Shown here: piece after piece, positions 1 to 64,000 of the stretch
How the letters are laid out: every line of letters begins with the position of its first letter
Numbering within the stretch: the stretch's first letter is position 1
Origin: Candidatus Micrarchaeia archaeon
GTDB taxonomy: Archaea > Micrarchaeota > Micrarchaeia > Anstonellales > Anstonellaceae
Assembly: GCA_041663445.1 (NCBI GenBank)
Contig: JBAYMR010000008.1
Span: 662 to 64,661, forward strand
Length of the DNA stretch: 64,000 bases
Direction: 5' to 3'
The notes under the pieces: generated by a model
What the model saw: the letters and a program-made list of their open reading frames with translations, nothing else
The model's database searches: none
What the model was told of the DNA's origin: nothing
Made by a program: the position numbers and the translations under genes

Positions 1-3000
1 ACGGCATCTATTCCGACGAGTTCAACACAACAGTGAAGAACTGCAACATAAGCAACTTCGCAACTGGCATATACTTCAACGGAGCGACGAACGGCATGAT
101 ACAGAACACGAACACAAGCACAACGAAAACCGCGAGTGGAACAGACGGATATGCGATATATCTTCTCCAATCAAACAACATCACGGCAATGGGCTCAATA
201 GCAAACGCATTAGACGGCATTGGAATTTACGTCTCATCGACAAACAACAGCATAATAAGCGGCATCACCGCCACAATTGCAGGAACAACGAGCGATTACA
301 GAAATCCAATCATCTTGTACTTGACACGCAACAACATAATAGCAAACAATACCTTAAGCAACACGGGAACAATGCATAGCATAGGAGTACTTTCAAGCTC
401 AAATAACACAGTCATAAACAACACCTTTTCAAGCAGAGGCTCGCAGGCATATATAGATTCAGGCGCCTCAGGCAACACCTTCTGCCTGAACAACTTCACC
501 AGCATCGGCAACCCGACAACATACGTCCAAGACCTTAACGGCTCCAACTACTACAACTGCACCTACGCAACCAAGAACCAGGGCAACATGTATGCGAACG
601 TGATGAACGGCAGCATCCAGGTGCTGGGCACGACAGTCTCATCATTCCCAAGCCTTTACATCGGCTCTGCGGGCGCGGGCTTCCCATACAACAATTCGTC
701 TTCCGGAGGCAAGTTCGTCTGCAGCTTCGCAGGATGCGCGGACTTCGCGCCCCTCACTCCAGTCTTCCTTCTGCTCAGCACCCCATCCTCATTGGCAGTT
801 TCATCAGTCACCGACCAGCCGCTAAACTCGCAGCTCGGTGAAATGAGCCTTTCATGGGGCGCGAACAGCAACCCCGCCGGCACTGTCTACGAAGTCAACG
901 AAACAATCTCCGGCCAGACCGTCTCTTCCAGCACAGCGCTCAACTTCACGCACACCGGATTGCTTGACAACACTCAATACTGCTACAAGGTGCGCGCAAC
1001 GCTTGGCGGGCAATATTCCAACTACACATCTGCAATATGCAACATCACGTTCGACAGGACCGCGCCTGCAACTCCCAACCTGCTTCCGGGCAAGCGCGGG
1101 CTAGTCGCCTACTACAAGCTCGACGACGGAAGCGGCACGAGCGCGGCAGACAGCGCGTACAACAACACGGGTGCAGTGTCCGGCGCCACCTGGACAAGCG
1201 GCAGGGTGAACGGCGGGCTTTCATTCAACGCAGTTGACAACTATGCGTATGCAACTGTGCCTGGCATACTGACCGACCCAACAATTTCCTATACTCTTGA
1301 AAGCTGGGTGTCCCCAAGGGTAAATACCAACTCCAGCGAGCACATGGTCGTTGGCAAGGTAGGCAGGCACGGCGGCATACTGTCTACTTCGAGCAGTGGC
1401 AGCACCATTCAGTTCAGATTCCAGTATGTGAACAATGCCAGCGGATGGTTCAGCATCATAAGCAGCGCAGTTCCGCTTGACAGCTGGCATCATGTCGTGG
1501 CAACATACAACGCTACAAACAAGGAAATGAAGCTCTATGTTGACAATGTGCTCGCAGGCAGCGCCAACTTCACCGGAACTCCAACTTCATACGGCTCAAC
1601 ATTGTACCTGGGCGGCTATAGCGGGGCCACCAGCAAATACGGCTTCAACGGCTCGATTGACGAAGTGAAAATCTACAACCGCGCGCTCACCGCAACCGAA
1701 GTAGAGGAAGACTACAACAACTCCGTGGCGTACGTCAGCTTCACGGAAGGCGACAACGGCCTGCAGCTTTACATGCCGTTTGAAGAGGGCGCGGGCGCAA
1801 CGACTGCGGACTGGTCGCCAAACGCGAATGACGGCACGATAACGGGCGCGACTTGGACAAGCGGCAAGTTTGGAAACGCAATGAGTTTTGATGGCAGTGA
1901 CTATATTACTGCACCAAACAGCAGCATCCCGGTTGGAAACGCAATCACAGCCAGTTTCTGGGCATACGGCGCGGATGCCCTGCCTGCCAACACTGCGGCA
2001 ATAACCAGTTCAAACGCAGGCGGATACGTCATAAATGTCCATCTTCCTTGGAGCAATGGATTCGTATATTGGGATTGCGGTAATAATGGGGCAGCCTATG
2101 ACAGAATCTACAAAGCGGCAAATGCTTCCGATTACAAGGGAAGATGGACCTACTGGACTTTCACAAAAGACGCATCCACGGGAGAAATGAAGATATACAT
2201 TGATGGCGTGCTCTGGCACAGTGAAACCGGCAAAACAATGCCAATTCCCGCGGCAACATACCTAAGGATAGGGCAAGCATACCAAGGCAAAATAGACGAA
2301 TTGCGCATCTACAACCGCTCGCTTTCCCAGCACGAAATCATAACCGACATGCAGTCCGGGCTGATAAGCAAGGGGCTTTACAGGAGCAACACGACTACTG
2401 GCATCTACACGCCGGTGAATGGAACTTTCGAAGACTTCTCCTCCGGCAGCGACAGCGCATGGGTCAAAAACGGCGGCACCTGGAATGTAAGCGGCGGAAG
2501 CTACATATCCCCCACTTCTGGCGAAGTGGTGAGCGTAACCGGCGACCCTGCATTGGCCGACTACGTGGTGGAATCCGACTTCGAGATAGTGAGCGGCAAC
2601 CATGCCAGCCTCATCTTCCGCTCCCCCAACATCAACCAGTTCTACCAATATGAAATATACGGCGGCACCAACTCCCTCAATGGCGGCAACATCAACCTCT
2701 ACAAGTATAACTCCGGCTACTCCAACCTTGCAGTTACCGACATTGCCGACCTGAGCTACAATACCTGGTACCATGCCAAGGCAATCGTGAGCGGCAATGT
2801 CATCAAGCTGTATCTCAACGACGTGCTCCTGATGACCTATGCCGACTCGTCCTCGCCCTATCTTGCCGGCAAGGCGGGCGTGGGCACGCACTCGGCTGCC
2901 AGTATCTTCGACAACTTCAAGGTCACCCCGTTCATCTCCTCGCCCAATTACACCGACAATGGCGCGCGCGACGTTTCCGTGCCAATGACGCCAGCGCAGC

Positions 3001-6000
3001 CCACGCTCGCAAGGACATCCACTTCCACGCTCAACCTCACCTGGCTGCCCGTGGACGACACAGGCAGCACCTACTATTACTATGCAAACGCAGTTGACAG
3101 CAATGGCAACGAGGAGGATCTGCTCTACGATGGCGGGTTTGAGAAGGTATCATTGCATGGCTACTGGCTGAATGCTTCCCTGATCCAAGATGGCGCTTCG
3201 TTTGATTCCAACACAACATATTCCGGGGCATACTCCCTCAAGCAAACCGCCACCAACGGCACAAGCTGCGGAAACTGGGCGGACTGCAACAGGTACTGGG
3301 GCTCCAACTTCGGCATCGGCACGGATGTTGCGCCGAACTCGCTCTACCAGCTCAGCTGCATGGCAAAGACGCAGCTTTCCACGGGATTCGCGACGCTCTA
3401 CCTTGAACAGAACGGCACGCGCCTCTACTACGACAACCTCAACGGGACGGCGGACTGGCGCCCCATCCGCGAGGTGTTCAGGACAGGCACTACTGGCACG
3501 GTGCGCCTGCTCGCATACACCATAGGCGGCACCGGCACGGTCAATTGGGACGGCTGCGAGCTCCACATGATAAAGAACCTCACGCTGCTCTCAGGCACGC
3601 GCGACTACTGGATAAACGGCACCAATGCGAACGTGTGGTATGCCGGCACGAGCGTGACAATCTCCAACCTTGCATCCCACACCTGGTACTGTTACGCCGT
3701 CGCCCCGCGCGACATTGCGGGCAACCTGGGCGGTTACTCAGTGCCAGTCTGCAACATGACCATGAACAACCCGCCCAACATGACATCGGTAACGCTGGTG
3801 CCCTCAATCGCATACACTTCCGACCAGCTCAACGCATCTGCAACTGCTACTGACACGAACAACGATACGCTCACCTACACCTATAACTGGTACCTCAACG
3901 GCGCGCCCTATGCCTCGCTGCTCATGCCGTTTGACAACAACGTCTCGGTCAACGACACTGGCGCAATCCAGGATTACTCCGGCAACGGCAACAATGGGAC
4001 GCTCGGCGCAGGGAACGCATCGAGGATGCCCACATGGACAACTGCCGGGAAGATTGGCGGCGCGTATGCATTTGACGGGGCATCGTCATACATTTCGGCG
4101 CCAATATCCTCAGTACCGCAGGTATTCACCATCACTGCATGGATTAAATTGAACCAGCTTGGAAGGGAGCAGCATTTCGCAGAATTCACAGGCACCCAAT
4201 TCTATGTAAGCTCGGGCAACAAACTGGGCACATCTGCATGGAGCAATGCCGTTGGAACAACTTCATTGACTACTGGCACATGGTACTTTGCAACCCTTGT
4301 AAGAAATACGACCAACGTGAGCCTCTACCTCAACGGTGTATATGAAGGCGCTGGCTCGCTCGGGGCAAATGCCACAAGCCCGTTCTCAATAGGCGACTAT
4401 TATGCCCACTCCGGCAACTACAAATTCACCGGCACCATTGACCAGGTCGCAATCTACCCGCGCGCACTTTCTGCGCAGGAAATCGCGGCGCAATACGCGC
4501 TCAACTACAATGTCATGATGCCTGACGAGCTTGAAGGCGGGCAGAGCTGGAAGGTGGAAGCCACGGCATCGGACGGCTTTGACAGCTCCGCGCCCATGAA
4601 CTCCTCTACCTCAACAGTGAAGGCCGGCTGCGGAGTGCTGAAGGTGGCAAACAGGGTGGTCACGCTCGTTGAGAACCTGTCCTCCTCTGGCACATGCTTC
4701 AACGTCACCGCGCAGAACGTGACGATAAATTGCAACGGCTACAGCATAACCGGCACGAACACAACCAACACATCTGGCATCTACAGCAACCAGTTCAATA
4801 CGACAATCAAGAACTGCAACATACGCAGCTTCGGAGCGGGCATCTACTTCAGCGGGGCGACGAACGGGACAATAATCAATGACACTGTGAGCGAAACCCT
4901 GGCATATTCCGCCCCAAACGGGATGGGAATATACCTTGATTCTGGTTCCAACTACAACACAATCACCAACACCGTGAGTTCGGCGATTCGCCCGCTATTC
5001 GTCCGGTTATCTCATCACAATGCGGTTACCAACGTAACAGCAACTTCTGTCACAGACCTTGGAATATACTTTGATAACTCCCAGTACAATACTGTCACCA
5101 ACTCCACAGCAATCACTGGCTCCGGTTACGGCATCCGCTTCTCCTTGAACGCTCATAACAACAATCTCGTTGGCACAACGGCATCATCAAACACATCAAG
5201 CGCCATCTACATAAACGGCGGCTCCAACATCACGATAGACTGCCAGGGCAAGTCAATCATCGGCACGAACGTTTCCAACACCTACGGCGTCTACTCTACA
5301 GAGTTCAACACAACCGTGAAGAACTGTAATATCAGCAACTTTGATGTCGGCATCTACTTCAATAGCGCGGACAATGGCACAATGGAGAACAACACCGTGA
5401 ATGTCGGGCGGAATAATTATGTGGTGCCCCTATATTCATCTGCAATCGCTGTTTACAATGCATCCAATTACAATATGCTGCGCAACAATACAGTGTATTC
5501 CGCTTATGGAGTAGGGATTATCATATCCACCTCAAGCACAGGCAACACAATCATCAATGCAAATGCAACTGCTGTGTCAAGAGGTGCCATATCATTTGAT
5601 AACGGTGTCACTTCAAACAGCATAATCAATTCCACCGGCACTTCAGTTTCCGGCGTTGGTCTTGGTTCCTGGTACAGCTCTAACAACAACGTATCTGGCA
5701 GCACGTTCAGTTCAGGTTCGAGCTACGGAATATATCTTCTTTACAATAGCAATGGCAACATTTTCACAAATAGCACTGCCAAATCCGATTCAAACAATTC
5801 CATCCGCGTTGAGACGACTTCCAACAACAACCAATTCATCGGAACGACAACTGTGACTGGCACAAACGCCGCCAGCACCGCTTACAATATCATCGGCGGC
5901 TCCAATGTTTCCATTGACTGCCAGAGCGACAACATTGACGACCCGAGCCTGAAGCTTTACATGCCGTTCGAGGAGGGGAGCGGAACCGTTGCGCGCGACT

Positions 6001-9000
6001 GGTCAACGTACGGGAACGATGGCGCGCTTACGAGCGGAACATGGGCAAGCGGCAAATATGGCGGCGCGCTTTCGTTCAACGGGAACAACACGGCGGTGAG
6101 CGTCGGGGCGCCAGCAAGCCTGGAAGCGACTGGCGGCGTTACCCTCTCTGCATGGATTTATCCGCTGCCCCGCAATTTCACCAATAAATACTTCGGGCTG
6201 ATGGCGCCCATAATATCAAAGGGCACATGGAGCACAGTCAACTATGAATTGCAGCTATCCGAAGCCAACCAGGTTTCATTCGTGCACAGGAACAACGGGA
6301 ACCTAATATATGAAAACTTCAACCTGCCGTCATCCATCCTGAACGGCTGGCACCATGTGGCTGCGAGCGTGTGCAACAGCGTCGCGTGCAACAACACGGT
6401 GTATTTCTACCTGGATGGCGCCCTGATTGGAGGTGCGAGCGTAGCCGAAGACGGCGGCGTCCTCCCGACTGCAGGCCAGACATTCCTGGTCGGAGGCCTG
6501 GGCGGCTATGGCTTCAACGGCACCATTGACGAGGTGCGCGTGTACGACCGCGCGCTCAGTGCGGACGAGATTGCCAACGTCATGGCCGGAAGCAGGATGC
6601 TCCTTGGCACCAACACGTCCGGCACGTACGGCGTCTACTCCAACCAGCTCAACACAACCGTGAGGAACTGCGCAATCAGGAACTTCGCGTCCGGCATCTA
6701 CCTCTCGGGTGCGGATTACGGCACTATAGAGAACGTGAGCGCGAAGACAACGCGCGCGGGCGGGTATGGCGTTTACCTCAATGGCGCGGACTATGCCTCC
6801 ATAAGGAACAGCAACCTCTCAAGCGCGAATGCATCCGCGCTTTACAGCTACCTCTCCAACTACGGCACGGTGTCCGGAGGCATCTATGGCGCGGCATCTG
6901 ACGGCGTGGGAATCTACAATGCGACGGGCAATTCGATTTCCAACCTCACCATCTCCGCAGGCGGCTATGGCATTTACCTCTCGCCCTCCAGCAACAGGAC
7001 GGCGGCAACAAGCAACATGATAAATTCAACCAGCCATGGCATATTCCTCGACCAGGGCGGCAACAACAACATCTCGTTCAACGCAATCACAAGGTCTGAT
7101 GCAAACAACGGCATCCACCTCTCCTCCAGCGTGAACAACACGATTTCGAGCAATGCCATCACCGTGGCAACCGGCAAGGCAATATACATATACTACCCCG
7201 ACTCCACGGCAGGCAGCAACAACGTCACCAGCAACATTGTGACCGCCACGGGCACAGGCACCGGCATAGCGCTCGTGAACGCAAACACAAACAGCTTCAG
7301 CAACAACTATGCATCCGGCGGCGGCTACGGGATTTCGCTTGGCGGCAGCACGAACAACTCTTTCATAGGGGACACCGGCGTGGCATCCTCAGGCTCAGCC
7401 GTCGGCTTCTTCATCACCAATTCCCCTGCCAACCGCTTTGCCAACATCACGGGCATCGCCTCTTCGGGCACTGCCATGCGCCTGCAGCAGGCGTCGGACA
7501 ACAACGTGATTGAGAACGTCACGACGACCTCGACAGGCTCGGGCACAGGCATTTACGTGGACGGCGTGTCAGGCACCAACATAACCGGCATGAACCTGTC
7601 TGCCCACGGCGGCGACGCGATTTACCTCTCCTCCCTCGCGGTCAACGCGCTTTTGCAGAACGGGTCGGTTTCATCGAATGACGGGAACGGCATGACTGTC
7701 TCGGACGGCGCAACAGGCACCATAATCGCCAATGTGTCCGCATATTCCGGGCAGAAATACGGCATTTTTGTGAAAGGCAGCCCGTCGCACACTTCAATCA
7801 TCGGCGCCAACGCATCAACCGCCAGCGGCGCGGGCATCTACCTTGAGGCCACGCGCGCCAACGTCTCTGGCTCGTCGGGCACGAGCACGGGCACGGGCTA
7901 TGGGCTCAGGGTGCACGGGGGCGAGATGCTGGACATTGCGGACTCCAATTTCACATCTGCGGGAACGAGCGGCACGGGCGCATCCGCCCTATTCGAGGCG
8001 GCTTCAATCAACAACGTTGTCCGTGGCAACACATTCTCTTCGTCATCTTCCGCAGGCGACCTGCTTGTCGTATCCGAGTCGTCGGGCAACACGTTCTACT
8101 GGAATACGTTCGGCGCCACCACCGGATACTATGCAAAGGACGACGACGGGCAGTCCAACCGCTACAACGCCTCGATAGGCGGCAAGGGGGAAGGCAACAG
8201 CTGGTACAACGTGATTGCCAAGGAAGTCTCCATCTGCGGCGCGCTGAGGTCCAACAAGTCCGACTGGGCTTCCTACTACGTCGGCGCAGACTCGGTGGCC
8301 GACCCCAAGCAATACCCGTACAACGAAGTGAACGCGCGCGGCAGGCTTTCAGGCACGATTGTGGATTATGCGCCCATGAGCACGGAGCGCTGCTGGCTCC
8401 CGCAGCCCATACCCCAGAACTACACCGCCCAGGGCTGCGCCCTCAAGTCCTGCAACATTGACGATGACTGCATGAGCGGGAACGCGCCCTATTGCGATGC
8501 CGGCTGCAACCAGCTCACCCATACCTGCTACCCGTGCGTCACCTGCGAAAACGCGTACTGCCTGCCGTCAGGGCAGCCTTGCGGCGCCACGAGGGTGCTT
8601 TCAGGCTGCGGCGTTGCCACATGCAACGCAGGCGTCTGCACGAGCAGCGGCGAAACATGCCCTGGCGCATCCGGGCTCGCATGCTGCCCGTCGTCCTATT
8701 GCTCGGACAGCGGCTCTGCCAGCGTGTGCATTTCCAAGAAACTGGCCGGGGCGCCATGCGCATCCGCCTCGGAATGCGCGCCGTCCGCGCCTTATTGCAC
8801 TGGAACTCCTGCGGTCTGCAGGGCGTGCCTGCCAACCGGGACATACGGCTGCACTTCCGGCTCAGAGTGCTGCGCCAGGGCGGATGGCGCAGCCGGGCTA
8901 TGCAATCTCGCGCAAGGCACGGCTGGCGCCAACACATGCGTTGCGCTGCTGCCTGTAGGCGGCAAGACCTGCTTATCGTCCGATGACTGCGTTTCGGGCT

Positions 9001-15712: not shown

Positions 15713-16531
15713 TCAGTGCAGCCTTAACAGCATTGCAATAAGATTTCCTTTCACCAATCTCCAGTCTGATGGGCGCAGCGCCACTGGGATGAATGGGTTG
15801 GTCAGGCTTTGCAGCTTTTTTGCGTCAGCCTTTTCCACGGCAGCAATCGCCTTTTCCAAAAATTCATCCGGCGTCATTTCCTTGCCTTCGGATTCCAGCA
15901 TGTGCGCGATGGGCTGGCGCATCCTGCCGCAAAGTGGCAGCGCGGCATGGCAGTCATAAACGTCCTTTCCCTCGCACCTGTCTGCAAGCGCGCAAAGCTT
16001 CCGGGAAGTCAAGTCCTCAAGGGAATAAATCAGGAAACCCGTCACAGAGCGCTGCGAGAACAGCGAAGTTGCGGTGCCAATCGATGGCTTGGCGCTGGAA
16101 ATGATTTTTTTCGTTGAAATGTCAATCCTCACATTGTCCATGCCGCCAAGGGGCGTTTTGTAGCGGCAACAGAATTGCAGCGTTTTCCTCACCTTTCTTG
16201 CAGGCTCAACTGAATAGCCCTCAAGCGAGGATGCAATCTCCCCGCAGCGCGTGTTTATTTCAGCCAAATCCGCGCCCATGTCAAAATCCAGGTCCTCTGA
16301 GAACCTCTGCACCCCTCCTAAGTACACCTTGCTCAGCGCAGTGCCTCCCTTGAATATCATATCCTTCCTGAATTCCTCGCGCGAGCAAAGCTGCGCCAGC
16401 ACGTCCATCACGTAGAATTCCTTCACCACGAACTGCAGCGGCAGCCCATGCTGCACCGCAAGCGCGCGGCAGGCATCAATGTTTGGCGAAATCACGGATA
16501 TCCCTCCTGTTTGGCGCAAGCTTTTTTGCAT
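15713..16531 (-). CDS. AbiEii/AbiGii-family nucleotidyltransferase toxin (type IV TA / abortive infection)
   Basis: Signature MIFKGGTALSKVYLGGVQRFSEDLDFDM near the N-terminus. Lies directly downstream of, and overlapping, an AbiEi-like gene. The start is uncertain: the longest ORF reaches 16555; ATG at 16531 or GTG at 16495 are alternatives. Confidence 0.85.
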   Translation of the reverse strand: MQKSLRQTGGISVISPNIDACRALAVQHGLPLQFVVKEFYVMDVLAQLCSREEFRKDMIFKGGTALSKVYLGGVQRFSEDLDFDMGADLAEINTRCGEIASSLEGYSVEPARKVRKTLQFCCRYKTPLGGMDNVRIDISTKKIISSAKPSIGTATSLFSQRSVTGFLIYSLEDLTSRKLCALADRCEGKDVYDCHAALPLCGRMRQPIAHMLESEGKEMTPDEFLEKAIAAVEKADAKKLQSLTNPFIPVALRPSDWRLVKGNLIAMLLRLH

Positions 16532-17135
16532 AGCCTGCGAATTCCTTTTTCTCATCAGGCGAAAGCGCGCGCCACGCTTCCTCCAGCTTTTCTCTCTCCA
16601 CTGAATATCGCGGCAGGTACAAGCAGTCGAACAGCGTCTTTGCCCTAGTGGAAACTACATACGCGCCCTTTCGCTCAAAGTCAACTGCCCGCTTTCCAAG
16701 TGCAACCGCCCGAAACTCAAACTGCCCGAATCTTTTTGTTTCCGAAGTCGAAGCGGTGGCAACAATGATGGTGAATGGCATCTCAGAAACCATGCCGTGC
16801 AGGTAAAGCGCCGATGAAAACGCGAGGTAGCCATTGTAGGTTGCCTGCGCGCACGCGAATGCATCCTTCATCGGGCTGGCTGAATAGGTGCCGCGCTTGA
16901 GCCGCACAATCCTGCCCGTCTTGTTCAGGCGCGAAAGCGCAACTTTCAGCGAATCGCGCCCGCACAGGCGAAGGCTTCCCAGCATTTCCAGCGTTGCAAT
17001 CCCGTTGGGGGAAGCCTCAATGGCAGAAACCACGCGCGAAACAGCCTTTTCAGAGAACATGCTATAATAAACAATTTGTTTATTATAAGGCTTTTGGTCA
17101 AAAATGGGAAAATCGTGCAACATCGTCCGAGCCAC
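16476..17135 (-). CDS. AbiEi-family antitoxin / transcriptional regulator
   Basis: 219 aa. N-terminal wHTH-like segment ending ...LSRLNKTGRIVRLKRGTYS, as in AbiEi/COG5340 proteins. Paired with AbiEii. Confidence 0.75.
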   Translation of the reverse strand: MARTMLHDFPIFDQKPYNKQIVYYSMFSEKAVSRVVSAIEASPNGIATLEMLGSLRLCGRDSLKVALSRLNKTGRIVRLKRGTYSASPMKDAFACAQATYNGYLAFSSALYLHGMVSEMPFTIIVATASTSETKRFGQFEFRAVALGKRAVDFERKGAYVVSTRAKTLFDCLYLPRYSVEREKLEEAWRALSPDEKKEFAGYAKKLAPNRRDIRDFAKH

Positions 17136-17181
17136 GAGTCAGTATCGTCTTATTTATTAATTTTGCCGCGCGAACCCCATC

Positions 17182-19086
17182 ATGGCAAAAGTAACTCTTC
17201 CCGACGGAAAAATGCTCGATGTGCCCGCAGGCTCAACGGCAGCGGACGCAATCGGCAAGATTGGCAAGCGCCTCCTCGCGGCGACATACGCGGCGTCAAT
17301 CAATGGGAAGCAGGTTGACCTCTCTTACAAGCTGCCTGACGAGTGCACGCTCAAGGCATTCACCTACGCCTCGCCCGAAGGCAAGGAAGTATTCCTCCAT
17401 TCGGCGGCGCATTTGCTTGCAATGGCGGTGAACCGCCTTTACCCTGATGTTCTTCCGACAATCGGCCCGGTTGTGGAAGAGGGCTTTTACTACGACTTTG
17501 CCAACGCGCCCGCATTCACTCCCGGCGACTTGGAAAAAATAGAGGCAGAGATGGCGAAAATCGTTGCTGAAAACCTCCCCTTCAGGCGCGTGGAAGTGGG
17601 CAAGCAGGACGCGCTTGGGCTCTTTGCCGGCAACAAGTTCAAGCTCGAAATGGCGAACGACATCGCGGACGGCGAGCACTCCGTCTATTACACCGGCGAC
17701 AAGTGGTTCGACCTGTGCAGGGGCCCGCACGTCCCGGCGACAGGCGCGATTGCGGCATTCAAGCTCACAAAAGTCTCCTCCGCCTACTGGCGCGCGGACG
17801 CAACGAAGGACAACCTCCAGAGGATTTACGGAATCGCATTCCCTGAAAAGAAGCAGCTCGACGCCTACCTGTCGCTGCAGGAGGAGGCGGAAAAGCGCGA
17901 CCACAGGAAGCTCGGGCGCGAACTCGGGCTTTTCACGTTCCATGAATGGTCCCCGGGCAGCCCGTTCTTCCTTCCCAAGGGCACAATCATGGTGAACGAA
18001 ATACTCGCCTACCTCCGCGAGCAGTACATCAGGCGCGGCTACCAGGAAGTGGTGACGCCGCAGCTTTACAACAAGGCGCTCTGGGAGCAGTCGGGCCACT
18101 GGGGCTATTACCAGGAAAACATGTTCATCCTGAAGGTGGACGATGCCGAATACGCGCTCAAGCCGATGAACTGCCCGTCCCACATGCTCATCTACAACAT
18201 GTCATCGCACTCATACCGCGACCTTCCGCTTCGAATCGCGGACTTCTGCATGCTCCACAGGAACGAGGTGAGGGGCGCGCTTGGCGGGATGACCCGCGTG
18301 CGCAAGTTCTCGCAGGACGACGCGCACATCTTCCTTGCGCCCGAGCAGATTGGCGACGAAATAGACAGGCTGATAGACTTCACGAAATTCATCTTCATCA
18401 GCACCTTCAAGTTCGAATTCACCGCCAAGCTTTCCACCATGCCTGAAAAGCACATGGGCGAGCTGGCGCAGTGGGGCGCGGCGGAAAAATCGCTCGAGGA
18501 CGCGCTCAAGCGCAACGGGATAAAATACATCATAAATGCCGGCGACGGCGCATTCTACGGCCCCAAGATTGACTTTGACGTGAAAGACGCGCTCGGGCGC
18601 GGCTGGCAGCTTGCCACCATCCAGGTGGACTTCCAGATGCCCGCGCGCTTCCACTGCGAGTACGAGGGCGCTGACGGGCAGAGGCACACCTGCGTGGTGC
18701 TGCACCGCGCGCTCATCGGCAGCGTGGAGCGCTTCATGGGAATAATCACCGAGCATTATGCCGGCAAGTTCCCGGTCTGGCTCTCGCCGGTGCAGGTCTC
18801 GCTCCTTTCGGTCTCCGACCCCTACAACGAGTTCGTTGAATCGCTTGCCGCGCGCATGCGCGAGGGCGGCATCCGTGCAGAGGCGAACTGCAGGCAGGAG
18901 ACAATCGGCGCAAAGATACGCAGCGCGCAGCTTGAGAAAATCCCATACATGCTGGTTGTCGGACAGAAGGAGAAGGACAGCGGAAAGCTCGCCATCCGCA
19001 CGCGCGATGGGAAAGTGGAAGAGAACGTCTCAATAGACGACTTCATCGCGCGCGTGATGAAAGAGATAAATGAGCGCGCGTGCTGA
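17182..19086 (+). CDS. thrS: Threonyl-tRNA synthetase
   Basis: 634 aa. N-terminal TGS-like MAKVTLPDGKMLDV, a second additional domain, class II core (KPMNCPSHMLIY, RVRKFSQDDAHIF), and an anticodon-binding C-terminus. Confidence 0.95.
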   Translation: MAKVTLPDGKMLDVPAGSTAADAIGKIGKRLLAATYAASINGKQVDLSYKLPDECTLKAFTYASPEGKEVFLHSAAHLLAMAVNRLYPDVLPTIGPVVEEGFYYDFANAPAFTPGDLEKIEAEMAKIVAENLPFRRVEVGKQDALGLFAGNKFKLEMANDIADGEHSVYYTGDKWFDLCRGPHVPATGAIAAFKLTKVSSAYWRADATKDNLQRIYGIAFPEKKQLDAYLSLQEEAEKRDHRKLGRELGLFTFHEWSPGSPFFLPKGTIMVNEILAYLREQYIRRGYQEVVTPQLYNKALWEQSGHWGYYQENMFILKVDDAEYALKPMNCPSHMLIYNMSSHSYRDLPLRIADFCMLHRNEVRGALGGMTRVRKFSQDDAHIFLAPEQIGDEIDRLIDFTKFIFISTFKFEFTAKLSTMPEKHMGELAQWGAAEKSLEDALKRNGIKYIINAGDGAFYGPKIDFDVKDALGRGWQLATIQVDFQMPARFHCEYEGADGQRHTCVVLHRALIGSVERFMGIITEHYAGKFPVWLSPVQVSLLSVSDPYNEFVESLAARMREGGIRAEANCRQETIGAKIRSAQLEKIPYMLVVGQKEKDSGKLAIRTRDGKVEENVSIDDFIARVMKEINERAC

Positions 19087-19629
19087 TTACAGCTCAATAT
19101 ACATTGGCACTGTTTCCATTTTTGAAGGGTCTGCAATGAATGTCCTGAAACCTTTGTGCATGTACCATTCAATCTTGTCAGTGTAAACATGTGCCATAAG
19201 ATAGGCACAACCGATTTCATTTTGCATCTGCAGGGCTTTGCTTGCAGCATATGCAAGAAGAAGCGATGCCCCTCCTCGGGTTTCCTCTCGCTTGTCTGTT
19301 GCCAGCTTGCCAATAAGAAGCGCCGGGAAATTCCTCGGAAACTCTTTTGGATATTCCTTTAGCCGCTTTCCCCTGAATTCAAATTCATCGCCTTCAGGTA
19401 TTTTCAGTGCGCCCATAGAAAGTGTGATGTAAGAGATAAGCCGGTTCCCTTCCTTGCTGAAAAGGAGATATGTCGCGCCAAGGTTGAGATTTTGGTATCC
19501 AAGGGCGTCTTTTGCCAGGAAGTCATTCAACTCCTCTTTGTCAGATTCAAAAGCAGAGACAGCTGTGCAATGGGGATTGCCCAGTAGTGATATGTAACAA
19601 TCCGAATCGCCATACCTTGCGCCCGGCAT
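19087..19629 (-). CDS. GNAT-fold acetyltransferase of the toxin type (TacT/KacT/AtaT-like)
   Basis: 180 aa. The N-terminal pattern F-ESDKEELNDFLAKDAL...GATYLLFS..LISYITLSMGAL and the core LIGKLATDKREETRGGASLLLAYAASKAL match my memory of GNAT toxins (F.CG...L..FL...A; LL.RLAVD...QG.GLG..LL). Its stop codon abuts the thrS stop codon. Confidence 0.7.
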   Translation of the reverse strand: MPGARYGDSDCYISLLGNPHCTAVSAFESDKEELNDFLAKDALGYQNLNLGATYLLFSKEGNRLISYITLSMGALKIPEGDEFEFRGKRLKEYPKEFPRNFPALLIGKLATDKREETRGGASLLLAYAASKALQMQNEIGCAYLMAHVYTDKIEWYMHKGFRTFIADPSKMETVPMYIEL

Positions 19630-19638
19630 GGTTCCACC

Positions 19639-19782
19639 TTACCGTAGCTGAAGGTTAATCCTTCTTGCCTCGGCAAAAAGCCTGTCTTTTGCCGGATTGG
19701 GTTTTGGGCTGAGGATGTCATCAAGGAAGCGCTGGGCTTCCTCCTTGCTCATCTCAATGACTGTTTGTATTGGCTTTGCCAT
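19639..19782 (-). CDS. Untracked 47-aa ORF (MAKPIQTVIEMSKEEAQRFLDDILSPKPNPAKDRLFAEARRINLQLR), candidate antitoxin partner of the GNAT toxin
   Basis: Translated by hand; it falls below the ORF-track size cutoff. It ends 9 nt before the GNAT start. GGAGAGG lies 3 nt upstream of the ATG, and a TATA-like CTTTATATAG (rc of 19814-19823) lies about 35 nt upstream. Confidence 0.5.
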   Translation of the reverse strand: MAKPIQTVIEMSKEEAQRFLDDILSPKPNPAKDRLFAEARRINLQLR

Positions 19783-19878
19783 TTTCCTCTCCGTTAATTT
19801 CTTCGCGCCCCATCTATATAAAGAATCGCGTACGGTTTTATAAACTACAAAAAAGGGATAAAAGAAAGAGCATGCTGA

Positions 19879-20727
19879 TTACATCTCGCTTGCCCCGTAA
19901 TCCTCATCAAAAACTGCGCCTGATTTTTTCTTCTTAGCCTTTGCCTGCTGCTTTTCAGATGCGCCTTCTGTTTCCAGCTGCTTGCTTCTCTTCCAGAATT
20001 CCTCAAAATACGCCTTGAACGAGTCCGCAATCTCCTGATTTGTTATCTCGACGGTAATAGGCACTTTTGCCTGCAAGCCGATAACTGCAACATCCTTGTA
20101 GCCCATGAACCATGCCGGCGTGTCTATGCTGTTCGGCATGTACCTTGCGTCGCAAAGCGCGTGCCTGTTCCTGCTTCGGAGCACGCTTATGTCGGTATCC
20201 GGGTGGAAAAGCATCCTTGCCTTTATGCCCAGCTTCGCGCGCCTTGCATGGTCCTGAAGCCAATATGCATGGAAATGCGCCTCCTGCTGCGCTGGCACGC
20301 CCATGTAATAGTACCCTTCCCCGCGCGAGAGCTTCTGGTATGTGCGCTCATGCGCGGTTATCATGCCTTTGAAGCCCATGTACACCTTTGCTTCGCTCTC
20401 CTTCGCAGAGCATTGCAAGCCGTACAATTTCGGCAAAAGTTCGTCCATTTTCAGCCGGTTTTCCCGGAATTTCCTTTCTTCCTCTTCAAGGTATTCCCTT
20501 ATCCTGGAAGGCTCGGCTGCCTGGAAATATCTTGTCTTTTCCTTAGTGATGTGCGACACCAGCCCTTTTTGCGAAAGCCGGTCCAGGAGATGGTAGATTA
20601 TTGACCTTGAAACGCCTGACTTTTCCACAATGGGGCCGGATGTGGAAGGCCCAAGCTCCAAAAGCGCGAGATAGACCTTGCTTTCGCCCTCGGTAAGCCC
20701 CGCCTGCCTCAGCATCCCGGTGTCCAT
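19879..20727 (-). CDS. TrmB-family transcriptional regulator
   Basis: MDTGMLRQAGLTEGESKVYLALLELGPSTSGPIVEKSGVSRSIIYHLLDRLSQKGLVSHI is a TrmB-type wHTH. The 101 codons upstream in the track ORF (to 21030) look non-coding and overlap the divergent promoter region. Confidence 0.85.
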   Translation of the reverse strand: MDTGMLRQAGLTEGESKVYLALLELGPSTSGPIVEKSGVSRSIIYHLLDRLSQKGLVSHITKEKTRYFQAAEPSRIREYLEEEERKFRENRLKMDELLPKLYGLQCSAKESEAKVYMGFKGMITAHERTYQKLSRGEGYYYMGVPAQQEAHFHAYWLQDHARRAKLGIKARMLFHPDTDISVLRSRNRHALCDARYMPNSIDTPAWFMGYKDVAVIGLQAKVPITVEITNQEIADSFKAYFEEFWKRSKQLETEGASEKQQAKAKKKKSGAVFDEDYGASEM

Positions 20728-20848
20728 GCGCTCATTTGCGCGCTTCCCATATATAATGCTTACTATTAGCACACCACCCCTGGTATGCAAGTCTATATAT
20801 ACTCCATAACCACAAACAACAACACAGAACAACAAATGAGGTGGGACT

Positions 20849-21562
20849 ATGATTATGAAGAATGGAACGGCAACCGGAATGAACAGGCATGCCCGCGCAG
20901 CAGTACGCTTCGCAGGTGCCGCCCTCCTGGCGGGTACGCTGATGCTTTCTTCGAAGCCGCTTCTGGCGCAGGCTGATACTTCGGCAACCGGCAAGACGCA
21001 AAAGAAGATAGCGCTTATGTTCCAGCCCAAGGCAATCGCGCGAGTTTACGGAGCAGCGCAAAAGCCAGCATTTGGCGCGGGCTTGGAGGCGTCAGCTGAT
21101 TTTGGCAAGGCAAGCGCAGGCGCCAGCGGCTCGCTTGTGCTGGAGGGCAATAAACCTATTGTGGAAGAGACGCAGCTCTGGGTCGGCGTGCCAATCGGCA
21201 AGACATTTGCCATCTGTTACGCATACACTGACAAGTTCTACAATGTCGACGTGAAAGACCCAGCCTTTGGCATGCTTCTCAAACACGGCATCGTGAAGGC
21301 AGGGGTGGAGATGGGCAAGGACTTCACTTGCCAGTACCTCAAGGTGGCGCTGCCCGGGAATGTCACGCTTGGAGGCGTGTTGCTGGAGTGGGGTGGCAAG
21401 ACGGGCTACTTCGCCCCGATAGGGGGCGTGCAGCGCGCAGGGGCGAGCCTGGGCATTGACGCAAAACTTCTGGGCAAGCCCCTCAAGGTCGAGGTGCAGT
21501 ACACCCAGCCGACTGGCGTGGGAAAGAACGGGCTGCAGCTAAGGCTGGTGCTGACGCCTTAA
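20849..21562 (+). CDS. Hypothetical secreted protein with a beta-strand-like periodicity
   Basis: N-terminal RHARAAVRFAGAALLAGTLMLSSKPLLAQA looks like a signal peptide. The remainder has alternating hydrophobic patterns (KIALMFQP, SLVLEG, QLWVGVPIG, FAICYAYT, LKVEVQYT, LQLRLVLTP). I recognise no family. Confidence 0.55.
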   Translation: MIMKNGTATGMNRHARAAVRFAGAALLAGTLMLSSKPLLAQADTSATGKTQKKIALMFQPKAIARVYGAAQKPAFGAGLEASADFGKASAGASGSLVLEGNKPIVEETQLWVGVPIGKTFAICYAYTDKFYNVDVKDPAFGMLLKHGIVKAGVEMGKDFTCQYLKVALPGNVTLGGVLLEWGGKTGYFAPIGGVQRAGASLGIDAKLLGKPLKVEVQYTQPTGVGKNGLQLRLVLTP

Positions 21563-21592
21563 AAAGACGAAAAAAATAAAAAAAGATAAAAT

Positions 21593-21616
21593 GGGGCGCG
21601 CACCGCCCCTTCTTTT
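21593..21616. terminator. Bidirectional terminator-like hairpin between convergent genes
   Basis: GGGGCG-CGCAC-CGCCCC followed by TTCTTTT on the + strand. It is preceded by a long A-rich run (21561-21591), which reads as a T-run for argG on the - strand. Confidence 0.5.
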
Positions 21617-21619
21617 GCC

Positions 21620-22867
<1,248 letters not shown>

Positions 22868-23005
22868 TTTACTACCTCCTTGCCACTAAAAGCGTTGGCA
22901 TTCCTCACCGTTGCAGCATTAAAAAAGCCTATGTTACATTTGGGACAAAACGTCTCGGAAACTAGGCAATTGCTTCCGCCTTCGTCTTTGGCTTGCGCGC
23001 CGAAG

Positions 23006-23692
23006 TCAGGCAGAAGCTATCGCTTCCGCCATCTGCGTGAGCAGATTCTTCGGGTCTTTCGCCTTCACGTACGCGCTCGCAAGCAGCACGCCTTTCGCGC
23101 CAAGCTCCACTGCCTTTTTCACGTCCGATGCGCTTGAAACGCCTGCGCCGCAAAGCACCGGCGTGCCATTCACCTTTGCAACAGCCTCCACTGTCCCGCT
23201 CACCACTTCGGGCTTTGCGGTGGAAACCGAGATGCCGCTGCCGATAAGCTCCGGCGGCTCCACGGCTATGTAAGTGGGCCCGTATTTTGCCAGGCGCGCG
23301 CTTTCCTCCGCGTCCTTCGTGCAAAGCATGCTCTCCAGCCCGGCTCCCTTCAGGCGCTCAATCGTTTTCGCAATCAGTTCCTCGGGCAGCCTGTGCTCGG
23401 AGTGGTTGACAAGCGACCCCTTGCAGCCTGCTGCCTTTATTGCCTCGACGGTGAGCGTGCCCGTGAACGCGCCCTGCTCATTCGCATCTACATGCTGCGC
23501 GAAAACGTCCGTGCACGTCTGGCATGCCTCGCGTAAGTCCACCGATTGCGGCGCAACGATGATTCTCACGCCGGTAAGAAGCGACACTTCCACGGCATGC
23601 CTGCAAAGCTCGGCGCCTTTCTCGCCCAGCGACTCTGGGTAAGCCTTCAAATTCAGGGCAATTATCGGTTTCATGCTCATCACCAATGACAT
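23006..23692 (-). CDS. tpiA: Triosephosphate isomerase, short archaeal type
   Basis: About 225 aa. KPIIALNLKAY...NHSEHR...EPPELIGSG...CGAGV pattern. The start is probably at MSMKPII or MKPII. Confidence 0.9.
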   Translation of the reverse strand: MSLVMSMKPIIALNLKAYPESLGEKGAELCRHAVEVSLLTGVRIIVAPQSVDLREACQTCTDVFAQHVDANEQGAFTGTLTVEAIKAAGCKGSLVNHSEHRLPEELIAKTIERLKGAGLESMLCTKDAEESARLAKYGPTYIAVEPPELIGSGISVSTAKPEVVSGTVEAVAKVNGTPVLCGAGVSSASDVKKAVELGAKGVLLASAYVKAKDPKNLLTQMAEAIASA

Positions 23693-23803
23693 GCCGAAAT
23701 AACCTTATTAAACAATTGCCGTCTAACTGACGTTGAGGCGCCCTCCGGGCTCCAATGACCTGAAACAAGATTTGCAGATGCCGCTTTGCGGCAATCTGAA
23801 CAC

Positions 23804-23913
23804 GCCGACGTGGCAGAATCCGGTATCGCGCTAGACTCGAGATCTGATGCGGGGTTTTCCACAAGAAATCTAGTGCCCCTCGGGGCTTAGGAGTTCAAAT
23901 CTCCTCGTCGGCG
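23804..23913 (+). tRNA. tRNA-Ser (anticodon CGA) with a 26-nt intron at the canonical 37/38 position
   Basis: Acceptor GCCGACG/CGTCGGC is perfect, with discriminator G. Anticodon stem CTAGA/TCTAG forms only after removing 23842-23867. Loop CT-CGA-GA, anticodon at 23838-23840. Long variable arm TGCCCCTCGGGGCT. T arm AGGAG-TTCAAAT-CTCCT. A T6 run follows. The D stem is imperfect in my fold. Confidence 0.85.
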
Positions 23914-24170
23914 TTTTTTGCTTCCAAAAAAGCCTCCTCGGATTTTGAGCCTCCGGCTCAAAATCTCGCCGGCTTCGCCGTCGATTTCCTCGTCGGTGTT
24001 CATTTTCATTCGCGCCTCCTCAGTTTTGGCGCTTTCGCGCCAAAATCCGTCGTTGTGCTGTGGCACAACTTCGTCTCCTCGTCGGCGTTTTTTGCTTCCA
24101 AAAAAGCCTCCTCGGATTTTGAGCCTCCGGCTCAAAATCTCGCCGGCTTCGCCGTCGATTTCCTCGTCGG
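23900..24170 (+). repeat. Tandem hairpin units bounded by copies of the tRNA-Ser 3' end. 23900-23996 is repeated at 24074-24170.
   Basis: 97/97 identity by my reading. CCTCGTCGG occurs at 23903, 23988, 24077 and 24162. Perfect hairpins at 23914-23931, 23941-23965, 24024-24045 and 24053-24068, plus their copies. Confidence 0.9.
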
Positions 24171-24211
24171 CATTTTTTATTGTATTGGAAATTCTATAAA
24201 TTTCCAATAGC

Positions 24212-24239
24212 AGACAAAATCTGTCCGCAGATTTTGTCT
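24212..24239. repeat. 28-nt perfect hairpin/palindrome AGACAAAATCTG-TCCG-CAGATTTTGTCT, with a paralog at 36725-36752
   Basis: 12-bp stem. The second copy, GGACAAAGTCTG-TCCG-CAGACTTTGTCC, differs at 4 positions that form two compensatory pairs. Confidence 0.85.
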
Positions 24240-24325
24240 TTTCCAAAAATGGCGACCATTTTTCCAGCGGGAAAAATAGGGCGGCGTTTTTTATTATTCC
24301 CTTTCAATACTCCATTGGTGGTTTC

Positions 24326-24739
24326 ATGCAATCCCGCAAGGAAAAAACAGGATACTGGCTCATGCTCGGAAAAGGCGACGACGTGGTCCCCTCCATTTCC
24401 GAATGGGCGCGCAAGAACCGGATTAAGGGCGCGCAGGTGTGGGGCGTGGGCGCGGTAACCGATGCCAAGCTCGCTTGCTACTACCCGCGCTCGAAAAAAT
24501 GGAAAACCATGCCATTTTCAAGTGAAAGCTACGAGCTCCTCTCTTTCATGGGCAACATAAACGAGGACGGGCTCCACGCGCACGTCTGCATATCCGATTC
24601 CGGCTTCAGGGTATTCGGCGGGCACTTGATAAGCGCAAAAATATCCGTCTTCGGCGAATTTTTCATCCTGCCGACCTCCAAGCTTGGGAAAAAATCAGTG
24701 CCAAGCGTCGGGCTAAGAGGCATCAGCCTGGAAAAGTAG
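24326..24739 (+). CDS. PPC/DUF296-domain protein (PD1-like predicted DNA-binding protein)
   Basis: GYWLMLGKGDDVVPSISEWARKNRIKGAQVWGVGAV..YELLSFMGNI...LHAHVCISDSGFRVFGGHL...GEFFI follows the DUF296 pattern I remember. Confidence 0.75.
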   Translation: MQSRKEKTGYWLMLGKGDDVVPSISEWARKNRIKGAQVWGVGAVTDAKLACYYPRSKKWKTMPFSSESYELLSFMGNINEDGLHAHVCISDSGFRVFGGHLISAKISVFGEFFILPTSKLGKKSVPSVGLRGISLEK

Positions 24740-24746
24740 CGCGCGC

Positions 24747-25214
24747 TCACTTTTTTATTTCTCCAAGCACGCCGACGTAGTTCTTGCCCCTTTTCTTCGC
24801 GCATTTCGGGCACGTGGTGTACCACATGTAAAGCTTGCCGATTTCCATTCCCTTTTCCTTTGCGTATTCGTAAAACTCCTTGCACCACTTGCCCGTCTCC
24901 TTGAAGTCGCCCTCGTAGATTTTGCAAAGGTACTTGCCTGTCAGGCGCGCCGACTTTTCGCCCGGCACATCCTTGCCGCACGGCACATAAATGTCCATGT
25001 TGAACATCGAGGTGTGGTCAGAGAGGCACGGGCCATTTCCCCACGCTATGCCTGCCGCCTGCGTTTTCCTGAACAGGCGCGAAATAACGCTGCCAAAGTT
25101 GATGGGCATGTAAAACAGGCAAAGCACGCTTGCCTTGATGAAAGGCTCGTCGTTCCATTCGATAACCTTGCCGTCCCACGGCGCCGGGTCGAACTTCGGG
25201 CAGCATTCTTCCAT
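24747..25214 (-). CDS. Conserved-looking hypothetical protein with Cys motifs at both ends (N-terminal CC, C-terminal CPKC)
   Basis: 155 aa: MEECCPKFDPAPWDGKVIEW...YTTCPKCAKKRGKNYV. GGAGGG lies 5 nt upstream of the ATG. I cannot name the family with confidence. Confidence 0.6.
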   Translation of the reverse strand: MEECCPKFDPAPWDGKVIEWNDEPFIKASVLCLFYMPINFGSVISRLFRKTQAAGIAWGNGPCLSDHTSMFNMDIYVPCGKDVPGEKSARLTGKYLCKIYEGDFKETGKWCKEFYEYAKEKGMEIGKLYMWYTTCPKCAKKRGKNYVGVLGEIKK

Positions 25215-25238
25215 AAAATCCCTCCGTACACAGATTCA

Positions 25239-25402
25239 AGCCCCCGACGGGCGTCAAATGCGGGGCATTTGGCGCGATTTTGGCTCAATGGGCCAAAAGT
25301 CGGGCTGGCTTTCGGATGAAGTGGGAAAGCCCCCGACGAGATTTGGACTTGCGAGCATCAAAACCGAAGGTTTTGGTGCGATTTTGCGCCGAAGGCGCAA
25401 AA
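25239..25402 (-). repeat. Two hairpin units (74 and 89 nt) downstream of tRNA-Thr, each ending in a copy of the tRNA 3' end
   Basis: On the tRNA strand, the tRNA ends ...TTCAAATCCCATCGGGGGCT. Unit 1 ends TCCAAATCTCGTCGGGGGCT (rc of 25328-25347). Unit 2 ends CCCGTCGGGGGCT (rc of 25239-25251). Hairpins at 25382-25402, 25359-25375, 25278-25298 and 25255-25271. Confidence 0.85.
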
Positions 25403-25473
25403 GCCCCCGATGGGATTTGAACCCATGACATCCAGTTTACGAAACTGGCGCTCTACCGCTGAGCTACAGGGGC
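25402..25473 (-). tRNA. tRNA-Thr (anticodon CGU), no intron
   Basis: Reverse complement folds as GCCCCTG-TA-GCTC-AGCGGTA-GAGC-G-CCAGT-TTCGTAA-ACTGG-ATGTC-ATGGG-TTCAAAT-CCCAT-CGGGGGC-T. All stems pair, with one G-U in the acceptor. Confidence 0.9.
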
Positions 25474-25517
25474 GCACTCTCCGTAATTATTTTGAAAGCC
25501 TTTAAAATAGTGCGCCG

Positions 25518-26321
25518 TCAGACCGCTTCCAGCCCATGCAATATCGGTTTTCCGTCCTTTATCCATGCGAGCGCTTTCTCGGCGTCGGTTTCCTTCGCGC
25601 CCTGCTTCTTGAAATAGCGCGCGATGTTCTCGACGTCCCTCCGCAGGAATTCCTCGGCGTGCGGGTGCGCGAGGAGCACCGCCTGCGCGCAGTCCAGTAT
25701 CTTGAGCCCGTCGTCCGTAACCAGGATGTTGTACTCCGACAGGTCGGCATGCACGAATCCCGCCTGGTAAATCCTCTTTATCTGCTCGATTATGAACTCG
25801 TAGTCCTTCTGCGGGTGCGCGCTTCCCACCTGCGAAATCTGCGAGAACGCAATGTTTCCCTCGCCGAAGAATTCCATCACCACGATGTTCCGCAGGAACC
25901 CGAGCGGACGGGGCACCGCAACGCGCGCCTCGTGGAATTTGGCCAGGTTGCTGTACTCCTTCCGCGCCCAGGCAAGTATCGTTTCATACCTTTTGCGCGA
26001 GGTGCCGGCAAAGCGCGGGTCGCCGTCCAAGTAGTCGTGCATGTGGACAAAATTGGAAGTGTCAATGCGATAAATCTTGATTGCCACCTTGCCCCCTTCT
26101 TTCGTGGTGGCGAGGAAAACAATGGCCTCCTTCCCCTTGGCAATGGGGTATTCCATGGAGTCGAAGTGCCCGGACTGGCGGAGCTTGGTGATTGCAAAGC
26201 GCGTCTCGCGGTCAAACACCTGCTCTTCCAGCGGGTCCTCCCTCTTGATTTGCTTGGTTTCGCGATTCGGGCGCTTGCGGTTGCTCTGTGTTGCCATTTT
26301 CAATACCTTTTCACTCAACAA
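25518..26321 (-). CDS. RIO-type serine/threonine protein kinase (Rio1-like)
   Basis: GKEAIVFLA...VAIKIYR...VHADLSEYNILV, with no N-terminal wHTH. The start may be the ATG at 26297. Confidence 0.88.
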   Translation of the reverse strand: MLSEKVLKMATQSNRKRPNRETKQIKREDPLEEQVFDRETRFAITKLRQSGHFDSMEYPIAKGKEAIVFLATTKEGGKVAIKIYRIDTSNFVHMHDYLDGDPRFAGTSRKRYETILAWARKEYSNLAKFHEARVAVPRPLGFLRNIVVMEFFGEGNIAFSQISQVGSAHPQKDYEFIIEQIKRIYQAGFVHADLSEYNILVTDDGLKILDCAQAVLLAHPHAEEFLRRDVENIARYFKKQGAKETDAEKALAWIKDGKPILHGLEAV

Positions 26322-26453
26322 AATGGCAATAAGCCGCCGTCAAGTCCGAAGGCGGCTGTGTTGCCATACTATCACTTCAGAAGACGCGGTTAATATGGCT
26401 TGCTGTCGGAGCCCACGGGCGCGTGCTGCACATTGCGGCTCGGTGCCGCCCGC

Positions 26454-26756
26454 TTACTTGATGTGCCCCTTGTTCCTCAGCCACTCTGCCTGGTACTTGT
26501 TGTAGCGCCAGACGATGTCCGCTTTCTTGTCCCCGCCGATTTCCCAGGGTTTTATTATTACGATGTCCCCGTCGCGCACCCAGATGAAGCGGCGTATCTT
26601 CCCGGGTATCCTGCACATCCTCTCCTTCCCGTCCTTGCACTGCACGGTGAGCCTGCCTCCGCCCACGTTGCCGATTACCACGCCCAATATTTCCCCCTCT
26701 GCCTCGTTCGGGAGCTTTACCCAGCTTATCTCGGGCGGCGGTTGTGGAGTTGCCAT
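26454..26756 (-). CDS. Translation initiation factor aIF-1A
   Basis: GEILGVVIGNVGGGRLTVQCKDGKERMCRIPGKIRRFIWVRDGDIVIIKPW is the S1-like fold signature. The ATG at 26756 is preferred over the GTG at 26765. Confidence 0.92.
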   Translation of the reverse strand: MATPQPPPEISWVKLPNEAEGEILGVVIGNVGGGRLTVQCKDGKERMCRIPGKIRRFIWVRDGDIVIIKPWEIGGDKKADIVWRYNKYQAEWLRNKGHIK

Positions 26757-26765
26757 AATGAACAC

Positions 26766-27170
26766 CTAAATCCTCACTGGCGCGCGTGCGCCGCACGCTT
26801 CGCATACAAGCATCTTTACCCCGTCCTTCTCGATTATCTTGGTGTCGGGCCTCTTGCATTCCTTGCACACCACCGCCGCATCCACGAAAGCCTGCAGCTT
26901 GTCCTGCAGGTTCCGCGTATAGAATTTGCCGTTGAGCACCAGCTTCCCGCCCTGTATCGTGACCGGGACGGCGAGCTCGCGGCTGAAGTACTTGGACAGC
27001 AGCTCCGGCGGCCTCCGTATCTTCTGGAGTATGATGTCAAAATTCCTCACGAGCGTCTTGCTGCCCTGCAGGAATGATTCCACCTGCGGCGTCTCGAACC
27101 GCTCGAAGGCGAGCGTTTTTTCGGGCAGCGCCGCGCGCGCCCTGTCAAGCATTTTTTCGTAGTCATCCAT
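26766..27170 (-). CDS. Translation initiation factor aIF-2 beta subunit
   Basis: MDDYEKMLDRARAALPEK... with the C-terminal zinc ribbon VVCKECKRPDTKIIEKDGVKMLVCEACGA. The upstream 56 codons of the track ORF were rejected. Confidence 0.9.
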   Translation of the reverse strand: MDDYEKMLDRARAALPEKTLAFERFETPQVESFLQGSKTLVRNFDIILQKIRRPPELLSKYFSRELAVPVTIQGGKLVLNGKFYTRNLQDKLQAFVDAAVVCKECKRPDTKIIEKDGVKMLVCEACGARAPVRI

Positions 27171-27240
27171 CCAACTAAACCTCGTAATGGGAGGAATTTG
27201 GTACGAAAGCTTTAAAGGGCATTGGCGCATCATTGCCGCC

Positions 27241-27585
27241 ATGGCAATGGAAATCAGCCGCAAAACGCCCATTGGCGAGCTTGTGCTCAACCACCCTGTT
27301 TCAGCATCAATACTCCTTGAGCATGGCTTCCACTGCATAGGCTGCGGCCTGGCAGCTTACGAGACAATAGAGGAAGGCGCAGCCGCGCACGGCTTTGACG
27401 ACGCGGCAATCAACGCGCTCGTGCAGGAAATAAAGGACGCGGCAAGGAAAGAGGAAGAACTGCTCAGCAAGGTTGACGATTCCCTCGGAACTGGGGGTGC
27501 TGCAAGCCCCCATGCAAAAATGCCTGCGGCTAAAGAGAGCCAAAAGCCTGAAAAGGGCGGAAAGAAGAAATCAAAATCCGGCTAG
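27241..27585 (+). CDS. DUF1858-type small protein (hybrid-cluster-protein-associated redox disulfide domain) with a Lys-rich tail
   Basis: MEISRKTPIGELVLNHPVSASILLEHGFHCIGCGLAAYETIEEGAAAHG matches my memory of DUF1858. Start at 27241 or 27247 rather than 27187. Confidence 0.7.
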   Translation: MAMEISRKTPIGELVLNHPVSASILLEHGFHCIGCGLAAYETIEEGAAAHGFDDAAINALVQEIKDAARKEEELLSKVDDSLGTGGAASPHAKMPAAKESQKPEKGGKKKSKSG

Positions 27586-27617
27586 TTTTACGAGCAGGAG
27601 CGCAGCTAAAGTCCGCC
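27571..27617. repeat. Direct repeat copy A flanking the Doc cassette
   Basis: TCAAAATCCGGCTAGTTTTACGAGCAGGAGCGCA (27571-27604) matches 28158-28191 at 33/34 positions, followed by gapped similarity ending in AGTCCGCC. Confidence 0.9.
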
Positions 27618-27693
27618 TATTGCATTGAGAAGCTTCCTGTGCCCATCCACAATCTTGTTGAAGCTCGCAATTTCCTCTGATACTATTTTGAGC

Positions 27694-28101
27694 CTAGAGG
27701 CTTCGCTTGAATTCCCTGATTTTGCCATGCTTTATCCACTCCATTATTTCTTCATTCGAATAATAATCTTCTCGTACTCCCTGCATTACCCTTGCATAAT
27801 TAGGGTCATCAACTATCTTGAATTTGCCTCCATTTGAAAGCACGAATGATTTTGCTGCGATGAACGCAGTTCTCCGGTTTCCGCTTGCAAAAGCGTGTTT
27901 TTTCACAAGCGCTTCTAACAAGGCGGCTGCTTTTTTGTATATGTCTCCTTCGGCGTTTTGGCATTCCTCGACCGCTTCCATTATTTTTGGGTAGCTAAGC
28001 ACGCGGTGTGAATCGGCTTTTTTCACTTTTATCAACGTGAGCACAAGGAAATTGAATTCAACTATCCTCTCAACGCTCGGATATGCCACATCACTTTCCA
28101 T
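27694..28101 (-). CDS. Fic/Doc-family toxin (death-on-curing-like)
   Basis: The core KHAFASGNRRTAFIAAKSFVLSNGG fits the Doc/Fic motif H-x-F-x-(D/x)-(G/A)-N-(K/R)-R-T-A. Start at the ATG at 28101 (MESDVAYPSVERIVEFN), which lies 26 nt downstream of a TTTATAAA box. The track start at 28161 lies inside the flanking repeat. Confidence 0.8.
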   Translation of the reverse strand: MESDVAYPSVERIVEFNFLVLTLIKVKKADSHRVLSYPKIMEAVEECQNAEGDIYKKAAALLEALVKKHAFASGNRRTAFIAAKSFVLSNGGKFKIVDDPNYARVMQGVREDYYSNEEIMEWIKHGKIREFKRSL

Positions 28102-28123
28102 GAGGTGAATATGCCGAAGGCTG

Positions 28124-28131
28124 TTTATAAA
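28124..28131 (-). promoter_or_regulatory. TATA-box-like TTTATAAA positioned for a leaderless Doc transcript
   Basis: Its centre is about 26 nt upstream of the ATG at 28101, which is the archaeal TATA-to-TSS spacing. Confidence 0.4.
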
Positions 28132-28157
28132 TATGCTTTCTCCCGGAAAAATTGTGC

Positions 28158-28202
28158 TCAAAATCCGGCTAGTTTTACAAGCAGGAGCGCAAGCAGTCCG
28201 CC
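28158..28202. repeat. Direct repeat copy B flanking the Doc cassette. It also encodes the real 3' end of the presenilin-like gene.
   Basis: See copy A. The offset between copies is 587 bp. Confidence 0.9.
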
Positions 28203-29048
28203 CAGGCAGATTGGCGGGAGCGCGGGAAGGAAAACCCTTTGCTTGGACACGAACTTCAGAAGCGCGTAGAGCGCGATGGTGGAGCCCGTGGCAACAGCAA
28301 GCGAGTAAATCAGGCCGTTGGGGCCAAGCGTATAAGCCGACACTGCAACCATGGCGGGGACGGACAGGTCGCCGGTCCCAAGGTCCAGCCTGTCCCCGTC
28401 CCTGTTCGCGCGCTCCACGTACGCTTCGGCGTTTTCATCCTGCTTCCTTGCAGGCGCCTCTTTCGCAGTCACCGCGAATGACAGGTCCCGCGTGGAAAGC
28501 TCGCGCGCCATCTCCACCATATGCCTTGTCTTGAAGACCGCGATGTAGTCGTATATCGAGAGCAGGATTGTGAAAATGACCGCGGGCAGGAAACCGAGCG
28601 AAAAGCCGAATATCGCCCCCACCCCCGCGCTGGATATTATGGCGGCGGCATTCTTTGCCCCTGCCCAGGCGAATTTTGCGGCTGCAAGCAGCGCGCCCAG
28701 CACGCCGCCGAAAGCAAGCGCCTCCAGCAGCCCCATGTTAAGCGGGAACAGCGCGAAGGCGAAGAAAACTATGCTTGACGCGGAAAATATCACCATCGCC
28801 TCGAGGAGCCGGAACATCATCATTCCCTTGTAGTAGCGCGCAGCAAGTATCACCGCGACTGCGCCGAAAAGTATGTATCCGAGGAAAAACAGCGCGTTCA
28901 TGGGGTCGTTGGCAGTCGGCATGGGCGCAACGGAAAGCGACTGGATGTCCGGGTTCGTCATTGCGCCCTGTATGAGCACAACTCCGGCGTATATCCCGAT
29001 TATCTGCGTGAGCGCGAAGAACAATGCGACCTGGAAGTAAGTTTTCAT
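28158..29048 (-). CDS. Presenilin / signal-peptide-peptidase family intramembrane aspartyl protease (peptidase A22)
   Basis: All three family motifs are present in a polytopic protein: YD (LLSIYDYIAVF), GxGD (LDLGTGDLSVPAM) and PAL (FLPALPP). Start at MKTYFQV (29048). Confidence 0.88.
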   Translation of the reverse strand: MKTYFQVALFFALTQIIGIYAGVVLIQGAMTNPDIQSLSVAPMPTANDPMNALFFLGYILFGAVAVILAARYYKGMMMFRLLEAMVIFSASSIVFFAFALFPLNMGLLEALAFGGVLGALLAAAKFAWAGAKNAAAIISSAGVGAIFGFSLGFLPAVIFTILLSIYDYIAVFKTRHMVEMARELSTRDLSFAVTAKEAPARKQDENAEAYVERANRDGDRLDLGTGDLSVPAMVAVSAYTLGPNGLIYSLAVATGSTIALYALLKFVSKQRVFLPALPPICLGGLLALLLVKLAGF

Positions 29049-29073
29049 TTTTTCACCAATGTTTGCCCGATTG

Positions 29074-29526
29074 CTATTTCTTCCTCTTGAGCTTCTTAAG
29101 CGCGTCCTCGAACGAGTCAATGTCCGTGAACGAGCGGTACACGGACGCGAAGCGTATGTAAGCGACGTCGTCCACCTTGCGCAGGCGCTCCATCACAAGC
29201 TCGCCGATGCCGTTTGTCTCAATCTCCTTTTTCCCGCTCTTCCGCAGCTTCCCTTCCACCCAGTTCGCCATCTCCTCAATCTGCTCGCGGGAAACCGGGC
29301 GCTTTTCGCACGACCTTTCCAGGCCGGACATGAGCTTGCGCCTGTCGAACTTCTCGCGCCTGCCGTCCTTTTTTATCACGAAGATGTCCTCCTTGTCCAC
29401 CTCCTCGTACGTGGTGAACCTGCGCTTGCACTTGGAGCACTCGCGGCGGCGCCTGATGCGGAAGTCGTCGGTGTCGCGGCTGTCCACGACATCCGTTTCG
29501 CTGTGCGCGCAATAAGGGCATCTCAT
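29074..29526 (-). CDS. nrdR: NrdR-type transcriptional repressor (zinc ribbon plus ATP-cone)
   Basis: MRCPYCAHSETDVVDSRDTDDFRIRRRRECSKCKRRFTTYEEV followed by an ATP-cone-like segment; 150 aa. Confidence 0.9.
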   Translation of the reverse strand: MRCPYCAHSETDVVDSRDTDDFRIRRRRECSKCKRRFTTYEEVDKEDIFVIKKDGRREKFDRRKLMSGLERSCEKRPVSREQIEEMANWVEGKLRKSGKKEIETNGIGELVMERLRKVDDVAYIRFASVYRSFTDIDSFEDALKKLKRKK

Positions 29527-29641
29527 GGGAAGGGATGGCGCAAGTAGGATTAAAAAAGCGAGTGGCGCCTTTTTAGGCGGGAGGATGCGGCGGCATTCCG
29601 CACCAATAAAAGGGTTGCCGTGCTATCCTTCGCGTGGTAAT

Positions 29642-30562
29642 ATGCTATACGACATAATCGTGGTCGGGTCGGGCGTTTCCGGGCTGGCGGGGGCAATGTA
29701 TGCGGGCAGGCTGGGCCTCAAGACGCTGGTGATAGGCGAAATGCGCGGCGGCTCCATCACGCTCACCCACATGGTGGAAAACTATCCCGGTTTCATCTCG
29801 ATTGGCGGCATGGAGCTTGCCGACAAGATTGAGGCGCACGCGCGCGCCTACCCCAACGTGGAAATAAAGGACGGGAAAGCCTCCAAAATCGCGCGCAAAT
29901 CCGACGACACGTTTTCCATCGAGTCAGACGCCGGCAAGTACGAATGCAGGACGGTGCTTTACGCAACTGGCACGGAATGGAGGAAGCTCGGGGTAAAGGG
30001 GGAAAAGGAGTTCGCCAACAAGGGCGTGCACTACTGCGCGCTTTGCGACGGCGGCTTTTACAAGGGAAAAACGGTGGCGGTAATCGGCGGCGCGGACTGC
30101 GCGGTGAAGGATACGCTGCTGCTTACGCAGTTCGCAAGCAAGGTCTATGTAATCTACCGCGGCGACAGGATACGCGCGGAGCCGGCGAACTACGACGCCC
30201 TCGTCAAGCACCCGAAAATAGAAATCATCTACAACACCAACGTGCTGGAAATCCTTGGCGAGAAAAAGGCAAGCGGCGTCATTCTTGACAAGCCCTACAA
30301 CGGGAGCGGCAGGCTTCCCCTCGACGCGGTTTTCGTGGCGGTGGGCCACTCGCCCCTCTCCGCGCTGGCAAAGGAAGCCGGCGTGGAAACAGACTCCAAA
30401 GGCTACGTGAAAATCAACCGCAACTCGGAAACATCCGTGCCCGGCTTTTTCGCGGCGGGCGACGTGTCGGACAACCGCTTCAAGCAGGTGATAACCGGCG
30501 TTGGCGAGGCAGTGAACGCGGCATATTCCGCTTATTCATATCTTGAGGAAAAGAAAAAATGA
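29642..30562 (+). CDS. trxB: Thioredoxin-disulfide reductase
   Basis: YDIIVVGSGVSGLAGAMYA (FAD site), the redox CALCDG motif, VAVIGGADCA (NADPH site) and GFFAAGDV. Start at the ATG at 29642. Confidence 0.9.
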   Translation: MLYDIIVVGSGVSGLAGAMYAGRLGLKTLVIGEMRGGSITLTHMVENYPGFISIGGMELADKIEAHARAYPNVEIKDGKASKIARKSDDTFSIESDAGKYECRTVLYATGTEWRKLGVKGEKEFANKGVHYCALCDGGFYKGKTVAVIGGADCAVKDTLLLTQFASKVYVIYRGDRIRAEPANYDALVKHPKIEIIYNTNVLEILGEKKASGVILDKPYNGSGRLPLDAVFVAVGHSPLSALAKEAGVETDSKGYVKINRNSETSVPGFFAAGDVSDNRFKQVITGVGEAVNAAYSAYSYLEEKKK

Positions 30563-30598
30563 GCCTGCATACGGCTCGAAAACCATCAAGGGCTACGC

Positions 30599-31984
30599 AT
30601 GGAAATCATAACAAAACCCGGCCAGCTGAAAAAGGAGCTAGGCCTCCTGGGCAGCTTTTCCATGGGCTTTGCCGACGTGGGCGCTGACATTTTCCTGGCG
30701 CTCGGCCTCATCGCGGCGTATGCGCACGGCCTCATGCCGTTCGCCATCCTCATTGCCGCCATAGTCTATGTGACGTCTGGCCTGTCCTACGCCGAGCTTG
30801 GCTCGGCAATCCCGGTTTCAGGCGGCTCGTCATCGTTCGGCAAGCGCGCGTTCGGGCCGCTTGCAGGCTTCATTGCGGGCTGGGGCCTGATGCTCGACTA
30901 CACTATAGACATCGCGCTGTTCGCCGTGGCGTCGGCAGGCTACCTCTCATTTTTTTTCCCGGCGATGTCCGTGCCGCTTGTGGCGTCCGCGCTGATATTC
31001 ATCCTGTTGCTTGTGAATCTGCTCGGCATACGCGAGTCCTCGTTCGTGAACTCCGCGCTCACCGTGGTGGTGATAATCATCCTCATAGCCATTATTGACC
31101 TCGGCTACACTTCCGCGTTTTCAACCGAGCGCTTCCTTGCCGGCGTGGTGCCGGTGGAGGAAGGCCCCGGCTGGCACGATTTCCTCTACTCCATCACGCT
31201 TGCAATGGTTGCGTTCGTGGGCATCGAGAGCATCTCGCAGGGCGCCGAGGAGACGCGCCGGCCTGAAAAGATAATCCCCCGCGCCACCTTCATGGCGCTT
31301 TTCTTCGTCCTGCTTTTTGCCACGTTGCTTTCCGTCATGGCGCTCGGCATCGTCTCGCCCAAGGCGCTTGCAGACAACATGAGCAGCCCCCTCGTGCCAA
31401 TCGTGCAGGCGCTTCCGTTCGCCAACCTGCTCGTGCCAATCGTGGCGTTCGCGGGCTTCCTTGTCTGCTTCGTGTCGGCAAACACGGGCATAATCGGCGT
31501 GTCGCGCGTGGCGTACTTCATGAGCAAGGTGGGCATGATATCCCGCAGGGTAAACTGGCTCCACCCGAAGTTCTGCACGCCCTGGCTCACCATAATAATT
31601 TTCTCCCTTATCGCGATGGCGCTTGCCTACAGCGGCGACATGATTTTCCTGGGCGAGCTTTACGCGTTCGGCGCGCTCACCGCCTACACCATGACGAACT
31701 TCTCGCTTCTCAAGCTGCGCATTTCCGAGCCCGACCTGCCCCGCCCGTTCAAGGTGCCCCTGAACATAAGGGTTGGCAGGGCAGACATTTCCATCATCAC
31801 GATAATCGGCGCGGTCTCGTGCGTCGCCATCTTCGGGCTCGTCGCGCTCCTGCACGTGGAGGGCAGGAACTTCGCCGCGCTCTGGTTCGCGGCCGGCTTT
31901 GCCTACTTCTTCCTCTACCGCGCGTACAACGAGAACAGGAACTTCCGCGAGGCGGTGGAGAAAGTCCAGAAAATCGTCTTTTGA
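30599..31984 (+). CDS. APC-superfamily amino acid/polyamine permease
   Basis: 461 aa, about 12 TM segments, with an N-terminal LGLLGSFSMGFADVGADIF pattern typical of APC transporters. Confidence 0.8.
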   Translation: MEIITKPGQLKKELGLLGSFSMGFADVGADIFLALGLIAAYAHGLMPFAILIAAIVYVTSGLSYAELGSAIPVSGGSSSFGKRAFGPLAGFIAGWGLMLDYTIDIALFAVASAGYLSFFFPAMSVPLVASALIFILLLVNLLGIRESSFVNSALTVVVIIILIAIIDLGYTSAFSTERFLAGVVPVEEGPGWHDFLYSITLAMVAFVGIESISQGAEETRRPEKIIPRATFMALFFVLLFATLLSVMALGIVSPKALADNMSSPLVPIVQALPFANLLVPIVAFAGFLVCFVSANTGIIGVSRVAYFMSKVGMISRRVNWLHPKFCTPWLTIIIFSLIAMALAYSGDMIFLGELYAFGALTAYTMTNFSLLKLRISEPDLPRPFKVPLNIRVGRADISIITIIGAVSCVAIFGLVALLHVEGRNFAALWFAAGFAYFFLYRAYNENRNFREAVEKVQKIVF

Positions 31985-32116
31985 TGCTGGGCTGCCTGCA
32001 AAGCACCCGCTTTTTGCAGTCAACTTTATTCAGCCCAACAGTCAAGCGAGCGGGCCGCTGTAATTTTTTGAAGCTTTCGCTGTCAATCTGAAAAAATAAA
32101 GAAAAAAGAAGGCAAC

Positions 32117-33025
32117 TTACAGGGTTACCTTCAGGTTGAGTTCCTTCTTGAGTTCGCGGTAGCGGTTCCTGATTGTCACTTCTGTTACGCCAGCGACGTC
32201 AGCCACTTCCTTCTGCGTGCGCCTCTCGCCGTACATTGCGGATGCGATGTAAACGGCTGCCGCGGCAACGCCTGTCGGCCCGCGCCCTGAGATGAGCCCT
32301 TTCGCAATCGCCTTCTTGAGAAGCGAAATCGCCCTCTCCTGCACGTGCCCTGACAGCTTGAGCGCTGCCGTGAACTTCGGCACATAGTGCGCAGGGTCGG
32401 TGAGCGGGACGTCTATGTCGAGCTCGCGCCTCACAAAGCGGTACGCCCTCCCGATTTCCTTCTTCTCGATTCCTGAAACGCGCGAAATCTCGTCCAGCGT
32501 CCTCGGGATGCCCTGCATCCTGCATGTCGCGTAAATCACGGCGGACACCACCGACTCGATGAGCCTTCCGCGGATGAGCTCCGCCTTGATGCACTTCCTG
32601 TAAAGGAGTGCTGCCGACTCGCGGATGGAGTCCGGCAGGCCGAGGTAGGATGCAATCCTGTCAAGCTCGGAAAGCGCGATGGCAAGGTTCCTCTCCATTG
32701 ACGATGCGATGGATGCCCTCTTGTGCCACTTCCTCATGCGGTACAGCTGCGCCTGCTTCTTGGGCGAAATCTTGGCGCCGCGTATGTCGCGGTTGTACTG
32801 GTCAATTTCAGTGACAAGCCCCTTGTTCGGGCGCATGAACTTGATTGGTGCGCCGCCTCTCGCGCGCTTCTCGCGCTGCTCGGCGTCGAACGCGCGCCAC
32901 TCGGGCCTCGGGTCCTCTAGGTTTTCCGCAATGATGAGCCCGCAATTTGAGCAGACGATTTCCCCTTTTTCGTAGTCCCGCGTAAGCCTTGCGCTTCCGC
33001 ATTCAGGGCATTTCTCGATAGCCAA
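32117..33025 (-). CDS. tfb: Transcription initiation factor IIB (TFB)
   Basis: N-terminal zinc ribbon CPECGS...CSNCG, two cyclin-like repeats, 302 aa. Confidence 0.95.
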   Translation of the reverse strand: MAIEKCPECGSARLTRDYEKGEIVCSNCGLIIAENLEDPRPEWRAFDAEQREKRARGGAPIKFMRPNKGLVTEIDQYNRDIRGAKISPKKQAQLYRMRKWHKRASIASSMERNLAIALSELDRIASYLGLPDSIRESAALLYRKCIKAELIRGRLIESVVSAVIYATCRMQGIPRTLDEISRVSGIEKKEIGRAYRFVRRELDIDVPLTDPAHYVPKFTAALKLSGHVQERAISLLKKAIAKGLISGRGPTGVAAAAVYIASAMYGERRTQKEVADVAGVTEVTIRNRYRELKKELNLKVTL

Positions 33026-33262
33026 TCTCCCACCTCGATATCCACTAGCATCGCTGATAGTTAGATTTTAAAAAGTTGTTATCCCGTTATTAATAGAAGA
33101 GTTTATAAACTTTTCTAGGGCTCAGAGGGAAAAAACTAGCGCGAAAGCAGGTAAACCACTGCAACCACGGCGATTATCATCACGCCTGCAAATATCAGCC
33201 TGTCAACCATGCATGGGTAATGGATTTCTCTTTTTATAAAGCTTTCATGCCCAATCACAAGC

Positions 33263-34426
33263 ATGAAGGTCGCCTTCGTAACAGACACACATTTCGGCTA
33301 CCGCCGCTTTGAAACGGACGCGCACAATCAGGGCAGGGAAGCCATCCTTTCAGCCGCGCGCGAGGCAGACCTCCTCATACTTGGCGGGGACAACTTCGAC
33401 ACGCCGCTGCCCCGCATGGAAACCCTCGCCGACGTGACCACCATCCTCTGCGAGGCGCTTGCCATCTTCCATTCGCGCGGCATCGAAGGCGTGCCGATAT
33501 ACGCAATCCATGGCAACCACGACAGGCGCGCCAAGGGGTTTGTGCACCCGACCGGGCTTTTGGCGCAGGCCGGGCTTCTGCAGAACTTCCACAACCACAC
33601 CATCCTGCACAGGCACGGCGGCGAGCAGGCCGCCATCTCCGGCATGGGCAGCGTGCCCGAGGACATGGCGCGCGCAGCGCTTCCGCAGGCAGCCTGCAAG
33701 CCGGTGCAAGGCGCATTCAACATCTTCGCGGTGCACCAGTCCTTCCAGGAATTCGACGTCTCAGGCAACGACTCTTTCATAACGTTTGACGACCTTCCGG
33801 GCGGCTATGACCTTTACCTCTGCGGGCACGTGCACCAGCCCTGCCTGTCAGGCAAGGTGCTGAACCCCGGGAGCACCGTGGTGACCCAGATGCGCAAGGA
33901 CGAGGTTGGCCCGCGCGGCTGGCTCCTTTACGACACCCGTTCGCGCAAGGCGGAATTCCGCCCAATCTCCTCCCGCCAGCTTTTCCATTCCATCCTTGCA
34001 TTCGACGCCGCAAAGCCCGACGAAATAAGGGCGAAGGTCGGGGCCGAAGCCTCGCGCCTCCTTTCATCCGCGCCCGCAGGCGCGCCCGCCCCGCTCATAA
34101 AAATCGTGGTGAAGGGCACGCTTGCACAGGGCTTCGGCGCTGCCGACCTTTCCCTGCCGCATTTTGGCGAAAACGTCTTCATTGACAACGGCATGAACTC
34201 GGAGAACCTGAAGGAGAGAATCGCGCAAATCAAGCTCTCGCGCGAGAAAAAGCTCTCCGCGCGGCAGCAGGGCATGGAAATACTCAGGCGCAAGCTGGAA
34301 GACGCGCATTTCACGCTCGGCGACCCCGAGCAGGTTTTCGAGATGCTCCTTGAGGGGAACGGGAAGCTCCTTGCAGAGATAAAGGAAAAGATAGAAAAAG
34401 AGGGGGGCGCGCCTGCAAAAGGCTAG
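33263..34426 (+). CDS. mre11: Mre11/SbcD-type DNA repair metallophosphoesterase
   Basis: VTDTHFG, GGDNFD, HGNHD and GHVH phosphoesterase motifs in the right order. No rad50 gene is adjacent. Confidence 0.8.
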   Translation: MKVAFVTDTHFGYRRFETDAHNQGREAILSAAREADLLILGGDNFDTPLPRMETLADVTTILCEALAIFHSRGIEGVPIYAIHGNHDRRAKGFVHPTGLLAQAGLLQNFHNHTILHRHGGEQAAISGMGSVPEDMARAALPQAACKPVQGAFNIFAVHQSFQEFDVSGNDSFITFDDLPGGYDLYLCGHVHQPCLSGKVLNPGSTVVTQMRKDEVGPRGWLLYDTRSRKAEFRPISSRQLFHSILAFDAAKPDEIRAKVGAEASRLLSSAPAGAPAPLIKIVVKGTLAQGFGAADLSLPHFGENVFIDNGMNSENLKERIAQIKLSREKKLSARQQGMEILRRKLEDAHFTLGDPEQVFEMLLEGNGKLLAEIKEKIEKEGGAPAKG

Positions 34427-34474
34427 AACTCCGCCCAAAAAAGTCAAGGCTGCTCTGGAAAAAGACCGGGCTGA

Positions 34475-35734
34475 CTAGAATTCCACCCTGTCGCAGCGCA
34501 TGTAGTCGCGCAGCGCCTTGGGCACTTCAAAGCCGTTCTCGTCCTGGTAATTTTCCATGATGGCAATCATCGTCCTGCCCACTGCAAGCCCGCTGCCGTT
34601 CAGCGTGTGCACGAACTCCGGCTTTCCCGCGCGCCTGAAGCGTATGTTCGCGCGCCTTGCCTGGAAGTCCGTGCAGTTCGAGCATGACGAAATCTCGCGG
34701 TACTTGTCCTGCGAGGGCAGCCATACCTCGATGTCATAGGTTTTCGCAGCCGAAAAGCCAAGGTCGCCGGTGCAAAGCTCAATCACGCGATATGGAAGGT
34801 CAAGCTTCTGGAGCACCGACTCCGCATCCTTTGCGAGCTTCTCCAGCTCGTGGAACGACTCTTCGGGCTTGGTGAATTTCACAAGCTCCACCTTGTCGAA
34901 CTGGTGCTGGCGCATTATGCCCTTGATGTCCTTCTGGTACGAGCCTGCCTCGCGCCTGAAGCACGTGGAATACGCGCAGAAGCCCATCGGGAGCTGCTCC
35001 TCGGCCAATATCTCCCCGGAGAACATGTTCGTGACCGGCACTTCCGCGGTTGGTATCATGTACAGGTCCTCTTCCTCTATCTTGTACTGCTCCACCGCGA
35101 ATTTCGGGAACTGCCCCGTGCCGACCATCGCCTTCCTGTTCACCATGAACGGCGGCAGCACTTCGGTGTATCCGTTCATCACCTGGAGGTCCAGCATGAA
35201 ATTTATGAGCGAGCGCTCAAGCCGCGCTGCAAGCCCCTTGAGGAAAACAAAGCGGTGCCCCGACAGCTTCGCGCCCCTCTCGAAATCAATCAGCCTCTTG
35301 TCCGCGACCTCGTAGTGGGGCTTGGCGTCCTTGCTTGTGGGCCTTGGCATGCCCCACTTGCGCACTTCCGGGTTGCTTGCCTCGTCCTTGCCAACCGGCA
35401 CGCTCTTGTCGGGGATGTTTGCAACGGTAAGGAGTATCTCGTTCATCTGCGCCTCGAGCGCATTTGCCTTCTCATCGGCTGCGGAAATGTCTGCTGCGAG
35501 CTTTTTCGTGGTGGCGAGTATCGCATCCGCGCTTTCCCCCTTTTTCTTCGCCTCTGAAATCTTCATGGACGCGGCGTTCCTCTCTGCCTTCAGGTTGTCC
35601 GCCTCGTTCTTCACCACGCGCCATTTCCTGTCAAGCTCCATGAGCGCTGATGCCGGCGCAGTGTCTGCCTGCCGTTTCCTGAGCGAGTCCTCCAGGATTG
35701 ACGGGTTTTCACGGATAAGTTTCAACGAAAGCAT
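34475..35734 (-). CDS. serS: Seryl-tRNA synthetase
   Basis: N-terminal coiled-coil arm [11 protein letters not shown]... and a class II core ([16 protein letters not shown]); 419 aa. Confidence 0.95.
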
Positions 35735-36619
35735 TCAGCCCAGCTCCTCGCGAAGCCTCGCGACCAGTTCAGTCCCAATCCTCGCCTGCGCCTCCTTTGT
35801 GCTGCCCGCCATGTGCGGCGTGAGCAGGGCGTTTGGCAGCTCGCACAGCTTGCCGCCGTACGGCTCCTGCGGATAGACGTCGAGCGCAGCGCCGCCGATT
35901 CGCCCTTCCTTCAGCGCGTTGTAAAGCGCGTCCTCGTCAATAAGGCCGCCGCGCGCGGTGTTCACAATCACCGCCGTCCTCTTCATCTTCGCGATGTTTG
36001 CCTCGCCTATCATGCCCTTTGTCTCGGGCGTGAGCGGCACATGGAGCGAGATGTAATCCGAGTTTGCGAACAGCTCGTCAAGGGACACTTTCCTGCCCAG
36101 GGTGGACGCCTTGTTGTGCGGGTCGAAATAAACCACCCTCATGCCCAGCGCCTGCGCCTTGATTGCAAGCGAGGCGCCAATCCTTCCCAATCCGACGATG
36201 CCCAGCGTCTTGTCCATGATTTCCGTGCCGGTAAGCTCCTTTTTCAGCCACTGCTTCGACTTCATGCTGGCATCCGCCTTCGGAAGCCTGCGGCAAATGG
36301 CAAACATCATGGCGAGCGCAAGCTCAGCAACGGAATTGGTGGATGCGCCCGGCGTGTTCACCACCTTTACGCCGCGCTTTTTGCACGCCTCCTGGTCCAC
36401 GTTGTCCAGCCCCACCCCTGCGCGCGCAACCAATTTGAGATTGGGCGCGTGCGTGAGAAGCTCCTCCGTGACTTTTGTCGCGCTCCTTACGATGAGCGCA
36501 TCTGCGCCTGAAAGCGCGCCTTTCAGGTCAGCCGGGGACACTGATGTCTCCCCAAGCTTTGAAATCGCCGCGACCACGTCGGGCTCCATTGCATCAGCAA
36601 TCACGATTTTCACGGGCAA
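35735..36619 (-). CDS. D-isomer-specific 2-hydroxyacid dehydrogenase, probably a short 3-phosphoglycerate dehydrogenase
   Basis: GIVGLGRIGASLA NAD-binding site and the ARGGLIDE..HMAGST catalytic region. TTG start at 36619 or GTG at 36613, preceded by GGAGGT. Contiguous with serS. Confidence 0.8.
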   Translation of the reverse strand: MPVKIVIADAMEPDVVAAISKLGETSVSPADLKGALSGADALIVRSATKVTEELLTHAPNLKLVARAGVGLDNVDQEACKKRGVKVVNTPGASTNSVAELALAMMFAICRRLPKADASMKSKQWLKKELTGTEIMDKTLGIVGLGRIGASLAIKAQALGMRVVYFDPHNKASTLGRKVSLDELFANSDYISLHVPLTPETKGMIGEANIAKMKRTAVIVNTARGGLIDEDALYNALKEGRIGGAALDVYPQEPYGGKLCELPNALLTPHMAGSTKEAQARIGTELVARLREELG

Positions 36620-36658
36620 CTACCTCCATTTTTTCATTGTATATGTAAATCCTATCGG

Positions 36659-36787
36659 CATCGAGCCGCGGCTCGATGTCTGATGCATTTTGCTTCGCAA
36701 AATGCACATCGGATTTCCATATGCGGACAAAGTCTGTCCGCAGACTTTGTCCTCTGCGGGCGAAAAGGCAGAAGGGCGCAGCCCTTC
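36659..36787. repeat. Four consecutive perfect hairpins/palindromes in the spacer between the aminotransferase gene and the serA-like gene
   Basis: CATCGAGCCG/CGGCTCGATG (36659-36678, a 20-bp palindrome). TGCATTTTGC-TTC-GCAAAATGCA (36684-36706). GGACAAAGTCTG-TCCG-CAGACTTTGTCC (36725-36752). GAAGGGC-GCA-GCCCTTC (36771-36787). Confidence 0.9.
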
Positions 36788-36820
36788 CGGATTTTCATCT
36801 TATCCCGATATTCACTTGCT

Positions 36821-37912
36821 TCACTTGCCAAGCTCCTTCCTTATCGCGGCAAAAGCATAATCCAGGTGCGCGTCGTCAAAATTGCCGAGGTGGCAAATCC
36901 TGAAGAACTTGCCCTTCAGGTCGCCGAAATCGCGCGCAGTGACAAGGTCGTACTTCTCGCGCAGGCGCTTCCTGAAGCCGTCCGCGTCGTCCATGACAAA
37001 GCCAGTGATGGACGGCGAGTAAAAGCCAGGCTCGGCAAAAACGGCAAAGCCAATGCTTTCCACAAACTTCCTTGACTTTGCGGCTGCAGCGGCGTGCTTC
37101 GCCCTGTGCGCGTCAAACCCGCCCTGCTCGTTTATGTATTCAATCGCCGCCTTCACGGAATAAAGCACCGACACCGCCGGCGTGGTGGGCGTCTGGAAGC
37201 CGTCCATCTCTTTCTTGAATTTCTTCATGTCGAGGTAGAAGCTGCGCGCAGGAATCCCTTCCGCGCGCTTCATCGCCTCGTCCGTGCAGGCCACGATTGC
37301 AACGCCCGGCGCCGCGCCAATTGCCTTCTGCGACGCCGTCGCCGTGAAATCCACGCCGAAATCCTTGATGTCAAGCGGGGCGGACGCCCATGCCGAGACC
37401 GCGTCCAGTATCGTCACCATGCCCTTGCTTTTTGCGTACCTGCAAATCGCGCGCGCGTCGTTGAGCACGCCCGTGCTCGTTTCATTATAGACCATGCCGA
37501 ACACCTGCGCGCCCGAGTTGTCTATGAATGCTTTCGCCCGCTCAAGGCTCCATCCCTTGCCCAGCGGCAGCTTTTCCACCTGGGTGTTGGGGCAGTAGAT
37601 TTTTGCGCACGCGGCGAGCTTGTCGCCGAACGTCCCGTTTGCCAGGACGAGCGCCTTGTCGGTTGGCTTTGTGAGGCAAGCCCATCCCATCTCAAGGCCC
37701 GCCGTGCCGGAGCCGGTCACCAGGAAAATGTGGTCCGCGTTGAAGTCCTTTTTCATTGCGGAGACTATGCCCTCTACGAGCACCTTGATTTCAGGCCCGC
37801 GGTGGTATATCATTTCCTTGCTCTGGGCAAGGCGTATCGGGTCTGCAAGCGCCACGGGCCCGGGCGTAAGCATGTGCATTTTAGCGTCGGTCATAAAAAT
37901 CATCCTCTCCAT
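36821..37912 (-). CDS. Class V aminotransferase (serine-glyoxylate / phosphoserine aminotransferase type)
   Basis: 363 aa. MLTPGPV start, SGTAG, an ILDAVS region, TATASQKAIGAAPG with the PLP Lys, and FRICHLG near the C-terminus. Confidence 0.85.
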   Translation of the reverse strand: MERMIFMTDAKMHMLTPGPVALADPIRLAQSKEMIYHRGPEIKVLVEGIVSAMKKDFNADHIFLVTGSGTAGLEMGWACLTKPTDKALVLANGTFGDKLAACAKIYCPNTQVEKLPLGKGWSLERAKAFIDNSGAQVFGMVYNETSTGVLNDARAICRYAKSKGMVTILDAVSAWASAPLDIKDFGVDFTATASQKAIGAAPGVAIVACTDEAMKRAEGIPARSFYLDMKKFKKEMDGFQTPTTPAVSVLYSVKAAIEYINEQGGFDAHRAKHAAAAAKSRKFVESIGFAVFAEPGFYSPSITGFVMDDADGFRKRLREKYDLVTARDFGDLKGKFFRICHLGNFDDAHLDYAFAAIRKELGK

Positions 37913-38015
37913 GCCGAATTAGGGAGAATAGAATTATAAAAAGAAGGGGGCAAAAAGCAGAATGGACGCAAAATATTATATATACGACCATTGTATATCT
38001 ACACAGGTGATTCCG

Positions 38016-38261
38016 ATGAAGTCAACCATGCTGCAATACGATGATTTTGTCTCTGAAGCAGTCGAGCGCCTTCTTCAGAAAGGAATATTCAAATCCAAGG
38101 CGGATATCTTCCGCGTCGGGGCAGTGGAACTTGCCGCAAAGTACGGCGCGGTGAAAACCAAGGAAGAAGTAATTGAAGAGATGATGTTCAAGGATGCCGA
38201 GTCGGAATATCGCAAGGTCAAGGCAGGCAAGGCGCGTTTATACAAAAGCAGTGAAATCTAA
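38016..38261 (+). CDS. Putative antitoxin of RelE/ParE module 1
   Basis: 81 aa directly upstream (8 nt) of a RelE/ParE-like gene. Its N-terminal half, YDDFVSEAVERLLQKGIFKSKADIFRVGAVELAAKYG, is paralogous to the 48644 antitoxin (FQGYLSDIVDEAISRGIVQTKTEALRAGLLELADKYN). AGGTGA lies 6 nt before the ATG. Confidence 0.6.
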   Translation: MKSTMLQYDDFVSEAVERLLQKGIFKSKADIFRVGAVELAAKYGAVKTKEEVIEEMMFKDAESEYRKVKAGKARLYKSSEI

Positions 38262-38269
38262 GTGAGTGG

Positions 38270-38551
38270 ATGGTTGTCGATGCTGGCAAGTACAAAGTTC
38301 TGTATTCTGAAAAGGCAGCAACAGCACTCAAGAAAATGGACAAGGCAGTGTCAGACATGATAAAAAAGAAGGCGGATGCGATGGCAATCCGCGCACCCAC
38401 TCGCTCATTGAAAGAGCATCCCGACATCCTGGTTCTCGAGATTGGGCAATACCGCGCGCTTTACACGATGGACATGAGAAAGAAAACAAAAACAGTTTTT
38501 TTTGTCGGGGACCACAAGGAATACGAGAGACTTTACGGAGTAATGTTCTGA
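38270..38551 (+). CDS. RelE/ParE-superfamily toxin (module 1)
   Basis: 93 aa: ...VLEIGQYRALYTMDMRKKTKTVFFVGDHKEYERLY. This has the typical RelE/ParE size and C-terminal pattern. Confidence 0.7.
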   Translation: MVVDAGKYKVLYSEKAATALKKMDKAVSDMIKKKADAMAIRAPTRSLKEHPDILVLEIGQYRALYTMDMRKKTKTVFFVGDHKEYERLYGVMF

Positions 38552-38641
38552 CGCTGTTCTGCATGGCGATTTGCCGCTGTCTGGCGATGCATCTGCCGCG
38601 CGCCACCATGCTTTAAAATCGGAGCGGCGCGAAACATCTAC

Positions 38642-40723
<2,082 letters not shown>

Positions 40724-40775
40724 ATAATGGGCATTCACATTTGAGTGCGATTGGCGTTGAAAGGGGGCAGAAAAA

Positions 40776-41987
40776 GTGAAAAATCTACCGAGGAAAAAAC
40801 TTGCATATGTTGCACATTACTATCCGTATATCGGTGGTTATGGGAATAGGGTCATTAGCCAGTTAAAATTCCTAAGCAAGTATTTTGACATATATTTCTA
40901 CTACTTCTTGAAAAAGAACGGCGATTGCATTGAAATCAGCCATCTGGTAAAACAAGAACGATGCGTTTCAGGGTTGACCGTTTCCCGTTCCTCGTCTGAA
41001 ATGGCGGATTTGCCCGGAACCATACGCACGCTGGGTGCAAACCGATTTTTTGAATGCATGCAAAACACGCTGTTTAAGGGAATGCCGTTTTCCATATCTG
41101 TATTTTATTCTGAAAAAGCAAAAAAAGCGCTTGAGGAAGAAATAAAACATGCCGAGGTTGACAATATCTGGGCTTATTGGGCCGCTGCAGGCGCACTTTG
41201 CGCAGATATTCCTGCCAAAAAGAAGGTTCTCGACTATTGCGATTCGGGTTATTCACTGTTTTCGTCCTTTGAGAATGAAGAGTCGCGCCCTATCCATAAA
41301 TTATTATTCGCACTTGAGAAAACGCTCTACAGGGGCTTTGAACGCAGACTTTCGAAATCCTTTGCGCGCGTAGCATATATTAGCGAATCGGACCTTAAAA
41401 CGAGCGGCATACAATGTCACGGCGCCATCGTTCTTCCAAACATAAGGGCAGTCAATGCATTCCCAACCGCCAAAAAGAAGGGCGGCCTGATAATGAGCGG
41501 GCGATGGGATTATTATCCGAACAAATTAGCGCTTGAATTTGCAAAGCGGGATATTTTTCCTCTTTTGAAAGGCATTTCCATCACAGTTCTTGGGGCGGGA
41601 AATTGCGGCAAAATAGGCGGTGCCAAATATTTAGGAACTGTGCGCCATTATAGCCATGCAATTGCAAACGCAAAGGTGTTCTTGGCCCCTATAAAATGTG
41701 GCGCAGGCATCCAGAACAAGGTGCTGGACGCATTGGAAGCTGGCGTGCCGGTTGTAACGTCCAATTTTGTAAAACAAGAAATAGACCCTGCGGCTGAGTG
41801 TGCAGCAATAATACCATGTGAAACTCCCGAAGAATACGCGGAAAAAATCATCCAACTTATGGGTGATAGCGGCAAGGCAGCTGCGCTTGGAAAGATTGCA
41901 ATGGCATTTTACACAAAAAAATACGCCCATGCTGAAAAATCATATATAATGTCGTTGAAATGGTTTGTTGGAGATGGGGCGAAATGA
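40776..41987 (+). CDS. Glycosyltransferase, GT-B fold (GT4-like)
   Basis: 403 aa. C-terminal half has the nucleotide-sugar binding look (FLAPIKCGAGIQNKVLDALEAGVPVV). GTG start. AT-rich. Confidence 0.7.
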   Translation: MKNLPRKKLAYVAHYYPYIGGYGNRVISQLKFLSKYFDIYFYYFLKKNGDCIEISHLVKQERCVSGLTVSRSSSEMADLPGTIRTLGANRFFECMQNTLFKGMPFSISVFYSEKAKKALEEEIKHAEVDNIWAYWAAAGALCADIPAKKKVLDYCDSGYSLFSSFENEESRPIHKLLFALEKTLYRGFERRLSKSFARVAYISESDLKTSGIQCHGAIVLPNIRAVNAFPTAKKKGGLIMSGRWDYYPNKLALEFAKRDIFPLLKGISITVLGAGNCGKIGGAKYLGTVRHYSHAIANAKVFLAPIKCGAGIQNKVLDALEAGVPVVTSNFVKQEIDPAAECAAIIPCETPEEYAEKIIQLMGDSGKAAALGKIAMAFYTKKYAHAEKSYIMSLKWFVGDGAK

Positions 41988-43141
41988 GAATACTGATTGC
42001 CACAAACAGGTTTCACCCTGCGATAGGAGGGGTTGAGACATACACATATCTGGTCGGAACTAGGCTTGCCGGGCAAGGGCATGCCGTGTCCGTTTATTGC
42101 TCTGATTATGCTGAAACATCCAGCAACAGGAAGTTGAATGCGTTTGCAACCAATGAAAACGGGATTGTTGTTTCGCGCCTGCGCTCATTTAGGATATTTT
42201 CTATTGATGCACTGACAATTATCCCTGCGCTTCCATTCAGGATGTTCTTAAAGCCTGATTTTGACGCGGTCTTTGTGAATGGTTATGGGTATTTTGTTTC
42301 TTATTGTGCAATCGTGGCCGCAAAGCTGGGAGGCAAACCTGTGCTTTTCACACCGCATTATTCCGAAGAAACAACGCATCCCGCATTTGTAAAAAAGATT
42401 TTTGACCTGTCTTTTGGAAGGGTTTCGTTTGGTCTGGCGGACAAAATAATTTGCCTCACCAGAACTGAAAAGAAAAAGGTATCCGCAACTTTTAGGGTGC
42501 CGCTTGACAAGATAACTATACTGCCTAATGGGATTGAAGTGGAAAAATACTTCCATCCTGCCCTTGGAAAAAAAGCGGTCAAAAAATATCGCCTTGGAAC
42601 TGGAAAAAAAATACTTTTTGTTGGCAGGCTGGCAAAAAACAAAGGGCTAGAATACCTTTTGCGCGCATTTCCAACGGTGCTTCTGGAATATCCTGATGCC
42701 CGTCTGTTGATAGTGGGCGAAGATAATGGCCAGCTTGCGTTTCTCAATCGCCTTGCCCGTGAATTGCGCATAGATAAGAACACAAAGTTCCTTGGAAAAC
42801 TAATGGACGACGACTTTTATGGCATTTTTAACTGCGCAGATGTTTTTGCTCTGCCATCTTTTGCGGGTGAAGCGTTCGGGATAGTGCTTCTGGAAGCGAT
42901 GGCATCTGGCTTGCCCGTCGTTGCAAGCAACGTGGGCGGAGTGAGGTGTCTCATCAAAAAACAGAACGGGGCTGTTATACCTCCAAAAGATAGCCGGGTA
43001 TTGGCAGCTGCTCTTATATCTGCGCTTGCTGCTGGAAAAGAGCGCTATGGCGAAGCAAATATTGCCGAAAGCAGAAAGTATGATGCAGATAAAATCGCAG
43101 GGAAAATAATGGCTGAAATGGAACGGCTTGTACGTCTCTAA
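41984..43141 (+). CDS. Glycosyltransferase family 4
   Basis: MRILIATNRFHPAIGGVETY and the EAFGIVLLEAMASGLPVVASNVGG (E-x7-E) motif. ATGA overlap with the upstream gene. Confidence 0.85.
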   Translation: MRILIATNRFHPAIGGVETYTYLVGTRLAGQGHAVSVYCSDYAETSSNRKLNAFATNENGIVVSRLRSFRIFSIDALTIIPALPFRMFLKPDFDAVFVNGYGYFVSYCAIVAAKLGGKPVLFTPHYSEETTHPAFVKKIFDLSFGRVSFGLADKIICLTRTEKKKVSATFRVPLDKITILPNGIEVEKYFHPALGKKAVKKYRLGTGKKILFVGRLAKNKGLEYLLRAFPTVLLEYPDARLLIVGEDNGQLAFLNRLARELRIDKNTKFLGKLMDDDFYGIFNCADVFALPSFAGEAFGIVLLEAMASGLPVVASNVGGVRCLIKKQNGAVIPPKDSRVLAAALISALAAGKERYGEANIAESRKYDADKIAGKIMAEMERLVRL

Positions 43142-43148
43142 TACTTGC

Positions 43149-44279
43149 TTACATTTTTGCGGTTTCCTTGAATGCCTTTTCCATTTTGTCCAGGAATATC
43201 TTCCATGTATAGTTCTGCTCCACCCGTCTCCTGCCTGCCTTGCCCATACGCTCGCATATGCCTGGATGGTTCGCAAGGAAATGCATCTTTTGCGCCATTT
43301 CATCAGGGCTATTCACAAGGAATCCCGTCTTGCCATCAATAACCGATTCCGTGGGGCCGCCTTCATTTACGCTGATTACCGGTTTTGAGGATGCCATGGC
43401 TTCAATCGGCGTCAACCCCCAGTCCTCGTTGATGGCGCAGAATAAGCCTGCGTAGCAGGTAGAATAGAGGTCGAATAGCTGCGTTTTGCTTGCGTTGGTA
43501 ACAAATTCGACATCTTCATTGGAAATCGAGCGAAGATGATTAAGGTAGTTATTCTCAACGTCATTTTGAACAAAACCCGCGATTACCAGCTTCCAACTCT
43601 TTGGGAGCCCGGCTTTCCTGAATGCAGATATGGCATATTCCATCCTTTTCTCAGGGATAAATCTTGATGGATAGAAGAAGAACTTCTGGAAGTCTTTGCA
43701 TGTGTAGTCTTTTATATCAACACCGGGGTTGATTATTTCAGCATCGTCTCTATGGAGATATTTTCCTATCCTTTTTTTCACAGTGCCTGAGTTTGCGCAT
43801 ATTTTTTCGATTTTTGGAACTGCGCCGCCATCAAGCACTTTGGCCAATCTGACAAAAGCGAGCCGGGGTGCCTTATAATAAACAGGCGTATTTCTTTGGG
43901 TATATCCGCAAAGATCATATGCACCTCTATAAGGGCTGTTGCAACACCAGCATACCCGTTCATTTCTGTACCTAAGCCATTGGCTTGGCGGGCCATGGGC
44001 ATTCAATACGTCATAACTACCTGGGATCTTAAAACACGGGCAAGACAACCAAAACGCGCCGGAGCGAACATTGTTGAGAAACTGCGAGGAAAACTTTGGT
44101 ATGTGTACCCAAATAGGGCGTATGTCGAATTCCTTCAGTTCAGGGAGCATTTTGGACGGATCATAATGAGTTGTATAAATTATCGGATTGAACCGCTCAG
44201 CAATTTTGCGGATTACCTCCTGTCCGCCCCCGCGATAACTGAGTTCCGGTTCACAAATCACAACATCCATCAATAACAC
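43149..44279 (-). CDS. Glycosyltransferase family 4
   Basis: EDWGLTPIEAMASSKPVISVNEGGPTESV motif; 376 aa. Confidence 0.85.
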   Translation of the reverse strand: MLLMDVVICEPELSYRGGGQEVIRKIAERFNPIIYTTHYDPSKMLPELKEFDIRPIWVHIPKFSSQFLNNVRSGAFWLSCPCFKIPGSYDVLNAHGPPSQWLRYRNERVCWCCNSPYRGAYDLCGYTQRNTPVYYKAPRLAFVRLAKVLDGGAVPKIEKICANSGTVKKRIGKYLHRDDAEIINPGVDIKDYTCKDFQKFFFYPSRFIPEKRMEYAISAFRKAGLPKSWKLVIAGFVQNDVENNYLNHLRSISNEDVEFVTNASKTQLFDLYSTCYAGLFCAINEDWGLTPIEAMASSKPVISVNEGGPTESVIDGKTGFLVNSPDEMAQKMHFLANHPGICERMGKAGRRRVEQNYTWKIFLDKMEKAFKETAKM

Positions 44280-44387
44280 CTGGCGCGTTCATCAGATCAA
44301 ATCTTGCAAATATTATGATGTCGGCGCTTTCACCGTATTAGCTGTTGATAAACTAGATGAACCGATACTAAACAACATCGCATTGGA

Positions 44388-45500
44388 TCACACCTTTGTT
44401 TCATAGTCTTTCGTCCTTAATAGGGATTCTGCGCGTGCAATTTCCGCGGGTATCTCCTTCCTGAGAAACTCTAATTCTGCCTTATTTGGCGCAATATCTC
44501 TTAAATTAGGGTGGACTCTTCGCAAAACCTCAAAAAATATGCATAGGAACGCCTTTGCGATGGGGTTGCGCCTTATCTGTTCCATAATTCTCATTGCCAA
44601 AACCATATTTTTTTTGCCAGAACGTTTCAATGATTCTGTGTGCATAAGAAAAATTATCTGATGGAAACTTTCAAGTGCTGGCTCCTCGGAAGCGATTGCG
44701 GCTCTTGTAAGATATGATCCAAATGTAGATGCTATCGGCCGAAAATTGAACCACGGATAATGCGCATCCATCTCAAGATTATATCGTTGTACTATTGCGT
44801 CCATATATAGCCTTTTTTCAAATGAAAAAATGCCGCCATCTGAAATTATACGGACGCAGTAATTTGGTTCGACACCGATATTTTTTGATCGGAATGCACA
44901 CTCCAAGAACAGGCGTGTGTGCGCAAACGCACCAAGCTTTAACCCGCCTGATTTTATGGATAAAAGCGTCTTTAATGCAGCTTTTCGCCTTATACATACC
45001 GAACCTATAAAAGACGGGTCAAGTGGAGGGTATCTCTTGGAGTTTATAGAGACTGAAACAAACCTGTCAAACAGAACTTTATTGAGCCCGCGTACATTTG
45101 AAAAGTAGTTTACCATTATCACATCAATTTTTTCACAATCTGCCTCTTCTAAGTCATTCAATATTCGCTTTATAGCACCCTTGAAGAAAATATCATCATC
45201 CCCGCTATACCATATGAAATCCCCGTGGGCGATTGTTGGCAGCAAAAAAGCATTCGCATCAAATCCAAGATTTGTATGATTCCGGCTGCTGATAATTGGC
45301 ATTTTCTTCATCCATGTTGCCACAATTTCTTGCGTATTGTCTTGCGAAGCATTGTCCGAAATGCACACTTCAACAGAATCGTTCAGCCCACTGGTTTCTT
45401 CATATAAATTGCCCAAAAGTCGGTTGAGCTTGCTGGCCCTGTTGTAAGTCGGGATGCAAATTGAAAGGCGCGGTTTTTTCCTATTATTTTTTGCCCCCAT
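44388..45500 (-). CDS. Glycosyltransferase family 2
   Basis: PRLSICIPTYNRASKLNRLL...CISDNASQD is the GT-A N-terminal signature. Start taken at the ATG at 45500; the longest ORF reaches 45560. Confidence 0.8.
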   Translation of the reverse strand: MGAKNNRKKPRLSICIPTYNRASKLNRLLGNLYEETSGLNDSVEVCISDNASQDNTQEIVATWMKKMPIISSRNHTNLGFDANAFLLPTIAHGDFIWYSGDDDIFFKGAIKRILNDLEEADCEKIDVIMVNYFSNVRGLNKVLFDRFVSVSINSKRYPPLDPSFIGSVCIRRKAALKTLLSIKSGGLKLGAFAHTRLFLECAFRSKNIGVEPNYCVRIISDGGIFSFEKRLYMDAIVQRYNLEMDAHYPWFNFRPIASTFGSYLTRAAIASEEPALESFHQIIFLMHTESLKRSGKKNMVLAMRIMEQIRRNPIAKAFLCIFFEVLRRVHPNLRDIAPNKAELEFLRKEIPAEIARAESLLRTKDYETKV

Positions 45501-45633
45501 TATCTGCTCCCTCTCGGCATTTTCTTCCAAACCCACTGGCATATACCTGTAGCCAGCCATTTAAAGCTTCCTTAGCCATAAATACGCGCCCGGACAGCCG
45601 TCGGCAAAATTATTCATGGTTAGATGTGAAAAC

Positions 45634-48513
45634 ATGCAGGACAAAATCATCATCAGGGGCGCCAGGGAGCACAACCTCAAGAACCTCTCGCTTGAGATTC
45701 CGCGCAATTCCCTCACGGTCATCACCGGCATGTCCGGCTCAGGCAAGTCCACGCTTGCGTTCGACACGCTTTATGCGGAAGGGCAGCGCCGCTACGTGGA
45801 ATCCCTCTCGCCCTACGCGCGCCAGTTCCTTGGTGTCATGGGCAAGCCGGACGTGGATTCCATCGAAGGGCTTTCGCCCGCCATTTCCATCGAGCAGAAG
45901 ACCACCTCGCGCAACCCGCGTTCCACAGTGGGCACCACCACGGAAATTTTCGACTACCTCAGGCTCCTTTACGCGCGCATCGGCGTGCCTTATTGCCCAA
46001 AATGCGGCAAGCTCATCACGTCCCAGACAACCGAGCAGATTGCAAACGCGGTGCTCTCGCAGGGCGGGGCTGAAGGGAAGAACGTCCAGGTGATTTCGCC
46101 CATAGTGCGCGGCAAGAAAGGCACTTACGAAAAATTGTTCGACGACTTCAGGCAGAAAGGCTTTTCGCGCGTGCGCGTCAACGGGAGCCTCATGGAGCTT
46201 GACAAGCCCATCCCGCGGCTCGACAAGGCAAAGCGCCACACCATCGAAGTGGTGGTGGACCGATTCACTGCCACGAACCAGAACAGGCAGAGGCTGCTCG
46301 AGGCGCTGAAAGCAGGCCTGCGCGAAAGCAGCGACGGGCTCGTCATAGTCGCGATAGAGCACGGCAAGGAGCTGCTTTTCTCGCAGAAAAACTCATGCCC
46401 CGACTGCGGCATATCCATCGGCGAGATGCAGCCGCGCATGTTCTCCTTCAACTCGCCCTACGGCGCGTGCGAGGAGTGCAAGGGCATGGGCGTGAAAATA
46501 ATACTCGACGTTGACCTGGTGGTGCCCGACAGGCAAAAGACGCTGCGCGAGGGCGCCATACATCCGTGGCGGAACACCATAATGGGCGGCTACTATTCAT
46601 ACCTGCTGGAAGCCTTGGGCAAGAAGTTCGATTTCTCGCTTGACACGCAGTTCAACGCGCTTTCCAACGAGGCGCGCGATGCCGTGCTTTACGGGTGCGA
46701 CGAGAAGCTGCAGTACCATATCCAGTCAAGGAGCGGCGATTCATCCCACCAGGGCTGGACCCGGTTCGAGGGCGTGATAAACAACCTCGAGCGGCTCTAC
46801 AAGCAGACGCATTCCGAAAGCCGGCGCGCGGAATTGGAAAAGTACATGCGCGAGCTTCCCTGCCCGTCCTGCAAGGGCAAGCGGCTGAAGCCAGAAATGC
46901 TTGCGGTGAAGGTAAACACCCTTTCTGCTTCGCAGAAAGGTGCCCCTTTTTCGCAAGGCGAAAAAGAGGGCGGGAAAGACATCATTGAAGTGACGGATTT
47001 GTCGGTGGAATCCGCCTACGGATTTTTCAGCTCGCTCAAGCTCACCAAGACGGAAGAAACAATCGCGCGCCCGGTTCTGCGCGAGATACAGGCGCGGCTC
47101 GATTTCCTGCTCAACGTTGGCGTGGGCTACCTTTCGCTTTCGCGCGTGACCGGGACGCTGTCCGGCGGCGAGGCGCAGAGGATAAGGCTTGCCACGCAGA
47201 TTGGCGCGAACCTCATGGGCGTGCTTTACGTGCTTGACGAGCCGTCCATCGGTCTCCACCAGCGCGACAACGACAAGCTCATCGCCACCCTCAAGACGCT
47301 CCGCGACCTTGGCAACACCATGGTGGTCGTGGAGCACGACGAGGAAACCATGCGCAGCGCAGACTTCGTGATAGACCTCGGCCCCGGCGCAGGCGTGCAC
47401 GGCGGCAGGATAATGGCAATCGGCACCCCTGAAGAGGTGGAAAAGACGCGCGACTCGCTCACCGGCGCCTACCTGCGCCACGAGCTTGTGATACCCGTTC
47501 CGAAAATCCGCCGCCAGCCCGCCCGCTGGTTCACGCTGAAGGGCGCACGCGAGAACAACCTGAAGAAAATAGACGTGAAATTCCCGATTGGCTGCATGAC
47601 GTGCGTCACCGGCGTGTCGGGCTCGGGCAAGAGCACGCTGGTGAACGAGACGCTCTACCTCGCGCTTCGGAAATATTTCCACCAGTCCAAGGAAGAGCCC
47701 GGCAAATTCGACAGGATAGATGGCGCAGGCGCATTGACGGACGTGATTGAGGTGGACCAGTCGCCCATCGGCAGGACGCCGCGCTCCAACCCGGTCACCT
47801 ACATCGGCGCTTTCACGCCAATCCGCGAACTGTTCGCAGGCGTGCCGGAATCCCGCGCGCGCGGCTACGAGCCGGGGCAGTTCTCATTCAACGTGCAGAA
47901 GGGCAGGTGCCAATCCTGCGAAGGCGACGGCGTGAAGAGGATTGAGATGGCTTTCCTTGCCGACGTCTATGTCACCTGCGAGGAATGCAACGGCAAGCGC
48001 TATGATGCCGAAACTCTGCAGATAAAGTACAAGGGCAAGAACATCCACGACGTGCTTTCCATGAGCGTGGAGGACGCGCTGCAGTTCTTCCAGAACATCC
48101 CTGCCGTGAAAAACAAGCTTGAGACCATGGTGGACGTCGGCTTGGGGTACATTTCATTGGGGCAATCCTCCACCACCCTTTCGGGCGGCGAGGCGCAGAG
48201 GATAAAGCTCGCCACCGAGCTTAGCAGGCGCGAGAACGGCTCCATGCTCTACATACTTGACGAGCCCACCACCGGCTTGCACTTCGCCGACGTTTCCCGG
48301 CTTCTTGCCGTCCTGCAGCGCCTGGCCGACAAGGGCAACACCGTGCTGATAATCGAGCACAACCTCGACGTGATAAAGACCGCGGACTGGGTGATTGACC
48401 TGGGCCCGGAAGGCGGCGACGAGGGCGGGGAGATAGTCGCGCAGGGCACGCCCGAGGACATCGCGCGCAATAAGAACAGCTACACTGGGCAGTACCTCAA
48501 AAAAGTGTTGTAG
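45634..48513 (+). CDS. uvrA: Excinuclease ABC subunit A
   Basis: IRGAREHNLKN, two ABC modules (GMSGSGKST and GVSGSGKST; LSGGEAQRI twice) and zinc-finger Cys pairs. Confidence 0.95.
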   Translation: MQDKIIIRGAREHNLKNLSLEIPRNSLTVITGMSGSGKSTLAFDTLYAEGQRRYVESLSPYARQFLGVMGKPDVDSIEGLSPAISIEQKTTSRNPRSTVGTTTEIFDYLRLLYARIGVPYCPKCGKLITSQTTEQIANAVLSQGGAEGKNVQVISPIVRGKKGTYEKLFDDFRQKGFSRVRVNGSLMELDKPIPRLDKAKRHTIEVVVDRFTATNQNRQRLLEALKAGLRESSDGLVIVAIEHGKELLFSQKNSCPDCGISIGEMQPRMFSFNSPYGACEECKGMGVKIILDVDLVVPDRQKTLREGAIHPWRNTIMGGYYSYLLEALGKKFDFSLDTQFNALSNEARDAVLYGCDEKLQYHIQSRSGDSSHQGWTRFEGVINNLERLYKQTHSESRRAELEKYMRELPCPSCKGKRLKPEMLAVKVNTLSASQKGAPFSQGEKEGGKDIIEVTDLSVESAYGFFSSLKLTKTEETIARPVLREIQARLDFLLNVGVGYLSLSRVTGTLSGGEAQRIRLATQIGANLMGVLYVLDEPSIGLHQRDNDKLIATLKTLRDLGNTMVVVEHDEETMRSADFVIDLGPGAGVHGGRIMAIGTPEEVEKTRDSLTGAYLRHELVIPVPKIRRQPARWFTLKGARENNLKKIDVKFPIGCMTCVTGVSGSGKSTLVNETLYLALRKYFHQSKEEPGKFDRIDGAGALTDVIEVDQSPIGRTPRSNPVTYIGAFTPIRELFAGVPESRARGYEPGQFSFNVQKGRCQSCEGDGVKRIEMAFLADVYVTCEECNGKRYDAETLQIKYKGKNIHDVLSMSVEDALQFFQNIPAVKNKLETMVDVGLGYISLGQSSTTLSGGEAQRIKLATELSRRENGSMLYILDEPTTGLHFADVSRLLAVLQRLADKGNTVLIIEHNLDVIKTADWVIDLGPEGGDEGGEIVAQGTPEDIARNKNSYTGQYLKKVL

Positions 48514-48643
48514 GCTTTTTTCAGAAGTTGTGCGAACAAAGCGGGCTCTGTTCCAGTCAGGAAGGCGCTTTAGCTGTACGAGTTATCAATTTTATATACA
48601 AATGATTATAAATCCTATATAAAATAAGTAATATGGTGAGCAA

Positions 48644-48913
48644 ATGCACATGACCGTGAATTTCCAAGGTTATCTTTCCGACATCGTGGACGAGGCAATA
48701 AGCCGCGGGATAGTGCAGACAAAAACAGAGGCTCTGCGTGCCGGATTGCTGGAACTTGCCGACAAATATAATCTAGGGCAGAAAGGGCAATCTGATGATG
48801 AAGACGACAAGGAAGTGATTGCTGAAATGGACAGGATGGAGGAAGGAATACGCAAAGGCAAAGTCAAAACATATACGCAAAAGGAGTTCGAAAGGCGCGC
48901 GGGGCTTGACTGA
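48644..48913 (+). CDS. Putative antitoxin of RelE/ParE module 2
   Basis: 89 aa, abutting the toxin start. Paralogous to the 38016 antitoxin. Acidic C-terminal tail. Confidence 0.6.
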   Translation: MHMTVNFQGYLSDIVDEAISRGIVQTKTEALRAGLLELADKYNLGQKGQSDDEDDKEVIAEMDRMEEGIRKGKVKTYTQKEFERRAGLD

Positions 48914-49162
48914 ATGGCATACCGCCTCATTTTTACGGAAGATTTCCTGAAAGATATATCAAAACTTGACCACTCCGTGAAAGTGCACCTCAAAAATCTC
49001 TATGACAAGATAAAAGAAAACCCCCGCAGGTTCAAGCCCCTGCACGGCGACGCCAATTCATATCGCTTGAGAATATTGAATTTCAGGCTGAAATACCGGG
49101 TGGTCGGCGAAGAAATCCACATGTATCGTTTTGAAAACCGCGACAAGGTCTATCGGCGCTAG
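48914..49162 (+). CDS. RelE/StbE-type toxin (module 2)
   Basis: MAYRLIFTEDFLKDISKLD...YRLRILNFRLKYRVVGEEIHMYRFENRDKVY is the classic RelE pattern; 82 aa. Confidence 0.8.
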   Translation: MAYRLIFTEDFLKDISKLDHSVKVHLKNLYDKIKENPRRFKPLHGDANSYRLRILNFRLKYRVVGEEIHMYRFENRDKVYRR

Positions 49163-49203
49163 AAGCGCAAACCGCCCTGCGCAAGGGGGGTTGTGCGGGA
49201 GAG

Positions 49204-49223
49204 CACCTTAAGAAGGTGTTTTT
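49204..49223 (+). terminator. Hairpin plus T-run after RelE module 2
   Basis: CACCTT-AAG-AAGGTG followed by TTTTT. Confidence 0.45.
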
Positions 49224-49225
49224 GC

Positions 49226-49879
49226 TTAAAGCCCAGAAATCAGCTTTTGCATTTCTCCATCCAGCTGGCTTGAAAACAGGGAAAACAGCGCGAGCGCGAA
49301 ATATGCCAAGCCAAATGACGCCGAAAATGCCGGCGCGCTGCCGGGTGCAGCAGCGCCGATTGCAACAACCACCAGCAGGAATAGCGCAAAGCACGCCGCA
49401 AGGTTCAGCGCAGAAACCTTCAGTGCGTTCACGTACCACCACACATCTGGCGCGTTTTTCTGGCTGTCAGATGGCGATGCCGCGCGGACGCCTACGAAAA
49501 ACGAGATAAAAAGCAATGCGATGGATTGCAGGCTCATGGATTCAGTGATTGCCTGGGAATCAATATACGGCGCCAGCCTTGCACCCAGGAAAATCATTAG
49601 CAGGGCAAAGCACAGCGCAACCGCGTAAGGCGCGTAGCTAAGTTTGCCATGCTCGATTTTGTCGAGCATCATCACATCTTCCTGGGAATATTTGTTGGAA
49701 GGCTTCATCATGCCCTTCAGGTTGGGAAGGAACAGTGCAATCGAAATCCCGAGGAAAAATACGCCTATAAATGGCGAAAGCGCATAGGCACCAAGAGAAG
49801 TGCTCCTGCTGAAAAGCTGGTAAATGCAGAAACAGCCCATCAGTACATAGAATGCAGCTCCCATGTAGTCATTTTTCAT
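49226..49879 (-). CDS. Hypothetical polytopic membrane protein
   Basis: 217 aa with about 6 hydrophobic segments. No family recognised. Confidence 0.6.
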   Translation of the reverse strand: MKNDYMGAAFYVLMGCFCIYQLFSRSTSLGAYALSPFIGVFFLGISIALFLPNLKGMMKPSNKYSQEDVMMLDKIEHGKLSYAPYAVALCFALLMIFLGARLAPYIDSQAITESMSLQSIALLFISFFVGVRAASPSDSQKNAPDVWWYVNALKVSALNLAACFALFLLVVVAIGAAAPGSAPAFSASFGLAYFALALFSLFSSQLDGEMQKLISGL

Positions 49880-49891
49880 GCAAACACCTCA

Positions 49892-51493
49892 TCATTTTGC
49901 CATTGTTTTTTTCCTCAACAGCCTATGGTAGGCAATGCCGAACCTGTGCGCCTCGTCGCGCGCGTACTCTAGCACCCTAAGCGCGGGGGAAGAGTGCGGC
50001 AGGCGGATGGGGATTGCGCGCTCCGGCGAATAGATTTCCTCGAACTCCTTCGCAAGCGAAACAACCGGCACCTCAAGCTGCAGCTCTGCCAGCGCGCCAA
50101 GCGCAGCCGAGAGCTGCCCCGGCCCGCCGTCTATCACGATGAGGTCGGGCATTTGCGCGCGCTCCATTTTTAGGCGATAATAGCGGCGATAAACGATTTC
50201 GCGCATGCAGGCGAAGTCGTCCTGCCCCTCCACCGACCTGATTTTGAACTTGCGGTAGTTTGATTTCGATGGCTTGCCGTTCACAAACTGCACCATGGAG
50301 CCCACTACGTTGGTGCCCATCAGGTTGGAGATGTCAAAGCACTCAATCGTTCTCGGGATGGCGGGGAGCGAAAGCTCGTGTTGCAGCTCCACCAGCGCAG
50401 GGTCCGCAGTGCCGGATATTTCCAGCAGGATGTTTTTGCGGAGAAGCTCCAGCAGCCCTTTCTTGTCGCCCCGTTCAGGCACCATTATGTCCACTGCCCC
50501 GCCCCGCTTTCCGGCAAGGTATTTCTCCAGCGCCGCGTGCGACTCTGGCTCGGCGTCAACATATATCCTGCGCGGGATGCCGCCCGCCTCGTAGAAGCGC
50601 GGCAGGAACTCGGAAAGCGCGTCGCCTGAAAGCGGCGTGAACTCGTACTTGCGCCTGTCGCGTATCACGCCCCCAATCTGCCTGAAGAGCTGCATGTATG
50701 ACTTTCCCGAGTGCGAAAGCATCGCGATGAAATCCTCGTTGCCCTCGCCCTCCCTCTCGAATTTCTGCCTTTCAAGCAAGGACGAGAGCGAATGGATGGA
50801 ATTCCTCAATTCCAGCGCGCGCTCAAACTGCTTTTTCCCTGCCGCCTCGCGCATCTCCCCCTCCATCCCTTCCATCACTTCCTCGAGTTTTTTCCCGCCG
50901 GAAAGCGCGTCCTGCAGCTTGTTCACCTGCGCCATGTATTGCGCGCGCGTCACAAGCCCTGCGCACACGCCTGTGCAAAAGCCCAAATGATACTGCAGGC
51001 AGGGGCGTTTCTGCCCAAGGCGGCACGTCCTCAGCTTGAAAATCTTCCGCAGCGTGGATGCTACCAGCACGTAAGCCGAGCCTGACATGAAAGGCCCGTA
51101 CAGCTTTCCGCGCGCACTCACCTTGCCCGCCCTGTTCCTGCGGACCAGAAGCATGCGCGGGTATTCCTCGCCGGTAATCAGGATGTAGGTGTATTTGTCA
51201 TTGTCCTTCAGCTCGATGTTGTATTTCGGGTAATATTGCTTGATGAGGTTGCTTTCAAGCAAAAGCGCCTCGGCTTCGGTGTCCGTCATCACGAACTCGA
51301 GCGTTGCCGCGGACGATACCATCTGCGCCGTCCTGTCCAGCAGGTCGCGCGCAAAGTAGCTCGCAACGCGGTTGCGCAGGTTTTTCGCCTTGCCCACGTA
51401 GATGGGGGCGCCGCTGCTGTTCCTGAAGATATAGACGCCCGGCGATTCCGGCGCGGTTTTGGCTGTTTCAGCGGGGGATGGCATATGCACCAA
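49892..51493 (-). CDS. uvrC: Excinuclease ABC subunit C
   Basis: GIY-YIG N-terminus (PGVYIFRNSSGAPIYVGKAKNLRNRVASYF), a UVR domain, and an endonuclease/HhH C-terminus. At 533 aa it is short. Confidence 0.92.
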   Translation of the reverse strand: MVHMPSPAETAKTAPESPGVYIFRNSSGAPIYVGKAKNLRNRVASYFARDLLDRTAQMVSSAATLEFVMTDTEAEALLLESNLIKQYYPKYNIELKDNDKYTYILITGEEYPRMLLVRRNRAGKVSARGKLYGPFMSGSAYVLVASTLRKIFKLRTCRLGQKRPCLQYHLGFCTGVCAGLVTRAQYMAQVNKLQDALSGGKKLEEVMEGMEGEMREAAGKKQFERALELRNSIHSLSSLLERQKFEREGEGNEDFIAMLSHSGKSYMQLFRQIGGVIRDRRKYEFTPLSGDALSEFLPRFYEAGGIPRRIYVDAEPESHAALEKYLAGKRGGAVDIMVPERGDKKGLLELLRKNILLEISGTADPALVELQHELSLPAIPRTIECFDISNLMGTNVVGSMVQFVNGKPSKSNYRKFKIRSVEGQDDFACMREIVYRRYYRLKMERAQMPDLIVIDGGPGQLSAALGALAELQLEVPVVSLAKEFEEIYSPERAIPIRLPHSSPALRVLEYARDEAHRFGIAYHRLLRKKTMAK

Positions 51494-51780
51494 CTTGCAG
51501 GAAGGGATATAAAATAGGCTGCTGGCATGCGCGCAGCATTCCTTCTAAGGGTTGATAATAAACGCCCGAGAGGGCGTTTGTTGGAAATCGGGCGCAGCTC
51601 CGACTTGTGCAGCAGCACAAGTGGAGCACTTGTCGGAGCGCCGACAAGTCGCTCGATTAAGAAAATAGAGGGAGATGGTACACCCGAAGGCTCCACCTCG
51701 CCTCCCACACTTCTTGCGAAGCTGGCTAAATCCCCTGCTAAAATTTATATAGGCAGATGGGCGCACGCCGGAAAATTGCG

Positions 51781-52404
51781 TCAGTTTTCCGCTCCATCCC
51801 GCGCGAGCGGCACCCATATCGTCATGGACGTGCCATTGTACTTTATGCTGCACCCCATGAGCTCCAGCGCCGATTCGATTGCGCCCGGCGTTTCCTTGCC
51901 CAGGCATTTTATCCCGCTGCCCGATATGGTGGCGAGCTGGTGGCTGCCGTCTGCCGTCTTGCAAAGCATCAGGCCCAGCTTGCCGCCCTGCCGCTCATTC
52001 ATCATGTAAAGCGCGGTATTCAGCACGGCGCCAAGCTCGGGGCAAAGCACAGGCTTCCCGTCCTCCACCCGCAGGTCAAGGCTGAATGCGCGGTTCTGCA
52101 CCACGATGTCAAATACGTCGTCCTTGGTGTATTTCCTGAACGCAGGCTCGGCTCCGCTGCGCAGGCCCGTGATTGTTTCACGGAGCGTTTCAAGGCTTTT
52201 CTTGAAGCCCTGCTCGCGCGCCCCGAAAAAATAATCCATCTCCAGAAGCCTATTCAGCGTTTCTACCGCTTTCTTTGCCTTTTCCACCGCCAGCGGCGAA
52301 ATTTTTTCCCGAAGCGTGCCCTGGCTGGCGCAAAAAATCCTCGTCTGCTGCCAGCACTGCCCCGCGCCCGTCCCTGGTGCCGCCTTAATCCCAACCAAAC
52401 GCAT
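51781..52404 (-). CDS. Hypothetical protein, possibly with a degenerate HATPase_c-like C-terminus
   Basis: The C-terminal ...ISGSGIKCLGKETPGAIESALELMGCSIKYNGTSMTIWVPL is reminiscent of the G2 box and end of histidine-kinase ATPase domains. The start is uncertain: TTG at 52512, ATG at 52404, or a later site. Confidence 0.4.
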   Translation of the reverse strand: MRLVGIKAAPGTGAGQCWQQTRIFCASQGTLREKISPLAVEKAKKAVETLNRLLEMDYFFGAREQGFKKSLETLRETITGLRSGAEPAFRKYTKDDVFDIVVQNRAFSLDLRVEDGKPVLCPELGAVLNTALYMMNERQGGKLGLMLCKTADGSHQLATISGSGIKCLGKETPGAIESALELMGCSIKYNGTSMTIWVPLARDGAEN

Positions 52405-52744
52405 TCCAATCCCCCCTATTTTTCGGATTTCCGGCCCGCAGCGAGGGGAAAAAGAGCCATGCTGCGGGGAATTTTCAGGAGGCTTTCCGACCCGCCAAGC
52501 CGGAGGAGCCAAGGCCGTCAGCCAAGGATGGCGAACCTGGCGTCAAAATAAGAGCTAATCGCAAAGAAGCTTCCGGATGCGAAGTTAGCAAATCCCGCCA
52601 TGAATCTCAGTTTCCAGTTTAATGGGTGCCATATAAAAAGCAAATGTCCCAATTGGGACACGAGTGCGCCGATTCCGCCTTTCCGGGCGCCCGCCGAGGC
52701 GTTTGCCCCCCCTTAGCCGCGCCTTAAGGCTTGCTTCCGCGCGC

Positions 52745-53089
52745 CTATTCTTCGTCGCCCTTCAGGCGAATGATTGCTTCGGCAATGTCCCCGTTCGTGT
52801 CGCGCAGCGCGTTCTGCGCCTCCTCGCGGCTGCAGCCCGCGGCCTCCATCACCATCTTTATGTCGTCCTCGCCTGCGTCCTGCTCTTCCTGCACCTTGCC
52901 GCTTATCTGGAACGACTTCTGCCCCTTCATGTCAATCTGGACGACCTGCGGCTCGAAAACCACGAGCCTGCCGCCTTCCTTCAGTTCAATTACGACTTTG
53001 GCGGCGTCAATCTCCTCGGTCTTGATTCCCATCTGCGCCATCATTTTCGCCATTCCTTTCGGGTCCATTCCAGGCATCATAAAAATCAC
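52745..53089 (-). CDS. nac: Nascent polypeptide-associated complex protein (archaeal NAC, with UBA tail)
   Basis: MAKMMAQMGIKTEEIDAAKVVIELKEGGRLVVFEPQVVQIDMKGQKSFQISG plus the UBA-like EEAQNALRDTNGDIAEAI. Confidence 0.92.
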   Translation of the reverse strand: MIFMMPGMDPKGMAKMMAQMGIKTEEIDAAKVVIELKEGGRLVVFEPQVVQIDMKGQKSFQISGKVQEEQDAGEDDIKMVMEAAGCSREEAQNALRDTNGDIAEAIIRLKGDEE

Positions 53090-53793
53090 TTCTCCTTAAG
53101 CAATAGGTTTGCCCTTACCAATTTCACCATTTTGTCAACGATAACCTTTTCCATCTTCCTGCCGCGCGCCACGCTTTCCCCGCCGACCTTGCCGGAGTAT
53201 CCGTATTTCGTGAACTGGCCTTTCGGCATTGGGATGACCCTCCCGAAATAGCGCTGCGAAGGCGCCTGCACGGCTTTCCTGCGCTTCCAGCCCGTGAGCG
53301 ACATCACGATGGATGCCTCGTTCTCGTCCGCATGCCCTGCCTCGGCGCCAAGCTCCTTTATCTCCCACCAGGAAACCACGCACGCCGTGAATTTGAGCTC
53401 GTCGGACAATTCCTTGAGCACGTGCCCCGCCACTGTCGCGTTTGCGCCGTGCCCGTTCATGAAAAGTATCCTGTCGAAGCCGTTCCGCACAAGCTCGCGC
53501 GTGATGTCTTGTATTATCGCGGCAAACGTCTGCGACTTGAGGGAGATTGTCCCCTTCCACGGGCGCAGCGTGTAGCAGTAGCCGTAAGTTATCGGGGGCA
53601 GCACCAGCGCGCCGGTCCTTTCGGCGATTTTCTGCGCAAGCTTGTAGGGCGTGATGGAATCGGTCCAGAGCGGCAAATGCTCGCCGTGCGCCTCAAGCGC
53701 GCCCATGGGCACGATGACAATCGGCCTTTTCCTGCGCTTTGCAATCTTTGCAATGTCGGATGAAGTGTGCTCTCCGAAAAGGATGCTCGCCAT
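53086..53793 (-). CDS. Creatininase-family amidohydrolase (ArfB-like)
   Basis: VIVPMGALEAHGEHLPLWTD...LPPITYGY...FMNGHGAN is the creatininase-fold signature. 4-nt overlap with nac. Confidence 0.8.
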   Translation of the reverse strand: MASILFGEHTSSDIAKIAKRRKRPIVIVPMGALEAHGEHLPLWTDSITPYKLAQKIAERTGALVLPPITYGYCYTLRPWKGTISLKSQTFAAIIQDITRELVRNGFDRILFMNGHGANATVAGHVLKELSDELKFTACVVSWWEIKELGAEAGHADENEASIVMSLTGWKRRKAVQAPSQRYFGRVIPMPKGQFTKYGYSGKVGGESVARGRKMEKVIVDKMVKLVRANLLLKEK

Positions 53794-53929
53794 AAAATCT
53801 CCCGCAATGAACAAGGGCGCGAAGAATAAAAAGTGTTCGCATGCCGGGGCGCAAGCGCATTATGGGCGCCCCCGTGCAAACGGCTATTCCAGCCGGGCGA
53901 TGCCCAGCCGCTTGCGCCTTCGGCCGAAT

Positions 53930-54796
53930 TCATTCCAGCCGGAATCCATCCAGCCGCACGAACCCGTAGCCCTGCCCCAAAAGCCCTTTCACTGCCCCTT
54001 CCAGCGCCTCGGCGCCCTGCCATTCGGGCCTGTTCATGTGCATTATTATGATTGCGCCTGGCCGCGCGCCATGCAGGATATTCGCTTCCACTTCCGCCTT
54101 GCCTGCGCCTTTCTCGGCGTCGCCTGAAAGCACGCTGAAGTTCACCGCCTCGAACCCGAGCGCGGCGATTATCGCCACGGATGTTTCGTCATAATATGCG
54201 GTGCCGGAACGGTAGCGCATCGGCGCCCGCCCGGTAAGCGACTCGATTTTCCGCGCGTTCATCTCGACTTCATCCACAAGCTCCGCCGGGCTTGCCGTTC
54301 CTGTTGCGCCATGCGCGATTGCCCCGCTGACCGACGCTGGCTTGTGGCGCATGCCGTGATTCTCAATCTCTATCAGCGGGCATGCCGCAAGCTCCCTGAA
54401 AATCCCCGGGTTTGCGTCAATCCACCTGCCGCTTGCGAAAACCGTGGCGGGAATGCCGTTGCGTTTGAGGAATTCGAACATTTCCCTGTCGAAGCCGTTG
54501 CCTTTCCCTTCCTTCTTCGCCGACCCGCACAAGTCGAACGTGAGCGCAACCACTTTCTCGCCCGTGGCGAGCCTGCGCTTCACGCCCGGCACGAATTCCG
54601 CGAACTTTCCGGGCGCCACCCCTGAATATCTGCGCACCACGCTTTGGCAAAGCGAATCGCGCGTGATTGCGGCGGTTTCGCAAAGCGGCTTGGCAAAGCG
54701 CAGGGGAAAGGGGCGTTCGCCGGGGGATGGCAGGGCGAATAGCGAGGCTGACAGCAGGAGAGGCAGGACGGTCTTCCCAAATTTTCCGGCGTTCAT
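53930..54796 (-). CDS. Secreted polysaccharide deacetylase (NodB homology domain, CE4)
   Basis: Signal-like N-terminus, then VALTFDLCG...ATVFASGRW...IENHGMRH...RYRSGTAYY. Confidence 0.85.
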   Translation of the reverse strand: MNAGKFGKTVLPLLLSASLFALPSPGERPFPLRFAKPLCETAAITRDSLCQSVVRRYSGVAPGKFAEFVPGVKRRLATGEKVVALTFDLCGSAKKEGKGNGFDREMFEFLKRNGIPATVFASGRWIDANPGIFRELAACPLIEIENHGMRHKPASVSGAIAHGATGTASPAELVDEVEMNARKIESLTGRAPMRYRSGTAYYDETSVAIIAALGFEAVNFSVLSGDAEKGAGKAEVEANILHGARPGAIIIMHMNRPEWQGAEALEGAVKGLLGQGYGFVRLDGFRLE

Positions 54797-54881
54797 TTCC
54801 CCACCGCGCGTGCGCGCGCATTTTATGTTGTCTTTTATGTAAATAGATGCTTATAAATTTATGCCAGCATATTTTCCCCTT

Positions 54882-56015
54882 ATGAAAAACCTGCTGAGAG
54901 CCAACGGCATAATGATGCTTGCTGGGGGAACGGAAAAAATCCGCTGCCATGTCAATACCCCCGATTCGCAGAAAAAGCTTTTCCGCCGCTACGGGAAAGC
55001 GGCGCCCCACCAGCGCAAGGAGCTCGCGAAGCAGCAGCGTTTCTACCATGCGCTGCACGGGAAAGCGATGGATGTTGTCTGGGCAAAAATGCGGAACGAG
55101 AACGATGAAAGGAAGAACGGCGCCGAGCCGGCTGGCAATGCCAAAAGGAAAGGCAATGCGGAATGGAATGACCATTTTGAACGGATGGGCAATGCCGGGC
55201 AAAACTGCGGCAGCTGGAGCGAATTTTTCACCGACCCCCGCATTGATGACACCGGGAAATACAACGGCGTAAATTGCAAGTTCCTGGGGCACATCTCCAA
55301 GTTCATGAAAAAGCCGATGGTAACCGACATCTTCGCTGTTCGCCGCAAAATGTGGGCAATCGCGCTCAAAATGAAGGACGGCAGCATTCCGGCGAGCGCC
55401 GAAAAGACATTCAACCAGCTCATGCAGCTTTCCATCCGCGTCAAGCACTGGCTGCTTGAGGACAAGATAACGCTTTACTACAAGGAAGTGGATGGCAAAA
55501 AGATACTCGGCTTTGATTTTGTGAACCATGACGGCTCAAAAGGCGGCTTTGTCAATGCGAAATGCCATTTCCACGGCGCAGGCAGGATATGGATATCCGA
55601 AAAAAGCCTGGTGCTTGGCGAAGCGGTATTCGCGGGCAATGTTACGCTGCGCTGCTCCACAATCCATAGCGGCCGTTTCGAGGATGTTGATGCCTATGCT
55701 TCGGTGTTTTCAACAATAGATGCGCACGCCTGCAAATTCGACCATGTAATTTGCCACGAGGTTTATCTTACGGATTCGAATTTTGACCATTGCACTGTCA
55801 AGAGGTCCACCCTTGCAAGATGCTCCGGGGACAATTCCGTTATCCTGGACACAAAAGACCACGACAAGAAGTTCAGGGATGTAACCCGGGAGTGGAATCA
55901 GGTCAGCGCACGCCCCCCTCGGAAACTTTTCCGGTCTTTACAGGGGCGCCCGCCACAAGCAGCTTCCTGCCATTCGCAAGCGCATGGAAATCCTTCACTT
56001 CCAGCTTCACAGTGA
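54882..56015 (+). CDS. Orphan hypothetical protein. Its last 113 nt overlap the 3' end of metG on the opposite strand.
   Basis: AT-richer ORF with a plausible amino acid composition. TATA-like GCTTATAAATTT (54849-54860) lies about 27 nt before the ATG at 54882. The C-terminal third has a repetitive short-strand pattern (VLGEAVFAGNVTLRCSTIHSGRFEDVDAYASVFSTIDAHACKFDHVICHEVYLTDSNFDHCTVKRSTL). No family recognised. Confidence 0.55.
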   Translation: MKNLLRANGIMMLAGGTEKIRCHVNTPDSQKKLFRRYGKAAPHQRKELAKQQRFYHALHGKAMDVVWAKMRNENDERKNGAEPAGNAKRKGNAEWNDHFERMGNAGQNCGSWSEFFTDPRIDDTGKYNGVNCKFLGHISKFMKKPMVTDIFAVRRKMWAIALKMKDGSIPASAEKTFNQLMQLSIRVKHWLLEDKITLYYKEVDGKKILGFDFVNHDGSKGGFVNAKCHFHGAGRIWISEKSLVLGEAVFAGNVTLRCSTIHSGRFEDVDAYASVFSTIDAHACKFDHVICHEVYLTDSNFDHCTVKRSTLARCSGDNSVILDTKDHDKKFRDVTREWNQVSARPPRKLFRSLQGRPPQAASCHSQAHGNPSLPASQ

Positions 56016-58107
56016 GGAACTGGCCAATCGTTATCATGGGCAGCGCTGCGGCGCTGCAAGAAGGGAGGGGAAATGCGGCTGGCTGCGATGGCGCAGGCGC
56101 ATTTGCGCCCGCCTCCTCTTCAATCGTCACTTTATCGCCGGGTTTTGCGCCCGCCGGCGAGAGCACTTCGAGCACGCCGTTTTTTTCAGCCGCGAGCAGC
56201 ATGCCTTGCGACTCCACCCCGCGCAGCACCGCGGGCTTGAGGTTTTTCACAATGACGACTGTCTTGCCGAGCAGCTCTTCCTCTTTCAGGAACGGCACCA
56301 GTCCCGAGACAATCTGCCTCTCGCCATCGCCCATCTGCACGGTTTCAACGTAAAGCTTCTCGGCGTTGGGGTGGCGGCGGATGGCGGTGATTTTGCCGAC
56401 TTCAAAGTCAATTGCTGATGCCGCAATCGGCTCGACAGGGGCCGGCGCGGGCTTGCTTGCCTGCTCTGGCTTTGCGCCTGCGGCGCCCTGCGCTTTGCCT
56501 GCGGGCTGCGCCGCCTTTTTTCCATCCGCTGCAGCCCCTTCTGTCTTTACCTGCTTGCCCGAAAACTTCTGCGCAAGCGCGTCAATCTGCTTCTGCTCCA
56601 GCTTCCTGAAAATGATTTCCGGCTTGCCGAGCTGGTGCCCGGCTGGCAGTGACAACTTTCCGATGTCGTCCCATTTCTTCGGCGCAATATTGAGCTGCCT
56701 GAAAATCTCCGCGCTGGTGTTCGGGATGAACGGCTCGAGCGCGATTGCCAAATCTTTCACCTGATGCAGCAGCACGTAGATGGAAGCTGCGCACTTCGCG
56801 CGGTCCTCCTTTGCGGCCTTCCACGGCTCGTTCTTTTGGAAATATGCATTCGCTTCCTTGCCGCAGTGCATTGCCAGGTGCAGCGCTTCCTTCAGCTGCA
56901 CTCTTTCAAGCAGGGCGCCGACCTCGGCAAGCTTTGCGTTCTGCGATTCCATGAACGTTTTGTCGTCGGCGCAGAACTCCGGGGACGGCACCTTGCCGCC
57001 AAACTCGCGCTGCGTGAAGACAAGCGTCCTGTTCACCAGGTTGCCTATGTTGGCGAGAAGTTCATTGTTGTTTGTTTCCACAAGGGTTTTCTCTGAGAAA
57101 TCCCCATCCTCGAACGTGGGCACCGCGCTCAAGAGACAGTACCTCAGCGGGTCAATTCCATATTTTTCAATTAGGTGATTCGGGTCGACGACGTTTCCCA
57201 GGGACTTGCTCATTTTCTGCCCTTCCACGGTTATGTAGCCATGAACAAACACCATTTTTGGAAGCGGCAAGCCGGCAGACAACAGCATGGCTGGCCAATA
57301 AACGGCATGGAACCTAAGTATCCCCTTGCCGATTACATGCGCATTTGCGGGCCAGAACTTTGCAAATGTCTTTTCGTCAGTGCCATAACCTATGCCTGTG
57401 ATGTACGTCCCAAGCGCGTCAAACCACACATACTCTATCTGCTCATGGTCTTCGGGAACAGGCACGCCCCAGCCCTTTGCACGTGCAACTGACCTTGAAA
57501 TACTGAAGTCCTTCAAGCCACCGCGCACGAAGCTGAGCACTTCGTTTTTGCGGGTTTCAGGGACTATTTTCAGTTCATCCGCCTCAATCAGCCTTTCAAG
57601 CTCGCTTTGATATTTTGACAGCCTGAAAAAATAATTTTCCTCCTCTATCTCTTCCGGCTTGGTCTTGTGCTCCGGGCACACCCCGTTCACCAGTTCATCC
57701 GGCTCATAAAAAGCCTCGCAGCCAACGCAGTAGAGCCCGCGGTATTTCTTTTTGTAGATGTCCCCCTTCTTGTCGCAAAGCTCCCAAATCCTCTGCACGC
57801 CCGGCCAGTGCTTTTCCCTGTCCGAAGTTCTTCTGAAGCTGGTGTAAGAAAGCCCGGCTTTCTTCGCTATGTCCTCGAAAATTGCCGAGTTCCTGCGGCA
57901 AAGCTCCTCCACGCTGACGCCCTGCTTCTCGGCAGCCTGCACATTTTTCAGGCTGTTCTCGTCAGCCCCAGTCACCAGCGCAACTTCCTTGCCTTGCAGA
58001 CTCTGGTATCTTGCAATCGCATCCGTCTGGATGAATTCCAGCACATGCCCCAAATGCGGTGCTGCGTTCACATATGGGATGGCGGTTGTAATGTAAAATC
58101 TTTCCAC
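55903..58107 (-). CDS. metG: Methionyl-tRNA synthetase with a C-terminal tRNA-binding (Trbp111/EMAPII-like) domain
   Basis: AIPYVNAAPHLGH (HIGH), KMSKS, zinc knuckle CVGCEAF..CPEH, an Ala/Lys/Pro linker, and an OB-fold tail. Confidence 0.95.
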   Translation of the reverse strand: MERFYITTAIPYVNAAPHLGHVLEFIQTDAIARYQSLQGKEVALVTGADENSLKNVQAAEKQGVSVEELCRRNSAIFEDIAKKAGLSYTSFRRTSDREKHWPGVQRIWELCDKKGDIYKKKYRGLYCVGCEAFYEPDELVNGVCPEHKTKPEEIEEENYFFRLSKYQSELERLIEADELKIVPETRKNEVLSFVRGGLKDFSISRSVARAKGWGVPVPEDHEQIEYVWFDALGTYITGIGYGTDEKTFAKFWPANAHVIGKGILRFHAVYWPAMLLSAGLPLPKMVFVHGYITVEGQKMSKSLGNVVDPNHLIEKYGIDPLRYCLLSAVPTFEDGDFSEKTLVETNNNELLANIGNLVNRTLVFTQREFGGKVPSPEFCADDKTFMESQNAKLAEVGALLERVQLKEALHLAMHCGKEANAYFQKNEPWKAAKEDRAKCAASIYVLLHQVKDLAIALEPFIPNTSAEIFRQLNIAPKKWDDIGKLSLPAGHQLGKPEIIFRKLEQKQIDALAQKFSGKQVKTEGAAADGKKAAQPAGKAQGAAGAKPEQASKPAPAPVEPIAASAIDFEVGKITAIRRHPNAEKLYVETVQMGDGERQIVSGLVPFLKEEELLGKTVVIVKNLKPAVLRGVESQGMLLAAEKNGVLEVLSPAGAKPGDKVTIEEEAGANAPAPSQPAAFPLPSCSAAALPMITIGQFLTVKLEVKDFHALANGRKLLVAGAPVKTGKVSEGGVR

Positions 58108-58112
58108 TTAAA

Positions 58113-59072
58113 TCACCTATATCTGTTCCTCAGATTGATATTTCTCAAAGCTTTCTTAATATCATCGATTCTTTTTTTGTGCCGCATATGCGGAAGCAGC
58201 ATGCTAAAGAGTTTCAGCAACTGCTCTTTTCCATTGATTTTTATGTGCCAATAAATGCTTCTCTGTTTGTAACCGCCCGCGACTGGATATTTTTTTCCAG
58301 CTTTATATAAATGAATTGAACTCACGCTGCGTTTCTCAAGCCCCGTTTTAATCAATTCAAGCAATTCGTGGTCATAATTCCCCAACGAATATGCCGCCTT
58401 GCCGTTGCTTATGAACACGCTCCCTTCGGCATCGGTAAAACCTGCAAGGAACGGGGCAAATGCATCCCCTTCCAAAGCCCACGCCACATTATCCCTGCCA
58501 TTCAAGAGAAAGAGAAAGGAATCGTCTAAAAAAGCTTCTATCTGCGTTTTTCCTAATCCGGTTGGCGCACCAACCCAGACGTGCCCATATTTTGAAAATA
58601 ATTTGCGAATTAGGTTTATCTGATCTTTTTTTGTGCTTCCGCAGTCAATCTTAATGGTTTTGCTATTCCGCCCTATCTTTCTTACCCTTAAATCTCCAAT
58701 GGCAAATCCCAGCATATATGCCATTTCAGACCGATCTCCCGAAAAATGGCGTCTGGCGTATTTTATGTGCGCAGTTGAAATGTCTCTTGTCAGCCCCATT
58801 TTTGCAAGTTTTCTATGGATGGTTGACCTTCCACAACCCAGCAAATCGGCTATTTTCCACGTAGACATCTTTTTGCTGATGTACAGCGCCCTAAGCTCAT
58901 CGTCGGTTAAATTCAGTTTGGGGCGCCCGGGCTCGCGTACCCTTATTTTTGCCATTTTTAACCGTTTTAAGACTGTAGCCTTGCAGCACCCGTGCATTTT
59001 TGCGATATCTCCGCTGCTCATTCTCTTGTTGACATACAAGTCTAAGATTTTATTCATCGGTATCCTTTGCAC
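58113..59072 (-). CDS. Free-standing LAGLIDADG-family protein with two N-terminal HTH modules
   Basis: Two LAGLIDADG motifs, LGFAIGDLRV and LAGFTDAEGSV, about 95 aa apart. Two HTH-like repeats (SSGDIAKMHGCCKATVLKRLK; STWKIADLLGCGRSTIHRKL). About 37% GC in sampled lines. It ends 5 nt before the metG start. Confidence 0.85.
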   Translation of the reverse strand: MQRIPMNKILDLYVNKRMSSGDIAKMHGCCKATVLKRLKMAKIRVREPGRPKLNLTDDELRALYISKKMSTWKIADLLGCGRSTIHRKLAKMGLTRDISTAHIKYARRHFSGDRSEMAYMLGFAIGDLRVRKIGRNSKTIKIDCGSTKKDQINLIRKLFSKYGHVWVGAPTGLGKTQIEAFLDDSFLFLLNGRDNVAWALEGDAFAPFLAGFTDAEGSVFISNGKAAYSLGNYDHELLELIKTGLEKRSVSSIHLYKAGKKYPVAGGYKQRSIYWHIKINGKEQLLKLFSMLLPHMRHKKRIDDIKKALRNINLRNRYR

Positions 59073-59174
59073 GCCTTCATTTCACCAGAAAAATTTTTAA
59101 ACAAATGGTGCGGCAGACCAATCAGGATGAAAATACGGTTCAGGGTATTTTCGCCGGTGCATCGGATGGGAAAG

Positions 59175-59185
59175 CTATTTATATC
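59175..59185 (+). promoter_or_regulatory. TATA-box-like CTATTTATATC upstream of mcm
   Basis: About 50 nt upstream of the ATG at 59235. Judged by position and sequence only. Confidence 0.35.
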
Positions 59186-59234
59186 ATTTCCCACCCTAAG
59201 GGTGTCCCGAGTGGTCGGGCGGGCGTGTGGGCCT

Positions 59235-61316
59235 ATGCCATCAGACGTTGACATTTCATCTTACGTGGAAAGATTCGAGTCGTTTTACTCAGACGCACAG
59301 CGGGAAAGGATAAACAAGCTTCTTACCGAGTACCCCGCGCAGAAAAGCCTGCTCATAGACTACGAAGACCTTGAAAAATACGACCGCGAGCTTGCGGACA
59401 TACTGGTGAAGCAGCCCGACACGCTGATAAACGCCGCCGAGCTTGCGCTCGTCCAGTCGCAGGAAGTGGTTTTCAGGAATGCGCAGCCGGACATCGCGTT
59501 CGAGCCGCATGTGCGCTTCTTCAACCTGCCCGACAACGGATTGCTCATACAGGACATAAGCTCGCGCAACATACGCGAGCTTGTCTCGGTGAAGGGCACG
59601 GTGACAAAGCGCGGCCCCATCCTCCACAAGGTGAAGGTCGCGGTCTACAAGTGCCAGATGTGCGACGCCACCACCAAGGTGCCCATGACCAAGAACGCCG
59701 CGGTGCCGCAGGTCTGCAGCGAGTGCAAGCGCCGCGCGCTCAAGCTCGAGGAGGACGACTCGTATTTCGTGGACGTGCAGAAAGCCGAGGCGCAGGAGCT
59801 CCTGGAGCGCCTGTCGGGCGGCTCGCCCGCCGCGACCATCACGCTTTGGATGGAGGACGACCTCGTGAACAAGGTAACGCCCGGCGACACCATCGAGATA
59901 ACCGGCGTGATGAGGCTCATCCCCCCGGTAAAGCCGCGCACCGGCGCCAGCGAGGGCACGCAGATATACACCCGTTACATCGACGTGGTCTATGCGAAAA
60001 AGACGCAGAAGGACTTCGAGGAAATCGAGACCACCAAGGAGGACGAGGCGCTAATACGCGAGCTTGCGACGGACCCGAAAATCTACGAGAGAATGTACGA
60101 GTCGGTTGCGCAGGGCATCTACGGGCACAGCGAGGTGAAGGAGGCGCTCACGCTCCAGCTTTTCGGCGGCACAAAGGACAAGTTCATCCCGGGCGGCGCG
60201 CCAATCAGGAACGACATCCACATCCTTCTCATCGGCGACCCGGGGTCGGCAAAGACCCGTTTCCTGCAATACGTGAAGGACCTGGCGCCAAAAGGCATAT
60301 TCGTGTCCGGCAAGTCCGTGACAGGCGTGGGATTGACTGCGTCCGCGGAAAAGGACGACCTGGGCGACGGCGGCTGGACCCTGAAGGCCGGCGCGCTGGT
60401 CATCGCATCAGGAGGCATCGCCTCGGTGGACGAATTCGACAAGATAGACGAGAACGAGCGCGCCGCGATGCACGAAGTGATGGAAAGCCAGACGGTGAGC
60501 GTCGCCAAGGCGGGCATTGTCGCGCAATTCAAGGCAAAGACATCCATCCTCGCGGCGGCAAACCCGAAGTTCGGGCGGTTCGACCCCAACCAGCTCCCCG
60601 GGAAGCAGTTCGACATCCCGCCGACAATCCTTTCGAGGTTTGACCTGATTTTCCCGATTATTGACGTCATGGACGAGACCAAGGACGCCGCGCTTGCGGA
60701 TTTCATGCTGAAAACGCACCGCGCCGGCTCGGAGTCTGCCGACAAGGCAAAGGTTGACCCGAACATCATCCCCAAGTCGCTCCTGAGGAAGTACATTTCC
60801 TACGCGCGCCAGAATTTCCGCCCGCGCCTCACCGACGAGGCGATGAAGAAGATAAAGACATTCTACGTGGAACTGCGCAAAATGGGCAAGGCCGAGGGGG
60901 CAGTGCCAATCACGCCGAGGCAAATCGAAGGGCTGGTGAGGCTGTCCGAGGCATCCGCCAAGCTCCGGCTTTCCGAGTCCGTGGATGAAGCCGACGCCGA
61001 CCGCGCCATCCGCCTGACGCAATACGTGCTTGAGAAGGTGAGCCGAGACAGGGAAACCGGGAAGCTTGACATTGACATCATCACAACCGGCAAGCCGAAG
61101 AGCCAGGTTGACAAGATAAACGCGATAATGGGCATTGCCATGCGCATACAGACGCAGCTGGGCGCCATCGAGGTGGCGCGCCTTGTCGGGCAGGCAACCG
61201 ACGAGGGCATTGCCGACGAAATGACCGTGCATCGCATCGTGGACGACCTGATTTACAAGGGCGAGCTCTACAAGATAAAGCCGGGGTTCGTCAAAATCGT
61301 CAACCAGGTCGGCTAG
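59235..61316 (+). CDS. mcm: MCM replicative helicase (no intein)
   Basis: Zinc motif CQMCD...CSECK, Walker A LLIGDPGSAKT, Walker B ASVDEFDK, arginine finger SRFDL, C-terminal wHTH; 693 aa from the ATG at 59235. Confidence 0.95.
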   Translation: MPSDVDISSYVERFESFYSDAQRERINKLLTEYPAQKSLLIDYEDLEKYDRELADILVKQPDTLINAAELALVQSQEVVFRNAQPDIAFEPHVRFFNLPDNGLLIQDISSRNIRELVSVKGTVTKRGPILHKVKVAVYKCQMCDATTKVPMTKNAAVPQVCSECKRRALKLEEDDSYFVDVQKAEAQELLERLSGGSPAATITLWMEDDLVNKVTPGDTIEITGVMRLIPPVKPRTGASEGTQIYTRYIDVVYAKKTQKDFEEIETTKEDEALIRELATDPKIYERMYESVAQGIYGHSEVKEALTLQLFGGTKDKFIPGGAPIRNDIHILLIGDPGSAKTRFLQYVKDLAPKGIFVSGKSVTGVGLTASAEKDDLGDGGWTLKAGALVIASGGIASVDEFDKIDENERAAMHEVMESQTVSVAKAGIVAQFKAKTSILAAANPKFGRFDPNQLPGKQFDIPPTILSRFDLIFPIIDVMDETKDAALADFMLKTHRAGSESADKAKVDPNIIPKSLLRKYISYARQNFRPRLTDEAMKKIKTFYVELRKMGKAEGAVPITPRQIEGLVRLSEASAKLRLSESVDEADADRAIRLTQYVLEKVSRDRETGKLDIDIITTGKPKSQVDKINAIMGIAMRIQTQLGAIEVARLVGQATDEGIADEMTVHRIVDDLIYKGELYKIKPGFVKIVNQVG

Positions 61317-61395
61317 GCAAGCGGCATTGCGGTTTTCGTCGGGCAGAAGGCAAGCTTTATAAACAGCTTAACACTAATTACAACTAGTGTGCCAT

Positions 61396-63882
61396 ATGAT
61401 GCGGAATATACACTTTGCAGCCGGAACATCTTCATTGCCCTCAGATGGCTTCGGAACAAAAAAACCAATGACAGGCGGCGCTGCCCTGGGCAGCGTTGCT
61501 TCCCGCACAACCGCGTCGCTTTTCCCGAAATCATACCCGTTCATACGCGTTTTCACTGCCTACAAGGAAAAGCTGCTGCTCGAGGTTGCGCGCGAGATGT
61601 CGCGCACGTTCCTCGAATCCGGCAAGCTGCCTGCAAACGACCTGAAAGTCATCCTCATGCCCACCCACGGCAAGAAAACCAGCTTCATTTTCCCTTCAAT
61701 ATACCACGACGACATCCTCGGCATCAAGCTCATAGAGGGGCAGAAGGACGGGCAGCCCCTCACAATCGCCTCCATGCGGCTCAAAAAATCATCGTCCGCC
61801 GCGCAGAAAGGGATAATGCTCGAAGGCGGCGCCCCGATTCTCTCAGTTGAAATACACGACGACACCCTGGATAACGTGGATGCCGCCCTGAAACTCGCCG
61901 CGAAGCACGCCACTCCCGCGCAGGCGGAAACCCTTGCAAGAATACGCTATTACTCGGACATCGAAAGGGCCGGCAGGGAAAAGATGCTCCTCGAGGCGTG
62001 CGGCCAAAACGCCGACAAGGTGAAGCAGGCGAAAGGCATCATTGCCAAGATAGGGGAGCTGTCGCAGAAGCTCGAAAGCGAGAAATCCAAAATCGGCGCA
62101 TCGCTCTTCAACTATTCCGGCAAGGCAGACCTCGGCTCGCTCGTATGGGCTGCCGAAAGCTGGCCCTTCTACGGCGACCAGCAGGAATCGAAGGCGTTTT
62201 TCGAGTCGCTTTCCCCGGAGTCGCAGGCGTACCTTGGGAAATGGTCCCGCACTTACGCGCTTGAGACGCTCCCAAAGGTCTTCGGCGTTTCCCTCCTTGA
62301 GCACACCGCGCTTGACTCCATGAGCTACATCCAAAGCATGCTCAGGCTCATCCATTCGAACGCAACGCCGTTCAAGGAGACCGCGCTTCTTGAAAAGATA
62401 AGCCAGTTCGACGACGAGTTCGTCCAGCTCGCGGAAATCGTGCGGGGCGTGTCAAAGGAACAGGACGAGCTCATGCTCAGCATATCCGCAGAGGACAGCG
62501 GGCGCTGGTTTTCCAAGCTTTGCAGCCTGGGCGGGAAAAGGAAGAAAATGCTCTCCATGCTGCAGAGGCTCGAGGGCATTGTGGGCTGCATTGACCATGT
62601 TCCGCCGTATTCCGAGCACATAAAGAAAATGCTCTCCAACATGGGTGTCAACCTGTGCAGGATAAGCGGCGAGGAGGCCGACTTATGGGCATCTGCCCTC
62701 CTGCACATCGAAAAGGATTTCAAGTCCGACTCATTTGCCAAAAATTCGCACCTGGCGCACGTTCCGAAAGGCATGCGCAACTTCATAAAGGCCGCAAAAA
62801 ACGAGGCCAAGGCATCCGGCCTGGCAAGCCTGCGCACGGACATCAAGGCGGACAGGGACAGGTTCAAGAAGATAAAAGCAAGCATAGACAAGGGGATAAT
62901 TTTGCAGCTGAACGCGCTTAACGGCATCTCGCCGGTGCTTACGGATATCATCCAAACCGACATGAACCGCGCAAAATCGCACATCGGCTACAAGCAGGGC
63001 GAGCGCCTGTCGCCGTCCATAATGAACCATGTCACCCGGCTGAGGATTGCGGAGGGGCTCGCGCAGGGCGCCACCGGGGAGAAAAAAGCGGAATATGCTG
63101 CGCTCACGGAGAAATACCTGCTTGAGACTGCGGAACTTTTTGCCGCGCTTTGGGGCGACAAGGACGTGCAGACGGACATGGCGCGCATAATGAAGCCCGC
63201 ACGGCACATACAGACCAAGGCGTTCGACATAGTCGGCGACCCGCAGAAGCACATCGCCGAAGGCAATACCCACACCGAAATAGTGGCGCGGTACGAGTTC
63301 TACAGCGAAGGCGGCCAAAAATACCTTGGCCTGTCGTTCGAGGGCATGCGCTGCAGCATACCGATAAACACCGACCAACTCTATGACGCGGGGCATGTCC
63401 ACGCCTCCGAGGTGGAATCCCAGAAACAGCTCATACAGGACGTTTATGGCAAGGAGCGCAGCCTCCAGGAAATTGTCCCGGAATACCGCGATGGCGTGCC
63501 TCCGTCCGAATTTTTCCGCAAGCTCTACGGCGTGGCAACAAACGATGCTGGCTGGTTCAACAGGACAAGGGACATTTTCCTCAGCACCAACTACGATACG
63601 CCCCAGGTCCTTTCAAGCCTGAGCAAGCTGAGCCGCAACAGCGGAGTCGCAGTCAGTTTTGGCGGCAGGATTATCGAGAACAAGGCGCTCAAAATAGACC
63701 CTGGCGCGGCAAACGAGCTTAAGGAATTCGTCAACTCGGCATATCCGGGCGGATATGAAGAGGGATATTCGGGCGTCATGAGATTTGCATACCAGCAGAT
63801 TGCGCGCCGCATGGTCTGGAGCCTTACAATCAACAAGCCCTATCTCATGGGGCAGATGATTAAGTCCGCCATGCAGCAGTGA
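61396..63882 (+). CDS. Orphan large hypothetical protein (about 828 aa), apparently cytoplasmic and helix-rich
   Basis: Long clean ORF with the core GC and codon look. TATA-like CTTTATAAAC (61355-61364) lies about 36 nt upstream of the ATG at 61396. I recognise no motif. The antisense ORFs on it look like shadows. Confidence 0.7.
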   Translation: MMRNIHFAAGTSSLPSDGFGTKKPMTGGAALGSVASRTTASLFPKSYPFIRVFTAYKEKLLLEVAREMSRTFLESGKLPANDLKVILMPTHGKKTSFIFPSIYHDDILGIKLIEGQKDGQPLTIASMRLKKSSSAAQKGIMLEGGAPILSVEIHDDTLDNVDAALKLAAKHATPAQAETLARIRYYSDIERAGREKMLLEACGQNADKVKQAKGIIAKIGELSQKLESEKSKIGASLFNYSGKADLGSLVWAAESWPFYGDQQESKAFFESLSPESQAYLGKWSRTYALETLPKVFGVSLLEHTALDSMSYIQSMLRLIHSNATPFKETALLEKISQFDDEFVQLAEIVRGVSKEQDELMLSISAEDSGRWFSKLCSLGGKRKKMLSMLQRLEGIVGCIDHVPPYSEHIKKMLSNMGVNLCRISGEEADLWASALLHIEKDFKSDSFAKNSHLAHVPKGMRNFIKAAKNEAKASGLASLRTDIKADRDRFKKIKASIDKGIILQLNALNGISPVLTDIIQTDMNRAKSHIGYKQGERLSPSIMNHVTRLRIAEGLAQGATGEKKAEYAALTEKYLLETAELFAALWGDKDVQTDMARIMKPARHIQTKAFDIVGDPQKHIAEGNTHTEIVARYEFYSEGGQKYLGLSFEGMRCSIPINTDQLYDAGHVHASEVESQKQLIQDVYGKERSLQEIVPEYRDGVPPSEFFRKLYGVATNDAGWFNRTRDIFLSTNYDTPQVLSSLSKLSRNSGVAVSFGGRIIENKALKIDPGAANELKEFVNSAYPGGYEEGYSGVMRFAYQQIARRMVWSLTINKPYLMGQMIKSAMQQ

Positions 63883-63966
63883 CGGCTTGCAAACCGTTTT
63901 AAACCAATTAGCTGCAATGTGTTAAACGTCTTCTAATGCCTTCAGTGGCAATCGTGGGGTGTGACA

Positions 63967-64000
63967 ATGAAAATAGGAAACGTTCTCTCAGCCAAAGGAC
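63967..64000 (+). CDS. Possible start of a further ORF (MKIGNVLSAKG...), truncated by the window end
   Basis: An ATG with GGGGTG 6 nt upstream. Only 11 codons are visible. Confidence 0.2.
   Translation, partial: MKIGNVLSAKG

Follow-up and report, generated by a model that had tools for sequence, protein, structure and literature searches.

The question raised by this locus is why the 3'-end of a threonyl-tRNA synthetase gene is found twice, once on each side of a small two-gene cassette. The window, that is, the whole stretch of 64,000 nucleotides analysed here, belongs to a genome of Micrarchaeota (DPANN), in which a 0.76-kb cassette lies stop-to-stop against thrS. The thrS gene is located at 17182–19086 on the plus strand, and encodes a protein of 634 aa that ends with VMKEINERAC, followed by the TGA codon at 19084–19086. 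The product matches the Pfam models TGS, tRNA_SAD, tRNA-synt_2b and HGTP_anticodon, and its closest relatives are found in Micrarchaeota MAGs. The following genes are on the minus strand. The gene for a 180-aa homologue of the TacT/AtaT-type GNAT toxins occupies 19087–19629, and its stop codon (TTA) begins at 19087. A 9-nt spacer (19630–19638), in which a GGTGG ribosome-binding motif can be read, lies between the toxin gene and a 47-aa ORF (19639–19782), a putative short antitoxin. The presumed promoter region of the cassette (19783–19848) contains a GGAGAGG ribosome-binding site at 19786–19792, a TATA-like TTTATATA at 19815–19822 and TTTATAAAA at 19836–19844. The cassette has only these two ORFs, and its GC content (45–48%) is lower than that of thrS (57–62%).

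The gene on the other side of the cassette (19879–20727, minus strand, stop codon TTA at 19879) had been called trmB. According to PF01978 and the NCBIfam matches (TrmBL1/TrmB HTH), its 282-aa product is a TrmB-family HTH transcription regulator of the long-tailed form ending with GASEM, and a tRNA methyltransferase is excluded. The C-terminal end SEM-stop or TEM-stop is kept in the related lineages L083, L093 and L123. The second thrS 3'-end, which is non-coding here, lies between the cassette and this gene at 19849–19878 on the plus strand, and begins with an A6 run (19849–19854). On the minus strand, the same segment appears as T-runs directly after the TrmB stop codon.

In the original prediction, a direct repeat was described between 19065–19095 and 19857–19887. 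The identity of 25/31, the 11-nt perfect core TGCTGATTACA and the offset of 792 were reproduced. Ungapped extension gives a repeat of 36 nt with 29/36 identical positions (19060–19095 and 19852–19887), and the repeat-to-repeat unit is 792 bp. The left copy (19060–19095, plus strand) is composed of the working thrS 3'-end and the final three codons of the toxin gene (stop codon included), and the perfect core spans both stop codons. The final 9 nt of the repeat (TTACAGCTC and TTACATCTC) encode the native C-terminal ends of both minus-strand proteins (EL-stop and EM-stop); for this part a duplication is not necessarily needed. The local alignment of the two 80-nt junction segments scores 37. This score was reached by 6 of 20000 random same-strand window pairs, which are due to genuine repeats at other positions of the window, and by none of 20000 shuffles. 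The repeat is thus unusual when measured against chance similarity.

Translated in the frame of thrS, the right copy gives IKERAC-stop, or KKGIKERAC-stop when extended. The thrS genes of related Micrarchaeota end with KKEIKERAC-stop, KKEIKERMC-stop and similar sequences, and the peptide of the right copy agrees with the clade consensus KKEIKERAC-stop at 9/10 residues. The best comparator is the working thrS end of L083 (25/30), and all five differences from it are transitions. By codon, four of them are synonymous and one is nonsynonymous. The chance of this 4:1 pattern is 0.0035 with uniform random substitutions and 0.031 with transitions only, as calculated for a short repeat and for the best of seven comparators, which was picked after looking. 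The differences between the two copies that had been called synonymous were confirmed as such by codon comparison. The right copy is less similar to its own left partner (22/30) than to the L083 end, and its divergence from the working ends is no greater than the divergence among the working ends themselves. From these comparisons we regard the right copy as the fossil of a functional thrS allele common in related genomes, and not as a decayed target-site duplication. Its differences look like those of recently coding sequence. The earlier proposal of a diverged thrS 3'-end thus agrees with the alignment to the ends of relatives.

Both strands of the 64-kb window (128 kb in total) were also scanned with the terminal 30 nt of the thrS genes of 14 relatives. 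Besides the real thrS end, the top match is exactly 19849–19878 with 25/30, and the runner-up anywhere has 21/30. The fossil is positioned exactly at the cassette boundary. The same fossil-bearing structure is present in two further assemblies, L001 and L002. Their region is identical to the window, and the three therefore represent one population. As the short repeat has one A-rich end, and as the assemblies carrying it all come from one population, chance similarity or an assembly chimera might be proposed. Against this, the alignment score is hardly reached by random pairs and never by shuffles, the best thrS-end match falls exactly at the boundary, three separate assemblies agree, and a false join could have relied on no more than about 6 nt of overlap. 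Such an artefact is extremely improbable.

The neighbourhood of thrS was compared with that of relatives. In seven lineages, thrS and TrmB bracket a slot of variable content, in agreement with the view that they are the flanking genes of the insertion. The cargo is a methyltransferase gene (L123), a DUF7557+PemK TA pair, a PALP gene or TPR-like genes. The length of the slot varies between zero and about 3.5 kb, and often no base separates the cargo from the thrS stop codon. The original prediction also held that thrS and TrmB had been convergent with adjacent stop codons. An empty thrS|TrmB site was found in none of 10 close thrS and 5 close TrmB relatives. The thrS|toxin joint TGCTGA[T/C]TACAGCTCAA is common to L083, L087, L090 and L124. 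The cassette-bearing L083–L086 and L087/L124 have the same left joint as the window and are without the fossil, and no second thrS end is present in L083, L087/L124 or L123. These results indicate that the joint between thrS and the cassette is older than the right joint of the window. In L083, thrS, cassette and TrmB follow one another and no fossil can be recognised; the cassette was either placed between these genes in two separate events, or the fossil has disappeared from L083. The promoter region is nearly identical in the window, L083 and L087 up to TATAAA, and the three lineages then diverge at once.

Elsewhere in archaea, the same gene pair is located after atpD, near the gene for the CCA-adding enzyme and near Fic/T2SSE genes. 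At these other cassette copies, neither thrS-like sequence nor flanking repeats were detected (P = 0.95 for L129, 0.11 for L125 and 0.56 for L126), and no inverted repeats pair the cassette ends. These features bear on a target-site duplication, in which a transposition-like insertion of the cassette would have created the two copies in place and the copies would have diverged afterwards. Direct repeats exactly at both ends of a compositionally foreign insert are what such an insertion would leave. However, 30–36 nt far exceeds the usual duplications, a transposase and terminal inverted repeats are absent, and the repeat is found neither in relatives with the same insertion nor at the cassettes in other contexts. 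The fossil is also nearer to the end of another lineage than to its partner, with mostly synonymous differences. A target-site duplication, already judged the less likely origin in the original prediction, is largely refuted and very unlikely.

According to the reading that we prefer (probability about 0.6), the present arrangement is the result of a recent homology-facilitated illegitimate recombination that involved two related genomes and left the odd joint at a 6-nt A-run. In one parent, thrS would already have abutted the cassette, and in the other, the thrS end would have abutted the TrmB stop codon. The first joint would be due to homologous recombination of the ordinary kind, within thrS or ahead of it. 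The second, illegitimate joint would be formed at a 5–6-nt A-run that is present both at the upstream edge of the cassette and in the lysine codons located 30 nt ahead of the thrS stop, and the last 30 nt of thrS would thereby be duplicated. As the segment was coding up to that event, the fossil would still be easily read as a thrS end. The putative microhomology joint is placed at the A6 run by comparison of junction sequences. The run has counterparts in the right end of the cassette in L087 (CTRCAAAAA) and in the thrS KK codons of relatives (GTGAAAAAGG), and it is low-complexity sequence. The earlier claim that the cassette recombined with a diverged thrS end holds in that the fossil is of a related type. 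As for the incoming partner, the cassette and the TrmB block fit in both orders.

The second order would have the TrmB block incoming. A fragment from a thrS|TrmB genome, starting 30 nt inside thrS, would have replaced the right side of an older thrS–cassette pair, with the A-run joint on the left and homology near argG on the right. The thrS|GNAT joint in four lineages, older than the right joint of the window, is consistent with this order, as is the variable content to the right of the cassette (PALP+TrmB in L087/L124, TrmB in L083), and argG, which is 93% conserved, is a possible homologous anchor. The sequence outcome, however, is the same as that of the preferred reading, nothing here separates the two, and the similarity across the joint shows no discordance at the available resolution. 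We regard this order as unlikely.

A Campbell-type integration is rather improbable, but slightly less so. In this case, a small circle would carry the cassette together with the last ~30 nt of the thrS of its former host, closed at the A-run, and its junction would read …CTACAAAAAAGGGATAAAAG… joined to the GNAT end. The crossover would occur within the shared core TGCTGATTACA at the thrS|TrmB junction, so that the left copy would be resident and the fossil would enter with the cassette. The fossil resembles the thrS ends of the cassette-bearing L083, L087 and L090, while the working end of the window (MKEINERAC-stop) is closest to that of the cassette-free L088 (31/36). The perfect core over both stop codons and the 792-bp unit also agree with a circle. 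On the other hand, no integrase or recombinase family is found in the 17-kb gene table around the site, and for integration by homology a core of 11 nt is very short. The other cassette copies are without thrS-like sequence or flanking repeats. L083 bears both the cassette and TrmB, and the affinity of the alleles does not discriminate. In a bolder extension, the thrS stop region would be a reusable docking site, at which small integrase-free cassettes, different TA pairs among them, carry or capture a thrS 3'-end and are taken up as circles through a crossover over short homology at the stop-to-stop core. This idea is quite unlikely. If it is true, tiny DPANN genomes would have an integron-like cargo slot without a dedicated recombinase, and the fossil would be one arm of the site, not a one-off scar.

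The 180-aa protein of the cassette belongs, by profile and fold, to the TacT/AtaT-type GNAT toxins, as originally predicted. The Pfam search (E ≤ 0.1) gave no match and NCBIfam no meaningful one, and PF00583 was found in only one homologue, the fragmentary P0026. The profile of 21 homologues (A1) was searched against the PDB, and all 15 matches (E = 2.7e-13 to 6.7e-6) are GNAT TA toxins, with AtaT2 (7f37, E = 2.7e-13) as the best. The AF2 model of the protein has a pLDDT of 92. In the Foldseek search with the model, ranks 1–38 are all GmvT, AtaT, AtaT2, TacT1–3, KacT or the 'bacterial toxin' 7byy (TM 0.67–0.85), and ordinary GNATs come after them with TM of about 0.55. The identity to the toxins in these alignments is 14–21%. 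Trp155 and Tyr156 are invariant in the 21 homologues, and in the HMM alignments Tyr156 is aligned with the Tyr of AtaT2 and GmvT. The catalytic tyrosine is near the C-terminus in AtaT (Tyr144) and KacT (Tyr145), and the mutants Y144F and Y145F are named in PDB titles. By homology, the toxin is predicted to acetylate aminoacyl-tRNA and to block translation. A search of 1.84 billion representatives, obtained by clustering ~15 billion proteins at 50% identity, gave 511 representative proteins at E ≤ 1e-10.

A co-oriented ORF of 45–51 aa is located 9–10 nt upstream of the toxin gene in the window, L083, L087/L124, L125, L126 and L129–L131. The spacing is kept in L083, L125 and L129, and the small ORF is always upstream, in four different and unrelated genomic contexts. 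In the alignment of the small ORF (A2), Lys3, Pro4, Ile5, Glu10, Phe19, Pro28, Asn29, Pro30, Ala31 and Asp33 are invariant. For the 47-aa ORF, HMM searches against RHH/DUF1778-type antitoxins had been suggested, and such searches do not place it among them. The Pfam search gave only noise at E ≤ 10, and the PDB sequence search gave no match. In the AF2 model, the N-terminus is extended and the PKPNP loop connects two helices, with no RHH, and AtaR and KacA, with 88 aa, are twice as long as the 47-aa product. The RHH/DUF1778 identity was rejected on these grounds. The hhalign comparison of A2 with the C-terminal segment of AtaR/KacA/TacA, the toxin-binding part with the pattern …PPxPN…L..AA..L, covers 29 columns in the expected register with 34% identity (P = 0.0035), and at a probability of 9% it is a weak match. 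Foldseek found nothing with the isolated peptide. The ORF may thus weakly resemble only the C-terminal toxin-binding part of DUF1778 antitoxins. The putative antitoxin role is suggested by gene order and this weak profile match. The protein would neutralise the toxin by binding in the manner of that segment, without an RHH DNA-binding domain.

On the preferred reading, the fossil is a clean and datable scar of a TA pair that entered a chromosome without mobile-element machinery, in DPANN archaea, a group not yet growable or manipulable. With this toxin, the tRNA-acetylating GNAT toxins gain an archaeal branch, which is missed by standard domain models. Its partner is apparently reduced to the toxin-binding segment. 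Should this be borne out, neutralisation can be separated from transcriptional autoregulation in the family. Strain-level gene flux in Micrarchaeota can be studied in a compact natural system, the thrS..TrmB/argG slot.

Among known systems, the cassette is closest to the GNAT/DUF1778 type II TA systems (TacAT, AtaRT, KacAT and GmvAT). It shares with them the toxin fold, as the nearest profile (E = 2.7e-13) and structure (TM 0.7–0.85), the invariant Tyr aligned with the catalytic Tyr, the small gene directly upstream and the occurrence in many genomic contexts. It differs in the low identity, the position outside the Pfam/NCBIfam models, the archaeal (DPANN) host and an extra conserved loop of the toxin at about residues 76–100. 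The partner of 45–51 aa has no RHH domain or DUF1778 match, and is at best a C-terminal toxin-binding segment. The repeat resembles the attL/attR of integrative elements that target gene 3'-ends, in that a direct repeat of a gene 3'-end flanks the insert and the gene stays intact. In contrast to these elements, an integrase is absent, the insert is 0.76 kb, and the repeat is missing at the same insertion in relatives. A site-specific integrative element was rejected in view of the 17-kb gene table and the lack of a second thrS end in L083, L087/L124 and L123. An insertion of a transposon, IS or MITE was rejected as well, as there are no inverted repeats, only two ORFs, and other copies without flanking repeats. 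Similarly to chromosomal integration hot spots, the thrS..TrmB/argG interval holds unrelated cargo by strain, including two different TA systems, whereas the slot is very small and its cargo often flush with the thrS stop. Scars of homology-facilitated illegitimate recombination are described for naturally transformable bacteria; the process is not known to be documented in DPANN archaea. As in those scars, homology on one side would be combined with microhomology of a few bases on the other, and no recombinase or element ends would be involved. Here the host is an uncultivated archaeon, the parent sequences are inferred, and the joint would lie inside the homologous anchor, with 30 nt duplicated rather than deleted. 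On the preferred reading, the fossil scar is a tidy example of this known process, not a new process.

The closest relatives of the window's ThrRS are those of Candidatus Micrarchaeota MAGs, and eIF-1A, eIF-2B and RIO1 genes are found on contigs identical to the window; therefore the window comes from a DPANN archaeon. Between thrS (17182-19086, plus strand) and a TrmB-family HTH regulator gene (19879-20727, minus strand), a cassette of two minus-strand genes is present: a 180-aa ORF (19087-19629), which is a toxin homologue, and a 47-aa ORF (19639-19782). The genes AbiEii (15713-16555) and AbiEi-like (16476-17135), both on the minus strand, form a pair just upstream of thrS. A 237-aa ORF (20849-21562, plus strand) and argG (21620-22867, minus strand) lie beyond the regulator gene. 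The gene named trmB in the original prediction encodes a transcription regulator (PF01978) and is distinct from the tRNA methyltransferase trmB. TrmB (window 19879-19980) and its homologues have a long form (281-293 aa, ending in SEM or TEM) and a short form (about 253 aa, ending in KPVR or GKRQ). The short form is found in most DPANN homologues.

The cassette is flanked by a diverged direct repeat. What the original prediction had stated on the sequences of the repeat and the ORFs is correct throughout, and the ungapped repeat extends to 36 nt with 29/36 matches. The local alignment score between the two 80-nt junction segments is 37. This score was reached by 6 of 20000 random same-strand window pairs, all six being real repeats elsewhere, and by 0 of 20000 shuffles. 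The similarity is thus beyond chance, as this permutation check shows. The same structure is observed in the assemblies L001 and L002, each identical to the window across the region, which confirms the assembly without adding independent lineages. L001 is identical to the window from 12778 to 29629, and the preceding 470 nt (12307-12777), at the L001 contig end, show 106 mismatches. Strain variants are sharply separated near 12778. The final 9 nt of the repeat as originally described (TTACAGCTC and TTACATCTC) are where the two minus-strand genes natively end. The end YIEL is a conserved feature of the toxin family, as SEM is of the long-form TrmB; therefore these 9 nt represent pre-existing similarity and are not necessarily duplicated.

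Other direct repeats are present in the window. A perfect 97-nt repeat (23900-23996 and 24074-24170, copies 174 nt apart) falls inside a 119-aa minus-strand ORF (23887-24246), which consequently has a duplicated peptide segment. Diverged repeats of 34-92 nt with 80-97% identity are located at 1-94 and 4776-4867, 1-79 and 5284-5362, 5279-5357 and 6623-6701, 6519-6575 and 11673-11729, 27571-27604 and 28158-28191, and 47155-47195 and 48175-48215.

In order to identify the right copy, the thrS 3' ends of 14 relatives were gathered. The clade consensus is KKEIKERAC followed by the stop, and the ends of five related loci are KKEIKERAC (L083), KKEIKERMC (L087), KKEIKERIC (L090), KNEIKERVC (L089) and VKEIKQRAC (L088). 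The unusual end among these is that of the window's own working thrS, MKEINERAC. The right copy with three more codons reads KKGIKERAC and a stop (19849-19878). Over the entire window, searched on both strands, this 30-mer (hereafter the fossil) is the best non-self match to the 14 thrS ends; it matches L083 at 25/30, and nothing else in the window exceeds 21/30. The fossil and the working end of L083 show five differences, which are all transitions and leave four codons synonymous and one nonsynonymous. The probability of at most one nonsynonymous codon among five random substitutions is 0.0035, or 0.031 when only transitions are considered, and this evidence is moderate because L083 was picked as the comparator after looking. 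The divergence between the fossil and the working ends is no greater than that among the working ends themselves. From these comparisons of sequence, we conclude that the right copy is a real thrS 3' end, which was coding until recently and belongs to an allele other than the adjacent working end. The original proposal that a diverged thrS end was brought by recombination, rather than being a target duplication in decay, is thus upheld. Gene conversion could in principle have kept an old fossil fresh, and this is rejected since the fossil resembles L083 more closely than the left copy of the repeat. A functional motif conserved at convergent gene ends is also rejected, as L083 and L087 do not conserve the right copy. 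In minus-strand orientation, the fossil gives T-runs (CTCTTTCTTTTATCCCTTTTTT) that immediately follow the TrmB stop and precede the cassette promoter, and the fossil may now serve as a terminator for TrmB.

In the 17 kb around the cassette no integrase was found, the cassette ends are not paired by inverted repeats, and no repeats flank the other cassette copies. A viral or plasmid origin was rejected, as a search of IMG/VR contigs found no relative of the toxin. The homology between the fossil and thrS extends up to an A6 run (19849-19854). This run is the last stretch in common with the upstream edge of the cassette (CTRCAAAAA), and it matches the KK codons of thrS (GTGAAAAAGG). In the simplest model, two related genomes would have recombined once, with a homologous joint within thrS and the other joint at the A-run microhomology inside the anchor region, so that 30 nt of thrS would be duplicated. 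Either the cassette would have entered a genome with thrS next to TrmB, or a TrmB block would have entered a genome with thrS next to the cassette. A circular cassette carrying a thrS end and integrated at the 11-nt core would give the same sequence outcome as these two variants. The identities of the thrS segments are about 75-87%, too diverged to resolve a recombination breakpoint inside thrS. When thrS (17182-19086) is compared with that of the MAG locus L003 (6001-7902), about 250 aa at the N-terminus and about 130 aa at the C-terminus are highly similar, and the catalytic core is strongly diverged, giving 67% overall and a mosaic appearance. Between L003 and the window, identity is 85% for the flanking AbiE genes and 93% for argG. 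The mosaic pattern suggests allele replacement by recombination inside thrS.

The joint between thrS and the toxin, TGCTGA[T/C]TACAGCTCAA, is identical in the window, L083, L087/L124 and L090. The right joints differ, and the promoter is common to all as far as TTTTATAAA. After this point, the window has CTACAAAAAAGGGATAAAAGAAAGAGCATGCTGA and TTA of TrmB, L083 has TCGCCAAAATCAGCGTGCGTACAGG and TCA of TrmB, and L087 continues with CTGCAAAAATCTGCGAATGG into a PALP (cysteine-synthase-like) gene. When 14 loci were scanned without gaps using all thrS ends, nothing rose above noise (at most 21/30), and no fossil was detectable in L083, L087/L124 or L123. The right joint of L083 (ending in CAGCGTGCGTACAGG) has only a 6-7-mer in common with the thrS ends, which was judged not significant. 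Protein-level differences among the lineages of the window, L083, L087/L124 and L123 amount to 12-20%, and neutral sites are therefore probably saturated. Any fossil older than the split of these lineages should have decayed. That the fossil is well kept in the window thus speaks for a recent event in this lineage itself. In L124, the PALP gene is flanked by a gapped repeat of about 19 nt of the TrmB 3' end (AAAATCWGCGAA(C)TGGTTT; about 986-1020 and 2060-2095, reverse complement), and the same is observed in L087. Its score of 26 was reached by 39 of 20000 random pairs; this weak hint may represent a further insertion scar, weaker than the first.

Ten close relatives were compared via thrS and five via TrmB, and the interval after thrS is highly variable among them. 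Across the thrS-argG slot (window 19087-21619; L003, L087-L097, L123, L124), the content varies with the strain from direct adjacency to 3.5 kb of unrelated cargo. In L092, L094, L095 and L096, thrS is directly convergent with argG. In L003, a 368-aa gene and a PALP gene follow thrS, and L088, L091 and L097 carry other cargo. Between thrS and TrmB, the GNAT pair is present in the window and L083-86, the GNAT pair and PALP in L087 and L124, a methyltransferase gene in L123, and a TPR-like gene, among others, in L089 and L093. The contig of P0032 has a 157-aa gene and a toxin-antitoxin pair of a second type (PemK and DUF7557) there. Small TPR-like proteins encoded on the opposite strand abut or overlap the thrS stop in L089 (658-960), L091 (5425-5919) and L093 (981-1559). 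They are weakly related to one another (pairwise E of 5e-7 to 0.005), and this family takes the place that the toxin gene has in the window. Genome contigs were searched by ThrRS and metagenome contigs by the ThrRS C-terminus, together with TrmB homologues and the closest TrmB contigs, and thrS abutting TrmB was found in none of these searches. For the ancestral junction of thrS and TrmB originally proposed, the fossil is the single observation in favour; no empty site was found, and the close relatives are without the fossil.

The GC content of the cassette is 45-48%, versus 57-62% in thrS. The 180-aa protein has no Pfam or NCBIfam match. According to the profile of 21 homologues, the only PDB matches are GNAT toxins of toxin-antitoxin systems, the best being AtaT2 (7f37, E = 2.7e-13), followed by GmvT, TacT1-3, AtaT and KacT. 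The AlphaFold model (pLDDT 92, pTM 0.87) has such toxins as its best 38 structural matches (TM 0.67-0.85), and ordinary GNATs score about 0.55. Tyr156 is invariant in the alignment and aligns with the tyrosine of the known toxins. A loop at about residues 76-100 (19330-19404, minus strand) is extra in the archaeal toxin subfamily versus the bacterial toxins; the model confidence is lower there, and Phe83, Gly87, Tyr93, Lys95, Phe97 and Pro98 are invariant. The core subfamily has only 14 cluster representatives at E <= 1e-30 and grades into a large family (511 at E <= 1e-10), and its named members come from Micrarchaeia-type archaea. The window's only tRNA gene, tRNA-Thr(CGT) (25402-25473), is 6.3 kb from thrS and the toxin gene; its proximity to a toxin with aminoacyl-tRNA-acetylating relatives is probably a coincidence.

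The 47-aa ORF precedes the toxin gene by 9-10 nt as a conserved feature of four unrelated contexts: thrS/TrmB, near a CCA-adding enzyme gene (L125), near Fic/T2SSE genes (L126) and after atpD (L129-131). Its invariant residues are KPI…E…F…PNPA.D. No significant match was found in Pfam or by the PDB profile search, and Foldseek on the peptide model was negative. The model shows an extended N-terminus and then two helices joined by PKPNP. When profiles were compared with the C-terminal toxin-binding fragments of AtaR, KacA and a TacA, 29 columns were aligned in the expected register with 34% identity (EEAQRFLDDILSPKPNPAKDRLFAEARRIN versus EESWTRVMDALSNPPSPG-EKLKRAAKRLQ), a weak match (P = 0.0035, probability 9%). 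The antitoxins AtaR and KacA are twice as long as the 47-aa protein, which is a putative short antitoxin lacking the RHH domain. Within the GNAT toxin-antitoxin family, the system is a new variant from archaea, and the process that inserted it is of a known kind.

Follow-up and report, generated by a model that had tools for sequence, protein, structure and literature searches.

The tRNA-Ser(CGA) gene in the 64,000-nucleotide stretch of DNA analysed here (the window) is followed by an array in which copies of the tRNA's own 3′ end alternate with palindromic cassettes. Every sequence statement of the original prediction about this tRNA-tail array holds, and the array is real. It most likely grew by DNA slippage and not through a virus, a transposase or a gene. 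Our leading, though still tentative, reading is that the array is a lineage-specific, DNA-level palindromic non-coding cassette repeat bracketed by copies of the tRNA 3′ strand, which undergoes slippage or unequal exchange at these copies, exchanges its cores between trailers and is probably transcribed only passively.

The tRNA-Ser gene contains a single 26-nt anticodon-loop intron at about positions 23842-23867 (the placement is ambiguous by a few nucleotides) and no T-loop intron. With default settings ARAGORN missed the gene at 23804-23913 and found it only when introns were allowed. Its last 14 nt, designated E2, extend from T60 to G73 and comprise T60, the 3′ strand of the T stem, the 3′ strand of the acceptor stem and the discriminator G73; they are invariant across 33 related tRNA-Ser loci. 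The gene and the array contain the following features:

23804-23913, + strand: tRNA-Ser(CGA) gene (Rfam RF00005, 41.5 bits; ARAGORN with introns allowed; orthologue alignment)
23887-24246, - strand: 119-codon ORF through the array, not considered a gene
23900-23913, + strand: E2, the last 14 nt of tRNA-Ser, TCTCCTCGTCGGCG, read from the sequence
23914-23984, + strand: cassette U1, copy a, 95-96% identical to both tandem units of relative L125
23914-23931, + strand: T6/A6 hairpin of U1 copy a
23932-23941, + strand: box of U1 copy a, GCCTCCTCGG
23941-23965, + strand: hairpin A of U1 copy a, GATTTTGAGCC-TCC-GGCTCAAAATC
23976-23984, + strand: near-complement of E2 in U1 copy a, CGCCGTCGA
23985-23998, + strand: E2′ copy, TTTCCTCGTCGGTG, matching E2 at 12/14 positions and able to pair with CGCCGTCGA just before it
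23999-24073, + strand: cassette U2, canonical plan, closest relatives L120_Sb and L096_S
24013-24023, + strand: box of U2, CGCCTCCTCAG, preceded by a T-rich leader
24024-24045, + strand: hairpin A of U2, TTTTGGCGC-TTTC-GCGCCAAAA, followed by the linker TCCGTCG
24053-24068, + strand: hairpin B of U2, TTGTGC-TGTG-GCACAA
24074-24087, + strand: exact E2 copy (14/14), the start of the second 97-nt repeat
24088-24158, + strand: cassette U1, copy b, identical to copy a (97/97 repeat)
24159-24172, + strand: terminal E2″ copy, TTTCCTCGTCGGCA, with a six-T run behind it
24173-24295, + strand: degenerate terminal unit, homologous by eye to the end of the L124 array
24183-24209, 24212-24239, 24245-24263 and 24258-24277, + strand: perfect hairpins of the degenerate terminal unit

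As had been claimed, the last 14 nt of the gene recur downstream, in the form of three copies of 12-14 nt at 23985, 24074 and 24159 (spacing 85/89/85 nt). The 9-mer CCTCGTCGG was found at all four sites reported for it (23903, 23988, 24077 and 24162); it has 6 matches in the whole window compared with 0.53 expected, and 0 of 100 shuffles reached 6. The four hairpins described between the copies are all present and perfect, and the segment 23900-23996 recurs exactly at 24074-24170 (97/97). The identity of this 97-nt repeat stops after GG, i.e., within the E2″ copy, and a 174-nt period over 23900-24225 was detected with TRF. On either strand, folding of the array is far more favourable than that of shuffled sequences (z = -9.8 and -8.5, one per strand). 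After three further hairpins, a fifth, degenerate E2 copy consisting of CGGCG and six T is located at 24282-24292. The T/A-rich stretch of 24173-24295 probably also holds a putative promoter for the PCC-domain gene, whose start is at 24326. For the PCC protein and for the 224-aa form of the TIM ORF, exact protein matches are on record. The array is unlikely to be an artefact of one assembly, because the whole intergenic region is identical in L001, an independent assembly (ENA), and a third assembly, L002, ends within the repeat.

Units 1 and 2 of the array had been described as diverged versions of one plan, and comparison with relatives identified them as diverged members of one cassette family. 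The order of the cassette is a T-rich leader, a short box, hairpin A, a variable hairpin B and a copy of the 3′ strand of the host tRNA (E2). The base of hairpin A (TTTTG...CAAAATC) is conserved and its top is variable. Where the cassettes of relatives are well preserved, the box is reverse-complementary to E2 and closes the unit. As MAFFT does not hold stems of variable length in register, and MAFFT plus RNAalifold gave no consensus structure for the units, stem pairs were parsed by hand and counted in Python. In the cassette stems, 223 of 224 cells were Watson-Crick and the number of G-T wobbles was 0.

Minimum-energy folding resulted in the same Y-shape (a closing stem plus two hairpins) in 12 of 15 independent units, and both array strands fold equally well. 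Closing helices of 7-11 bp that are specific to the unit's own tRNA were observed in L120, L124, L096, L117, L113, L008 and L003. The box matches its own E2 in tRNA-Ser cassettes (L120, L124) as well as with both tRNA-Thr acceptor variants, GGAGG and GGGGG. The closing helix of U2 in the window measures only 4 bp, and U1 carries a rearranged 9-bp version; the window boxes (GCCTCCTCGG/AG) pair weakly with E2, over 4 bp and no better than shuffled boxes. C(UUCG)G loops are present on the tRNA-sense strand in L120 and L124. With Rfam 15 only two tRNAs passed, and a permissive scan of 23700-24400 returned sub-threshold matches at chance level.

Beyond what had been noted originally, the phenomenon is lineage-wide and also affects a tRNA-Thr gene about 1.2 kb off, which is followed by two trailer cassettes of the same family:

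25402-25473, - strand: tRNA-Thr(CGT) gene (ARAGORN; Rfam, 72.9 bits)
25239-25401, - strand: two same-family trailer cassettes behind tRNA-Thr
25328-25401, - strand: tRNA-Thr cassette T1, with the end TCGTCGGGGGCT at 25328-25339
25239-25327, - strand: tRNA-Thr cassette T2, with the end CCGTCGGGGGCT at 25239-25250

Each of these cassettes ends in the tRNA-Thr 3′ strand. The first copy contains CAAATCTCGTCGGGGGCT, which corresponds to the allele of relatives such as L003 and not to the window's own T stem. A tRNA-Thr cassette with recognisable sequence is located at the same place in L003, L008, L021 and L113, and the surrounding intergenic DNA of these loci appears unalignable by eye. No further cassette copy was found in the 64-kb window.

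The cassette family occurs behind tRNA-Ser(CGA) and tRNA-Thr(CGT/TGT) in many related Micrarchaeia, with copy numbers from 0 to 3 or more, and every cassette terminates in the 3′ strand of its own tRNA. One to three extra E2 copies were present in 7 of 33 distinct tRNA-Ser(CGA) loci of related Micrarchaeia, in loci both with and without a T-loop intron, and arrays were present in 8 of 16 tRNA-Thr(CGT) loci. The units of the tRNA-Ser arrays measure 65-96 nt, and adjacent units are often identical; identical tandem units were found in L100, L120, L125 and L116, and the two U1 copies of the window are identical too. The closest syntenic relative, L093, contains no cassette, and its tRNA is about 30 nt away from the PCC gene. 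The relatives compared share 70-90% DNA identity, and the variation in copy number among them is therefore not strain-level polymorphism. The cores of tRNA-Ser and tRNA-Thr cassettes are 70-90% alike, and L096_S and L096_T, which belong to one genome, are reciprocal best partners.

A search for the 3′-terminal 12-mer of tRNAs (at most 1 mismatch, within 400 nt) revealed a downstream recurrence for 15 of 104 non-redundant tRNAs and an upstream recurrence for 0 of 104, the calculated chance expectation being about 0.09. By group, recurrence was found in 13/31 cases in the close clade, 3/47 in other Micrarchaeota and 0/29 in other archaea. Among 126 loci, no pair of E2 copies was more than 400 nt apart and none was on opposite strands. 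Of 21 candidate hairpin-A/hairpin-B pairs, 11 were followed by a sequence repeated just upstream; about 3 of the 21 were non-canonical (two in L104, one in L061) and by inspection the others were located in or adjoining tRNA genes or introns.

Like slippage minisatellites, the array consists of head-to-tail units with identical neighbours, and its copy number differs between relatives. It differs from them in that the unit boundaries are anchored on the last 14 nt of a functional gene and the unit family is common to two tRNA genes. Growth by unequal exchange between the repeated 9-mers had been one of the possibilities considered, and this kind of growth by slippage is well supported because tandem units are identical, relatives carry 0-3 copies and the repeat junction lies inside E2.

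We propose that the first E2 copy may have originated from an old partial duplication of the strands of the tRNA top half. No intermediate observed among the loci accounts for this origin or for the sharp left boundary of the copied strand at T60 or C61; for tRNA-Ser, the left edge is exactly T60, the last T-loop base, in all E2 copies of all related loci. Slipped-strand mispairing or unequal recombination at the E2 copies would then lengthen and shorten the array, and the hairpins might assist by drawing direct repeats close. As wobble pairs are absent from the stems, we infer that intra-strand template switching (quasi-palindrome correction), which acts on the DNA, and not selection on RNA may be what keeps the palindromes and the E2/box complementarity perfect. 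Within one genome, gene conversion or template switching could swap cassette cores from one tRNA trailer to another; some spread or exchange does exist, because cores are common to tRNA-Ser and tRNA-Thr trailers.

Regarding expression, the cassettes of several relatives are probably transcribed as part of the tRNA trailer and discarded by 3′ processing, because a T-run terminator follows the last E2 in these relatives. In L096, L120 and L124 the internal E2 copies have no run of at least 5 T, and the terminal copy has one of T5-T6. In the window six T come immediately after the tRNA, which suggests that the array would be reached by read-through transcription only. The DNA-level reading implies no essential function. 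Several observations argue against it: the tRNA-Thr cassette persists in L003, L008, L021 and L113, whereas purely neutral DNA is expected to decay, the boxes of the window itself show little pairing with E2, and the match between box and E2, which tracks the acceptor of each tRNA, is also expected from selection on an RNA helix.

Such selection is part of an alternative that we consider possible but doubtful, namely that each cassette is a structured RNA mimicking the top half of a tRNA. The box, which repeats the acceptor 5′ strand and part of a T-stem strand, would pair with E2 to form an acceptor-like helix ending at the discriminator, hairpins A and B would take the place of the T-loop, and RNase P and RNase Z might cut a tRNA-cassette precursor into separate RNAs about 55-75 nt long, perhaps with a CCA tail. 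The Y-shape shared by 12/15 units, the T-run terminator after the terminal E2 in L096, L120, L124 and L008, the C(UUCG)G loops on the tRNA-sense strand of L120 and L124 and the conserved position of the tRNA-Thr cassette in several species are consistent with such an RNA. The closing stems of 7-11 bp, which correspond to the tRNA of the unit itself but not to the other one, fit the RNA reading and DNA-level palindrome correction alike, because both give the same pattern. In conflict with a top-half mimic, 0 of 223 stem pairs are G-U, while the tRNA-Thr acceptor stem has one, and the distribution is patchy, with 26 of 33 tRNA-Ser loci lacking a cassette. Moreover, six T are found right after the tRNA and after each exact E2 in the window and L125, the window boxes pair with E2 over just 4 bp, not exceeding shuffled boxes, and no Rfam family was matched. 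For the window, the T run behind the tRNA and the lack of G-U stem pairs likewise weaken the tRNA-linked small-RNA array with an acceptor-strand mimic that the original prediction had listed.

That the cassettes are purposely made into RNA, in which case the tRNA-Ser and tRNA-Thr genes would be polycistronic with one to several top-half mimics, appears rather unlikely. RNase P, RNase Z and the CCA-adding enzyme would then release and tail the mimics, because the closing helix copies the host acceptor stem and ends at the discriminator. Expressed mimics could act as decoys for acceptor-end-binding factors, e.g., against tRNA-end-modifying toxins, of which the AbiEii/MenT-type nucleotidyltransferase encoded 8 kb from the array would be an example, as processing punctuation or in another role. 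With plant mitochondrial t-elements, mascRNA-type mimics and acceptor/T-arm minihelices the cassette has in common a predicted acceptor-strand helix that closes a compact folded unit beside a tRNA and ends at the discriminator. It differs from these tRNA-like elements by the absence of a T-loop or D-arm equivalent and of G-U pairs and, in the window, by a closing helix of 4-9 bp.

The original prediction had also listed MITE-like hairpin elements that duplicate a tRNA 3′ end on insertion. Cores are shared between tRNA-Ser and tRNA-Thr trailers, but a MITE in the strict sense is not supported, as the cassettes have no terminal inverted repeats and no fixed duplication length and were found in tRNA trailers only. 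A broader version, in which the cassette core is a small non-autonomous hairpin element (MITE/PATE-like) that is mobilised in trans to tRNA 3′ ends or T-loops and duplicates the 3′ strand of its target, is in our judgement unlikely. It would account for one core family behind different tRNAs with ends matched to the host tRNA. A separate 53-nt double-hairpin module of these genomes is clearly mobile, being present in the window (36658-36712), within a hairpin loop of the trailer behind the L003 tRNA-Thr and in the T-loop intron of the L111 tRNA-Ser, for which L101 represents the empty site, and T-loop introns enlarge by insertion of similar hairpin modules. This module fails to explain E2, however, because it inserts without any duplication. 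The canonical cassette itself has unit ends (CGTTTTTTGC... / ...GCCGTCGATTT) that are not terminal inverted repeats, and its duplicated tRNA segment measures 12, 14, 24 or >60 nt depending on the locus, unlike a target-site duplication. Whether the units always sit at tRNA 3′ ends had been proposed as a check, and among the loci compared the canonical cassette was found in tRNA trailers only. No transposase, Y1 and OrfB included, was found in the 64-kb window.

PATEs are MITE-like derivatives of IS200/IS605 that were described in Haloquadratum (PMC3119063). The 53-nt module fits the PATE features of subterminal hairpins and of insertion 3′ of a short target without duplication, but the cassette, with its flanking E2 repeats, does not. 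Bacterial REP/BIME elements and PATEs resemble the cassettes in being short, (near-)perfect DNA palindromes with a conserved base and a variable top that cluster in intergenic regions or regions of discarded transcripts. They differ in that the cassette is seen behind tRNAs only and has on either side direct repeats of 12-14 nt that reproduce the tRNA end; moreover, no RAYT or TnpA gene was seen in the window.

Very unlikely is the notion that the array represents scars of repeated virus or plasmid integration at the tRNA 3′ end, with the att core duplicated each time and the element deleted down to about 70 nt. Integration classically leaves direct repeats of the tRNA 3′ part downstream of the intact gene (PMC9897764), and such repeats are present behind tRNA-Ser. 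The CAAATCTCGTCGGGGGCT in the first tRNA-Thr copy is what would be expected of a displaced older 3′ end, and att-type tRNA fragments of viruses, plasmids and islands can indeed preserve an older allele. However, att-type fragments are spaced by kilobases and are accompanied by an integrase, whereas the array has a spacing of 65-96 nt, with 71-75 nt between the window's copies and no kilobase-size element. Its intervals are not random remnants but homologous, structured and tandemly amplified cassettes, and arrays are found at the same two tRNAs in many species. The original prediction had rejected a classical integrated element, and in line with this neither an integrase nor a transposase was found among the 36 ORFs of the window and the annotated neighbours. 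The att-scar idea was rejected as distant E2 pairs are absent from the 126 loci. No viral contig carrying the tRNA end or the cassette was detected in IMG/VR scans for the hairpin, the tRNA end and the E2...E2 pattern, in which matching was exact and a distant attP could escape. Known att sublocations, as reportedly described by Williams (2002), have their crossover either at the 3′ end or in one of two loops, the anticodon loop and the T-loop. With a crossover in the T-loop, that loop would be part of the repeat, but the identity block (T60-G73) begins after it. A CRISPR array, already excluded by the original prediction, was rejected too: the repeat has 12-14 nt and not 24-48 nt, the supposed 'spacers' recur (97/97) and show homology from one locus to another, and no cas domains were found.

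It is highly improbable that the cassettes serve as optional introns or alternative 3′ exons. In that scheme read-through transcripts would combine the tRNA body with a distal E2, the splicing endonuclease would excise the proximal E2 plus cassette at 59/60, and the arrays would be a stage on the way to gaining or losing a T-loop intron. Micrarchaeum is known to have introns at 59/60 (PMC3239211), the left edge of all tRNA-Ser E2 copies is position 60, most relatives have a T-loop intron in this same tRNA, and the units of L116 are partial tRNA 3′ copies with a T-loop insertion. Yet arrays occur both with and without a T-loop intron and coexist with it in L098, L100 and L125, the T-loop introns belong to a different sequence family, and no relative was found in which a cassette is used as an intron. 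The T-loop intron was placed at 56/57 to 58/59 because the 3′ exon begins with AAATCTCC. In the central helix of a bulge-helix-bulge motif, intron bases at the 5′ site pair with exon bases at the 3′ site. Judged by this geometry, such a helix would not form here, because these sequences are identical and not complementary. According to Rfam, the tRNA-Ser is complete before the first cassette, which lies outside the mature tRNA. The related 'ex-intron' idea, in which the cassettes are a displaced T-loop intron plus the old 3′ exon, was rejected as arrays and intron coexist and the families differ.

The non-canonical tRNA introns of Micrarchaeum/ARMAN (T-loop, 53/54, 59/60) are processed by the epsilon2 splicing endonuclease (PMC3239211). 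They are found in the same lineage and tRNA as the cassettes and are hairpin-rich inserts at the T-loop/T-stem boundary that grow by hairpin modules; in contrast to them, the cassettes lie outside the mature tRNA, need no splicing and form a different sequence family. In a related reading, hairpin modules and duplicated exon ends would be the raw material of the T-loop introns of this lineage, which, if true, would be a visible pathway of archaeal tRNA intron gain.

A small repeat protein encoded by the minus-strand ORF has a negligible probability and was rejected on frame grounds, being effectively refuted: the ORF stays open across the entire array and a period of 174 nt corresponds to 58 codons, but it overlaps the tRNA gene, the periods of related arrays (65, 80, 81, 85, 93, 94 and 96 nt) are mostly frame-breaking, three or four of the six frames are open through base composition alone, and the closest syntenic relative entirely lacks the region.

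Archaeal tRNA genes are disrupted by introns, splits and integrating elements, and the origin of such insertions is a long-standing question. In Micrarchaeia (DPANN), tRNA genes are trailed by a conserved cassette that copies their own 3′ strand and often its complement too, a tRNA-linked architecture that appears to be undescribed in the open-access literature. If the cassettes are DNA-level repeats only, they provide a clean natural case in which slippage and template switching have an essential gene as their anchor. If they are expressed top-half mimics or precursors of T-loop introns, they would represent a new class of tRNA-linked RNA, and the origin of non-canonical tRNA introns would become directly testable. 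The array is also a practical hazard, as illustrated by the tRNA missed with ARAGORN defaults and the L002 assembly ending inside the repeat.

The region 23700-24330 contains a tRNA-Ser(CGA) gene that was found by Rfam and by ARAGORN with introns allowed, and was not called in the ARAGORN default run. Its 3′-end, TCTCCTCGTCGGCG (E2), comprises T60, the 3′ strand of the T stem, the 3′ strand of the acceptor stem, and the discriminator G73, and recurs downstream in the order tRNA(E2)-U1-E2′-U2-E2-U1-E2″, where U1 and U2 are two types of hairpin cassette. The left neighbour of the region, triose-phosphate isomerase, had a "Candidatus Micrarchaeia archaeon" MAG as top database match. The features are:

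23006-23692, minus strand: triose-phosphate isomerase gene (left neighbour)
23804-23913: tRNA-Ser(CGA) with a 26-nt anticodon-loop intron
24282-24292: CGGCG plus six T, the end of a degenerate hairpin-rich unit after E2″
24326-24739, plus strand: PCC-domain gene (right neighbour)
25402-25473, minus strand: tRNA-Thr(CGT), followed by two trailer cassettes (25239-25401)

As described in the original prediction, CCTCGTCGG occurs at 23903, 23988, 24077, and 24162, 24074-24170 exactly repeats 23900-23996, and the segments between the E2 copies contain perfect hairpins; all its statements on the sequence were correct on re-examination. In the whole window, CCTCGTCGG has six matches versus 0.53 expected. 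Relative to shuffled sequences, folding of the 259-nt array was better by 9.8 SD on the plus strand and by 8.5 SD on the minus strand. Over the entire intergenic region the window was identical to an independent ENA assembly (L001), and a Logan contig (L002) terminated within the array repeat.

Related loci (L numbers) were obtained from a protein-guided scan of GTDB genomes (80 loci) and from a metagenome scan in which the query was the conserved 5′ portion of the window tRNA-Ser (38 further loci). E2 was invariant across 33 distinct tRNA-Ser(CGA) loci, seven of which carry extra downstream copies:

L096: 1 extra E2, spacing 96 nt
L098: 1 extra E2, spacing 93 nt
L100: 2 extra E2, spacing 81 and 81 nt, units identical
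L124: 2 extra E2, spacing 65 and 80 nt
L125: 2 extra E2, spacing 85 and 85 nt, units identical, with 95-96% identity to window U1
L120: 3 extra E2, spacing 80, 80, and 94 nt, units 1 and 2 identical
Window: 3 extra E2, spacing 85, 89, and 85 nt

The hairpin cassettes behind tRNA-Ser are a family and not a one-off. Their common plan is a T-rich leader, a short box (CGCCTCCTCGG or CGCCTGACGAGG), hairpin A, a linker (often CCGTCG), hairpin B, and E2; in all units hairpin A has the form TTTTG-variable-CAAAATC and hairpin B is variable. T60 is the exact left edge of every tRNA-Ser E2 copy. In the closest syntenic relative, L093, only ~30 nt separate the tRNA from the PCC gene.

Cassettes also follow tRNA-Thr. 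The window units end in TCGTCGGGGGCT and CCGTCGGGGGCT, and one or more such units were present in L003, L008, L021, L113, L096, L116, and L117, in L116 likewise behind tRNA-Thr(TGT). The copies track their own tRNA, a GGAGG acceptor being accompanied by GGAGG copies and a GGGGG acceptor by GGGGG copies. Similarity between the cores of Ser and Thr cassettes is 70-90%, and in L096 the two cores of one genome are reciprocal best matches. The first trailer cassette of the window ends in CAAATCTCGTCGGGGGCT, the tRNA-Thr 3′-end allele of L003 and L008, and differs from the T stem of the window's own tRNA-Thr (CCCAT); this copy thus keeps an older or foreign allele. In L116, the trailers of tRNA-Thr(CGT) and tRNA-Thr(TGT) in one genome (3456-3729 and 1-458) consist of partial tRNA 3′ copies that include the T-stem 5′ strand and the T-loop; both carry a T-loop insertion, and the insertions share the hairpin TGGAGCGG-AACG-CCGCTCCA. 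As the contig stops inside an array of identical units, copy number is underestimated there.

Among 104 non-redundant tRNAs, the 3′ 12-mer (at most one mismatch) recurred within 400 nt downstream in 15 cases and upstream in none, with a calculated chance expectation of ~0.09 downstream matches; the 5′ 12-mer recurred upstream twice, both in L023, and never downstream. Recurrence of the 3′-end was found in 13/31 cases in the window's clade, in 3/47 in other Micrarchaeota (tRNA-Gly in L032 and L041, tRNA-Ser in L022), and in none of 29 tRNAs of other archaea. In L032, two exact 3′-end copies lie behind tRNA-Gly(TCC) (12662-12950) with spacers homologous to the intron, and the second copy takes in the complete 3′ exon together with the 3′ part of the anticodon-loop intron. 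L023, a distant Micrarchaeia genome, has a mirror-image layout in which copies of the first 12-18 nt of the tRNA lie upstream of tRNA-Thr (6361-6620) and tRNA-Arg (640-897), with CCCTTTTTCTTT..AAAGAAAAAGG hairpin modules between copies and gene; the tRNA-Arg copy includes the promoter region.

In the minimum-energy folds of 12 of the 15 distinct units, a helix between box and E2 encloses hairpins A and B in a Y-shape. This closing helix has 11 bp in L120, L124, and the Thr cassette of L096, and 6-8 bp in L117, L113, L008, L021, and L003. In window U2 and its nearest relatives it has 4 bp (CGCC:GGCG), no better than with shuffled boxes; in window U1, CGCCGTCGA directly before E2′ forms a 9-bp hairpin with one T-T mismatch. 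A well-preserved box equals the 5′ strand of the acceptor stem together with part of the 5′ strand of the T stem, so that the unit resembles the acceptor/T-arm "top half" of a tRNA with two hairpins replacing the T-loop. Across the 15 units, 223 of 224 stem pairs were Watson-Crick pairs and none was a G-T wobble, with three to four pair types at most positions. Many hairpin loops read GC-TTC-GC, and the opposite strand GCGAAGC is a very stable DNA mini-hairpin.

We tentatively prefer to read the cassettes as repeats generated and maintained at the DNA level. Neighbouring units are identical, copy number differs among relatives, and the repeat junction falls inside E2. Growth and shrinkage of the array through slipped-strand mispairing, or through unequal exchange between E2 copies, is well supported by these observations; growth by unequal exchange was one of the three possibilities in the original prediction. 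Slippage is favoured by hairpins between direct repeats. The palindromes may be kept by intra-strand template switching, as suggested by wobble-free perfect stems that are conserved at the base and change rapidly at the top, and likewise by a box whose complementarity follows the acceptor sequence of each tRNA. Template switching could also copy a change in E2 to the box and on to the distal E2 without RNA selection. The sharing of cores by Ser and Thr trailers would require gene conversion or inter-locus template switching, and TCGTCGG, common to the tRNA-Ser E2 and the tRNA-Thr copies, could act as microhomology. The starting point might have been a partial tandem duplication of the 3′ portion of the gene, as suggested by the larger tRNA pieces retained in L116 (T-stem 5′ strand, T-loop, and insertion) and L032 (the entire 3′ exon with a portion of the anticodon intron).

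The main alternative, which we consider less likely, is that the cassette functions as a mimic of the top half of the tRNA. Of the 26 tRNA-Ser loci with a single E2 copy, 21 have at least five consecutive T no more than 14 nt from E2; among the other five, tRNA-Thr directly follows in the same orientation in L092, L106, and L119. In L096, L120, and L124 such runs are absent at internal E2 copies and T5-T6 is present at the terminal copy, and in L008 the tRNA-Thr unit is followed by T7; the cassettes in these four loci probably lie within the tRNA transcription unit. Terminators after the last E2 would suit a mimic, as would closing helices specific to each tRNA and a tRNA-Thr unit retained at an equivalent position across several species with flanks unalignable by eye. 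However, the distribution is patchy, G-U pairs are wholly absent, the closing helices of the window are weak, and in the window and L125 six T immediately follow every exact E2, where transcription probably ends mostly at the tRNA.

A trans-mobilised element duplicating its tRNA target is a still less probable source of the cassettes. No integrase or transposase domains were detected in the 36 window ORFs or annotated neighbours, no locus examined had two E2 copies separated by >400 nt or oriented oppositely, and pattern scans of IMG/VR by exact matching gave no match; a tRNA-integrated element, already doubted from the sequence, was rejected on these grounds. An "optional intron" is unlikely on the basis of bulge-helix-bulge geometry, as the central helix must pair the bases beside both splice sites and these are identical direct repeats here. 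A displaced T-loop intron was rejected because arrays occur with and without a T-loop intron and the sequences differ; CRISPR, as before, because the repeats have only 12-14 nt and the "spacers" are themselves repeated and homologous; and a gene (a 119-codon minus-strand ORF) because it overlaps the tRNA, the periods of related arrays break the frame, and base composition suffices to leave several frames open. Rfam gave no match to a known RNA family in the array.

In most relatives, the T-loop of tRNA-Ser(CGA) is interrupted by a second intron (57-233 nt) belonging to one homologous family (5′ TTCAA|T(G/C)CC.., 3′ ..GAAC|AAATCTCC; L003, L008, L009, L010, L021, L088, L097-L117, and others) and lengthened by inserted TTTTTGCC..GGCAAAAA-type hairpin modules. 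Such genes were missed by ARAGORN and Rfam; the window gene lacks this intron. A 53-nt double-hairpin module (AGCATCGAGC..GCTCGATG TCTGA TGCATTTTGC..GCAAAATGCA CATC) was nearly unchanged in three unrelated contexts: a non-tRNA intergenic region of the window (36658-36712), the loop of a tRNA-Thr trailer hairpin in L003 (~893-945), and a tRNA-Ser T-loop intron in L111, with an empty site in L101. As with PATE, an IS200/IS605-type miniature element, insertion of the module occurs immediately behind ..TC and duplicates no target sequence. In L119, L092/L108, L094, and L106, the 60-230-nt spacer between tRNA-Ser and tRNA-Thr (same orientation) is full of perfect hairpins and contains no E2 copy, which indicates that hairpin modules occupy every part of a tRNA transcript that is discarded, whether spacer, intron, or trailer. 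The whole window contains 27 perfect hairpins with a stem length of 8 bp or more versus 5.1 in shuffles; two more clusters, each with two to three perfect 8-9-bp hairpins, lie at 46920-46966 and 51560-51649.

T-loop introns have been described in Micrarchaeum (PMC3239211), as have att-derived tRNA fragments (PMC9897764). We found no description in the open-access literature of tandem cassettes ending in the 3′ strand of the host tRNA. Partial tRNA-gene duplication, slippage repeats, and palindromic modules are known ingredients, of which the cassette array would be a new variant; its interest lies in its occurrence across the lineage, its attachment to two particular tRNAs, and a possible connection with the origin of the lineage's odd tRNA introns.

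The acceptor ends of tRNAs, in particular of tRNA-Ser, are modified by MenT toxins, which are relatives of the AbiEii/DUF1814 family. An AbiEii/DUF1814 nucleotidyltransferase toxin gene is present at 15713-16555 on the minus strand (Pfam PF08843, E = 5.7e-22), and its location 8 kb from the acceptor-strand repeats is probably a coincidence. The threonyl-, seryl-, and methionyl-tRNA synthetase genes (17182-19086, 34475-35734, and 55903-58107) lie within the 64-kb window that also carries tRNA-Thr and tRNA-Ser. A giant plus-strand ORF (33-11789, 3918 aa) with six Laminin_G_3 stretches and beta-helix/NosD repeats probably encodes a surface protein, and is followed by T2SSE/T2SSF (type IV pilus-like) genes at 11836-15689.

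Follow-up and report, generated by a model that had tools for sequence, protein, structure and literature searches.

The window, the 64-kb stretch of DNA analysed here, comes from a Candidatus Micrarchaeia MAG (DPANN) and spans nearly all of a 64.8-kb contig. Its minus strand carries a tRNA-Thr gene (anticodon CGU; 25402-25473; ARAGORN, Rfam tRNA score 72.9 bits) with the T stem ATGGG/CCCAT, which ends in TTCAAATCCCATCGGGGGCT without an encoded CCA. Upstream lies a putative archaeal TATA-like box of the tRNA-Thr transcription unit, ATTTTAAAGG (25499-25510, minus), and a homologous TTTTAAAA-CTTGCAAAGTTATTA box is located upstream of tRNA-Thr in the relatives L004, L005 and L007. Directly behind the tRNA, on the same strand, follow two units, each composed of two perfect hairpins (identified by perfect-hairpin search and folding) and a terminal copy of the tRNA 3' end.

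Unit 1 (U1 type, 74 nt; 25328-25401, delimited from the sequence and its orthologues) comprises hairpin A, the 6-nt linker TCGCAC, hairpin B, a T-arm-like segment and the tRNA 3' copy. Hairpin A, TTTTGCGCC-TTC-GGCGCAAAA (25382-25402, minus), reaches into the tRNA gene, its first T being the discriminator base of tRNA-Thr, and hairpin B, CAAAACC-TTC-GGTTTTG (25359-25375, minus), is lengthened by GCA/TGC beyond a conserved C.A opposition. The tail, TCCAAATCTCGTCGGGGGCT (25328-25347, minus; repeat family D10), is identical to the window tRNA-Thr at 17 of 20 positions and to the CTCGT allele of relatives at 19 of 20 (22/24 over the last 24 nt). Unit 2 (U2 type, 89 nt; 25239-25327, minus, delimited from the sequence and homologues) starts with a 5' segment and the acceptor-complementary GCCAGCCCGAC (25299-25309, minus), followed by hairpin A, TTTTGGC-CCATTGA-GCCAAAA (25278-25298, minus), the linker TCGCGC, hairpin B, CAAATGC-CCC-GCATTTG (25255-25271, minus), here lengthened by GCG/CGC beyond the C.A opposition, and a second tRNA-Thr 3'-end copy, CCCGTCGGGGGCT (25239-25251, minus; repeat family D4). 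As judged from the sequence and the MFE fold, GCCAGCCCGAC, which reads AGCCCCCG in the relatives, is complementary to GTCGGGGGC and could base-pair with either of the tRNA-end copies on its two sides, the MFE fold selecting the upstream one.

About 25 nt beyond unit 2, GGAGGG and an ATG open a Bact_hydrolase gene (PF20603, Pfam 1.2e-55; 24747-25214, minus). No TATA-like box is present between tRNA-Thr and this gene, hence it probably shares a transcript with the tRNA and the units. In L004 the tRNA cassette is instead divergent from the hydrolase gene, with a TATA box in between; the arrangement is specific to the window because the cassette is inverted. An earlier note on this DNA had described the 74- and 89-nt units, their hairpins and tails, and the Shine-Dalgarno/ATG some 25 nt on, all of which are in place.

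Allowing at most one mismatch, CGTCGGGGGCT occurs three times in the whole window, always at the Thr locus, in phase and on one strand, with a chance expectation of 1.6 per 128 kb (both strands), corresponding to about 0.002 per 170 nt. The hairpin pattern TTTTG-N6-20-CAAAATC has nine matches in the window against 0.39 expected, and eight of these (five distinct hairpins) are found at two tRNA loci, tRNA-Thr and a nearby tRNA-Ser, in agreement with the TTTTG-core-CAAAA(TC) form that the earlier note had seen as common to both. The window contains 53 perfect hairpins with a stem of 7 bp or more, compared to 17 in shuffles, and four of the 53 lie within the 163 nt of the Thr units.

Comparison with seven related genomes shows that orthologous tRNA-Thr genes are trailed by no unit (L003, L141), one (L005, L006, L151), two (L007, as in the window) or three (L004). 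The RIO1 proteins of the two genomes without units are 96% (L003) and 91% (L141) identical to that of the window. The Thr units are dispensable and vary in number from zero to three per genome, two of the closest relatives having none. Unit 1 has orthologues in L004 (U1, 65/74 identical) and L007 (U1, which bears a nested 54-nt insert), while unit 2 is homologous to U2 and U3 of L004, U2 of L007 and the units of L005, L006 and L151. The terminal CGGGGGCT is near-perfectly kept in 11 of 12 Thr units while the unit bodies diverge. Covariation, proposed as a check in the earlier note, was counted on the three U1 orthologues only, because MAFFT misaligned hairpin A of the U2-type units; their stems display two compensatory and no disruptive changes, a result of low power as 56 of 500 shuffles reach the observed value. 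The conserved C.A opposition of hairpin B sits between covarying 3-bp helices.

It had been suggested that the CGTCGG of the downstream copies belongs to the element, but this sequence is instead an alternative T-stem allele (ACGAG/CTCGT) of tRNA-Thr itself, found in L005-L007, and over its last 24 nt L004 unit 1 agrees with the CTCGT allele of the other strains at 24/24 positions. The units thus either predate the current tRNA-Thr allele or were passed between strains. Moreover, the T-stem alleles of tRNA-Thr and U1 are swapped between the window and L004 on the one hand and L007 on the other. The locus as a whole is plastic, displaying inversion, gene insertion and unit gain or loss among genomes with RIO1 78-96% identical to that of the window; in L004 and L005, insertions of 1.2-2.3 kb are located distal to the units, and the 3' end of RIO1 is duplicated there.

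A corresponding array is present on the plus strand behind tRNA-Ser (CGA; 23804-23913; canonical intron; Rfam 41.5 bits, missed by ARAGORN). Its four units (23914-23998, 23999-24087, 24088-24172 and the degenerate 24173-24286, all plus; repeat families D1, D8 and D16) have tails that copy the tRNA-Ser tail, CGTCGGTG, CGTCGGCG, CGTCGGCA and GGGCGGCG, each followed by a T run. An exact direct repeat of 97 nt with a 174-nt period, the source of unit 3, points to recent unequal recombination in this array. Relative to L003, Ser-U1 is an 85-nt insertion between the tRNA-Ser end and the native trailer, bearing a 12-14-nt copy of the tRNA-Ser tail; the native L003 trailer, TTCATTTTCAT, equals the start of Ser unit 2 in the window. 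The kinship of the Thr and Ser units, as claimed in the earlier note, is borne out: their cores align with dinucleotide-shuffle z values of 4-11, and co-oriented scores exceed reverse-complement scores. Nucleotides 1-27 of Thr-U1 match nucleotides 31-57 of Ser-U1 at 22 of 27 positions, with a compensatory stem change, and the L005 Thr unit is identical to Ser-U2 at 37 of 46. Yet the tails of these homologous cores are host-specific, CGGGGGCT behind tRNA-Thr and CGTCGGYG behind tRNA-Ser.

The elements of the family are small (about 55-90 nt), and hairpin A combines a 7-11-bp stem that begins TTTT/AAAA with a loop of 3-7 nt. Within 225 kb of Micrarchaeia sequence, both core hairpins, A (TTTTG..CAAAATC) and B (C-CAAAT..ATTTG-A), are almost confined to tRNA flanks, where they populate leaders, spacers and trailers, nearly always with tRNA-sense polarity. 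Of 55 distinct hairpins in tRNA flanks, 40 open their loop with a T on the tRNA-sense strand and 3 with an A, and the loops have a pyrimidine content of 72%, as the pyrimidine-rich loops singled out earlier had indicated. The strand-specific, tRNA-co-oriented family postulated in the earlier note is thus real and its polarity follows the tRNA, but it is not a family of trailers only, since in relatives the same hairpins also fill the 5' leaders of tRNAs and the spacer between tRNA-Ser and tRNA-Thr. The tRNA genes sampled, across all sequence fetched, are tRNA-Thr and tRNA-Ser; the loci fetched via UvrB and RIO1 homologues are syntenic and contain no further tRNA genes. The protein at the right end of the window is an orphan with two homologues, and an HTH_7 + LAGLIDADG-like ORF (58113-59072) is among the conceivable candidates for an enzyme behind the hairpins. 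Hairpin density amounts to 8-18 per 10 kb in close relatives and is at background level in L010-L012, i.e. the hairpin excess is lineage-specific.

The same genomes contain further, dispersed hairpin modules whose mobility is demonstrable: a 54-nt module is nested in L007 U1, where it has entered an existing hairpin loop, others have empty sites in UvrA and UvrB, and near-identical copies recur at other loci. The UvrA and UvrB insertions are 54 nt long and in frame, the corresponding sites being empty in L137 and in proteins of 87-90% identity, and a module in the L006 trailer is near-identical to window positions 36659-36712 and to L004 4766-4814. The pattern of duplicated flanks extends beyond tRNA 3' ends. 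At the L005 tRNA 5' end, GAACACGCAGTCG and GAACACGCCGACG lie 53 nt apart and flank a double hairpin, and at a non-tRNA site at 36.6 kb of the window CGGATTTCCAT and CGGATTTTCAT lie 78 nt apart, L137 being about 117 nt shorter there. The 54-nt modules come with duplications of 0-3 nt, compared with 11-14 nt in most units and 24 nt in U1.

Based on these comparisons, we tentatively favor a model, about which we are somewhat less than evenly confident, in which small non-coding double-hairpin elements insert at the ends of tRNA genes and duplicate their target, so that the arrays ride in the tRNA transcript. A unit would be inserted as DNA where the tRNA 3' end meets the T-rich trailer, copying the last 11-24 nt of the tRNA gene and the first T residues. 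The upstream copy would preserve the tRNA and the downstream copy would turn into the tail of the unit, which would account for homologous cores with host-specific tails. Arrays would grow through further insertion beside the tRNA and through unequal recombination between the repeated tails, and shrink through the reverse recombination. The units would travel in the primary tRNA transcript and be removed by normal end processing, which would explain why tRNA flanks tolerate them; in the window they would probably also form the 5' UTR of the hydrolase mRNA. Insertion with target duplication, the enzyme responsible, and transcription and processing are what we infer here. The variable unit number, the host-specific tails and the Ser-U1 insertion relative to L003 support the insertion of such elements, as do the recent unequal recombination in the Ser array, the L004 U1 tail with the allele of other strains, the duplication pattern at the L005 tRNA 5' end and at the 36.6-kb site, the confinement to tRNA flanks, the lineage-specific hairpin excess, the mobile 54-nt modules and the precedent of casposons (PMC4779613). 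Several observations weigh against it. Neither the 64-kb window nor the annotated relatives encode a transposase (RAYT/Y1 included), integrase, Cas1 or reverse transcriptase, the units lack terminal inverted repeats, their ends not being inverted copies of each other, and no Thr unit among the genomes compared combines two identical target copies with a matching empty site. The duplication length is inconstant (0-3 to 24 nt), unlike what a single classical transposase would produce. Furthermore, the conserved CGGGGGCT, the compensatory stems and the conserved C.A opposition suggest selection rather than passive insertion scars.

Such selection is central to the main rival, which we consider possible but unlikely, namely that the units have a function as a family of co-transcribed trailer RNAs, structured pre-tRNA modules selected at the RNA level. 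The tail mimic and the complementary AGCCCCCG might then guide processing or folding, e.g. by signalling to tRNase Z or RNase P, by insulating the fold of the tRNA or by releasing small RNAs, in analogy to the rtT RNA of the E. coli tyrT operon. The strong polarity of the loops following the tRNA is in agreement with this, as are six UNCG-type tetraloops (UCCG, UGCG) on the sense strand, five of them with C-G closing pairs, the stems of orthologues with compensatory and no disruptive changes, the almost unchanged CGGGGGCT terminus of otherwise divergent bodies, the C.A opposition between covarying helices and the restriction of the family to tRNA transcription units. The 164-nt Thr trailer folds with z = -4.4; however, the antisense strand is at least as stable (z = -4.7), so that folding energy reveals no strand preference, and the C.A opposition is a G.U wobble when read antisense. 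The strand cues thus disagree, mismatches favoring the antisense and loops the tRNA-sense strand. A T4-T6 run right after tRNA-Thr may in addition end much of the transcription, the units are dispensable in L003 and L141, and a search of 23750-25500 against Rfam, RtT and tRNA included, at E up to 10 gave the units only a chance-level CRISPR-DR10 match (E = 0.12).

We regard it as rather improbable that the units descend from tandem tRNA copies, pseudo-tRNAs whose interiors were replaced by hairpin modules until only the acceptor strands remained, plus the T arm in the case of U1. The U2-type units contain an acceptor-5'-like GCCCCCG (GCCCCTG in the tRNA) and a 3' strand CGGGGGC, this acceptor-like pair being preceded by an 11-18-nt spacer; U1 with 74 nt is close to the 72 nt of the tRNA, its T arm is intact in L004, and hairpin modules are known to enter the loops of existing hairpins, as in L007 U1. 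Nevertheless, the unit bodies do not resemble nucleotides 1-48 of tRNA-Thr significantly (z at most 1.9) and match no tRNA covariance model at E up to 10, which led us to reject whole degenerate tRNAs. Likewise, GCCTCCTC, the Ser counterpart of the Thr GCCCCC, lacks complementarity to the tRNA-Ser tail even though it is homologous to the Thr core, and the duplication pattern recurs both at the 5' end of a tRNA and outside tRNA genes.

A more specific variant of insertion, which we judge improbable, would have the arrays made by an unrecognized site-specific system, e.g. Cas1/casposase-like, integron-like or another single-strand-hairpin recombinase, repeatedly placing short structured DNA cassettes at tRNA 3' (and 5') ends with about 12-14 nt duplicated each time, so that polar arrays reminiscent of CRISPR or integron arrays would arise with the newest unit beside the tRNA. 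Host-specific tails, polar hairpins with a conserved mismatch, and stems that vary in sequence and not in structure make the data compatible with such a system, and its cassettes could be the seeds of the non-canonical T-loop introns in the tRNA-Ser of sister genomes.

It is very improbable that the units are attL/attR scars of integrative plasmids or viruses with a tRNA-tail attP, repeatedly integrated and almost wholly deleted. The U1 copy does run from the T loop to the 3' end like a classical tRNA att block, the tRNA-Thr 3' part bounds the insert as a direct repeat, T-stem alleles are swapped between tRNA and U1, and the locus is a rearrangement hotspot (inverted cassette, the L004 and L005 insertions, the RIO1 3' duplication), with a parallel in the integrase-driven inversions known at tRNA genes of Thermococcales (PMC5495485). 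Against this, neither the window nor neighboring annotated regions contain an integrase, conserved architecture and compensatory changes in units of 56-128 nt are unlike random deletion remnants, and homologous cores are found at two different tRNAs. A scan of viral contigs for the tRNA-Thr tail as attP gave only phage tRNA arrays and one chance coding match; in the same type of sequence the U1 core had one chance match and the 36.6-kb module none. A metagenome scan for T loops with a TTTTG..CAAAATC hairpin behind them was uninformative, as it yielded, among the at least 120 matches listed, mostly chance hits, the others listed being bacterial tRNA-Pro with a single hairpin and without tail copies. 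The arrays do not resemble CRISPR arrays, which have near-identical 24-40-nt repeats at regular spacing, unique spacers and cas genes; here the repeats measure 11-24 nt in two to four copies, and cas genes are absent.

Taken together, the hairpin units apparently constitute a lineage-specific, undescribed family of small elements colonizing tRNA flanks. If the insertion of double-hairpin elements is correct, they represent a REP/BIME- or MITE-like small palindromic family in archaea, of which we found no description in the literature searched, and one that is unusual in its confinement to tRNA units, its co-orientation with the tRNA and the regeneration of the tRNA end at each insertion. This would bear on genome plasticity in DPANN archaea and on the origin of structured leaders and trailers and of non-canonical tRNA introns, as a single deletion in an arrangement of tRNA, unit and spare 3' end would give a T-loop intron. 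There are consequences for annotation as well, since hairpin-rich insertions occupying the T loop hide the tRNA-Ser genes of three relatives from ARAGORN and Rfam alike.

Among known systems, the tyrT operon of E. coli with its rtT RNA is similar in architecture. Its units are 178 bp long and contain the last 19 nt of tRNA-Tyr; as in the Thr array, they are tandem, directly 3' of a tRNA gene and within its transcription unit, and the 3'-terminal part of the tRNA recurs in each of them. Rfam RtT matches 23750-25500 neither in sequence nor in structure (E up to 10), and the archaeal units differ in being heterogeneous, 56-128 nt long, built of two perfect hairpins, associated with two tRNAs, and present in leaders and spacers as well. 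One tyrT repeat unit yields a processed RNA (Bosl and Kersten 1991, cited in PMC3318445 and bioRxiv 10.1101/2024.07.17.603846).

Casposons, which like CRISPR adaptation rely on Cas1-type integration, target tRNA 3' ends and generate target duplications of 14 bp that neighboring members of their tandem arrays have in common (PMC4779613), traits echoed by the tRNA 3'-distal site, the 11-14-nt duplication (compared to about 14 bp) and the tandem arrays described here. They are, however, kilobases long with terminal inverted repeats and encode Cas1 and PolB (PMC4779613), whereas the archaeal inserts measure 40-80 nt, lack inverted termini and have no Cas1 domain in the window or annotated relatives. 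MITEs likewise differ through their terminal inverted repeats; their target-site duplications have a fixed length, and the archaeal units do have flanking direct repeats, ranging from 0-3 to 24 nt. Fungal and sponge mitochondria harbor double-hairpin and repetitive hairpin-forming elements (PMC2800124) that, like the Rickettsia palindromic elements and the dispersed 54-nt modules, are small and mobile and occur between genes, within genes for structural RNAs and, in frame, in protein-coding genes; the mitochondrial and Rickettsia elements belong to other genomes and sequences, without tRNA-end duplication or restriction to tRNA flanks.

REP/BIME sequences, especially the CGTC-tagged REPs (Di Nocera et al. 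2013, PMC3733652), share with the archaeal hairpins short perfect palindromes with stems of 7-12 bp and loops of 3-5 nt, a high local density, frequent pairing and a mostly intergenic, probably transcribed location. Hairpin A falls within the REP-like definition of a 20-40-bp palindrome with an 8-9-bp, A/T-starting stem and a 4-5-nt loop, and the REP-like tag CGTC, TGTC or CCTC stands just 5' of most trailer-unit hairpins. Overall, this tag is found at 26 of 264 hairpin flank sides, against a background of 3.7%, and is enriched only in tRNA trailers, whereas essentially all CGTC-type REPs have it unpaired at one end; as it is not general among the hairpins, membership of a CGTC-REP family is doubtful. 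REPs are dispersed genome-wide in high copy number, without tRNA-flank specificity or tRNA-tail duplication, and mostly form head-to-head dimers, while the archaeal core hairpins are confined to tRNA flanks and their pairs are head-to-tail. REPs are also associated with a RAYT (REP-associated tyrosine transposase), of which there is none in the window or the annotated relatives. PMC3733652 contains no report of archaeal REPs, "archaea" occurring only in reference titles there. The parallel is nonetheless striking in the repair genes, as bacterial REP dimers sit in frame inside uvrA and uvrB (PMC3733652), just as the archaeal 54-nt hairpin dimers do in UvrA and UvrB.

Based on the sequence downstream of tRNA-Thr(CGU) (25402-25473, minus strand; ARAGORN, and Rfam at 72.9 bits), cut at GGGGGCT to set the borders, two units are distinguished on the same strand: unit 1 of 74 nt at 25328-25401 and unit 2 of 89 nt at 25239-25327. 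The earlier note had described this layout from sequence alone, and its details hold, i.e. the four hairpins, a unit 1 tail identical to the tRNA-Thr tail at 17 of 20 positions, a unit 2 tail of 13 nt, and the GGAGGG/ATG of the ORF distal to the units (24747-25214, minus strand). The 11-mer CGTCGGGGGCT, with at most one mismatch, has three matches in the window, all at the Thr locus and in phase. The TTTTG-N-CAAAATC pattern of hairpin A, the first hairpin of a unit on the tRNA-sense strand, occurs nine times in the window versus 0.39 expected, with eight of these matches (five distinct hairpins) at the tRNA-Ser and tRNA-Thr loci. Together with a threefold excess of perfect hairpins in the window (53 versus 17) and a Thr trailer folding z of -4.4, the Thr unit arrangement is not a chance product.

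The neighbouring genes are archaeal (TFIIB, eIF-1A, eIF-2 beta, RIO1, SerRS and ThrRS), and all related loci, denoted by L-numbers, stem from Candidatus Micrarchaeota/Micrarchaeia MAGs. An intron-containing tRNA-Ser (23804-23913, plus strand) converges on tRNA-Thr, with no genes in-between other than those for a PCC-domain protein and a Bact_hydrolase. Four units lie 3' of tRNA-Ser, each terminating in a copy of the tRNA-Ser tail and a T run, and the third is the product of an exact direct repeat (97 nt, 174-nt period). The cassette of putative promoter, tRNA-Thr and units (25215-25510) has the opposite orientation in all seven relatives (compared with L004:9060-9450); through its inversion in the window, the units now sit between tRNA-Thr and the hydrolase gene. 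As the latter is devoid of the promoter present in L004, units and hydrolase gene are likely co-transcribed with tRNA-Thr in the window genome. The order of the PCC, hydrolase, Ser and Thr genes varies among genomes with RIO1 proteins 78-96% identical to that of the window.

All units share one plan, from 5' to 3' an optional segment of 22-29 nt, hairpin A (TTTTG-stem-loop-stem-CAAAA), a 6-nt linker (TCNNNC), hairpin B, and a tail of 16-18 nt that closes with the 3' strand of the host tRNA. By the earlier note, a lack of trailers at other tRNAs combined with no significant similarity between the two loci would have refuted the family, but the Thr and Ser cores do align significantly (dinucleotide-shuffle z 4-11), better co-oriented than as reverse complement; the L005 Thr unit matches the second Ser unit (Ser-U2) at 37 of 46 positions, and Thr-U1 matches Ser-U1 at 22 of 27. 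The tails are host-specific, CGGGGGCT for Thr versus CGTCGGYG for Ser. In 225 kb of Micrarchaeia sequence, hairpin A is found 11 times in Ser/Thr trailers versus three times elsewhere, there without unit context. Of 55 distinct hairpins in the flanks, 40 have a T and three an A as first loop base, read on the tRNA-sense strand; hence the polarity follows the tRNA, despite the opposite strands of the two tRNAs in the window, in agreement with the tRNA-co-oriented, strand-specific family proposed earlier. The unit family is real, with support for both its association with tRNAs and its polarity. Hairpin B is part of the recurrent motif NNN-C-CAAAT..ATTTG-A-N'N'N', in which the C.A opposition is conserved and the outer helix covaries; the motif is present in trailers, 5' leaders and Ser-Thr spacers. 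Unit hairpins also expand the tRNA leaders and spacers of relatives, with hairpins taking up about 190 nt (L005) or about 110 nt (L151) of the tRNA-Thr leader, and a Ser-Thr spacer that measures 32 nt (L003), 91 nt (L006) or 188 nt (L141).

Across eight genomes, Thr units number two in the window, none in L003 and L141 (RIO1 96% and 91% identical to the window protein), three in L004 (91%), one each in L151 (90%), L005 (90%) and L006 (89%), and two in L007 (78%). Window unit 1 has orthologues in L004 (65/74 identical) and L007, and stem differences in its hairpins A and B comprise two compensatory double changes and no disruptive ones. Window unit 2 has homologues in L004 (U2 and U3), L005, L006, L151 and L007 (U2), and 11 of 12 Thr units end in CGGGGGCT. 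The suggestion that CGTCGG belongs to the element is refuted: the tRNA-Thr allele of L005-L007 has the T stem ACGAG/CTCGT, and the L004 unit 1 tail matches this allele at 24 of 24 positions, so the motif derives from the tRNA. Between RIO1 and the distal unit, L004:6790-9066 and L005:6781-8040 represent insertions of 1.2-2.3 kb with a small membrane ORF, a 549-aa orphan ORF and low-GC small ORFs, and a second, degenerate copy of the RIO1 3' end (L004:7236-7360; L005:about 6830-6860) lies in them as well, which suggests the RIO1 stop codon as a second insertion hotspot.

We tentatively propose that the units are most likely a lineage-specific miniature element, resident in tRNA flanks and duplicating the tRNA end on insertion, a reading that rests on two tRNA genes, Thr and Ser. 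The tail copies (direct-repeat families D8 and D16 of the Ser array) reach past the tRNA into its T run, which identifies what is repeated as the junction of tRNA 3' end and trailer; it measures about 12-16 nt, and 24 nt plus T residues in unit 1. Ser-U1 separates, as an insertion, the tRNA-Ser end from the native trailer still present in L003, and in L005 a 13-nt duplication across the leader/tRNA-Ser 5' junction flanks a double hairpin; both fit target-duplicating insertion. The homologous cores with host-specific tails are likewise expected under such insertion, and the target duplication would allow an insertion overlapping the tRNA end to survive. The exact Ser repeat shows that the arrays are further reshaped by unequal recombination between tails. 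Duplication lengths from 0-3 to 24 nt argue against a classical transposon or integrase, as do the lack of terminal inverted repeats in the units, of transposase, integrase, Cas1 or reverse transcriptase genes in the window or annotated neighbours, and of any viral contig with attP in our search. An ORF beside the MCM gene (58113-59072, minus strand) with a resolvase-type HTH_7 (1e-9) and a weak LAGLIDADG_3 match (1.5e-5) is the sole recombinase- or nuclease-like candidate in the window; a giant ORF of 3918 amino acids (33-11789, plus strand) occupies the left contig edge.

The main alternative, a functional trailer RNA under selection, is supported by the tRNA-following polarity, UNCG-type loops, compensatory changes and conserved tails. 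However, close relatives without any unit show that the units are dispensable, the antisense strand folds equally, with the C.A opposition turned into a G.U wobble, and Rfam gives no match, all of which weakens this explanation. Degenerate tandem tRNA copies are suggested by GCCCCCG...CGGGGGC in U2-type units, but similarity of the unit bodies to tRNA is not supportive, tRNA models do not match, and the Ser units have the homologous GCCTCCTC, which lacks complementarity to the tRNA-Ser tail. Integration scars fit a copy spanning T loop to tRNA end and a rearrangement-prone locus, but not the conserved unit architecture.

The tRNA-Ser genes of L004 (10363-10562), L005 (10538-10756) and L006 (about 7085-7226), all on the minus strand and missed by ARAGORN and Rfam, have a T loop that is interrupted behind GGAGTTCAA by a long insertion (about 88, 105 and 71 nt, respectively) in addition to the canonical intron; these insertions are hairpin-rich and unrelated in sequence. 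These three genomes have no Ser trailer units, and tRNA-Ser of the window and L003 is without T-loop insertion. A unit with its spare 3' end could represent the precursor of such a T-loop intron.

The window and L003-L007 have 8-18 hairpins per 10 kb, against background levels in L010-L012, and hairpin families other than the units are dispersed and demonstrably polymorphic. In L007 unit 1, the loop of hairpin A harbours a nested 54-nt double hairpin, and a module within the L006 tRNA-Thr trailer unit has near-identical counterparts at window 36659-36712 and L004 4766-4814. UvrB (39776-39832) and UvrA (46918-46971) of the window each contain an in-frame double hairpin of 54 nt, corresponding to 18 amino acids, both absent from the related locus L137 (empty sites CAC|ATG|AAAAAC and GTGAAC|GGGAAG). 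The UvrB insert, also missing in 87-90%-identical proteins, is carried only by the window protein and one 82%-identical homologue, and the UvrA insert and the module nested in L007 are homologous but oppositely oriented. Two more distant UvrB homologues (P0033, P0039) have, at one N-terminal site (alignment columns 38-62), lineage-specific insertions of 15-26 amino acids that may likewise stem from in-frame repeats. Between the 2-hydroxyacid dehydrogenase and aminotransferase genes (36631-36800), four or five perfect hairpins form modules set apart by 10-12-nt direct repeats of the flank (CGGATTTCCAT/CGGATTTTCAT), and L137 is about 117 nt shorter at this site. Downstream of UvrC, an intergenic cluster (51560-51649) holds three or four overlapping perfect hairpins (ACTTGTGC..., ACTTGTCGG...), with no flanking direct repeats detected.

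A literature search on palindromic intergenic repeats of Micrarchaeota returned no papers. The closest functional analogue of the Thr and Ser units is the E. coli tyrT operon, with repeated units that each have a tRNA-Tyr tail. There, one repeat unit encodes rtT RNA (PMC3318445); the Thr and Ser units have no RtT match. Structurally, bacterial REP/BIME elements are closest: CGTC, TGTC or CCTC tags lie 5' of most trailer hairpins, and the UvrA and UvrB inserts of the window parallel the REP dimers known inside bacterial uvrA and uvrB (PMC3733652). In contrast to REPs, however, the CGTC-type tag is not general among the hairpins, these are arranged head-to-tail, and a RAYT (REP-associated tyrosine transposase) is absent from the window and the annotated relatives. 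Casposons, which target tRNA 3' ends with duplications of about 14 bp and form tandem arrays (PMC4779613), provide a precedent for insertion at a tRNA end with duplication and tandem arrangement.

Follow-up and report, generated by a model that had tools for sequence, protein, structure and literature searches.

The locus lies in a 64-kb stretch of DNA (the window) and is framed by two convergent genes. On the plus strand, a DUF1858 gene occupies positions 27241-27585 (PF08984, 6.3e-13; ORF start 27187 or 27241). On the minus strand, positions 28158-29048 encode PSH, a presenilin/signal-peptide-peptidase-like protein of 296 aa (PF06550, 3.5e-23), whose orthologues in related Micrarchaeota genomes are 71-90% identical and lie in conserved synteny. 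Both genes are separated by a 553-bp unit (27605-28157), in which all features are read from the minus strand. Its left end is a promoter region (28102-28157), followed by the gene of a 135-aa Doc (death-on-curing) protein of the Fic fold (27694-28101). The 3' end of the Doc gene is overlapped by an open reading frame for a 40-aa protein, orf40 (27606-27728), which we describe below as a candidate antitoxin.

The unit is bracketed by a 34-nt direct repeat, with copy A at 27571-27604 and copy B at 28158-28191. Recomputation confirmed the coordinates, the identity (33/34) and the spacing (587 bp) given in the original prediction. The last 15 nt of the DUF1858 gene (27571-27585, ..KSKSG*) fall inside copy A, including its stop codon TAG (27583-27585); on the plus strand this copy is the functional end of DUF1858, and on the minus strand it is a non-functional pseudo-tail of PSH. 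Copy B contains the functional 3' end and the stop codon of PSH. The minus strand of both copies reads ALLLVKLAGF*, and their sole mismatch (CTT vs CTC) leaves Leu unchanged. Thus, the division of roles between the two copies and the synonymous nature of the mismatch are as originally described, and PSH is the target gene with the duplicated tail. Orthologous copies of copy A were found in L022, L026, L020, L087 and L017. Identical sequence is present in two further assemblies (100% over 12.9 kb and 5.8 kb), so the locus is not an assembly artefact.

The duplication had first been put at 34-45 bp. While the 34 nt are firm, the additional gapped similarity of about 12 nt does exist, and extends the alignment of the copies to 47-48 columns, but it coincides with the last codons of orf40 (..AIGGL*). 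Because these codons are conserved family-wide in unrelated contexts, the extension likely lies outside the duplication and is probably a coincidence or microhomology rather than duplicated target. In the same way, orf40 had been said to overlap the Doc 3' end, which it does, and to terminate inside copy A, which applies to the gapped extension only, as its stop codon (27606-27608) is 1 nt outside the 34-nt copy. A derivation of the orf40 C-terminus (..LNAIGGL*) from a PSH segment (..PICLGGLL..) was considered and rejected, since AIGxL* is shared by family members whose sites are unrelated.

No third copy of the repeat was detected in the 64-kb window, even with 3 mismatches allowed (chance expectation 0). 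The unit is AT-rich as claimed, with a GC content of 43% vs 55.3% for the whole window. Between 22158 and 35048, about 6 kb on each side, no recombinase or integrase was found and all Pfam calls are housekeeping families, in line with what had been noted before. Rfam and tRNA scans of the region returned nothing relevant, the site is not a tRNA gene, and no inverted repeat bracketing the 553-bp unit was found. The locus has neither a recombinase gene nor defined element ends.

In the case of Doc, the family assignment was obtained at several levels. The protein scores 35 bits against PF02661 (cut-off 24) and 54.6 bits against TIGR01550 DOC_P1 (cut-off 38.65). Its AlphaFold2 model (pLDDT 88.8) has chains of P1 Doc as the top five PDB matches (probability 1.0, TM 0.58-0.67), these best matches being P1 Doc complexed with Phd. 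The motif, HAFASGNRRT in the window, is invariant as H-A/P-F-A-S-G-N-R-R-T among 30 homologues. The canonical active-site motif of Doc proteins is HxFx(D/N)(A/G)NKR; relative to this, the protein retains His, Phe, Asn and the second Arg, and has Ser in place of Asp/Asn and Arg in place of Lys. Given this departure, chemistry and target of this Doc could differ from those of canonical Doc.

Upstream of Doc, a TATA box (TTTATAAA, 28124-28131) sits 22 nt before the ATG (28101). The box recurs in orthologous cassettes, those of L020, L022, L017 and L026 sharing GAAAGCATATTTATAAACAGCC. At this distance, the Doc transcript is probably leaderless, with an mRNA that would begin some 22-25 nt after the TATA box; both the box and the leaderless appearance had been noticed originally. 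The distance from the Doc ATG to the PSH stop codon is only 56 nt, too short for an antitoxin gene upstream, and the reported lack of a Phd-like gene there is correct.

The partner of Doc was found on its other side. orf40 overlaps Doc by 35 nt (27694-27728) in a different frame and follows it directly, on the same strand and with the overlap conserved, in 78 of 78 assessable loci. Its codon-position entropies (0.91/0.51/1.61) correspond to a protein-coding substitution pattern, and its length is constant at 40 aa. The AlphaFold2 prediction is a single helix over residues 5-37 (pLDDT 88) with no DNA-binding fold. Searches of Pfam, NCBIfam, PADLOC and the PDB gave no family match; the family is unnamed in the source databases and, unlike the neighbouring Doc, has no NCBI source. 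Its constant presence, coding pattern and predicted helix mark orf40 as a real gene, and the conserved order makes Doc and orf40 an operon of two genes, one for a toxin and one for a small partner protein. The toxin had been supposed to be either an orphan or paired with the small downstream ORF; the first option can be dropped, and the second agrees with the 78 loci and the coding pattern. We regard orf40 as a candidate antitoxin of Doc, a regulatory or co-toxin role being also conceivable. The layout departs from the classical type II one, in which an upstream antitoxin carries a DNA-binding domain, as orf40 is downstream and has 40 aa.

The insertion itself could be followed by comparison with related genomes. 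In L006, L007 and L008 the site is empty, and PSH and DUF1858 overlap by 15 nt via a single repeat copy, which is precisely the arrangement that had been predicted for a site lacking the insert; the DUF1858 orthologues of empty-site genomes terminate in ..KKSKSG* or ..KKSKTG*. These empty sites support the original proposal that a cassette was inserted here with a long duplication of its target, and we infer that the event belongs to the class known as insertion with long target duplication. An ancestor of this group of Micrarchaeia had PSH and DUF1858 as convergent genes overlapping by 15 nt, and a cassette consisting of promoter, Doc and the overlapping 40-codon gene entered with duplication of about 34 nt of target, by which both neighbours retained complete 3' ends.

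More distant relatives have, at this intergenic position, a peroxiredoxin gene (L009), an aquaporin gene (L010) or an unknown 490-aa ORF (L004/L005). The inserts of L009 and L010 were considered as further cassettes and rejected, being ordinary genes (peroxiredoxin, MIP channel) with no flanking repeats.

Important insight into the age of the insertion came from the genomes that carry it. The cassette occurs with the same junctions in at least five species-level lineages (L013-16/L022, L017-19, L020, L026 and L087); both the crown clade and its sister clade have it, and the outgroups lack it. At four-fold sites, identity to the window ranges from 0.58 to 0.71 in Doc and from 0.52 to 0.65 in core genes. 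The shared junctions indicate that the insertion predates the divergence of these five or more lineages, and the label "recent" given to it at first has to be withdrawn. A lineage-specific insertion shortly before sampling would account for repeats that are identical at 33 of 34 positions with one synonymous difference, and for a cassette whose GC content is 12 points lower than that of the genome and which has ameliorated least among its orthologues. However, lineages with 78-87% DNA identity share identical junctions, and the divergence of Doc runs parallel to that of the core genes. Moreover, the window's DUF1858-side copy is 30-31/35 identical to the DUF1858-side copies of L022 and L026, so that it is inherited and not newly made. 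We consider so late an arrival highly improbable.

Between lineages, the DUF1858-side copies are 28-31/35 identical, vs 22-23/35 when those of L022 and L026 are compared with their own PSH tails. As the cassette has the same junctions in diverged lineages, the high identity of the repeats in this genome reflects retention, or possibly gene conversion, rather than youth. Gene conversion was tried as an explanation of the 33/34 identity in the window and is not required, the PSH tail being simply near the ancestral sequence. Concerted evolution is demonstrable only in L017-L019, which have a perfect 66-nt repeat. In L026, Doc is saturated relative to the window (four-fold identity 0.26), so that a replacement or a second arrival took place at this site at least once. 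The tree of the crown clade is poorly resolved, and repeated loss fits it as well as spread by homologous recombination via the flanking core genes.

The search for the same cassette elsewhere, suggested in the original prediction, was successful. In DPANN archaea, about 15 sites unrelated to one another have Doc-orf40 modules surrounded by long flanking duplications of 20-117 nt. A flank-to-flank alignment score of at least 18 was reached by 18 of 58 Doc-orf40 loci, with the scores of L078 and L087 left out (contig starts). Two sets of controls were used. Among 34 pseudo-modules from the same loci the maximum score was 12 and none reached 18, and among 126 pseudo-modules in the window a single one did. 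This control (about 47.2/48.2 kb) was rejected as a duplication, as it consists of the two ABC signature motifs inside uvrA. The repeats are unrelated in sequence between sites and mostly correspond to gene 3' ends, 5' ends or promoters. Spacers between repeat and gene vary (left 7-109 nt, right 0-174 nt), and in seven independent loci the right-hand repeat begins 0-5 nt past the orf40 stop codon. In all cases the pair travels by itself, in a unit that measures 560-820 nt. Roughly two thirds of the modules lack a recognisable flanking repeat; their repeats may have decayed, or they may have arrived by a different route. The recurrence of long duplications around the same cassette at many other sites suggests that it spreads without a recombinase of its own. 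The single-copy uvrC tail of the window is the counterpart of a 74-nt repeat in L024/L023; the window was examined as the empty site of the L024 insertion and rejected, since the left flank and the repeat match and the right flank is not syntenic.

These loci also bear on the question whether the unit could be the remnant of a site-specific integrative element, that is, of a plasmid or provirus that an integrase placed in the PSH 3' end, with the repeats as attL and attR and everything except the toxin pair deleted later. Integrases that use gene 3' ends and restore their target are well known, and repeats of 30-60 nt would fit att sites (Furuta 2010, PMC2853133). The AT-rich and therefore foreign unit, bracketed by direct repeats of a gene 3' end with the target intact, resembles such elements as well. 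It differs from them in its small size (553 bp), in the missing integrase within about 6 kb on either side, in a site that is not a tRNA gene, and in repeats of variable length without a common core. As the repeats at the other 15 or so sites are unrelated, each target would need a matching attP. Furthermore, random deletion of a larger element is unlikely to have placed the repeat start so close to the orf40 stop codon (0-5 nt) at seven independent loci, and the left boundary lies exactly at the stop codon of the target gene. Altogether, a decayed integrative element is very unlikely. Neither an integrase nor an att core common to the 15 sites, as in att-flanked elements, was seen, and the terminal inverted repeats and fixed-length duplications of a transposon, IS or MITE are likewise missing, the duplications here varying from 20 to 117 nt.

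The closest known parallel to this locus is the insertion with long target duplication described for restriction-modification systems in bacteria (Nobusato et al. 2000; Furuta, Abe & Kobayashi 2010, PMC2853133). In the criteria of Furuta et al. (PMC2853133), the inserted genes lie between direct repeats of more than 30 bp, the insert stays below 20 kb, a related genome has an empty site whose single copy aligns to both repeats, and no mobility gene lies in or beside the unit; the present locus has a 34-nt repeat that is not multi-copy, a 553-bp insert, a single-copy empty site and no mobility gene. Both situations involve a small self-stabilising unit that lacks mobility genes and defined ends. 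[quoted passage not shown] The restriction-modification repeats may also overlap the 3' end of a neighbour, by 15 bp in one Haemophilus case (PMC2853133). The differences are that the cargo here is a candidate type II toxin-antitoxin pair, that the hosts are DPANN archaea, from which no case survived the screen of Furuta et al. (PMC2853133), and that the site lies inside the overlap of convergent genes, so that the duplication rescues both of them. Full-text literature searches returned no report of this insertion mode for toxin-antitoxin loci.

With regard to function, the pair is best compared to Phd-Doc of bacteriophage P1 (PDB 3k33, 3kh2, 3dd7), with which it shares the Doc fold, the curated death-on-curing family and a small helical partner (predicted in the case of orf40) in the same operon. 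Unlike in P1, the partner is downstream and overlaps the toxin gene by 35 nt; with 40 aa, one predicted helix and no DNA-binding domain it has no sequence similarity to Phd, and the toxin motif is HxFASGNRRT vs HxFxDANKR. VbhT-VbhA (class I Fic) is similar in that a Fic-fold enzyme adjoins the gene of a very small helical protein, and VbhT is a weak structural match of the Doc model (rank 27). Antitoxins of class I Fic proteins carry the inhibitory motif (S/T)xxxE(G/N). Unlike VbhA, the orf40 consensus, as read by eye, does not contain it.

The differences from known pairs might be taken to mean that Doc and orf40 are no toxin-antitoxin system at all, but a domesticated, regulatory Fic-fold enzyme with an accessory subunit or substrate-mimic that has nothing to do with addiction. 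The patchy distribution would in that case result from ordinary gain and loss at a permissive convergent site. Such a role would be in keeping with a catalytic motif that is non-canonical yet invariant, with a downstream orf40 that has no DNA-binding domain of the classical antitoxins, and with the ordinary genes at the same position in distant relatives (L009, L010, L004/L005). On the other hand, Doc passes the curated death-on-curing model and P1 Doc provides its best structural matches, and a pair that enters many unrelated sites on its own behaves as a selfish module. In addition, the window contains a second cassette of the same architecture at 19.1-19.9 kb, whose GNAT-type toxin is of the TacT/KacT/AtaT type. 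We therefore regard a non-toxin role of the pair as unlikely.

Taken together, the 553-bp unit is probably a minimal toxin-antitoxin cassette that arrived in an old insertion with long target duplication. As a possible route of insertion, a DNA fragment could have been joined to a break whose ends were widely staggered, with the gaps filled in afterwards. P1 Doc blocks translation via phosphorylation of EF-Tu, and the present Doc may likewise be a Fic-fold, kinase-type toxin that blocks translation. The orf40 helix would be made from the same mRNA via the 35-nt overlap and, by analogy to the C-terminal helix of Phd in P1, would bind and neutralise Doc. The cassette might resist loss because losing the pair would free the toxin. 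At the same time, the flanking repeats would allow a precise excision that restores the 15-nt overlap, which could explain the patchy distribution among relatives, and they would also permit homogenisation of both copies, as is apparent in the L017 lineage.

The spread of toxin-antitoxin pairs that are not on plasmids, phages or transposons is poorly understood. The present case offers alleles with and without the insert, repeats that are old and others that have been homogenised, and dozens of independent insertions of one tiny cassette, and thereby makes insertion with long target duplication testable in archaea and outside bacterial restriction-modification systems. It also shows a very compact genome accepting foreign DNA inside a two-gene overlap while losing neither gene, and a conserved family of 40 residues, a candidate antitoxin, that has been missed so far. 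As a tentative proposal, which may well prove too broad, Doc-orf40 could represent a minimal, recombinase-free selfish cassette (about 0.55 kb) of gene-dense DPANN genomes, which enters gene ends with long, variable duplications that spare the neighbours. In this proposal, orf40 would be a new class of single-helix antitoxin, downstream of and overlapping its toxin gene and without DNA-binding domain. If true, addiction modules in archaea would have a general route of spread that has not been described before.

The GNAT-toxin cassette suggests that several toxin-antitoxin families may share one insertion route. No empty site for it was present among the five ThrRS-bearing contigs searched. The sequence that follows ThrRS is variable, and the GNAT-toxin cassette recurs in L104.

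At the junction of a DUF1858 gene (27241-27585, + strand) and a presenilin/signal-peptide-peptidase homologue (PSH; 28158-29048, - strand), Pfam places a Fic/Doc protein gene (27694-28101, - strand), with NrdR, aIF2-beta and aIF1A genes as neighbours. A repeat finder brackets this Doc unit with a 34-nt direct repeat at 27571-27604 and 28158-28191 (97% identity, 33/34; start-to-start distance 587). Both copies encode ALLLVKLAGF* on the minus strand, and their sole mismatch, CTT versus CTC, gives Leu either way. The 553 bases between the copies have a GC content of 43%, compared to 55.3% for the whole window; allowing up to 3 mismatches, no further copy was found within the 64 kb of the window, and 0 matches were obtained in shuffled sequence. 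On direct reading, all the features of the original prediction were present, with two corrections of detail. Firstly, the similarity reaches 47-48 columns in a gapped alignment of the copies, but the extra ~12 nt counted there as duplicated correspond to AIGxL*, the family-wide C-terminus of orf40, a 40-aa ORF overlapping the Doc 3' end (27606-27728, minus strand). Their likeness to the PSH tail is therefore coincidence or microhomology, not duplication. Secondly, orf40 does not end inside the repeat copy beside DUF1858, as its stop lies 1 nt beyond the 34 nt, within the gapped extension only. ENA ERZ27247350 and Logan SRR6484787, assemblies independent of each other, share this arrangement and match the window at 100% identity across 12.9 kb and 5.8 kb, and thus the locus is not an assembly artefact.

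The empty site was found in relatives. A scan with the PSH protein over one genome per species gave nine loci from Candidatus Micrarchaeia/Micrarchaeota genomes, with conservation of the order NrdR-PSH-[x]-DUF1858(reverse)-aIF2beta-aIF1A. In three of them (L006, L007, L008; PSH 82-90% identical to that of the window), the convergent PSH and DUF1858 genes share exactly 15 nt of overlap (..CTAGCCGGATTTTGA) within one repeat copy, precisely the uninterrupted configuration that had been predicted. Neither two copies without an insert nor a common intergenic element was seen. The best-supported reading is that a minimal Doc-type toxin-antitoxin addiction cassette entered the convergent overlap by ‘insertion with long target duplication’. 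This class was defined by Kobayashi's group for bacterial restriction-modification units, which lack mobility genes and lie between repeats of more than 30 bp that differ in length and occur nowhere else in the genome, while a relative shows the empty site (Furuta et al. 2010, PMC2853133). The Doc cassette shows every one of these characteristics. In one restriction-modification case there is likewise an overlap with 15 bp of a gene 3' end. No archaeal case survived the screen of Furuta et al. (PMC2853133), and in full-text searches of incomplete coverage we found no description of such insertions for toxin-antitoxin loci. In two close relatives, a single ORF of 488-494 aa replaces the Doc cassette at this junction (L004 4958-6424, L005 4950-6434), with no match in Pfam or NCBIfam. 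It is bracketed by a decayed ~20-nt duplication of the gene overlap, so that the site was struck independently by different cargo.

To describe the cargo of the cassette, the Doc protein was considered first. It scores above the cut-off of the curated death-on-curing model TIGR01550 (54.6 vs 38.65 bits), and the five best PDB matches of its AlphaFold2 model (pLDDT 88.8) are P1 Doc from Phd-Doc complexes (probability 1.0, TM 0.58-0.67). The active-site loop HxFASGNRRT is invariant across the subfamily and differs from the canonical Doc motif at two positions, thus the exact Doc chemistry is uncertain. The Doc ATG is preceded by a conserved GAAAGCATATTTATAAACAGCC element, which ends 22 nt ahead of it; this fits an archaeal BRE/TATA promoter with a leaderless mRNA.

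The original prediction left it undecided whether this toxin is an orphan or is paired with the small ORF, and pairing is what we found. When 30 aligned Doc homologues were used to scan metagenomes, 80 loci were obtained (Doc 54-88% identical to that of the window), nearly all in contexts other than PSH/DUF1858. By tblastn, 78 of the 80 carry an orf40 homologue, and the remaining two are truncated by the contig end immediately behind Doc. Doc and the ORF always share a strand; the ORF usually starts 25 nt before the aligned Doc end, and has exactly 40 codons in 52/75 copies (consensus MAKSeNSKDKeRykIVsEEIerFkKLIeGHrKLLeAIGnL). Nucleotide entropies over the non-overlapping codons 13-40 are 0.91, 0.51 and 1.61 at positions 1, 2 and 3, a pattern as expected for a protein-coding gene. 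AlphaFold2 predicts one helix over residues 5-37 (pLDDT 88). No match was obtained in Pfam, NCBIfam, PADLOC or PDB sequences, and among 1.84 billion representative proteins a profile search gave 54 clusters, mostly of 40-aa proteins. The ORF is unnamed in every source and has no NCBI source, whereas the neighbouring Doc has one. As only promoter, Doc and orf40 lie within the repeats, orf40 is the sole candidate antidote in the unit if Doc is toxic; we infer toxicity, neutralisation by orf40 and addiction. New antitoxins have been proposed by the same reasoning, and the Fic/Doc partners listed are Phd, AbrB/MazE and YhfG (Makarova et al. 2009). Our full-text literature searches, with incomplete coverage, found no description of a downstream 40-aa Doc partner. 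One protein of the representative set (P0165, 164 aa) is a Doc::orf40 fusion, with the Doc C-terminus running into orf40 through a frameshift. A sequencing error, decay of the copy, or a natural fusion like Fic proteins with a C-terminal inhibitory helix could account for it.

For the 58 Doc-orf40 loci with enough flank, the 400 nt upstream of Doc were aligned to the 400 nt downstream of orf40. Flank-to-flank scores were at least 18 in 18/58 loci and at least 30 in 12/58, compared to 10-15 at most in shuffled controls and a maximum of 12 in 34 pseudo-modules elsewhere in the same loci. Among 126 pseudo-modules from the window one alone exceeded 13, and this was rejected as a duplication, being an ABC signature motif pair inside uvrA. 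The flanking repeats measure 20-117 nt and are unrelated between sites (~15 distinct sites by count). They correspond to the upstream gene 3' end in L024, in a gene we take to be uvrC (86% identity to a window ORF read as uvrC), and in L047, in what on reading is presumably an RNA-methyltransferase-like gene; to the downstream gene 5' end in L090; and to promoter regions in L076 and L048/L034. In the case of L024, a contig from a related Micrarchaeia genome, a 74-nt duplication of the uvrC tail (2390-2463 and 2998-3071; also in L023) flanks Doc-orf40 directly after uvrC. The window holds its single-copy counterpart at the uvrC 3' end (49892-49969), with no synteny to L024/L023 in the right flank, and the uvrC-uvrA interval differs between the window and L024. 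Altogether, these comparisons suggest that long target duplications characterise the cassette in general. For the specialist, this generality and the unannotated candidate antitoxin family would be more surprising than the single locus.

The repeat-to-repeat unit spans 561-818 nt; the right repeat starts 0-5 nt past the orf40 stop in seven loci, and the left spacer ranges from 7 to 109 nt. Among the repeat-flanked units no terminal inverted repeats or common end sequences were found, and the lack of defined ends excludes a transposon origin. An att/integrase origin would leave direct repeats as well and is nevertheless unlikely: there is no integrase within about 6 kb on either side of the cassette, consistent with the predicted absence of a recombinase, the repeats of different sites share no common core and vary in length, and the right boundary is precise. 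Insertion with long duplication might instead proceed through a widely staggered break followed by fill-in, through a template switch, or through selection, among rare illegitimate events, of those sparing the neighbouring genes. Module GC follows host GC (r = 0.88), lagging in GC-rich hosts, which fits an origin in AT-rich DPANN genomes. In L076, L048/L034 and L090, the Doc ATG lies 10-18 nt past the upstream repeat and the cassette lacks its own promoter; the host sequence that was duplicated includes the promoter or 5' end of the neighbouring gene. Apparently, Doc-orf40 is expressed from one copy and the host gene from the other.

Regarding age, the insertion is not recent as had been claimed, since orthologous cassettes with the same junctions occur in other lineages and their divergence parallels that of core genes. 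In the protein collection, the Doc proteins nearest to that of the window (84%, 77% and 76% identity) are also encoded between PSH and DUF1858 (L020, L013-16/L022, L017-19), and the metagenome scan added L026 and L087. These cassettes are alignable end to end, with the left junction directly past the PSH stop codon and the right one 1-3 nt past the orf40 stop (TAG/TAA, then C/CT/GCC, then GCGCT..). At four-fold degenerate sites, Doc shows an identity of 0.58-0.71 to the window and four core genes one of 0.52-0.65, thus the cassette diverged along with its hosts. In a bootstrapped core-gene tree (outside of which stands L020, cassette-bearing and with a partial PSH gene), a crown clade (100%) joins the window, L022 and L087 with the cassette, L006, L007 and L008 empty, and L004 and L005 with the 490-aa cargo. 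Its sister clade, L017 and L026 (68-98%), has the cassette in both members, and the outgroups L009 and L010 are without it. The simplest history is a single gain before the crown/sister split and several losses. Because the tree does not resolve the branching inside the crown clade, the cassette may also have spread by homologous recombination in the conserved flanks. A single early gain agrees with the pseudo-tails, the duplicated PSH tails beside DUF1858: between lineages 28-31 of 35 positions are alike, compared to only 22-23 of 35 between pseudo-tail and own PSH tail in L022 and L026, as expected from one ancestral duplication. That 33/34 positions agree in the window therefore reflects retention, or possibly gene conversion, and not youth. 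As a whole, the original prediction is partly supported: insertion with long duplication, no recombinase and a paired toxin stand, and the cassette is neither recent nor orphan.

Details in other lineages show that the site is still dynamic. In L017-19 (e.g. L017 2879-2944 and 3487-3552) the cassette is bracketed by a perfect 66-nt repeat, not ~34 nt, with the same lineage-specific substitutions in both copies and a start at GCGCTYC, an internal near-repeat of PSH. This indicates recent homogenisation, by gene conversion or re-duplication between copies. L020 carries a third, decayed PSH-tail copy (660-771, ..GATGCTGGCGAGTCAGTCAAGCTAGCCGGGTTCTGA) between the real PSH stop and the Doc promoter, thus the tail was duplicated more than once. 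In the case of L026, the cassette (2458-2993) carries a Doc with a four-fold identity to the window of 0.26 (saturated) against 0.54 for core genes; the right junction is the same and the left one 16 nt shorter. Either the allele was probably replaced or a second cassette arrived at this position.

The window contains a second example of this architecture. A 36-nt repeat (29/36 identical; 19060-19095 and 19852-19887) surrounds a 46%-GC unit between convergent ThrRS and TrmB-family genes and corresponds to the ends of these genes where they abut. The real ThrRS end (..MKEINERAC*) forms copy 1, and copy 2 comprises a decayed ThrRS pseudo-tail (..KKGIKERAC*) and the real end of the TrmB-family gene. 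The unit encodes a 180-aa homologue of solved GNAT toxins of the TacT/KacT/AtaT type (19087-19629, - strand; PDB matches 4e-7 to 1.6e-4) and, upstream of it, a 47-aa ORF (19639-19782, - strand). No empty site was found for this cassette among five ThrRS-bearing contigs. In L104 (ThrRS 87% identical) the same toxin gene abuts ThrRS likewise, and the remainder of the unit lies beyond the contig end. Elsewhere in the window, a 5-kb AT-rich island (40776-45560, 39-46% GC) lies between uvrB (38642-40723) and uvrA (45616-48513). Its four ORFs, which from their sequences we take to be glycosyltransferases, probably form a horizontally acquired surface-glycan island.
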